Source: Chiloscyllium plagiosum
Lineage: Eukaryota
Length of the DNA stretch: 31,966 nucleotides
Reading direction: 5' to 3'
Assembly: GCF_004010195.1 (NCBI RefSeq)
Contig: NC_057717.1
Coordinates: 104,784,937-104,816,902 of the forward strand
The translations under genes were made by a program, and so were the position numbers. The notes beneath the pieces were generated by a model. That model searched no databases, was not told the origin of the DNA, and worked only from the letters and a program-made list of their open reading frames with translations. Positions 1 through 31,966 of this stretch are shown here, one piece after another (the stretch's first letter is position 1; each line of letters opens with the position of its first letter).

Positions 1-108
1 TTATATAATCATGCACTGTCCTGAGATTAACTGAGGAAGTTGTAACCTACTACTTCAATATGGAACATTCCATTGAACTGTAGAAAGTGATTTGGATTAG
101 ACTTTCTC

Positions 109-450
109 AGAGCTGGATAGAGAAGATAGAGAGAAACTGTTCCCACTCATAAAAGGAACAAGAACGAGAGGACATAGATTTAAAGAGATCTGCAAAACAA
201 GCAAGGGTAAAGTGAGGGAAAAGCTATTTATGCAATGAGTACTTTGGGTATGGAATGCACTGCCCGGAAATGTGGAGGAGACAGGTTCAATTGAAACACT
301 CCTGAGGGCATTCGATAATTATTTAGATAAAATAATGTATAAGGGTCTGTGGAAAAAGCAGGAGATTTGCACTAGGTAGTGATGCTCTTTTAACAAGTTG
401 GTGCAAGCACAATGGGCCAAACGGCCTTCTTCTGTGATGTAACAACTCTG
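109..450 (+). mobile_element. Decayed 3' end of a CR1/HER1-like LINE
   Basis: ORF2 C-terminal-like sequence (agaggacatagatttaaa, gtatggaatgcactgcc) followed by a CR1-type tail (atgggccaaacggccttcttctgtgatgtaa); recognised by pattern only. Confidence 0.7.
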
Positions 451-688
451 GGTGTACTTTTGCTCGCTGAGCTGGAAGGTTCATTTTCAGATATTTCACC
501 ACCATACTAGGTAACATCATCAGTGTGCCTCTGGTTGAATCAGTGGTGGCATGGCTGGCTTTCTATTTATGCATTTAGGTTTCTTTGGGCTGGTGATGTC
601 ATTTCTTGTGGTGGCATCATTTCCTGCAGTGATGTCATTTCCTGTTCTTGGAATTACATCACCAACCCAAAGAAACCTAAACACATAA
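451..688 (-). mobile_element. Penelope-like element terminal fragment with a short inverted duplication
   Basis: Contains a decayed hammerhead motif and short gatgtcatttcc repeats; 567-605 is the inverted copy of 650-688; similar layout to the element at 31802-31966. Confidence 0.65.
488..525 (-). ncRNA. Degenerate minimal hammerhead ribozyme motif
   Basis: Minus strand CA-CTGATGA-T-GTTACC TAGTAT GGTGGT-GAAAT-ATC-TG; changes from GAC-GAAAC-GTC are mostly CpG-type transitions. Confidence 0.5.
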
Positions 689-1940
689 CACAAAAAAAAT
701 CTAATAATCAACAAGATAATTAAATCCTAACTTTAAAACAGTCCACCCATGTATCTATGGTTACATTTCTTTTATTAGTTACACTTTTAGTATTGTCAAG
801 TGGATTGCCAAGTTCAATTACCGATCTCCTGAGACTATCTGAAGCTGCATCTTGCCCCATTTGAACAACTTCTTTAAAAAAAAACCCTCCTGTTATGCAG
901 TTCTAGTGCCAACAATATTAACATGGGAGATAAGTAAGATGAGCACCGCATTTAAAAGTTGTCCTATACCCTCATTCACAAAATAGTTCTAAAGATATCA
1001 CTTTGTTATCAGGTAATTGGTGCCTTTCTCAGGCCACTGATTTGAACTCTACCAGTTTTGTATAAACATAAAGATGAGAAAACATCCAGAATTACTAGTA
1101 AGACTGATTTGTACCAATAGAAGGTCCTAAATAGATATTTCGGCCTTCAGAACCAGTTGGTTGACTGGGTCATTTTGGGCTACCCGACATTAGAGAATAC
1201 TATCATATACTCTGTACATTTCTCTTTTAAGGTCTAACAATAGATTTTAAAATCCAACCTGCAGGAATGTAGTAACTTGTAGCTAAAGGTTCCGTTAAAG
1301 TCTCAAGCTGAAATCACATTACTGCTACCATGGCACACCAGAGTGCTGCTATTGAACTATGTTTCCCAGTTAGTTTTCTTTCACCCATGAAACCATTGTT
1401 ATTTTGTTTGTCTGTGTCTGTGTATGTAGAGGTTTAACAGTCAGGTAAATTCTGGACTTTGTGTGTTTTGATTAAATCATTAATTTTTGTAGCAACTCCA
1501 GGAGTAGTGAGTTGTGACACAGTTTGGATAAATGTCCACATGCGCATTTCTGCACTACAAATGTCTACTGTTATTCACTAATCAAGGCAATAGTAAAATA
1601 CTTAGTGAGTAAACAACTCTGCTTTCTATTTCATCATTTTACCAAACAAATGCACAGTCAGGTCACAAGTGTACGCTGTTCACATGTGTATTACCTGTTC
1701 AATGATGGCCCATATTCAGATTCATATATAATGCATAACGTACTAGACAATTTTGATGTAGACAATATGTAGGTTGGTTATTTGATTATATGGAACATCA
1801 TATTCGATCCTAATACCTTTTTCCTCTCTCATATACATACACTAGAAACACTAGATTTTAATGAAATTTCATAAAATGTTAAACTGATAGGTAAAATAAA
1901 CAAAAGGTTGACTGTAGTAGTGTTTAACAATAAAACATAC

Positions 1941-2081
1941 TCTGGCCAGCCCTCTCCAGTTGACACAGTGAAGAGAGTCAGTAGAGCCCAGAGCACATTA
2001 TCGTAATGGAACTCATATCGTTTCCACTCCCGCTTCTGTGCCTTAATATCGCTTTCCTTCATGTAGACCAAGTATTGTCCT
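1941..2081 (-). CDS. CACNA1B: Cav2 calcium channel alpha-1 exon, repeat III extracellular loop and pore helix (141 nt, phase 2 to 2)
   Basis: tttcccttttctgtttcag|A GGA CAA...TGG CCA GA|gtatgt; translates [47 protein letters not shown], including the repeat III selectivity-filter Glu (TGEGW). Confidence 0.95.
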
Positions 2082-2189
2082 CTGAAACAGAAAAGGGAAA
2101 AGAAAATTAAAACATAGATTTGTATTTGTATATCTCCTTAAAAATCTCAGAAAAAAATTCAAAGCATTTCAAAAACAAAAATTACTTTG

Positions 2190-2293
2190 GAATGCCGTTA
2201 GCAATGTTACATAGGTTAATGCCACGCAGCACCAGATACCTGGTTTCAATTCCACTTTTGGGCCACTGTCTATGTGGAGTTTATACATTCTCT
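2190..2293 (+). mobile_element. Old, truncated HE1-like SINE head
   Basis: cacgcagcaccagatacctggtttcaattcc...ctgtctatgtggagtttatacattctc aligns by eye to the 5' part of the SINE at 11077. Confidence 0.55.
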
Positions 2294-2839
2294 CAAACAC
2301 TACACTAATTTCTAAGCTTAGATTTGGGTTTAAGTCTGGAATATAGGATAGTCACACAACCTTCTGAGTCAGACAAGTGTGCACCAACTGAGCCAAGCTG
2401 ACCTCAGATAAAAGTACTTGCAAAACTTCATTTATCTCCTCCCGGTTGTGTGAAACTTTCCTTCCTGTCTTCTCCAATTGTCTTCAGGCAGTCATGCAAA
2501 GGCAAATTACTGCAGATGTTGAAGATGTGAAATAATATAACTTGCTAAAAATGTTCAGTATGCAATAGCAGCATCCAAATAGGGGGTGCATTAAATGGTG
2601 GAATATTTCCACATTTTGAGTGACAATGGTGAGAAACTTGTGAAATTATAGTGAGAATGAAAACGTTCAGATTCCCAAAGGAGAAAACAAATTGAATTTT
2701 CCACTTAAGGTTCAAGTGGGGTGTTCTGATTCTCACTAATGAGCTGCAACACTTTATTTTTATTAATTTGTGTTTCCTCATTTGCCCTCCTTCATCAAGA
2801 AACTAGAAGACACTAACTGCTGATATGCAAGTTAGAGAA

Positions 2840-3510
2840 ATTACCTGATGCCATAGCTCACCACTTGATTCTCTGGACCTTCATCTAGCTCCACCATCAC
2901 CACTACTTCCCTGTATGCTCTGTGGACACTGTGATCTTTTATCCTTCCTCCATCCAAGGGACATCACCAAATCACTAGTATCGCCATATCATCATCATGG
3001 TTGATCTCACAACAACTCACATACCTCTTCAGCCTTTCAGGACATCACTTTGGAGCTCAGTGACAATTATGCCTTGCATGCTTCTGCCAGGTTGCTTTGT
3101 GCACATGGACATGCACACCTTATGTATCAATACAGGACGCATCTAATGATTATTAGCTTACCTTCTTCGCACTCACTACCTTTGCACTGACTTGGATGCT
3201 TTCAGATTCTCTGGCTTGCATTGATTTTTTTGTACACAGGCTCCTCAGCCATGACTAACAGGTTGCCAGCCTTTCTGGCTAGCATTGCTGTTTAACAGAA
3301 GCAGGGACACGTAGTTTGTCATGTTTCAGAACACTGAACAGTCAATGAGGAATATGATGATGGACAGGGGTGGAGGTAGGGTGCAGGTGGGGTGCGATGG
3401 TGGAGGGGTTGGAAGGGTTGAAGAATTATCACTACTCTCAGGCAGAGCCTACAGCTCATGAGGATGCAAACTCAAAATCTTGCTATGTTTGTACCCAACT
3501 TACCTGTACA
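2840..3510 (-). mobile_element. Possible relic of a Harbinger Myb/SANT-like accessory gene
   Basis: Minus-strand fragment INASQRI*KHPSQCK..SAKK directly followed by gtaag, plus other donor-like sites; heavily decayed, weak resemblance. Confidence 0.3.
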
Positions 3511-3637
3511 ATTACAAGACAAAAACACATTTTTACATCTAATTCTATGCATGCAATTATATCATCTGAGATGTTCAAGGGTGACTTTTGTTTTGCAAGA
3601 GGGTACTGTTACAAGACAAGTGTGACACCACTTAACT

Positions 3638-4049
3638 CGGCAAAAGCAGGAACAGGATCCCGTGGTGACGGCAATAGCAGGAATAGTGTCCCGTGGTGAT
3701 GGCAATAGCAGGAACTGGGTCCTGTGGTGACGGCAATAGCAGGAACTGGGTCCTGTGGTGACGGCAATAGCAGGAGCAAGGTCCCGTGGTGGCGGCAAAA
3801 GCAGGAACAGGGTCGCGTGGTGATGGCGGCAATAGCAGGAACAGGGTCCCGTAGCAGTGGCAATAGTAGGAACAGGGTCCCCGTAATGGCAGCAATAGCA
3901 AGAAGAGGGTTCCCGTGATGGCAGCAATAGCAGGAACAGGGTTCCCGTGATGGTAGCAATAGCAGGAAGAAGGTTCCCGTGGTGGTGGCAGTAGCAGGAT
4001 CAGGGTTCTAATGGTGGCAGCAATAGCAGGAGAGGGTTCCCGTGGTGAC
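3638..4049. repeat. GC-rich minisatellite, about 13 units of 30-34 bp
   Basis: Consensus GGCAATAGCAGGAACAGGGTCCCGTGGTGAC in tandem; explains the overlapping ORFs at 3370-3959. Confidence 0.95.
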
Positions 4050-4143
4050 CCAGTTCCTGCCTCTGCTGCCAGCCCAGTCTGCCTGCTCTTGCTGTGCTTT
4101 TATTTAAAATTAATAAGGTTTTTATGGGACCTTGCGCTCTTGT

Positions 4144-4198
4144 TTGGATAATCCAAAATTTGGATAATTGATGTTTGGATAACCAAGGTTTTTCTGTA
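4144..4198. mobile_element. Tigger/pogo-like DNA transposon terminus
   Basis: Three ttggataa subrepeats ending ggataaccaaggtttttctg followed by TA; no partner TIR found. Confidence 0.5.
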
Positions 4199-4847
4199 CA
4201 TTAATGGAAGTGAGGTTGAGAGGGTGGAGAGTATCCTCGGAGTGATGATTACTGACAACCTGTCCTAGACTTACCAGGCAGATACAACAATCAAGGAGGC
4301 ACAACCTCGCCTCTTCTTCCTTCGGCAGCTCAGCAAATTCCACACATCTATGAAGACCCTTGCCAACTTCTACAGATGCGCCATTGAAAGCATACTGCCC
4401 AGGTGCAGATCAGCCTGGTACAGCAACTGCTCTGCTCAGGACCGTAAGAAACTACAGAAGTTGGTGTGCACAGCCCAGACCATCACAGAAGCCAACCTTC
4501 CAATCCATGGACTCCATTTACACGGTTTCCAGCTGCAGAAAGGCTGCCAACATCATCAAAGACCCATCGCACCCTGGTAATGATCTCCTACAACCTCTTC
4601 CATCAGGCAGAAGATACAGAAGCCTGAACACATGCACCAGCAGATTGATGAATGCACTCTAGTCTCAAGTAATGCTGATCTTGTTAACGTTGATCTCGCT
4701 TAGCGCACACCCTGTGCAGTGTAACCCTATGCCCCTGTCTAAGTCTTTTTACAACCTCTGATCTGTACATCCTTGTTTACTATGATCTGCCTTTACTGCT
4801 CATAAACAAAGCTTTTCACCGTACTTCGGTGCAATGAGAATAAATCA
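4199..4847 (+). mobile_element. Rex1/Babar-type LINE 3' fragment, frameshifted
   Basis: KEAQPRLFFLRQLSKF, KTLANFYRCAIESIL and RKAANIIKDPSHPGNDLLQPLPSGRRYRSL match the post-RT C-terminal region of this clade; 3' UTR ends near AATAAA. Confidence 0.8.
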
Positions 4848-4849
4848 GT

Positions 4850-5302
4850 GAGTTGGCCTTCATAGCCTTCTATGAATTCCAGAGATTCACTACCCTCTGA
4901 ATGAAGAACTTTCTCTCCATCTCAGCCTGCAGTGGTCTACATGTACCCTGAGACTGCGAGTAACCCCTTGTTTGAATCACCCCCATGCCCCAGCCAGTGG
5001 AAACATCACTTTTGTACACAGTCTGTCTAGCTCTGTCAAGATTTTTAACATTTCAATGTGATCCCTCTCTTTCTTCTAAACTCCAGTCACATGTGATCCA
5101 ATCTCTCCTCAAATGATCAACCTCGTCAAGGGCAACTAGGGACCGGCAATGAATGCTGGCCTGCCAGCAATGCACACCTCCCAAAAATTATTAATTTTTT
5201 TTTAAAAAACTGTGACCATAGGATTCAATCTGATTGGCCTTCACTGCCCTTCCTCTGCGGCAAATATATATTTTCTTCAATAAGGAGATCAAAACTGCAG
5301 AT
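4850..5302 (-). mobile_element. CR1-like LINE, 3' part, interrupted by the Gypsy element
   Basis: gaattccagagattcactaccctctgaatgaagaac...; aaaactgcag at 5291-5300 continues as acacaaaattccaggtatggtctc at 9236. Confidence 0.7.
5127..5195 (+). mobile_element. Short SINE/LINE 3' tail (SacSINE1/DeuSINE-like)
   Basis: caagggcaactagggaccggcaatgaatgctggcctgccagcaatgc; a related inverted copy lies at about 14640-14712. Confidence 0.5.
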
Positions 5303-5519
5303 TGTATGATTGAAACAAGGTCAGCCAGATGGAGCTCAGAATATAAGATCCCTAATTGGGGATGTTAATCTGGTTCAATCAGGGAGCTCTGGCTGACGGG
5401 TAAGAACAGGAGTATCAGGGATTCTGTTCACTCTGAGGGAGCTGGATCAGTCATTGAATCTGCATATGTAAATAAAGGATGACTTGGTGACAGGAAACTA
5501 GCTCGGTGCTGTTATTTCA
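5303..5519 (+). repeat. 5' LTR
   Basis: tgtatgattgaaacaaggtcagccagatgg...gttatttca; similar to 8244-8358 plus 9104-9234. Confidence 0.85.
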
Positions 5520-5605
5520 GTGATGACAAGAAAACAGCATGAGCAAGAAGAAATTTCACTCACAACAGTCATCTTTGAGCTGGGGTGAGCATTTCTAGCA
5601 TCATT

Positions 5606-5920
5606 ATTTGATTAGATTAGATTACTTACAGTGTGGAAACAGGCCCTTCAGCCCAACAAGTCCACACCGACCCGCCAAAGCGCAACCCACCCAGACCCAT
5701 TCCCCTACATTTACCCCTTCATCTAACACTATGGGCAATTTATCATGGCCAATTCACCCTAACCTGCATATTTTTGGGTTGTGGGAGGAAACCGGAGCAC
5801 CCGGAGGAAACTCACGCAGACACGGGGAGAATGTGCAAACTCCACACAGTCAGTCACCTGAGGCGGGAATTGAACCCGGGTCTCTTGCGTTGTGAGGCAG
5901 CAGTGCTAACCACTGTGCCA
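5606..5920 (-). mobile_element. HE1-type tRNA-derived SINE, full length
   Basis: Minus-strand A box TGGCACAGTGG, B box GGTTCAATTCC, central tgtgtggagtttgcacattctcccc domain and (TCTAA)n tail. Confidence 0.92.
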
Positions 5921-7499
5921 ATGAGCCACTGTGCCATTGTTAATCAATGAGCTTAACTCATTCAATCCTGCTGTTGAAGACTGGGCTGAGTATGTGGAAA
6001 GAATGCATTATTTTTTCGGGCGAATGATATTGCAGTTGATGAAAAATAACAAGTAATTCTCCTAACAACTTTTAGACCCACAGCTTTTTCAGTTACTAGG
6101 AGCCTAACTTTCCCTGAGGCACTAGATACTAAAATCTTTCAAAAGTTGATGGATTTACTCAGCAATTTGAGAACCAGAGAAATCTGTATCGGAATTTTTG
6201 ATGAGGTTTAAGCAACTGGCAGAGGCATCTGACTTTGGTTTAACCCTTAATGAAATGCTGGGAAAATGTTTCATAATGGGATTAATAACGTAACCATGCA
6301 GTAGTGCCTACTAGTTGAATCCCAATTGGACTTCAAACAGGCACTAAACTGACTTTATCAGAACAAAATGTGGCAATTGGAACATATGATTTACAAATAT
6401 TCCAATGGAAGTGGACACCCTCACCAGCCCAAATGAGCTTGGGAGACACTATTTGAATTGCATAGCCTCGTTCAAGACATATCCTGAAAACAGATCATAC
6501 AACAGCAAAACCCAAAACAAAGCCAAGCCTTGACCAAACGGTGAAAATGTTTTTCAGTATCCGGGCCAGCAAGCCATTGTAGTTGCTGCCAGTATATGGA
6601 CACGAGACAGCAAAGGAGACCCACTAGACCTGAATTGTGGAAGAGAACTCAAAAGCCTGCATCTTGGAGAGTGCACACTCTGGAAAGTCCACCTACGTTT
6701 AGTTTGGAGCAGGTAAATTGCTTAGGAACATCCAGATCAGAATAATCAAATAATCAAAATCAATCAAAATAAACCTCTGGTTAAATGGTCACCTGGTTCT
6801 AATGGAGATCGATACCCACACACCCATTCCAGTGATCGCACAACTGGTCTTTAACAAAATTCACTCTGGACTCCAATCCTTACATTTGCATAAAACCTTG
6901 GCCAGACTGAGAACCTATACCAGTAGACCTTTACAAATTAAGGGTATAACTTTGGTTCTGGTCTCTTACAAGAAGCAGCTGGTTCAGTTACCATTGATTG
7001 TAGTAAAGGGCTCAAGCCCAAGCTTGATGGGATGAAATTGATTGAGAAAGATTCACCTAGATTGGCTCAACATCTTTTGATTCAAAATTAGTTGCCTGAG
7101 TGAAGTTTTCATTAAATACCCAGACGTTTTTCAGGAATATAAAGGGACTATCAAAGGAGCCAAGGCCACCTTGCATGTTGGCCAGGAAGCAATTCCATGA
7201 TTCTGCAAGACCTGCCCAGTGCCTTTTGCCTTATGAGCAAAAGTAGAGGCAAAAATCAGAAGACCCGAAAGCGAAGGAATCATTAAACCAGCCCAGTTTG
7301 TGGAACGTGCAGCACTGATTGTATCAATTGTGAAGCCCAATGAGTCAGTTTGCCTTTGTGGGCATTTTAAACAAATGGTAAACCACTTTGCCAGCTGGAT
7401 AAATACCCAATCCCTTGCAGGGAGGAATTATATGCAAAGCTGATGGGGTAGCTGTTCTTTATGAAGCTGACATGAGACATGCCTTCATGCAATTTCAGT

Positions 7500-7852
7500 T
7501 ATAGAATCCATACAGTGTAAAAACAGGCCCTTCTGCCCAACGAGTTCACACCAATCTTCTGAAGAGTAATTCACCCAGACCCATTCCTCTACCCTATTAC
7601 TCTATATTTACCCCTGACCAATGAACCTAACTTACACATCCCTGAACACTATGGGCAATTTAGCATGACAAATCCACTTAACCTGTATATCTTTGGACTG
7701 TGGGAGGAAACCAGAGCACCCGGAGGAAACCCACGCAAGCACAAGGAGAATGTGCAAACTCCACACAGACAGCTGATTCCCTGAGGCTGGAATTGAACCT
7801 GGGTCCCTGGTGCTGTGAGGCAGCAGTGCTAACATCTGAGCCACTATGCCAT
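7500..7852 (-). mobile_element. HE1-type SINE inserted in the Gypsy RT
   Basis: Same head, core and tail as 5606-5920; Gypsy RT sequence resumes after it, with an imperfect duplication ttcagtta/tccaatta. Confidence 0.9.
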
Positions 7853-8358
7853 TCCAATTAGATGAGAATTCCCAGAAGTATGCTATATTTAATACCCATA
7901 TGTACCAATATATGAGACAGCCTGTTGGGGTATCATCAGCCTGTGCAGTTTTTCAGTTGATGATGGAGAATAGCACACATGGGATCTTCCTCTCTGTCAT
8001 GCATTGAAGATACCTCAGAATGCGAGATGGTCTCAGAGGGTGTTGCCACCTCGCACCTTTGCCGCCTGAAGAGGAGAATGAATTTCTTCCAAGACACTCT
8101 CAGCGCAAGAGGCAAGCTGTGCGTCACATACCACTTATATCAGAGGCAGAGTTGGAGGAATCTGACCCAATGCTAAAAGGTCCCAGGAGGAGATACAAAA
8201 AAAAAGGAACTGGCCTACGTCCTCATACTCAGAGTGGGAGGAATGTAGTGATTGCAACAAGTTCAGCTAGATGGAACTCATAGAATACGAGTTTCCTGAT
8301 TGGGGCTGTTAACTTGTCCTATCAGGGAGGCCTTAATTACAGATAGGAACAGGAGTGT

Positions 8359-8783
8359 TTGGGGTCGTTAGGGCCAACTGCCTGCCCCTCTTCCGCGGTT
8401 ATGTTAGAGCCCGGGTGTCCTTGGAGAAGGAGCACGCGGTGTCCACCAACACCCTGGAGTTGTTCAGGGAGAGGTGGGTGCCACAGGGAGTGGAGTGCAT
8501 CATTTCCCCCTCCAACTCTATTTTGATTTAATCCCTGCCCTCCCCTTCACTGTTTGATCACACAGCATTGCCCTTTGATGTGAAGGGCACTGCTTGTCAC
8601 TGGCCACTCGGGTGTTTCTTTTCTTCCTGGTGGTGGAAACTGAATAAAGATTTGTGCACCTTGTGTCTTTCACTGTGTCTCACATCTGCACACACACAAC
8701 ATGGGTGCTGGGGAATTAATAAGGACTACCGCAGTTATGCGGTAGTGTGGGGGTAATTAAAAATAAGAAAAATAAAAAAAATA
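8359..8783 (+). mobile_element. 5'-truncated Tx1/L1-clade non-LTR retrotransposon 3' end
   Basis: Open frame 8361-8531 GVVRANCLPLFRGYVRARVSLEKEHAVSTNTLELFRERWVPQGVECIISPSNSILI*, then 3' UTR and A-rich tail; flanked by aacaggagtgt/aacaggaatgt. Confidence 0.8.
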
Positions 8784-8853
8784 AACAGGAATGTCAGAGC
8801 TTCTGTTCACTAAAAAATAAGAAAAAAAAGAAACTAAAAGGAACAGGAGTGTC

Positions 8854-9103
8854 TTTGATTTAATCCCTGCCCCTTCCCTTCACTTCTTGATCACGCAGCA
8901 TTGCCCTCTGAGAAGGGCACTGCTTGTCACTGGCCACTCAGGTGTTTCCTTTCTTCCTGGTGGTGGAATATAAATAACAATTTACACACCTGTTGTTTTT
9001 CACTGTGTCCATCACCTGCACACACATGACATGGGTGCTGGGGTAAAATAAGCACTACTGCTGTCAGGCGGTAGTGTGAGGGAAAATAAAAAAGAAACAT
9101 AAG
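8854..9103 (+). mobile_element. Second, shorter Tx1-like 3' end
   Basis: Diverged copy of 8522-8783 (tttgatttaatccctgccc...gcggtagtgtg plus A tail), flanked by aacaggagtgtc on both sides. Confidence 0.8.
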
Positions 9104-9234
9104 AACAGGAGTGTCAGACATCCTGGTCATTCTGAGAGCTCGCTCTTTGGGAGCTGAATCAGTGTCAAGGACTGTCTAAGTATAAAGAAAGGGAGACTTG
9201 GAGACAGGATACAGGCCTCTGCGGAGTTATTTCA

Positions 9235-9860
9235 GACACAAAATTCCAGGTATGGTCTCAACAAGATCCTATATATTTGCAGTAAAATTTCCTTGCTCAT
9301 GTACTCAAATCATCTTGTAGTGAAAGCCACCATACGATTACCTTCCTAACTGCTTGCAGCACCTGCATGCTTCCTTTCAGTGACCAGTGTACGGGACACC
9401 AAGATCCCTTTATACATCAACATTTCCTAAGCTGTTTCCATTTAAATAATACTCTGCCGTCCTGCATCGCTGTCCAAACTTCACAGTTATCCATGTTATA
9501 CTGCATTTGCCCATTCACTCAATTCACCCAGATGACTCTTTAATTCTCATCACTTACAATACCATCTAATTTTGTATCACCAATATACTTGGAAACATAA
9601 CATTTGATTCCTTCACCCAAATTGTTGGTACATATTGTAAGTAGCTGGGGTTCAAGCCCTAAATCCTGTGTCCAACCCCATTGTCACTGTGTTCCACTCT
9701 GAAAACGACTTCACTTATTCCTATTTTTCTTTCCAAAACCTCAGTCCATACCAATATGCTGCCACTAATTCCACTGGCTTTGATTTTGGACATTAATCTC
9801 TAAAGTTGAATTTGACCAGAGGCTTTCTGAAAATCCAAATTTGTAATATTCTGTGGTTCT
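9235..9860 (-). mobile_element. CR1-like LINE, continuation (decayed RT region)
   Basis: Continues the LINE broken at 5302; resembles the LINE at 11390-13260 in the same orientation. Confidence 0.7.
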
Positions 9861-9870
9861 TGATTATTCT

Positions 9871-10436
9871 ACTTGCGGAACGTTTCAGAGAACACCTCTG
9901 GGACACCAGGACCAACCAACCCAACCACCCCGTGGCTCAACACTTCAACTCCCCCTCCCACTCCACCAAGGACATGCAGGTCCTTGGACTCCTCCATCGC
10001 CAGACCATAGCAACACGACGGCTGGAGGAAGAGCGCCTCATCTTCTGCCTAGGAACCCTCCAACCACAAGGGATGAACTCAGATTTCTCCAGTTTCCTCA
10101 TTTCCCCTCCCCCACTTTGTCTCAGTCCCAACCCTCGAACTCAGCCTTCCTAACCTGCAATCTTCTTCCTGACCTCTCTGACCCACCCCCACTCCTGCCT
10201 ATCACCCTCACCTTAACCTCCTTCCACCTATCGCATTTCCAACGCCCCTCCCCCAAGTCCCTCCTCCCTACCTTTTATCTTAGCCTGCTTGGCACACTTT
10301 CCTCATTCCTGATGAAGGGCTCATGCCCGAAACATCGATTCTCCTGCTCCTTGGATGCTGTCTGACCTGCTGCGCTTTTCCAGCAACACATTTTCAGCTC
10401 TGATCTCCAGCATCTGCAGTCCTCACTTTCTCCTAC
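9871..10436 (+). mobile_element. Penelope-like element 3' fragment (GIY-YIG C-terminus and terminal repeat)
   Basis: LAERFREHLWDTRTNQPNHPVAQHFNSPSHS...RRLEEERLIFCLGTLQPQGMNSDF, pyrimidine-rich UTR and hammerhead motif. Confidence 0.9.
10305..10340 (+). ncRNA. Minimal hammerhead ribozyme motif, one substitution next to the core
   Basis: TC-CTGATGA-A-GGGC TCAT GCCC-GAAAC-ATC-GA; ATC in place of GTC breaks the ACGT palindrome. Confidence 0.7.
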
Positions 10437-10444
10437 ATCATCAC

Positions 10445-11076
10445 TAGGCTGTGTCATCTGTGCTCGGAAGGAATTCCTGTGCTTATCAAGATCACAGCTG
10501 TCCTTAAGATTTACGCCAGCAGTCTGTTCCAAGGAGCTAATGGGGACTTGTGTGGAATTTCCCAATCCTTGGCCCACAAATGCATCTGGAAAGTACAGAT
10601 GCCATTTTCTGCAGATTACATCAGTTCATTTCCTTCCCATTTGATAAGAACAGTCAATCATCTTGGACAGTGGGTTTCTCCCTTATCGCTGCCTCCCTGC
10701 AGGTGCAGGTACTTTAGACTGAATACACATTGCTATGACAGTGTCTATCAACAGCCTGCCAATTTCATCCAAGTCCAGCTCATCTGTGACCATCAATGCC
10801 AGATCCTGGGAGCTGCTATGATGCATATGTAATGGAGAACTTTCAGATTTCTGTGTCCTTCCATGGTTCTCGGGATGGCTGCTGGGAGACAAGAGGGTAC
10901 CCCCTCCATACATGGCTGATAACACATTTACAAAATCATCAGGCTGTCAGAGATACAATGCTGCCTATGTTTCCACTGGGGCCATAGTGGAACAGATCAG
11001 AGGCCCCCCTTCTATTTGGTTTCTATGCCTGGACCACTTTGGCAGGGCCTTACAATATAACCCAGAAAGATTGTGT
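10445..11076 (+). mobile_element. Decayed PIF/Harbinger transposase (HARBI1-like) fragment
   Basis: ITAVLKIYASSLFQGANGDLCGISQSLAHKCI, QVQLICDH, GWLLGDK, QRYNAAYVSTGAIVEQ and FLCLDHFGRALQYNPERLC occur in Harbinger DDE motif order across frameshifts. Confidence 0.8.
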
Positions 11077-11386
11077 GGGCGGCATGGTGGCACAGTGGTT
11101 AGCACTGCTGCCTCACAGCGCCAGAGACCCGGGTTCAATTCCCGCCTCAGGCGACTGACTGTGTGGAGTTTGCACGTTCTCCCCGTGTCTGCATGGGTTT
11201 CCTCTGGGTGCTCCGGTTTCCTCCCACAGTCCAAAGATGTGCAGGTCAGGTAAATTGGCCATGCTAAATTGCCCGTAGTGTTAGGTAAGGGGTAAATGTA
11301 GGGGTATGGGTGGGTTGCGCTTCGGCGGGGCGGTGTGGACTTGTTGGGCTGAAGAGCCTGTTTCCACACTGTAATGTGATCTAATC
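11077..11386 (+). mobile_element. HE1-type SINE, full length, relatively young
   Basis: A box 11088-11098, B box 11132-11142, many CpGs retained, LINE-derived tail. Confidence 0.93.
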
Positions 11387-11389
11387 ACT

Positions 11390-14143
11390 GTGATAAAAGT
11401 ACAGCACAGGAACCGGCCCTTCAGCCCACAATATTGGGACCAACATAATGCCAAATGAAATTAATCCTACCTGCGTGCTTTTGGTCCATATCCCTCCATT
11501 CTTTGCATATTCATGTGCTTATTTAAAAATCTCTTAAATACCTGTATCATATCAACCTCCACTATTATCCCGGCATTTCAGACTCCTACCATTCTGTGTA
11601 AAAAATGTCTCCTTTGAACTTTCCCCATCTCAAGATTCTGATCATCAACCTTATCTATGCACCTCATAATGTTATAGATTTCTATTAAGTCTCCCCTCAG
11701 CATCCACCACTCCAGAGAAAACAATCTGAGTTTTTCTAACTTCTCCTTTTAGCTCATTCCCTCTAATCCAGGCAGCATCCTGGTAAACCTCTTCTGCAGC
11801 TTTTCCAAAGCCTCCACGTCCTTTCTGTAATGTGGTGAGAGAATTTAATGCAATTCTCTAAGTGTGGCCTAACCAAAGTCTTATAAAGGTGCAATGTGAC
11901 AGCCTGACTCTTGTACTCAATTCCCTGACCAATAAAGGCAAGCATACGTTTTATTTACCACCCTATCTACTTACGTGGCCATGTTCAGGGAGCTATGACC
12001 TTGAACCCCAAGACCCTTCTGTACATCAGGGTCAGGGTCCTGCCATTAACTGTCCTCTTTTCCATGACATTTGATCTCTCAAAGTGCAGCACCTCACACT
12101 TGCCGGGATTAAACTCCATCTGCCAATTTTGCGCCCATATCTGCAACTGATATATATCCTGCTGTACCCTTTGATAACCTTCTACACTATCCACAACTCC
12201 ACTGATCTTTGTATTGTCTGCAAATGTACTATCTCACCCAGCTACTTTTTCATCTAAGTCATTTATATATATCACAAACAGTAGAGGTCCCAGCATGGAT
12301 CCCTGCGGAATGTCACTTGTCATGGATCTCCAGCCTGAAATATACCCTTCCACCACTACCCTCTGTTTTCTATGGGCAAGCCAATTCTGAATCCACGTGG
12401 CCAAGTCACCATGGATCCCATGCATCTTAATCTTTTGGATGAGTCTACCATGAGGGACCTTGTCGAAAGCCTTACTGAAATGCATTTAAACGACATCCAC
12501 TGGTCTATCCTCATTGATCAACTTTGTTGCCTCCTCGAAAAATTCAATCAATGAGTAAAACATGAACTGTCCTGCACAAAGCTATGCTGATTGTCCCTAA
12601 TTAGGCCATGCTTTTTCAAATGTGTGTAAATTCTATCCCTAAAAATTCTCTCCAATAGCTTCCCAAACACCGATGTGAGACTCACAGGTCTATAGTATCC
12701 CAGATTTTCCCTATTGCCCTTCTTGAACAGAGGAACAACATTGGCCACTCGCCAGTCCTGTAGGACCTCTCCATTAGCTAACGAAGATACAAAGATCTTT
12801 GTCAAGGACCCAGCAATTTCCTGTCTTACCTCTCTTAGTAAGCTGGGGTAGATACCTTTGGCCCCGGAAAGTTATCCGCCTTAATGCTCTTCAAGAGATC
12901 CAACACTGCTTCTTTCTAGATCTCAAAATGCCTTGAAGTGTTAGTGCTCCACACAAGTCTCACTATCCTTCATATTCTTCTCCTGGGTGATACTGATGCA
13001 AACTATTAATTTAGGATCTCACCCACATCCTCTGTCTCCAAGCACAAGTTCCCTCCTTTATCGCTGAGTGGTCCTACTTCTCCCAGTTATCCTCTTGTTT
13101 TTAATGTATCTACAGAATGCCTTGGAATTATCTTTCACCCTACTTGCCAAGATCATTTCATGGCCCATTCTAGCTCTCGTAATTCCCTATTTGAATTCTT
13201 TCCTGCTTTCTTTATATTCCTCACCTACCCTGTTCGATTTCAGCTTCCTAAACCTTACATATAGGTAGCTCTCCTGTAACATGGTGTGTGTTCCCATGCA
13301 ATGGCGTTGTATAGAAAATACAAGTAATAGCAATAGAAGTAAGAGGCCTCTGGGAAAAAGAGTTAGGGACTCTAGTTTAGCAAACCTGTCCATTTCTGGT
13401 CAGTCACAGAAATGCCAAGTTGTTACAAGCAAAATTTCCCAATGTATTATTGTATTCCCGGCTCCTTGTGCAGTGGAGTTTATCCAGAACCATTCCACAC
13501 CCAAACACCCTCTCTTGTAAAGTGCTGAAGCTGCAGATAGCCAGCAACTGAGCCTTTGCTTAACAAAAGGCCTTGCTTATGCTCCATTACTCGATGCACC
13601 TTTTTACACCCCCTATCTCCTTCTCTCTTCCTGCTCCTCAGCCCCCACCCCCCAACTCAATGCATGATCCCAGAAGGCATTCCAGCAAAATATTCCAACG
13701 TTCGTTTTCCCTACCTTAGTTGCAGATAGAAGCAAAGAAATATACACACATACACACGCGCGCGACACAACAGCCAGCTGGTAATACAGGTGATGGAATT
13801 GCATAACAGCGATTGGTCTGCAATTCACGAATTGCGTTACTGCCAAATCACGTTTACAAAATGCGCATTATAGGAGAACTATCTAAACGCTTCTTTTTTC
13901 TTTTGACTAAATTTAAAACCTCCCTGGTTATCCAAGAGTCCTTTCCCTTGCCATCCTTGACCTTCCTCCTCACTTGAACATGCCGGTCTTGAACTCTCAT
14001 CAACAGGTCTTTAAACAATTCCCATATGTCAAATGTGGACTTGCCTGATAACGACTCCTCCCAATTAACACTCCCTAGCTCCTGCCTAATACTGACATAA
14101 TTTGCCTTCCCCCAATTTAGTACCTTCCCACAAAGTCCAGCCA
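11390..14143 (-). mobile_element. CR1/HER1-like LINE ORF2 remnant
   Basis: [65 protein letters not shown] and LYKTLVRPHLE in order, with stops and frameshifts; 3' tail at about 11390-11430. Confidence 0.93.
13262..13885. mobile_element. Non-autonomous Tigger/TcMar-like DNA transposon inserted in the LINE
   Basis: Imperfect TIRs taggtagctctcctgtaac and attataggagaactatcta, preceded by TA; the LINE joins across it (ccttacata|..cgcttctttt). Confidence 0.7.
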
Positions 14144-14759
14144 ACTAAACTAACAAAGAGCAGAGTCCGTCATGGATTAACGGCGATGAATAGATATTTA
14201 ACAACCAGTAATCTTTCACAAAGCAAAAGGATTATGAAGAACACGTAAAGTAAGAACAAATCTTAATTTATATACATTTCAAAACATCAAGATGTTCCAA
14301 AACAATTCAAAGCCAACAAAGTATTTCTGAAATGATAACTGTAATGCAGGGAGATATGGCAACCAATTTGGACACAACAAAGTTTTAATCCATCTTTCAA
14401 TATTATCCAAGTCCAGGGAGCAAAAGTAATTCTTCCCCTGGCAAACCATTAAAAATGTAATTGCTTAAACAATTAAATTACTGGAAATTTTAATTCTTGC
14501 TACATGGTGGACTCTATTACATCTCTTATCACCCTCCAATACACATCAGCCTCTACTCAAGATGTGGAATGGCAAGTGACTGATCTGGAGGTTTCTCCAA
14601 CTTCCTGAAAGGTATAAAACAGCAGCTCAGAGGATGTTTTTATTTATTCACAGGGTACAGGTATTGCTAGTTAGGCCAGCATTTATTGCCCATCACTTGT
14701 AGCCCTTGAAAAATAAATCCTCTTCACATGTTTAATAGCTGTTGATCCTTCAATGTGTT

Positions 14760-14976
14760 CATGATTTGGAGATGCCGGTGTTTGACTGGGGTGTACAAAG
14801 TTAAAAATCACACAACACCAGGTTATAGTCCAACAGGTTTAATTGAAAGCACACTAGCTTTCGGAGCGCTGCTCCTTCATCAGGTGACCATCACCTGAAA
14901 GCTAGCGCTCCGAAAGCTAGTGTGCTTCTAATTAAACCTGTTGGACGATAACCTGGTGTTGTGTGATTTTTAACTT
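14760..14976. mobile_element. Palindromic Penelope-derived non-autonomous element
   Basis: Inverted arms 14798-14887 and 14891-14976; TSD cttcaatgtgtt (14748-14759) and cttcaaagtgtt (14974-14985). Confidence 0.85.
14852..14886 (-). ncRNA. Minimal hammerhead ribozyme, intact core
   Basis: CAC-CTGATGA-A-GGAGC AGC GCTCC-GAAAG-CTA-GTG: stem I CAC/GTG, 5-bp stem II, palindromic AGCT stem III, CUA cleavage triplet. Confidence 0.8.
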
Positions 14977-15045
14977 CAAAGTGTTGTTATTCAGGGTATA
15001 AGACACTGCACCCACTATTTTACAGCATGATATACTGGTGTTCTA

Positions 15046-15231
<186 letters not shown>

Positions 15232-15536
15232 CTAGATGGAAATAGTAATCAAATGAGAAAAAGTCACAACATTTGTCAAAACTGACAAGAATTAAACATC
15301 ATTATGTGTAACCATATTTTGTACAAGTTTAGCAAGATTTCCTATCAGCCTTTGTCTTTTTTACTTTTGAGATCTCACTAGAAGTACAAGTTTTCTCAAC
15401 ATGTTTATTATAAAATTTTACATGGCCATACAGTAGTTATTTCACATTCCTAACAATCCTGTAATGCTGTGTTTGTGTCCAAATAATGGAGGAAAGAAAT
15501 TGTGTACTGAAGACAGTCCAATTGAATTTGCATTAC

Positions 15537-15633
15537 CTTGAGCTTAGGCAGCCGTTTGATAGTTTTAAGGGGTCGTAGCACTCGAAGTACTCTCAGAGAT
15601 TTGATGGTGTTCAGATCTTTCCCTTTGCTCCCA
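15537..15633 (-). CDS. CACNA1B: Cav2 alpha-1 exon, IIIS3-S4 loop and IIIS4 voltage sensor (97 nt, phase 2 to 0)
   Basis: ttattgctag|T GGG AGC...CTC AAG|gtaatg; [38 protein letters not shown] fits CACNA1B rather than CACNA1A (GNSKGKD). Confidence 0.96.
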
Positions 15634-17019
15634 CTAGCAATAAAATAAAAAAAATCATAAAATAAGACAATACTAGATTGGAACTTTGGGTAAATATGGT
15701 TGTTTATGTACAACTGTTCCTTTCTTAAACATTTAAAAACTCACCTTATTTCAGGAACATTACCAAACAGGATCTCATATTTATTAGAGTAAATATAGTC
15801 ACCTCGAATGACGACCTCGGCAAACATATCAATTGTGCAACCTTTTCTCACTATTTTCAGGGTCAATTGTAATTTACAGTATTTTATCATTCTCTTTCTA
15901 TTATTTTAATTGTGTTTCAGTGCAAAAATGAACTGATCTAAGAAAAGCAGGCAGCTTTAGATGTTTAAGTTTATTGAAAGACAATGATAGTCTCCATCAA
16001 AAGTAAGCCATTGCGTGTCAGTTGGCGACATGCTGCAATCTTTCAATTAGTTAAAGCACTGCTAAACACATTTCTCAAACTACTCACAGAACAAAACCTG
16101 ACCACGATCATCAAATATCCTAAAATGTGAAAAAATGCAATAACTAAACCAGGATGGAAACATCTCATTCAACAACAGCAATAGTTTGTTTCATAAAGCT
16201 CCTGTGAAGCACATTGAACTGCTATCTAAGTATGAATAATTTTTGTTGTTATCTTATCCCAGTTAAGGGTACTGAATGTGTTTTGCAGTTATTTTCCATA
16301 CTACTGTAAATCATTATTTGTCACACAATACGTAATACTGAAAATTATGTTGGAATGTTTGTACGTGGAGGTAAAAGCCTTGACATTCCAATTATATTTC
16401 ACACCATAAAGCCAATAGTAAACATTTAGGAAATGGATTAGTCATTGGTACACACATTAATTACTGTGAATTATAAGTCCAGTTGTTCAATTGGGTATCT
16501 TGAATCTAAAAGGGTAGAAGATTCATGTCCTCCAAGAGTTTCTTTGTCAGTAATGTTAATTAAACCACAAAGAGAAAGTGAAACAATGTTTAAATACAAA
16601 CTCTGAAACAGAAAAATTGGAAGACTAAGCCCTTTCTTTTGCATCTTGCTGATCTAAATGAGGCATGTCAATACTAGGAAATGAAACAACAATTTAAAAC
16701 CTAATTAGTTTTATATTCATTAGTATGTCTCATCCCCAAGCTGAAAATAAGCCCCCTATTTTCCACAAGTGAGACATTTTTAATTTCTAGAACCAAATAT
16801 CCACTGGTCTTTTTAAGTGAACTTGTCAACTTACATCCAGTTCAGGCCACCACATTTTTCAGGTTCAAGAAATGACTCATTGTTTGAATTCTAATGTTTC
16901 ATTATAAGATAAAAATGAATGCAAAATGCCATAATGCTTTGCGTTAATGAACGTTTTCCTTTGTCTGATAGTGGGCATCAGTGGGCTCCACCCACAGGCT
17001 TGGGTTCTACCCTAAATGT

Positions 17020-17345
17020 CCTTGTATTGAGTGTATTGTTAAGGCTGTTTCAAAGGACAGTAAAGTGTTAGCCAATTTGCTGTAGGTCTGGAGTCAAATG
17101 TAGGGCAGATCAAGTAAAGACAACAGATTTCCATCCCAAAAGATCTTTTGTGAACTACATTGGTTTTTACAACAATTTATAGACTCATGATTACCATTAC
17201 TGAGACTAGCCTTCAATCTCAGATTTTATTTAAATTTAATGATGAATTTAATACTTAAAACTGAATTGAAATTCTTTCAGCTATGGTATTAACCTAGGCC
17301 TCTAGATACAAATCCAGTGACATTGCTACTTTACCGCCATCTTTC
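17020..17345 (-). mobile_element. Old SacSINE1/DeuSINE-like element
   Basis: gctgtaggtctggagtcaaatgtagg...ggtttttacaacaat...attactgagactagc...aatccagtgacattgctact; recognised by pattern only. Confidence 0.5.
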
Positions 17346-18435
17346 TTAGTCTCACACCCTCTAAATTGAGAAGGGACACCAGTGTGAATTTAATAGTAAT
17401 TTTATACAAACAACATGTGGGGGTACAGGGAAAAGGCAGAAGAACGGCACTAAGTTGTAACACTCATTGGATAGCAGTGCAGACACAATGGGCCGAACAA
17501 TCTCCTCCTGCACAAAATGCTGTGGTGATTCTTCTGTAATACATTTGATACCTATTTCTTGTGGGAAATTTTTCTGGACTTGAGTCATTCAGATTTTTAT
17601 GTAAATCAAGTACAGATACAGCCTGACCAATATTAACCATTAAACCATTAAACCTTCCTTCATTCATTCTTCTTAGGTCTAATTTGCTAAACATAGGGTT
17701 TCTACCAAATTGTGAGGTTCTTTTTAGCATAAATTTTATGTATTTCTATATATACACAATAATGTGTAACCCATAGCTGTGTACTGCTGAACTACTTGCA
17801 GCAAATTGACATTTTTGAAGACCTGGATATATCTAATCATCAGAAAGGTATTGTATTTCATGAACATAATTTCTCAAATTCAATTTCAGTGCTGAGGTAT
17901 TGAATCTCACCAACCTAAATTAACAGACCAAGTGACATTATTCAGCCCTAATGTCTGAATTCACATTTGTATTGTATTAAAACTGCACCTTATATCCAAA
18001 TGAAGATGTAGCTGGAGCCAGATTCTGCAAGGAGGTCCAATAGTGTGAGATGCTTTTAAAAAATATATTCATACATTTATGGAAAAAGGTTTTATTGTTG
18101 AGCCAATGCAAAATAGGTCAGCTCATCATTGAAAGTAAAATAAACTGGTCTATTTGTGCATAAAATATATTGTAGGCTACTCAGTTCAAAACTGGATATG
18201 TGGTCACTTTACTGTAGTTACATTATTTATGAAGTCAGCCTCAGCACTATCTGTTACAATGGCATACCCTGCACCAAGCAGAACTGCAACATAATCACTT
18301 ACCAAAAAGCACAGATATACATATATAAATAGATATAAAATTGAGAATGAGAGAAATATGAAGAGATATACAGAGAAGAATAGAACACAATGCAAATTTG
18401 CTGACTATTATAAAGAGAAAGAGCAGAAATATTAC

Positions 18436-18447
18436 CCCATAAGGCTC
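18436..18447 (-). CDS. CACNA1B: 12-nt alternative microexon e24a (inserts SLMG in the IIIS3-S4 loop)
   Basis: cactgac ccttttctcgtctttcttgacttgctggatcag|GAGCCTTATGGG|gtaata; phase 2-2; matches mammalian e24a (SFMG/SFVG) in size, phase, position and peptide. Confidence 0.88.
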
Positions 18448-21400
18448 CTGATCCAGCAAGTCAAGAAAGACGAGAAAAGGGTCAGTGTAAAAAAAAAACA
18501 AAAAAAGCTTTTACACATACTTCAAGTACAGAGGTGAATCAGACTGAGAAAACAGAAAGCACAGTTATAAAAACCTGAAGGACCAATACAGACAATGCAG
18601 TAAATAGGGAAACAGGACACAGGAGACACAAAGCACAGGCCCCAGCAATCATGTCAGCCATGCTACATTAAGTAACTTGGTCAGGAAACAACTTCCCTCA
18701 ATGTATTTATATTATTTTGGATAGGAAACCATTGCACCAGACTGTGTTCATATCACATCTGTGACCAATTACAAGCTGTAAAGTAACTAAAATTATTCAC
18801 TAATGCAAATGATACTCCAACAACACAAGTTCTTATTAGATGCTGCTTAATGTCATCACAGTGTAGATTATAGGAAATGGTGTGACAATGCAATTCAAAG
18901 TATATGAAATTAATTTCTCTGATCTTTTAAGACTTAATGCTTAAGAAAGAAATTGTTTTAATGCAACTTTCAGTGCCTAACATAGACGCAACACAATGAA
19001 CATGTTTTAGTGCTGCTGCAGTGGAGAGCAAAGTCATTTTTATAATACTCATAAGACACTGTGAAGTAAGATTTCCAAATGGTATCATAGTTGAATAGTG
19101 ATCTAATCTAATCTAGTTATTAAATTACAAAAGCTTACAAAATTGATTTCTACAGATAAAACAAAACAGGAATGTTATAAACAACCAATAAATATGGACA
19201 TTTCAATTTCCAGTTGGGGATCTAATTAAAGCTTCTCAAAGAGGCAGATTTTTCATGATCATGAATAAATAAAACAGAAATGCTTGTCCAGTATCCTATT
19301 TCCTGTTTCCCTCTTTTATTCCCCTGCATATTTCCTGAGAACATGCAATCCTCCCTCCAAATTTCCAAGTAGATGCCTGATTTACAGGGTTTCTGACATA
19401 GTGTCTGACTATGGATAAAACATGAAGTTTCAGCTTGGATGCAAACTAAGCCACAGAAAAGTGGCCTTAATGGTTTTATCCCATTCCTCTCTACTCTTCA
19501 GTCTTCTCTGCTGTTTTGCATTCCTCCAGACTGAGCAGACAGTGCTTATCTATTTATCCATCCACCCACTATCATATTCTTAATTGGGAGAAGACACAAG
19601 TTGACAAGAAAAAATATTTCCTATTGGAAACAAAGATTGATCAAAACTTTAGTAAAAATTGCCTCATTGCAAGATAAATTCATCATGACAACCCACACAA
19701 TGAGTGCAGAGGAATAAGAAACAGCAGAAACTTAGTCATAGTTATTAAATGGAAATTAGAAGTGCTGGAGGAATTAGTTCATTTCAAAAGTCAAACTAAA
19801 CTTTATTTAATTTGCCATCAAATTATAAATTTTAAGTTAACCTTTGCCCATCGCACCCCCCCCCCTTCCCGAACAAGTGCCAAGACTATGTTAGTTCACA
19901 TCTTATCCACAGGTCAGCCAGTAAGAGGATGCTATTAATAATGTTTGGATACACATCTACTGGTTAGGAAACACTGAAGAGATTGCCACAATTATTGGTT
20001 ACTGGATTATAATATATACCGTGTATGGAATGGCTTAATATATATTGCAATACTTTTTAATAAGCTTGCAAAAATCCAAGACTGAAACTATTACAACGAA
20101 AATTTATATTTGAAAGTTTTTTTTTGCTTCCCTCTCCGATCCAACATTGAGATAATGTTCCAGAAACACTGATAGCTCTTTGTATTGCATCCAAATGGTC
20201 ATTCTACAGGTGGGATGGTCAGTGTTAACTGTGAAGGGAAATCATCACTGACTGATCCTATTTACATTCAATGCATAGATTGTAGTTGAAGTTAATGAAG
20301 AGTGAGCAGCTAATACTTTTTAGGTTAAGAATACACTAATTGTGTAGACTAATTGTCGTAGCCTTACTGCCACACCAATTCTGTGTTTACCAGGGATGAA
20401 ATCCCATAACCTCCTGATCTGTACAGCATAGTGAGAATTAGATGCATCAATGGGGGAGCCAAAGACAGTATATGTTACATAAAATGTTACTAAGCAGTGA
20501 GTCTGTAACCTAGTCTCAGGGGTTATTTTGTTAATTCAGATCACAAAAGCCCTGGGATCAAGTTACAGATTGCTGTAACATCCTTTTTGTTCTTCCATGT
20601 GTCACAGCCCGTAACCAGAGAGGGTTTAAACAAATGCCTTACCCATTGCAGCACCACAACGCTACTTAAGAAATCATTCAGTTCAAGGATTGCTGATTGT
20701 TTGGTTCATTAAATTTTCTAATCTCTGCATTTCTTTAATCTCTGACATGAGAGACTAAAGAAATGCAGTCAACGTGCTAAACTAACATTTCTGCTGACAA
20801 TTCCATGCCTGACAGAACAAACAACTATTGTCCTCTGATATGACAGAACTTAAATATTAATTCTTGATGTAAATACCATAGTCAAATATACACCAGGAAA
20901 CAGCAATTGCAATTCAAGATAATGGCCTTCATTTTTCCCCTTTCCAATTTCTCTCTTCTTGTGAAAGCATTGACTGATTGCTGGCCAATAGTACCACAGA
21001 CTAGTTAATTTCTGATATCTAGCCCAGTGACTCCCAGGGTCAATTCCCACTTGTTCTAGAAGTGTGTCATAATATAACTATTCTTCTAAGGTAAACCCAG
21101 ATGATGCGTTGACTAGATAGTTTAATCACAGTTGAATCCAATCTGTCCATCCTCAATACCTCACATGCAATTTCTATTTGAAGTCATTGGGTGTAAGTAA
21201 TACAAATGGGAGTTCTGGCTGAGATTCAACTTGCTCTCAAATATATCCCTAATATTTGTAAGGATAAATTCCCAGATGAACATTGGCATATACAGATCAC
21301 AAGACATACTCACTGTTCTAACACCATCCGTATAGTTAGCCAATTAAACAAGAGCATCATAGAAGCACGCACAGTTGGCTTCAGTGTCACTTGGCTGATG

Positions 21401-23335
21401 AGAAGAGATGGTGGTGAGAAGAACTTGAATAGTTATCAAAATTCTAGGTTACTATCCTTCTACTGGAAAATATGTCACAAGGTGTGAACATTCGGTTAAG
21501 GAAGGATCAGGATTATCTGTGATGTATCTGTAGTCAACACTCACTCTCTATTCTCACATAGAAAGGACAGTCACTTCACCCCAATGCTAATCAGATGAGC
21601 CAGCAAAAGTCAGTGCCTTCAGGAAAGAGCAGAAAATTACATGTATAAAAGAAAATTGAGTGAAAATGTGGTTTATAAAGTCTTGTACATAAGAACACAT
21701 TGTATAAAGTAGGCACATGATAGGGAGTGATGGGTGGATATGCAAAAGGAGGGAGTATAAAATCATTACATAGCTAGAAAATCTAATTTGGCAACTTGAA
21801 CTTTGTACAAAAACACACTGAATGTATTTCTTGAGAGAAAAATTGACAGAAGTTGGACTGAAATGGTTATAGGTGGATAGGACAGGATAAAGGTTGTTTT
21901 GAAGGTTGGTTTGGTGGGTTACAATCTCTTGAAAGGTCCTTAAGTAAATGAACCAAACATGACATCAGAAAACATGGTTATAGCTCTGATGTTACTTGAC
22001 ATTCTCTTAAGCAATTACTCATACTGTGCATTTTCCACACAATCACACACAACAATGCAATATAACAAAACCAAAATACAATCAATCTTCCACAAATAGC
22101 CAAAAATTCATCTTTTAAATTGCTTAGAAAAAGAAAGCAGGGTTAACACATCAACTACATTTGACTACTAAAATATACCATGCCACGATCTAAGAAAGCA
22201 ACTCATGACAGAGAATACTCGTCATATGACTAAGATTCCTATTTTATCACTGGATCACTTGAATGATCTCTGTATTGACTGTCATTGTTATATTCTGCAG
22301 TCACAAACAATTGATAACAGGCCAAATTTGTTTGATATCACACCTTCTGAAGATGCTATTCAGCAGTTCAGTATATGGATAGCTGAGGCCTGAGACAATT
22401 CAGTAAAATAATAAAGATAATGTGAATTGTGGTTCGCACAGAGCTTGCAATATCCATAATTATATTCATTAATTGTGACTACAAGTAGAAAAATGAATCT
22501 GATGAAGCCATATAGGCAGAACCTTCTGTGTATAGTTACTGTAATACACAGTAATTAGACAGAGAAGGTTGCGTTTGGCGCCATTTACGTACTTTTATCT
22601 CATTTTTCTTTACACTTACCTCTGCTGAAAGCACTATCTAGGGTAACATTCTAACGGTGCTTGTGAGTCTCTGGTATTTCAACAAAGTGGGTAATATGCA
22701 ATGAAAGTCAGCAGAAACTTTGACCACGGAACAACATTTCAACTGAATCAATCCTTGTAGCGTATCCCAAGCCACGGACTTTCCAAAAGGGACTACTGAA
22801 TAACAATCAAAGAAAGCTTAATTCTGACTCTGCCTTGGTGAAAAGCTAACTCATAAATGTGGCAATGAACTTTGCTGGTTTGTTCAGTAAAATCCCCTCA
22901 GGCTAAGGAAGGTTCCAGATCACCAATTATTAAGAAACATAGCAAATGCACGCAGATTAAGATGCAGACTTTTCACCTTCCTATTGAGTTTCTGCATTGA
23001 GTTAGGATGACTGGGTTCTTCCCCACCTTCAACCCCAGGGAGAACAGCATTTTGCCATGCTTTGTAATGGTTCCAGCAGTTGGTTATATACTTGCACAAT
23101 GAAACCTTTGGATCAGGGCCAAGACCTCAATCCATTTCTGCTACTCGTCAGCAGGAATAATGGGATATGAAGACATACAGAATAGGGAGTATATGAAAGA
23201 TATAAATATGGAGGGGGAAATTGTAAAATTAAAATACTTAATGTCCTCTGAATATCACTTAAATACTAATGAACAATCCGGCTCACAATAAATATCTTTA
23301 ATAAATCCCAGCGCCAGCTGCGTTGGGTGATTTAC

Positions 23336-23383
23336 ATTTCAGAGGACTCCTGATCTGACCCCAACTCCGGCGATGGTGGCTTC
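23336..23383 (-). CDS. Candidate novel cassette exon (24 or 48 nt; KPPSPELG or KPPSPELGSDQESSE+I/M)
   Basis: About 40-nt AG-free pyrimidine tract ending caacag; two donors (GG|gtcaga after 23360, AT|gtaaat after 23336), both phase 2-2 and stop-free; donors only moderate. Confidence 0.45.
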
Positions 23384-25239
23384 CTGTTGAGAAAGGTAAA
23401 AGGGATTTAAAGAAAAAAAACATAAGCTACATAATGCTACCGCCATGCTCACAAATGCAGAGTAGCTACACTCCTTGCTCTGACTGGGCTGACCCCCTCA
23501 AAAAACATTTTTTCAAAAGTCTGCATAGGAAAATTAATGCACACAATGTCTTCTGTGAGTTGGGGGTCAAAGCCAGTCACAGCTCCAATGACAGCACTAC
23601 CTTAGGGAGCATCTACATCATAGGATCCACATTATGCATACTAGAAATAAATTGCTGTGCTAAAACAATGCCACAACTAAACACAATTGGTAGCCAATGA
23701 TTTAAAAACTTCATTGAGCTATCAATGGTGCCCAGATTCAGTGCATAATAGTAACCGTGTGTCATTGATCTACGTCTTCTAACATGCACTGCCTATTGAT
23801 GCTAGGCAACACAAGCTGGTGAGAGCTGGCAAGAACCGCAAACAGACAACGTTGGCTATTTCTCTACTGGCATTCACTTATTTAGCTTTGTCGTTTGTTA
23901 TTATTTTTGTTCTCCCCTGCACTTCTCCTGATGATGTTGACTCATGCTTGAGCATAATTTTATGACTGGTGCCATTTCACCACCATTTTCCTTGAGTGAT
24001 CATGTGTGGGAGTGGACAATTCATAGGAGGAGAGGGTAGCCTTGAGCAAGATTCTGTCAAAACCTAATGCGAACTCTACTTTTAATAGATATTGATTAAA
24101 AAAAAATCTGGCTGATTTTTCTATCTCGGGGCGCCCAGTTTAGTTATATCAGCATAGCCATCAGCAAGCTCTAAGGCAATGTTAGAATATTCTCTTTCAC
24201 TAATCCTCTATTAATTTATATTCAGGAATCATATGGTGGTGGCAATACAATGATGACACACTGTCAAAATAACAAAAGTGGGATTTTGTACCACATGTGA
24301 CTGGTATATTGTTTATTTCACGACTCACAGGTGAAAATAATAAAGAGATGATATGGGCCCACAAAGCTTTGGTATTACCTCCACGTACAGGGCTTTTAAA
24401 TTAGTATCAAAAACAAACGAAGATGATCAATTCCTATGAAATGAATAATATTAAAATTCAACTGTGTATTAATCCAAATGATTTTACAAATGTTAAAATT
24501 AATAGAAGTTTAAATAATTATGACAAGGTTCAACTCTCATTGCATGAAAAACTCAGAGGCACTCGGATACCTTCTTCTCCTTGCTCAATTTGTGCATGAA
24601 CCTTGGTGGTGAATATGCCATGTCCTGGTGCATTTAGTCTATACTAACATAGCGCTTTTACCCATTGGGTCTTAGAATGATACGTGAATAGTTTAAATGG
24701 AAATGCACACTTCAACCTATATTTGATTTTTACATAAATTTTATAATGGGACGACCCCACTATCTGCCAATCAAAAGGAATCCCAATTTGGGCGCTAGCT
24801 ATTTCACAAATCCTTAGTGTACAATTTCTACCAGGTAGAGAAATTCAGCTAGTTACATTTCAGACAGTGAGGGAAACATTCTGCCAGCAAGACAAAAATC
24901 TGATTGTTCTAAATATTTATGTTTTACCAAGCTTCACATTCAGTGGCATGCAGAGAGCCAGTTGTGAGCATTTTATATGTTGTCAGGCAGCCACCTACAA
25001 GCAGAAAATCTACAATGGTGTAGAAGTACAAATAAAGTAAGAATCTTATGTTAATTAAGAAAAATAAGTAGGTTAATTCTTAATGCAGTGCATTCAGTAG
25101 ACTAAGGGAAGTTCACAAATGATTAACTATTTATTGAGGAATGGGCTTAATCACTGAACATCACATAAAGTAAATACTATTCAAATAAAAATACACAAGG
25201 ATGATAGCAAAACTGGGACAATATAGTAATAAGGAAATA

Positions 25240-25585
25240 ATAGATAGACTGAGCCTCTTTTACAGACGTTGTTAAAAATATGACAGGGCTTGATAGACCA
25301 AATGTAGAAAATGTTTCTACTTAATAGAGGAGTTTGCAACTAGAAGCCATAAGTCGTCACCAATAAATCCAATTGAGAATTTGGAAGAAACTTGTTGATC
25401 CAGAGAGTGGGATAATATTAAACTTGCTACTACAGTGGTTGAGAAAAACAACATTTAAGGGGAAATTATATAAGTCATGAGGCTGAATATGAAATGAAAA
25501 TAAGTGGAAGAGGATTGTGAGGAGCATAAATGCTCAACATTGGGCCGAATGATCTGTTTGTAGATTGCAGATTTTAAGCAATTGT
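25240..25585 (+). mobile_element. Highly decayed CR1-like LINE 3' end
   Basis: ttaaaaatatgacagggcttgatagac...caactagaagccataag...ttgggccgaatgatctgtttg. Confidence 0.55.
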
Positions 25586-25847
25586 ATTAAAACCGTTCCA
25601 AGCTTTTGTATCCTCCATTCCTTGAAGACAAACAATTCAATATTGAAAAAAAAATACAATATTTTTCCAGAATTACAGAAGTCACGATTTTATTAAGGAG
25701 AGAATAAATGTGAGGTTCATCAAGATAAAGGCCGACAGTTAAGGAATGCTTGGTGAGAGACCAAAAAACTGCTAATGCTGGAATCCAAAGTAGACTAGCA
25801 GGAGGCTGGAAGAACACAACAAGCCAAGCAGCATCAGGAGGTGGAGA

Positions 25848-25882
25848 AGTCGACATTTCGGGTGTAACCCTTCTTCAAGACT
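25848..25882 (-). ncRNA. Hammerhead motif, mutated
   Basis: AGTC-TTGAAGA-A-GGGT TAC ACCC-GAAAT-GTC-GACT; C3 changed to U. Confidence 0.6.
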
Positions 25883-27275
25883 AGGGGTGGGTGTGGGGGG
25901 AGCTGCAGAAAAAGGGAAGGAGAGGGCAGAGTGTGAAGTGGGGATAGGTGAAGACAGATAGAGGGTACGACCTGTTGGTCAAGGGGAAGAATTAATCCGG
26001 TTGGTGGCAGGGAGCAATGGAAGAGAGGGGGAAGGGCTGGGAAGGGAGTCGAGGGTTGGGGTGGGAGGTTATTTGAAATTGAAGAACTCAATGTTAAGTC
26101 TACCGAGCTGTAGGGTGTCCAGGCAAAAGATAAGGAGTTGATCCTCTAATAGGTGCTGTGGTTTGTTATGGCAATGGAGGGGGTCAAGGATGGTCATGTC
26201 TACCTCAAACCTCCAGACTCCTATAACTATCTGGACTACACCTCCTCCCACCCAGTATCCTGTAAGAACTCCATCCCATTCTCCCAACTCCTCCGCCTCT
26301 GCCACATCTACTCGGATGAGGAGACATTCCACTTGCAAGCATCCCAGATGTCCACCTATTTTGAACAATGTGCTTTTCCTCCTTCCCTCATCCAGACAGG
26401 CCTCTGCCACACCACCTACATTCCCCATTCCACCGCTCTAAACCTCCCTCCCTCCCAATGCAATAAAGACAAAGTCCCCCTTGTCCTCACCTATCACCCC
26501 ACCAGTCTCTGCAGCTAATGCATCACCGTCAAACACTTCTGCCAACTTCAAATGGACCCTACCACCAAGATCATCTTCACCTCCCACCCCTCTCTGCCTT
26601 CCACAAGGAAGAACACAGCAAGCCAGGCAGCATCAGGAGGTGGAGAAGCCGACTTTCTGAAAGTCCTTGGTTTACGCTACCCCCACCACCGAACCCCCAG
26701 GTACATTCCCGCAACCAGAAAAGGTACATCACCCCCGTAACCTCCATCCAGGGCCCCAAACAGTCCTTCCAGGTGAGACAGAGGTTCACCTGCCTCACTT
26801 TCAACCTGGTTTACTGCATCAGGTGCTCTCGATGTGGTCTTCTCTACATCAGGAGACTGAATGTAAATTTAAGGAATGGTTCACTGAGCATTACAGCTGG
26901 GCCTGCAGGGGCTGACTGGACCTCCCAGTCACCACCCATTTCATTTGCCCTTCCCACTCCCTTTCTGACATGACGTCCTTGGCCTCCTCCATTATCATAA
27001 CAAACCACAGCTCCTATTGGAGGAACAACACCTTATCTTCTACCTGGGCACCCTACAGCCCGGAGGACTCAACACTGAGTTCTTCAATTTCAAATAATCT
27101 CCCTCCCCATTACCCGACTCCCTTCCCAGCCTCTCCTCCTCCCTTCCACTGCTCCCTGTCACCAACCGGATTCATTCCTCCCATTGACCAGCCAGGTCAT
27201 ACTCTTCACCTATCCCCACTTCACCACCCTGCCCCCAATACCCCTTTATCTGCAGCTTCCCCTACGCTCACCTCC

Positions 27276-27310
27276 AGTCCTGAAGAAGGGTTATACCCGA
27301 AAGGTCGACT
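27276..27310 (+). ncRNA. Hammerhead motif, near intact
   Basis: AGTC-CTGAAGA-A-GGGT TAT ACCC-GAAAG-GTC-GACT; 4-bp stem I; stem III palindrome broken by C to G. Confidence 0.7.
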
Positions 27311-28250
27311 TCTCCACCTCCTGATGCTGCCTGGCTTGCTGAGTTCTTCCAGCCTCCTGCCTGTCTAGTTAAGGAATACTTGCCTCTTTGTGATAACTTC
27401 CAATTCAATTTTAGCAAGGATCCCCACAATCATTGCACCCTAACATTACTTTTGGGATGCTATAGAGTTACCAATTTTTTCTAAACTTGTGGGCAGAAAT
27501 GTCCTAGTCCCTTGATCGTGTGGGCAATGGTGAGTCAGTTGGGAAAATATGGCAATATCAGAAGGTATTAGAGCTCTTGATATTGAGAAAACTGATTCTG
27601 CATTCGTGTTTTGAATAACGCGACAAGAATCTCACATGGTGAACAGCGAGAGGTCTATCCATTGGTGATGGGTCAAGTTCCTCAGCACAAAAGTATGATT
27701 GTGTAGGTTTATGTGATGGATATCTTTGTTTGCATGTAAAGCAATGAAGCAGAAGCATGAATGTCACAATTGCCCCTGAGCTCCAAGAAAAGCATTGAAG
27801 GGCCGATATCATGTTTAAGTTTGTTGAGAAAAACCATGATGTTGTTGTGATGCTAGTGATTGGCTGATGCCAACTTGTGTGGTTGAACAATCATGGTCCA
27901 TAGACCATGAAGGTCATCTGAGGTAGCAAGCATTAATCGAGTTGCAGCTGCCAGGGACCTCCTCTGATTTACTTGTCAGGAATTTGCGTGTCTAGTTTCT
28001 TGGAAGAAGTGAGGAGAATCAGAACTGACATACAATGTGTGAATCTTGGGTTTTAACAAGATACAAATATGAAAATAAGGTCGTTACCACACAATGACTG
28101 AAATTCTGAAGTTGCCACCTAAAGCTTGAGGGGAAATTTGGGAAAATGTTATTCCGAGGCACAATCTGATATTTTTCACAATCATTATCAGCATATGTCT
28201 AAGTAAGAATACCCAGTTAGTACTTAATTACAGGTAGTGTAATTGTGAAT

Positions 28251-28321
28251 TTAAATCTTAATTAGTACAAATCCACAACTCGTGGATTGTGCATTATGAA
28301 TTTGTATTAATTAAGATTTAA
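28251..28321. repeat. 71-nt inverted repeat (28-bp arms, 15-nt loop)
   Basis: ttaaatcttaattagtacaaatccacaa versus ttatgaatttgtattaattaagatttaa; 25 of 28 Watson-Crick pairs. Confidence 0.85.
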
Positions 28322-29254
28322 CTGAATTCAGTGTAAAGTTAAGGTGCTTGCAGTTCTCATCTGTTTTCCTTTCCTTAGGCTTGAGAATGATATGGAAATT
28401 CAGAAATGTTTTGGGTTTTCTCTGCACAGTTTTAGGCAATGTGTAGCTGAATTCACATAAAGCTGACATCTGAAGCTCAAAATAATCATCACTTAGAGAA
28501 TTTTACAGATAGAAAATAAACCTGAATAAATTTTCATTCAGAATTGAAACTTTATAGCACATTCCAAGTTCCACTTGAATTTGTGTTCCATTTGAGGTCG
28601 ATCTCAATTGCTGCGTGTAAACTGTTATTCTTACCTGGATGTAAGAAGTCCTTACATTGTCATTCAGATGAGATGCTGGGGAGATTCACACGGATCTCTA
28701 ATTGATATTGTTAGCTTCTCAGTTATCTGAGTATTAAAGAACCCCCCCTTTTAAAAGACGCTTCTTTGCCCAACACAGGCCTTGATCACTGGTGATCCTC
28801 ACTGCCTTGAGGATATAGAAGGCAGACAAGGGAGGAGAAATGCAAAAAAAAAACCAAGAGAAAGGCCCTCCAATGGTTCCACTGTTAGATGCACCACATT
28901 TTCGATATGGAGTGTCACAGAACAAGAAGATATTATTGCTCTGTGCTGAGGTAACTGAACTCAGCTACGCTGCCAATAAGTGTACTTAGTATCCTTAAGA
29001 TAGTGAAAACAAAGAAAAATAAGAAGTTGGATTCGTGTTTCTAGTCACTCTGTGACCGTGCTGACACCCACAGTCCAAGTTCACAAATGAAGACCAGTGA
29101 TTTGGGTGAGATACCCAAGCAACAGTCAGCAGCTTCAGGTGAGAAGGGGAGAAAATTTGAAAAAAAAAGACAAGAAATGACAATTAAAACATTTCAGTAA
29201 TGAAGGTTTGAACACTGGATGAGTCCAAATGTTCCACTCTGCATGCTTGTCCAC

Positions 29255-29301
29255 AGAATTGATATATTACTATTTTTAAGAATTGATATATTACTATTTT
29301 T
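29255..29301. repeat. Perfect 23-bp tandem duplication
   Basis: agaattgatatattactattttt at 29255-29277 and 29279-29301. Confidence 0.9.
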
Positions 29302-30146
29302 GGTATCTCCATTTCATCATTTAATGACCTCAAATAAACCGTAGACACGTTTAGTGGCAATTTAATATATTTTTGGATCTTTTGTCATGGATGTAACATA
29401 AGACAAAAACGTCACATTTTGGTGACACTGTTTTGAAATCTCACCAAAATAGCTTCAAGCAGCGAAACCCAATGTGACGTGCATCAACATGCAACATGCA
29501 ATTATATCCTTTGACAGGCAGACCTTATGTGCTATTTTCTCAGCCATTGATTGACAAAATATTCAAAAGGGATCTATCTCAATTATCCAATGAACGTGCA
29601 TCATGGGATCGCCTTCTTCCATAGCAACAGGGAGGGAAGGTGATTCCACTCTAGTTTTTGAACATGATCAGGACAAGTGATTTGGTATGTGCCAATGAAT
29701 CACATGGATTCTACCTACTTACTGTTTTTGTTGTACAAGAGCTGTCATTGTGCATCAAAAAGTCTCAACAACAGTGAGAGTGGATTTCCCATGTGTATTT
29801 CAGCAACAGCAAATAACTTGTCCCAGACAGGAACTTAGGTATAGAAATCCTACTATATCAGCGTGCAACAAGTCACCTCTGATGTAAAGTAACAGGGACC
29901 ATAAAATTCATAAGGTTTGTAATTTTCTTAAGTTCTAATTGTCCAAAAAAGTTTAAAACATTCATATTTCTAGTTTAAATTTGTCTGAATAACCATTACT
30001 TGGAATGAACATTTACATTCATGTACACCATTTCATTAGTTAATACTTTCCCATTTTTATCTTAGTTCTTCAGTTTTCTTTACCTAATCTGACCACAGCC
30101 TAAATTATTCATAAATGAGAGAATGGCTAGACAACACATTCTCAGA

Positions 30147-30217
30147 TTCTGGATTAGTGGTGCTGGAAGAGCAAAGCAGTTCAGGCAGCATCCAAGGAGC
30201 TTCGAAATCGACGTTTT
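30147..30217 (-). mobile_element. 71-bp Penelope terminal fragment with a perfect 14-bp TSD
   Basis: aacacattctcaga at 30133-30146 and 30218-30231; the insert's reverse complement resembles 10330-10390. Confidence 0.85.
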
Positions 30218-31801
30218 AACACATTCTCAGAATCCTAGTTCTGTTCTTCTCCAACTTACAGATGGATTGTCTGATGCTGACTTGCTTTCCCTCAAGCAAA
30301 AGAACCATTACAATTGAATGGCTTATGCTCTGGACCATTTCAATAGATCAACTGAGATCTCAAAATTTACCATGGGGCTGATGATTTTCTGTCCCACTCA
30401 GCTGTCATGTTTGAACAGAAAATACAATTAATATGTTATTAAAATGCAAACTTGATGCCACATAATTCTTTGATTAAGCTTGCCTATATCTTATCCTCTT
30501 CAATTTGGTGATGTCCTGCACAGTGGGCCTTGATCTTTCTTCTGGGTTCGGCAAAAGAAATTTGAGGTGTTGAAACAAGAGGATCTACACTTGATCTCCC
30601 CTTTAAGGGATTTCTAACATTTGGAAGCTAAATTCCAGTTTCACCACTCTGCACTAAGGTCTGATTGAAATGCTAGCTATCTAACAAATATTCCAGGTTA
30701 GCTAATAGTCTCAAATCTAATCAAGAATTCAGATACGTACAAATATCGAAATGAAAAACAGTCAAGAATCTAATTAAGGGTTTGGATGATTTACTTACAC
30801 GGCACACTATAGACTAAAACTAATTGAGAGGTTCAGATAGTTTTTATACGATTAGGGATATCTGGCAATGAGTTGCAGTCAAACCAAATTACAGAGTTTG
30901 GATCTTACGCAAACATTTATAATGTGCAAAAATCAGTAGAAACTTTCAAAGGCAAACTGCACTTGAATAGGAGAAATTTGCAATGGAGAAACAATGGGCA
31001 ATGGAATAAATTAGACAGTATTTCAAAGAACTGGCACAGAATTTATGGATTGAATGGGCTCTTTTTATACTATCTCATTTTGTATAAACCTCAAATTGTA
31101 GACTATTGACTTGACATTACTATATTATAGGCTCATCATTTATTTTACTCAATTTTTCAATGGTCAATGAATAACTGATAAAGGGTCACTTTCCACTGGG
31201 AGGTTATACCTTTCACACTGAGGAATCAAAGACTGTGATATCATCACAAATCTAATAAGCAATTTTAGTCAGGAATGTCTGTTTCTCTGCATGACAGTCA
31301 CTGATTTTGCAATCTATTTAATGGAGGGAAAATCACAGGCTGTCACTTGTATAAATGAAAACTCTCAATCACTTTCTGATACTTTATTTTTACAATCTTA
31401 CATCCCTTAGCATATACCCAACAGATTACGGGGTCAGAATTACTCAATCATTGTAAATTGATTCATGAAGAGTTACCAAGTCATTTCCAGTTAGATATTC
31501 ATAAAGACCTCCTATTTTGCAGATGAACTTATGACGAATTCACATAAAGTACTTCTGCCCATGTCAAAATGCTGATTATTCTAAACATTTCATGCAAAGA
31601 CTTGTGAACAAAGTCTTGAGACCAAAACTGTGGAGGAACAATACTATTCACAGCAGTTAGATCAGGACAACCACGAGACTTCAAAACCAGGTTTTAAATT
31701 CTCAGTCATCCAGCCCAAGTAAAAACAAAGGAAAGTGAAGTAATATGGAATCACAAACTTTGAAAATAGGAAATAAAAGTACAAACACTAGAAGTTCAAA
31801 G

Positions 31802-31966
31802 TTTGAGAGACGATTTGTAGCTCGGGTGCTCGTTATTGTGGTTCTGTTCGCCGAGTTGGGAATTTGTGTTGCAGACGTTTCGTCCCCTGTCTAGGTGACA
31901 TCCTCAGTGCTTGGGAGCCTCCTGTGAAGTGCTTCTGTGATGTTTCCTCTGGCATTTATAGTGATT
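31802..31966 (-). mobile_element. Penelope-like element terminus, continues beyond the window
   Basis: CpG-rich young sequence carrying a hammerhead; layout like 451-600. Confidence 0.75.
31871..31910 (-). ncRNA. Minimal hammerhead ribozyme, intact core
   Basis: GCA-CTGAGGA-T-GTCACCT AGAC AGGGGAC-GAAAC-GTC-TGC: stem I GCA/TGC, stem II 6 of 7 pairs, ACGT palindrome, GUC triplet. Confidence 0.82.

Follow-up and report, generated by a model that had tools for sequence, protein, structure and literature searches.

Three A-tailed insertions are stacked at a single site in the 3' long terminal repeat (LTR) of a decayed Gypsy-like element of Chiloscyllium plagiosum. The element was studied in a window (the whole stretch of DNA analysed, 31,966 nucleotides; NC_057717.1, positions 104,784,937 to 104,816,902, forward strand), to whose first letter all coordinates refer. 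We consider it fairly likely that the stack arose by sequential target-primed insertions of an old and abundant Tx1-type family that prefers this LTR site. Directly visible are the empty 5' LTR, the A-rich tails, the two different 5' truncations, the target rebuilt on either side of each insert and the recurrence of the junction on other contigs.

The host element has two LTRs with TG...CA ends (TGT opens both, at 5303 and 8244), a polypurine tract and a 4-bp target duplication (Table 1). Because AGAT flanks both outer ends, the two LTRs probably represent one old insertion; between 9236 and 9300, one of the seven CA dinucleotides is followed by AGAT. The LTRs are only 67-77% alike (K2P distance 0.29 for the left half), and neither the end of the 5' LTR nor a primer-binding site was located. 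Pol is largely deleted, and searches of Pfam, PDB and protein databases did not recognise the Gypsy-like interior. The retropepsin, which clusters with other retropepsins at a cosine of 0.96, is supported from the domain order protease-RT-RNase H-integrase; we presume an RT and gag likeness of the interior, RT-like text following the retropepsin. When the span from the first to the last target copy is cut out, the restored 3' LTR can be aligned to the empty 5' LTR (77% in the left part and 67% in the right). The same empty-site form, skipping from 8311-8312 to 9099-9104, was found in all four public runs that were aligned, with 63 reads in run X21.

Table 1 Features of the Gypsy-like element and of the insertions in its 3' LTR, with the basis for each call
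Feature	Position	Strand	Basis
Decayed Gypsy-like element	5303-9263	+	sequence
Left 4-bp target duplication AGAT, probable	5299-5302	+	AGAT then TGT; CAACA then AGAT at 9263-9267
5' LTR, target site empty, 3' end uncertain	5303-5569	+	77% to 8244-8356, 67% to 9104-9235
Unoccupied target motif, 1 mismatch	5405-5416	+	motif scan
Interior, Gypsy-like, decayed and internally deleted	5940-8230	+	many stops and frameshifts; retropepsin then RT-like start
Retropepsin	6754-7032	+	clustering with retropepsins
SINE-like repeat inside the interior	7502-7851	+	repeat comparison
Polypurine tract preceding the 3' LTR	8231-8243	+	sequence
Left part of the 3' LTR, up to and including target copy 1 (8346-8358)	8244-8358	+	alignment; empty-site joints from 8312 to 9099, 9100 or 9104
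Piece A, Tx1-type with 5' truncation: 3' UTR preceded by the final ~56 codons of ORF2 (stop 8529-8531)	8361-8758	+	ORF, protein match
A-rich tail of piece A	8759-8783	+	sequence, alignment
28-bp target copy, LTR from the motif to initiator-like TCACT	8784-8811	+	24/28 to 5' LTR
Bare A-rich tail, taken as an extremely truncated insertion	8812-8839	+	sequence, alignment
Target copy 3, 14 bp	8840-8853	+	motif scan, alignment
Piece B, Tx1-type with 5' truncation at the stop of ORF2	8854-9082	+	198/231 identical to A
A-rich tail of piece B	9083-9097	+	sequence, alignment
3' LTR, right part, beginning with target copy 4 (motif 9104-9115)	9099-9263	+	alignment
Right 4-bp target duplication AGAT, probable	9264-9267	+	sequence

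The insertion site is marked by a 12-bp motif. A preliminary description of this DNA had placed it once in the 5' LTR and four times in the 3' LTR, and all five copies were recovered (5405-5416, and from 8348, 8784, 8842 and 9104); the four in the 3' LTR had been given as one 12-mer, which is exact only at 8842 and 9104; the copies at 5405, 8348 and 8784 carry one mismatch each. When up to two mismatches are allowed, the window contains eight matches against 2.6 expected, a number reached in none of 100 shuffles, and five of the eight fall in the two LTRs. The duplicated target exceeds the motif: a 5' extension (GG/TAAG) brings it to about 13-17 bp, and it reaches 28 bp in the middle block, which is 22/28 identical to the right-hand target copy. 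The order within the 3' LTR is LTR-left, target, A, tail, 28-bp target, bare tail, target, B, tail and LTR-right. Target copies stand on both sides of each insert, and the three tails, A-rich and impure, each abut a copy of the motif. The earlier account of three tails ending at motif copies, the third of them bare and following a longer LTR duplication, is accurate, and its picture of repeated insertion at a single position, with the target restored at every step, is supported.

The loose ends before 9104 (64 contigs in run X5 and 74 in run X8) bring in a CCAAT box and close with a TATA-like run, which shares letters with the beginning of the motif. All three long copies have an initiator-like TCA at +26 relative to the motif, about 30 bp past the TATA-like box. 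By their likeness to consensus elements, we take these to be the putative core promoter of the LTR, a context absent from the preliminary description. ARAGORN gave no tRNA, and the only Rfam match (E 0.087) scored far under the gathering threshold, so that the target is not a small-RNA gene. A small inverted repeat around the motif was discarded as a structural signal, as it folds no better than shuffled sequences (z −0.1 to −0.8).

Pieces A and B combine 5' truncation, an A-rich 3' tail and a target site duplication. A begins at about 8361 inside ORF2 and B at the equivalent of 8522, in agreement with the description of two diverged Tx1 3' ends with different truncations. A strong hairpin immediately before the tail ends both pieces (8725-8746 in A, z = −4.6; 9052-9077 in B, z = −5.5), and A carries an AATAAA at 8643. 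Upstream of 8361, 1610 reads extend with an agreement of 0.92, and A is therefore a truncated piece of a longer element. The Tx1-type identity proposed earlier found support in protein comparisons. The peptide encoded by A (P0001) is 44% identical over 55 amino acids (pairwise E 7e-11) to the C-terminus of P0027, an alligator protein of 1308 amino acids with Exo_endo_phos, RVT_1 and zf-RVT domains, and a profile of nine relatives retrieves P0029, "transposon TX1 uncharacterized 149 kDa protein", with an E-value of 1.6e-30. The direct match between P0001 and P0029 is weak (13/18, E 3e-4), and the closest named relatives of the A peptide are from Chiloscyllium punctatum and Rhincodon typus. Membership of the insert in the Tx1 clade is thus supported, as an assignment made from the C-terminus of ORF2 rather than from an RT tree. 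The APE endonuclease is absent from the truncated copies and from the window, as is the RT, and is present in the alligator relative P0027; protein searches from the A peptide retrieved no full-length shark ORF2. The Tx1 copies at this locus are old and dead.

Several observations made along the way concern the family or its annotation. In joints from 8681, 8690, 8692 and 8701, the A tail begins 40-60 bases past the AATAAA and ahead of the hairpin, and 3' ends of two kinds therefore occur in the Tx1 family. Tx1 ORF2 sequence is included in the NCBI gene models P0003, P0010, P0025 and P0027: a CutA isoform of the bamboo shark and a CCDC68 model of the whale shark carry an inserted Tx1 piece, and the alligator "rhombotin-1 isoform X1" (P0027) is a full APE-RT ORF2 that is probably mis-named. 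The whale-shark model P0010, in which RT-like text comes after a Tx1 piece, hints at a second case of Tx1 in Gypsy but was left aside, having no overlap with the Gypsy remains of the window. The top protein match, the repetitive mucin-like protein P0005, was rejected because its repeats had inflated a chance similarity. No related locus came up in pattern and protein scans of contigs from metagenomes, viruses and prokaryotes.

For DNA outside the window, the four public runs (contigs of three organisms and raw reads of one) were aligned to 8200-9330 at 80% likeness, with 8753-8792, a stretch that takes in the tail of A, masked. The pieces displayed, 24 of 60,504, were the longest, which favours those that cross junctions. 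Two records of run X1, 7 (8909-9124) and 8 (8927-9121), pass from the Tx1 3' end through a tail into 18-21 letters of the motif. Each contains 28 other letters; both differ from B by 13% and are 7-8 letters shorter than it, whereas A is 10 letters longer; these lengths and differences rule out that they are copy A aligned onto B. The two records may represent both alleles of a single locus. In one X5 contig, LTR-left (8311) is followed by Tx1 from 8407, which is another truncation point, and in one X8 contig LTR-right (9140) is connected to Tx1 at 8688 by letters that tentatively resemble a short A run and a degenerate motif.

With a genome of 3-5 Gb assumed, a same-strand insertion within 3 bp of the motif would occur by chance 0.025-0.042 times per genome, or 0.18-0.30 times if only 2% of genomic sites are usable. 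A Tx1 insertion anywhere in the LTR would occur by chance 1.2-2 times per genome, and the X5 and X8 junctions are therefore weak when taken alone. Enrichment at the LTR site is well above chance. Among the three displayed pieces that reach the end of the B hairpin, two run into the motif and one does not. Record 16 of X5 ends at 9078 with 145 unlike letters beyond, and in one X5 contig a tail after 8692 is followed by non-motif sequence. No link between the Tx1 3' end and the LTR motif was present among the 15 joints listed of 604. Behind 8715, 545 reads have loose ends (agreement 0.52) that resemble the hairpin of the element itself out of register; they were set aside as uninformative on flanks. 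The proposal that the family targets this LTR is borne out in one respect, the junction of tail and motif recurring on two other contigs of one run, but has to accommodate at least two displayed copies with other flanks. Specificity of the whole Tx1 family for this LTR is probable.

The depth of the reads argues against the site preference. Tx1 is covered at about 7000 and the LTR at 1100-1290, giving an LTR/Tx1 ratio of 0.16-0.18 (Tx1 being 5-6 times deeper). These depths suggest about 11,000-18,000 insert copies and 2,000-3,300 LTR copies, again with 3-5 Gb assumed and with under-counting at 80% likeness. The argument loses some of its force, though not all, through stacking and through the under-counting of diverged LTRs. 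The stack might also be the work of a promiscuous, L1-like family nicking T-to-A-rich junctions, the TATA box being the best such site in the LTR; since each new tail and duplicated target makes another site, a hot spot could arise without dedicated LTR targeting. The family is very abundant, some displayed copies are flanked otherwise, and a single X1 contig passes from a Tx1 tail (8690) into Tx1's own ORF2 sequence (8361). The word at this joint has AAACAGG in common with the LTR motif, and the contig could be a self-insertion at a look-alike target. At the site itself a T precedes a run of purines, which resembles the L1 consensus 5'-TTTT/AA-3' (PMC1950540). However, even with 2% of genomic sites usable, 0.18-0.30 insertions per genome are expected at the motif, compared with the present locus and one or two more among few displayed rows, and the inserts restore the same motif and never lie inside tails. 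We judge promiscuous nicking to be an unlikely origin of the stack, though one that deserves to be kept in mind.

The divergence between A and B (198/231 identical, or 86%; K2P 0.16), noted in the preliminary description, is by itself no proof of independent insertion, because the target copies are about equally diverged (22/28; Fisher p = 0.40). More informative are the 19 sites at which A or B departs from other copies, which comprise all displayed variant rows in the region shared by A and B (40 of 787 rows were displayed). The partner carries the letter of the other copies at 15 of them; two show a shared odd letter, one a third letter and one a gap, and the two odd letters common to A and B are carried by 31-42% of reads at those positions. 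On the evidence of these letters, a recent origin of the two pieces by local tandem duplication is excluded; the preliminary description had named local tandem duplication, with no age given, as an outcome that would refute its reading.

An older history, in which one insertion was followed by old local duplications (by slippage or template switching) that gave the middle block, the bare tail and B, is a good deal harder to credit than not, and we think it quite improbable. The divergence of A and B is no greater than that among the target copies, and a 14-letter stretch is common to the bare tail and the tail of A, as such a history would have it. A simple tandem copy, however, would join the 28-bp block directly to B, and two more template switches are needed for the extra tail and the 14-bp target. 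Private letters shared by A and B are nearly absent (2/19), and any duplication would therefore be about as old as the insertion. Nor does duplication explain the junctions on other contigs. Different 5' ends at the one site mark independent insertions (8361, the equivalent of 8522, the bare tail, and about 8407 on one X5 contig). It is very improbable that a Tx1 piece inserted once in an active LTR and was then spread by the LTR element. Such spread would account for Tx1-motif junctions on other contigs without targeting. Reverse transcription of an LTR element, however, places this stretch of the LTR at either end, whereas here the 5' LTR lacks an insert although both LTRs appear, from the AGAT duplication, to be one insertion; the truncation points also differ (8361 and 8522 here, about 8407 in X5).

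Under the favoured reading of sequential insertion at a preferred site, the LTR element would have integrated first, and three Tx1-type insertions by target-primed reverse transcription would have come afterwards. An APE endonuclease would nick the bottom strand directly past the TATA-like box of the LTR, reverse transcription would begin at the A tail after the 3' hairpin, and a second cut 13-28 bp downstream would duplicate the target, which may then serve as a fresh target. In a workable order, the bare tail, with its 28-bp duplication, would precede B, and A would enter the first target copy.

Comparable systems are described in three papers. Tx1 is one of three main target-specific groups (PMC4640811), and two crocodilian families that target LTRs, Tx1-8_Crp and Tx1-4_AMi, have been published (PMC4494074), which the preliminary description does not mention. 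The shark locus works like these families, and the principle is already in print; the hosts differ, crocodilian there and shark here, and the likeness is drawn from the description of those families. Tx1-Mar LINEs and SINEU-3 in Mariner-N4_AMi also target another transposon, with tandem inserts that sandwich a target duplication of about 16 bp, comparable to that of the shark locus; the tandem SINEU-3 insertions were explained as sequential insertion (PMC4494074). Their target is a DNA transposon in contrast to an LTR, and the specificity of SINEU-3 was counted (313/347); a family is called target-specific when the target is present in more than 20% of flanks (PMC4494074). Tx1L of Xenopus laevis is likewise an APE-type Tx1 found at one site of another transposon, Tx1D (PMC1950540, PMC4494074). 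Its endonuclease specificity was shown in vitro and is contrasted with the promiscuous L1 enzyme (PMC1950540); its target is a DNA transposon. Among the papers that our literature searches listed, none describes a shark Tx1 family that targets LTRs.

The LTR element lies antisense within an intron of a Cav2 calcium-channel gene (N- or P/Q-type alpha-1), whose exons are on the minus strand at 1961-2089, 15539-15631 and about 15745-15870 (best E 3e-16, to N-type alpha-1B). No effect of the insertions on this host gene is indicated. Other repeats are present in the window. A minisatellite at 3607-4077 consists of about 14 units of 31-32 bp, the terminal unit being inverted. A SINE-like repeat of about 300 bp, which we assume to resemble shark HE1 SINEs, occurs in three copies that are 79-95% alike by segment (5618-5928, 7502-7851 and 11081-11374), two within the LTR element and one outside and inverted. 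The segment 25788-27370 is an element of about 1.6 kb, possibly Penelope-like. Its terminal segments are long and inverted (146 and 215 nt, 84-86% complementary), and a 50-bp copy of the end lies inside it. A near-perfect inverted repeat of 73 bp with a loop of 33 nt lies at 14798-14976, where Rfam gives a weak, below-threshold match to mir-1251.

The position of the site suggests a stronger claim, namely that the LTR core promoter, between TATA box and initiator, is the specific target of a shark Tx1 lineage, that promoter piracy drives this choice, and that three or more shark species have it in common. We offer this as a tentative idea and doubt that it is correct. If it is, a duplication of 13-17 bp would make a full-length copy start about 10 bases before the presumed transcription start of the LTR, and Tx1 would be transcribed from the captured LTR promoter, with the host element severed from its promoter. 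The LTR-promoter position provides a testable reason for target choice. Should specificity hold across the family, the shark locus would add a cartilaginous-fish case to the Tx1 families that land safely in other transposons, and would provide a new natural target for studying how the specificity of the APE endonuclease changes.

Follow-up and report, generated by a model that had tools for sequence, protein, structure and literature searches.

The closest described counterparts of the exon presented here are the e24a exons of Cav2 genes. In human CACNA1A (Cav2.1, P/Q-type), e24a is 12 nt long, encodes S-S-T-R, shifts activation from -11.8 to -15.4 mV, and modifies a migraine mutation; the S-F-M-G insert of Cav2.2 (CACNA1B, N-type) is apparently without effect on channel properties (PMC11580629). 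Inclusion of exon 24a is reportedly enhanced by Nova2 in Cav2.1 as well as Cav2.2 (PMC12149502), and such enhancement is also reported for Cacna1b (PMC5633781). A published account of Aplysia CaV2 treats its exon 27, which encodes A-F-D-S, as an orthologue and describes conservation across all Bilateria (PMC10657410); given this published counterpart, the deep age of e24a is already known. For neural microexons regulated by SRRM3/4, the layout described places a UGC between the branch point/pyrimidine tract and the acceptor AG, and shark microexons are reported to respond to SRRM3/4 like human ones (bioRxiv 10.1101/2024.09.17.613571). The e24a exon class, its regulation by Nova, and its great age are already in print. 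Among the sequences retrieved here, four-residue inserts at the e24a site occur in annotated CACNA1A and CACNA1B proteins and in human Cav2.3. Since e24a exists in several Cav2 genes, its presence does not identify the paralogue. No description of an e24a microexon from a cartilaginous fish was found in the literature searched, subscription papers and supplementary tables (including those of shark microexon surveys) aside.

This work concerns a stretch of 31,966 nucleotides (the window), which holds three Cav2 domain III exons of a gene on the minus strand together with a 12-nt candidate exon at the e24a position (Table 1). Our main reading, to which we assign a probability of roughly 0.72, is that the candidate is an e24a cassette microexon of a vertebrate CACNA1A gene, plausibly from a cartilaginous fish, which is skipped by default, promoted by SRRM3/4 in neurons, and adds S-L-M-G to the channel. 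The individual elements reported in the initial annotation are all there: CACTGAC, the pyrimidine tract, the TGC, the acceptor, the 12-nt exon, and the GTAATA donor were read directly on the minus strand, and the proposed reading of S-L-M-G followed by GSKGKD holds when the site is joined in phase 2 to exon 15633, the frame being kept. A distance of 2802 nt separates the candidate from exon 15633, the domain III S4 exon, which follows it downstream, and no other Cav2 exon is found between the two or from the candidate up to the window end. The residue preceding SLMG, given as S in the initial annotation, falls outside the window, as does the upstream IIIS3 exon; the intron bearing the microexon, which exceeds 16 kb, is therefore seen only in part. 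An Rfam search gave no match.

Table 1. Coordinates of the microexon candidate, its putative splicing signals, and the constitutive Cav2 exons within the window
Feature	Position	Strand	Remarks
12-nt phase-2 cassette microexon candidate, e24a position	18436..18447	minus	encodes S-L-M-G, Cav2 domain III S3-S4 linker
Branch-point consensus CACTGAC	18481..18487	minus	branch A at -35
Polypyrimidine tract with UCU/CUC elements	18463..18480	minus	second T-rich run upstream, about 18491-18506
UGC	18456..18458	minus	-11; follows the pyrimidine tract and precedes the acceptor AG, as in SRRM3/4-type exons
5' splice site GTAATA	18430..18435	minus	donor of microexon candidate
Pyrimidine-rich stretch (71%) downstream of microexon	18310..18429	minus	contains TCAT at 18361 and 18350
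Constitutive exon, 97 nt	15537..15633	minus	S3-S4 linker end and IIIS4; spliced to next exon in X1 and X2 contigs
Constitutive exon, 161 nt	15071..15231	minus	IIIS5 region (AVFDC...)
Constitutive exon, 141 nt	1941..2081	minus	domain III extracellular loop and pore; CACNA1A-type one-residue insertion

The upstream side of the candidate is organized like that of the SRRM3/4-regulated neural microexons (bioRxiv 10.1101/2024.09.17.613571): the exon is likewise 3n in length, with a distal branch point and tract and a UGC before the AG. The UGC had been interpreted as an SRRM3/4 signature, and the distances of the UGC and of the branch adenosine from the acceptor are consistent with this, both fitting the published layout. 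By direct reading, the AG-free zone before the acceptor spans 58 nt. The candidate may differ from this class, which is characterized by a strong 5' splice site, in having a modest donor; by a simple count, GTAATA agrees with the consensus at five of nine positions and departs from it at +5 and +6. It is almost identical to GTAATG, the donor seen spliced at exon 15633-15537. A UGC (at -6) is also present in one of the three constitutive acceptors of the same gene. The sole copy of the Rbfox motif TGCATG between 15000 and 21000 lies at 19347 on the minus strand, about 900 nt upstream of the microexon. A second AG-12-GT candidate on the minus strand (18389-18400, encoding K-F-A-F), 36 nt downstream of the microexon, was rejected, as it is without a branch point and has an AG-free zone of 2 nt and a poor donor.

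The likelihood of a chance occurrence was estimated over the visible intron, which extends for 16,333 nt before exon 15633, with candidates defined as AG-N12-GT. This search gave 69 candidates, 52 without a stop codon and 6 passing a simple splice filter. The SLMG site is the sole candidate among the 69 with three of the four residues of rat SFMG (reference protein P0050) and the sole filter-passing one with a UGC at -5 to -18; an SSTR-like 12-nt candidate was found in none of the 52 stop-free candidates of the visible intron. An SFMG-like match arose in 2.3% of 2000 dinucleotide shuffles and an SSTR-like match in 2.8%. One or the other was present in about 5%, a rate that, for the peptide alone, lends something to the alternative that the site is a chance or decayed pseudo-exon that is never included, with any true CACNA1A e24a (of the SxxR type) lying farther upstream, where part of the intron extends beyond the window. 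Against this, a single site combines the right phase with a matching peptide, a branch point, a tract, and a UGC: either type of peptide match together with the splice filter was obtained in 0 of the 2000 shuffles. This joint figure is optimistic because shuffling destroys pyrimidine clustering, and a fairer joint chance, estimated by hand, is about 0.003; six filter-passing candidates were observed, compared with 0.84 expected from the shuffles.

Transcript data bear on the same alternative. Four of the 19 listed runs were mapped, among them two sets of contigs (X1 and X2) from two related organisms, whose status as RNA was guessed. These contigs match the window exons with at most one difference and run from 15537 directly to 15231, omitting a GT-AG intron; the gene thus appears to be transcribed and spliced in two related organisms. 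Both X1 and X2 contigs end at 15633, not 15634; because an included microexon would match one base more, their alignment ends suggest that they probably carry the skip form. Among the joints listed for the four runs, there was none to the microexon, although an anchor of only 12 nt might fall below the length needed for listing. The listing of loose ends was crowded by a transcribed repeat at 14900-14976, which hid the bases upstream of 15633 there. That no inclusion was seen and that two contigs look like skip forms would suit a pseudo-exon. However, contigs drop minor isoforms, and the single raw-read run had about one read on exon 15633-15537, adjacent to the microexon. In human cerebellum, moreover, 90% of CACNA1A is of the e24a skip form (PMC11580629). 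We consider a pseudo-exon improbable, and the 12-nt site is probably a real e24a-type microexon, one that probably belongs to a known, ancient kind. Read depth in X8 at 18384-18517 was discarded as a sign of microexon expression, since it comes from reads whose poly-A tails align to the run of A at 18489.

The initial annotation took the microexon to favor CACNA1B over CACNA1A and to be an apparent orthologue of Cav2.2 e24a. The first of these claims is not supported: a 12-nt e24a is also present in human CACNA1A, and it is with CACNA1A that the flanking exons group. In homologue searches, several P/Q-type proteins of fish match the product of exon 15231-15071 with 100% identity; among the best 120 matches to exon 2081-1941, no protein that is N-type by both name and sequence appears before rank 56. 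A tree of the three exons was built from 132 columns, with 16 A (CACNA1A), 6 B (CACNA1B), 1 E (Cav2.3), and 5 invertebrate rows; outgroup row P0214, in which the S4 motif was not found, was left out. The tree contains no cartilaginous-fish sequences: no protein named as cartilaginous fish was present among the best 120 matches of each of the three homologue searches, nor among the 9 looked up of 150 unnamed matches in a representative search. The window groups with the 16 CACNA1A rows at 99/96 in the tree with outgroups, for which the bootstrap is not fully settled, and at 95/88 without the invertebrate outgroups. In the latter tree, it branches, with weak support (54/65), as sister to the whole set of 16 A rows from bony vertebrates, a placement that fits a cartilaginous fish. 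The types of repeat in the window also look shark-like.

Individual alignment columns can be set beside the trees. Six columns of the window are A-like (V62, F81, V91, the insertion at 96, K100, and K103), and none of the five B-type states (I62, L81, D91, no insertion at 96, and P103) is found in it. Four of the A-like states, namely V62, V91, the insertion at 96, and K100, look derived and common with A, because at these columns B and E agree with each other in having the alternative residue or one chemically similar to it. A different account would place a real exon in CACNA1B, in a fish whose CACNA1B evolves slowly and has come by its A-like residues by chance. It is consistent with the insert, which equals rat SFMG at three of four residues, with the exon after the microexon, which begins with G-S-K, the usual B form, and with the single B-like column, Q88. 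However, G-S-K also occurs in 5 CACNA1A rows, Q88 is shared with three of the five outgroups, and the states that look derived are shared with A. The outcome of the AU test varies with the outgroups: with them, it rejects the window joined to B (P = 0.022, compared with 0.138 for the control, B alone), and without outgroups, the same arrangement is not rejected (P = 0.283). With the tree support for A also weighing against it, we regard a CACNA1B host as unlikely, if a little less so than a pseudo-exon, and we identify the host gene as CACNA1A (Cav2.1, P/Q-type) with good confidence. Because the host gene groups with CACNA1A, the SLMG exon is probably paralogous rather than orthologous to the CACNA1B e24a; of the orthology claim, what stands is that the exon is very likely of the e24a type. 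The case also serves as a warning that the e24a peptide is no guide to Cav2 paralogue identity. In the same alignment, the window exon encodes D-L-N-T at a site (15612-15614, minus strand) where column 7 is I in all 22 vertebrate A and B rows and L in all 5 invertebrate rows.

For an e24a microexon of CACNA1A, the following mechanism is proposed. Skipping would be the default, because the exon is too short for exon definition and its donor is modest. In neurons, SRRM3/4 would promote inclusion by way of the UGC that separates the distal pyrimidine tract from the AG. Nova might assist, as it does for mammalian e24a. Once included, the exon would add S-L-M-G to the extracellular linker joining S3 and S4 in voltage sensor III, making it longer with no frameshift.

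Alternatively, the exon might be real and lie in CACNA1A, yet owe its inclusion less to SRRM3/4 than to Nova or factors of the PTBP type, which would act on the pyrimidine/YCAY stretch downstream. Nova2 is a reported enhancer of exon 24a in Cav2.1 and Cav2.2 (PMC12149502; PMC5633781), and the long pyrimidine-rich stretch pointed out downstream is real, its pyrimidine content over 120 nt standing at the 99.4th percentile of the window. The two close TCAT motifs described with it are likewise present, but the conserved Nova layout that they were taken to represent is not supported: their density is that of the background, with 2 YCAY in 150 nt downstream of the microexon compared with 17.5 per kb across the window, and of the 557 pairs of adjacent YCAY in the window, 118 are spaced within 11 nt. 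No YCAY cluster above background was found in the 150 nt of downstream intron examined. As the upstream layout, for its part, fits SRRM3/4, we consider inclusion driven mainly by Nova or PTBP-type factors very improbable and retain SRRM3/4 as the presumed main activator.

Compared with the human CACNA1A e24a (PMC11580629), the window exon is alike in intron, 12-nt length, and phase 2, probably lies in the same gene, and is identical at 7 of 12 nucleotides, including the first four; the two differ in the peptide, which is S-S-T-R in human and the uncharged S-L-M-G in the window. With the CACNA1B e24a, it shares position and length as well as three of the four residues of SFMG, yet its host gene groups with CACNA1A. 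Cav2.3, a remoter paralogue (the Astyanax E row is identical at 101 of 131 positions), has the linker A-NALG-TNKGRD (PDB 7xlq chain), which aligns without gaps to the form with SFMG and likewise offers four residues with a hydrophobic-G end. Aplysia CaV2 exon 27 (PMC10657410) differs in sequence and belongs to a single invertebrate gene. That the exon is older than the split between sharks and bony vertebrates, as proposed before, agrees with this published counterpart, which already implies such an age; it is not a new inference. The CACNA1A inserts retrieved mostly end in R (SSTR, SSSR, SNSR, SSAR in paddlefish, and SNVR in lungfish), and some from teleosts end in G (SLSG, GGSG, and GGGG), the latter being seen at the protein level. 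In two bat CACNA1B models (P0076 and P0096), the insert at the e24a site is five residues long, SSALG; it resembles the NALG of Cav2.3 and may be a prediction artifact.

Because the window CACNA1A reads SLMG, like SFMG and NALG, a hydrophobic G-ended insert is perhaps ancestral and SxxR derived. Tentatively, the ancestral vertebrate Cav2 e24a may have encoded an uncharged small-x-hydrophobic-G insert, kept in SFMG (Cav2.2), NALG (Cav2.3), and SLMG (the window Cav2.1), with the polar, R-ended SxxR arising later, on the bony-vertebrate stem. We hold this history at somewhat less than even odds: the G-ended teleost CACNA1A inserts show that the sequence changes readily, so convergence is possible, and another exon, of the SxxR type, may be present in the upstream part of the intron, beyond the window. 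The SLMG insert is predicted to have little effect on gating, because it is uncharged like the SFMG of Cav2.2 and unlike the SSTR of human Cav2.1, with its 3.6 mV negative activation shift. If the ancestral reading is true, an ancient microexon that was nearly silent came to affect gating in a single paralogue, and the window exon is a natural control. Such a history would also show the direction of change in a splice insert by which P/Q-channel gating is tuned, and the contrast between SLMG and SSTR would test arginine as the cause of the activation shift. Apart from this, the case has modest value in correcting the annotation, since an exon of 12 nt is easily overlooked; its host gene is probably CACNA1A.

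Several repeats were noted elsewhere in the window. The repeat at 14798-14976, which has other copies in the window, shows very high depth in all four mapped runs, with many reads poly-A tailed; it looks like a SINE or LINE 3' tail. Interspersed GC-rich repeat pieces occupy 25791-27370; further copies are found elsewhere in the window, and their open frames match nothing in Pfam. Broken LINE reverse-transcriptase fragments (Pfam RVT_1) lie at 12237-12871 on the minus strand, in the intron between exons 15071 and 2081. On the plus strand, an ORF at 4269-4577 matches Pfam ALKBH8_N and is presumably the end of a LINE ORF2. A minisatellite of about 13 copies of a 31- to 32-nt unit spans 3638-4049.

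Follow-up and report, generated by a model that had tools for sequence, protein, structure and literature searches.

A strong splice-acceptor look-alike with two weak, frame-keeping donors, probably a pseudo-exon, in the Cav2 intron that holds an e24a orthologue

The window, the whole stretch of 31,966 nucleotides of Chiloscyllium plagiosum DNA analysed here, holds on its minus strand three exons of a Cav2 channel gene, which encode the IIIS4 segment, the IIIS5 segment and the pore loop of domain III. Identity of the three exons to Cav2.1 and Cav2.2 proteins ranges from 83 to 100%, as expected of a Cav2-type alpha1 gene. For the pore exon, identity over the full length was at most 83% to any protein of the library; the 89% identity to the fragments P0203 and P0208 refers to its last 35 residues only. 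The upstream IIIS3 exon was not found within the window, 16.3 kb of the intron between IIIS3 and IIIS4 being present. All features are collected in the table.

Features of the Cav2 locus in the window (positions are those of the window; slashes mark exon borders)
Feature	Position	Strand	Basis and remarks
Domain III pore-loop exon, 141 nt	1941..2081	-	translated search
IIIS5 exon, 161 nt	15071..15231	-	translated search
IIIS4 exon, 97 nt, T GGG AGC AAA ...	15537..15633	-	translated search
e24a orthologue, 12 nt, SLMG	18436..18447	-	cag/GAGCCTTATGGG/gtaata; adds to domain III S3-S4 loop
Single-copy, CpG-retaining patch holding the candidate	23146..23892		12 CpGs; about 0.75 kb
Putative terminal-exon end	23297..23334	-	TAA 23334-23332, ATTAAA 23302-23297; sequence only
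48-nt candidate exon, KPPSPELGSDQESSE plus AT	23336..23383	-	donor AAT/gtaaat, GT 23335-23334, score -0.6 to -0.9
24-nt candidate exon, KPPSPELG	23360..23383	-	donor GGG/gtcaga, GT 23359-23358, donor score 0.5-1.1
Acceptor-like site	23384..23428	-	41-nt AG-free pyrimidine-rich tract, cag end, AG 23385-23384; weight-matrix score 9.1-9.5
Possible branch points of acceptor-like site	TTTAC (A at -14), CTTAT (about -42)	-	sequence

Within this intron, 2.8 kb upstream of the IIIS4 exon, an e24a-like microexon reads G AGC CTT ATG GG. No other of the 69 AG-12nt-GT sites in the intron part codes for S-x-M followed by GG. In the fetched proteins the corresponding site reads SSFMGGSKG in four N-type channels, and TSSSRGSSKG, TSNSRGSSKG, TSSARGSSKG, TSSTRGSSKG and similar sequences in the P/Q-type channels. 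The available text of PMC10657410 gives the peptide at this site as SSTR for alpha1A, SFMG for alpha1B and AFDS for Aplysia, and e24a/SSTR of human CACNA1A is described in an excerpt of PMC11580629. On the strength of its unique coding and of the comparison with SFMG and SSTR, we attribute the SLMG peptide to an e24a orthologue of the alpha1B type. Judged by its sequence, the microexon is a clear e24a orthologue in this genome and a secure by-product of the analysis. The sequence-only reading that preceded this work had named 18447 as a splice partner of the candidate; the anatomy that it assumed is right, the e24a orthologue at 18447-18436 lying in the intron of the candidate.

At the same site, the Cav2.1 proteins P0033, P0141, P0007, P0011, P0138, P0143 and P0146 carry a four-residue insert (SSSR, SNSR, SSAR, SSTR or SNVR). 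They come from birds, reptiles, paddlefish, carp and lungfish, which indicates that the e24a microexon is widely annotated in CACNA1A outside mammals. Some proteins showed odd IIIS3-S4 loops that could be artefacts of prediction: P0149 has an insert of 50 residues, and P0015 and P0134 have GGGG(G).

The identity of the Cav2 paralogue was assessed by scoring the three exons separately against more than 170 Cav2 proteins, with no cartilaginous-fish sequences among them. The best Cav2.1 proteins matched at 121 of 133 positions and the best Cav2.2 proteins at 118 of 133, so that the exons are not nearer to Cav2.2 than to Cav2.1, by a small difference. The e24a peptide SLMG, on the other hand, is of the alpha1B type (SFMG) and not of the alpha1A type (SSTR/SSSR). 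As this peptide points to Cav2.2 and the exons around it are not decisive, we take Cav2.2 (CACNA1B) to be the probable host gene. The earlier assignment to Cav2.2 is thus backed by the microexon, whereas the coding exons lean slightly the other way. Their marginally greater closeness to Cav2.1 could stem from Cav2.2 having changed faster in bony vertebrates.

Several repeats and other elements accompany the exons. Just downstream of the IIIS5 exon, at 14764-14976, a palindromic element with 73-nt arms (96% complementary) has a word depth of about 1.1 million in the DNA run X1 and attracts many single-cell RNA reads with poly-T loose ends. Its copy number and these reads point to a highly repeated, transcribed element of MITE- or SINE-like type. 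A minisatellite of about 13 copies of a 31-32-nt unit occupies 3607-4031. At 5618-5928, 7502-7851 and 11081-11374 lie three copies of a SINE-like repeat whose head resembles a tRNA; they are 79-95% alike, and one is inverted. Fragments of a LINE reverse transcriptase (RVT_1, E = 3e-11 and 4e-4) lie at 12234-12871 on the minus strand, and an ALKBH8_N-like reading frame at 4269-4580 on the plus strand. Finally, 25788-27370 is a composite repeat of high copy number with inverted arms of 215 nt (86%) and 146 nt (84%); it contains the acceptor-like site 25902 discussed below.

The candidate exon lies deep in the intron that also holds the e24a orthologue, upstream of the IIIS4 exon. Read directly on the minus strand, the sequence is tgttttttttctttaaatcccttttacctttctcaacag/GAAGCCACCATCGCCGGAGTTGGG/gtcaga, which corresponds to an acceptor tract, a candidate exon of 24 nt and a first donor. 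Reading past the first GT leads through ...TCAGATCAGGAGTCCTCTGAAAT/gtaaat to a second donor and a 48-nt form. The candidate begins with the G at 23383, directly after cag, and the 41 nt upstream of it are free of AG, with pyrimidines at 16 of the 20 positions from -23 to -4. In its 24-nt form the frame is G AAG CCA CCA TCG CCG GAG TTG GG, which encodes KPPSPELG; the 48-nt form continues with TCA GAT CAG GAG TCC TCT GAA AT, to give KPPSPELGSDQESSE plus AT. The letters given in the sequence-only reading (an AG-free tract of about 40 nt, entry at 23383, GT after 24 and 48 nt) agreed exactly with those read here, and its statement that the frame has no stop holds through both donors, TAA appearing only at 23334-23332.

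Both candidate lengths are multiples of three without an in-frame stop, and their phase fits the e24a orthologue and the IIIS4 exon downstream. The latter starts at 15633 with T GGG AGC AAA, where one base completes a codon, and this is the phase that the candidate needs. Phase 2-2 had been proposed for the whole intron: its downstream side is seen in the IIIS4 exon and e24a, whereas its upstream side, at the IIIS3 donor, is taken from orthologues. As the IIIS3 exon lies outside the window, the intron is longer than 16.3 kb. The candidate shows the splice-site signals of a cassette exon, an AG acceptor preceded by pyrimidines and a GT donor, although its donors are weak. The first donor (GGG/gtcaga) has a C at +3, and the second (AAT/gtaaat) has neither G at -1 nor G at +5. 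C at +3 is rare among real donors, as is the absence of both G-1 and G+5. A recursive splice site was also considered and rejected, as the base after AG is followed by AAGCC and no GT is regenerated.

If the acceptor were used and both donors were skipped, the candidate frame, which stays open until ATG TAA, would run into the stop at 23334-23332. This could create an alternative terminal exon, polyadenylated through ATTAAA and encoding a channel truncated after IIIS3. The in-frame TAA, which follows the 48 nt immediately, and the ATTAAA 30 nt beyond are in line with such an exon, but ATTAAA is common in AT-rich introns and the proteins examined offer no precedent at this site, so that we regard a terminal exon as very improbable.

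Splice sites were scored with a crude weight matrix, not with MaxEnt, which makes the ranks useful but not the absolute values. On this scale the acceptor of the candidate reached 9.5, compared to 10.4 for the pore exon, 3.1 for the IIIS4 exon, 2.2 for e24a and 1.7 for the IIIS5 exon. It ranked second among the 988 AGs of the 16.3-kb intron part. Only three of the 2131 gene-strand AGs in the whole window scored at least 9, namely the candidate, 25902 and 2081. The site at 2081 is the acceptor of a real exon; 25902, the only intronic site that outscored the candidate, lies inside a repeat and has no in-frame donors. On the opposite strand, three of 2013 AGs scored at least 9, none of them with an in-frame donor. 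The acceptor is thus truly exceptional, which speaks against dismissing the candidate as a mere pseudo-exon and, together with the two frame-keeping, stop-free donors and the phase shared with e24a and the IIIS4 exon, in favor of a real exon.

The donors, in turn, scored 0.5 (first, D1) and -0.6 (second, D2), which is below the 2.5 and 1.6 of the constitutive IIIS4 and IIIS5 exons and favors a pseudo-exon, as do the C at +3 in D1 and the missing G-1 and G+5 in D2. However, the real donors of e24a (GGG/gtaata, -0.7) and of the pore exon (-0.8) score no better than those of the candidate. Weak donors therefore do not exclude use in this gene, and in this respect the candidate is on a par with real exons of its own host.

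To estimate how often such a configuration arises by chance, an in-frame donor was defined as an open, frame-keeping GT 12-60 nt after the AG with a score of -1 or better. At least one such donor followed 192 of the 2131 gene-strand AGs (9%), and two followed 12 of 2131; in the intron part, 63 of 988 AGs had an open, frame-keeping GT. With two strong decoys among the gene-strand acceptors, three on the other strand and the 9% donor rate, about 0.2 look-alikes of the candidate's kind are expected per window, or roughly one window in five. This base rate, along with the low prior for use of any deep-intronic AG...GT pair, supports the pseudo-exon and weighs against a cassette exon. When the intron part was simulated with a first-order Markov model, the picture was less permissive: an acceptor of at least 9 with an in-frame donor was obtained in 13 of 300 (4%) and one with two donors in none, though simulations of this kind under-produce pyrimidine runs. 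In view of these numbers, the splice-site configuration of the candidate is unusual and moderately beyond chance expectation, yet not significant given that very many windows were scanned.

The surrounding DNA was then considered for its CpG content and copy number. Between 23251 and 23450 there are 6 CpGs, with an observed/expected ratio of 0.72 compared to 0.24 for the intron part. Only three of the 323 windows of 200 nt in the intron part contain at least 6 CpGs, and the other two belong to a highly repeated element near 31700; at least 5 CpGs are found in 15 of 323. The bin 23306-23972 showed a word depth of 18 in the same-species DNA run X1, within the 5-23 of other unique bins; at a likeness of at least 92%, it occurs there as a single copy. 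No copy of the candidate stretch was found elsewhere in the window. The sequence-only reading had remarked that CpGs are retained here in otherwise CpG-poor, non-repeat DNA, and both the CpG excess and the absence of repeats were borne out. A position in one of the three most CpG-rich of 323 windows, in single-copy DNA, counts for a cassette exon and against a pseudo-exon. On the other side, the CpG-retaining patch is far wider than the exon with its flanks, and the local CpG excess can thus be seen as a trait of the 0.75-kb patch rather than of the exon, as would suit a pseudo-exon.

The patch itself could be functional but non-coding, for example an enhancer within the intron or a splicing regulator of e24a, in which the exon-like signals would be incidental. 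Its 12 CpGs against the ratio of 0.24 for the intron, its single-copy state and its lack of a transposon protein remnant or an Rfam family would agree with such an element. Rfam gave no matches over 22000-25000. Pfam gave none for seven of the eight neighboring reading frames, and for the eighth (22920-23126) three sub-threshold matches with E 0.09-0.19, below curated cut-offs and taken as chance. On the other hand, the predicted RNA fold of the candidate region showed no structure beyond that of shuffled sequences (z = -0.13), no motif was enriched and windows with at least 5 CpGs are not rare. We consider a non-coding element improbable. The splicing-factor motifs YCAY, GCAUG, UGC and CU-rich were not enriched around the candidate, which agrees with a pseudo-exon; they were not enriched at the real e24a either, and their absence is therefore a weak point against the candidate.

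Evidence for use of the candidate was sought in RNA data. In the single-cell poly(A) RNA run X5, 2145 reads fell on 11967-31966, 98% of which continued into unlike sequence, as expected of repeats. The X5 depth in the bin 23306-23972 was 0 and 0.07, and it was near zero on unique sequence generally. A second poly(A) single-cell RNA run, X6, gave no reads on 11967-31966, and the unclassified run X7 resembled thin genomic DNA. With near-zero depth on unique sequence, the RNA runs showed no joint at any exon of the host gene. Among the bins that look unique, 17970-18636 alone had some depth of single-cell RNA, namely 2.8, with the first mate on the minus strand. This bin holds a long T/A run beside e24a, and its reads may stem from internal priming on pre-mRNA.

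The insert was also sought in the isoforms of Cav2 proteins, of which 170 were fetched and 142 had a recognizable IIIS3-S4 loop; none came from a cartilaginous fish or a close relative. A KPPSPELG-like insert was present in none of the 142, the four-residue e24a forms being the only recurrent inserts. This argues for a pseudo-exon and against a cassette exon, but in a set with no cartilaginous-fish isoform the absence of the insert says little. The plus-strand frame of 113 aa that covers the site, which served to probe for genomic frames of relatives, returned five candidates, none with E<=1, and a metagenome scan for the candidate exon with degenerate CpGs gave no matches. A literature search on extra exons in the Cav2 IIIS3-S4 intron found none, and one on ray Cav2 clones found only reviews on Cav2.3.

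We conclude that the candidate is probably a pseudo-exon, unexpressed or included at noise level, in which a strong 3' look-alike is followed by two weak GTs deep in a Cav2 intron. The sequence features and their frequencies are as given above, and non-use of the site is what we infer from them. U1 would pair poorly with either donor, owing to C at +3 in the first and the lack of G-1 and G+5 in the second, and the spliceosome would not define the exon, at which no enhancer signature appears to stand out. At most, noise-level inclusion would result, with little harm because the reading frame is kept. The peptide is also unlike that of e24a (SFMG/SSTR/AFDS), whose true orthologue lies elsewhere in the intron.

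In a rival reading, the one proposed from the sequence alone, the candidate of 24 or 48 nt is a real cassette exon peculiar to this lineage, which would add 8 or 16 residues to the extracellular IIIS3-S4 loop, alone or together with e24a and probably in restricted neurons. Besides the acceptor, frame, phase, donors and CpG content discussed above, its location speaks for it: an excerpt of PMC10657410 shows that the IIIS3-S4 loop is an established hotspot of splicing in animals from molluscs to mammals, a point that also counts against a pseudo-exon. Longer S3-S4 inserts moreover occur in other Cav channels, for instance with exon 29 of Cav1.1 (available text of PMC6161609). A stretch of 24-48 nt is too short for a coding signal, and with the expected look-alikes, the deviant donors and the lack of a similar insert in Cav2 proteins a cassette exon appears unlikely. 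Slightly more doubtful is the fuller proposal of a second lineage-specific cassette upstream of e24a, with which it could give up to six loop lengths beside the voltage sensor of domain III; the proline-rich or acidic insert of 8-16 residues, new to Cav2 channels, that this proposal includes is to be viewed with the same doubt.

If such an exon were real, a Cav2 channel would for the first time show an insert that exceeds four residues in its domain III S3-S4 loop. This loop lies beside the voltage sensor, and its alternative splicing predates the divergence of molluscs and vertebrates; a longer insert would amount to a natural experiment, in one vertebrate lineage, on the influence of loop length on gating or toxin binding. 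As things stand, the candidate is a well-formed but unsupported splice-site look-alike, that is, in our preferred reading, a pseudo-exon.

Among known systems, the closest is e24a itself (SFMG in Cav2.2, SSTR in Cav2.1), which shares with the candidate the intron, the protein loop, a weak donor, preservation of the frame and the phase, with one base that finishes a codon and two that begin the next. It differs in size, with 12 nt and 4 residues compared to 24 or 48 nt and KPPSPELG(SDQESSE), an unrelated peptide, so that the candidate is not an e24a proper; it is also located 4.9 kb further upstream than the e24a orthologue. According to the available text of PMC10657410, e24a is conserved from Aplysia (AFDS) to mammals. 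Splice-dependent effects of SSTR in Cav2.1 have been modelled (excerpt of PMC11580629).

The e31a exon (ET in Cav2.2, NP in Cav2.1) is likewise a short cassette beside a voltage sensor, but it belongs to the S3-S4 loop of domain IV and thus to a different intron. It is regulated by Nova-2, as stated in an excerpt of PMC5633781. According to PMC10657410, activation kinetics are changed by the insert in domain IV but not by the one in domain III. The premise of the sequence-only reading that S3-S4 microexons alter gating is accordingly valid for domain IV, whereas for domain III activation kinetics are unchanged. That a longer, proline-rich or acidic insert in domain III could act differently from e24a is speculation.

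Longer inserts in a linker of this type are exemplified by Cav1.1, in another channel family and another domain than the candidate. The insert encoded by its exon 29 is 19 residues long. For this exon, use and function are established, the spliced insert in the IVS3-S4 linker having an effect on gating (available text of PMC6161609). Intronic pseudo-exons, finally, resemble the candidate in their deep-intronic AG...GT pairs, open frame and weak donors; compared to a typical decoy of this kind, the candidate has a much stronger acceptor, among the top 3 of 2131.
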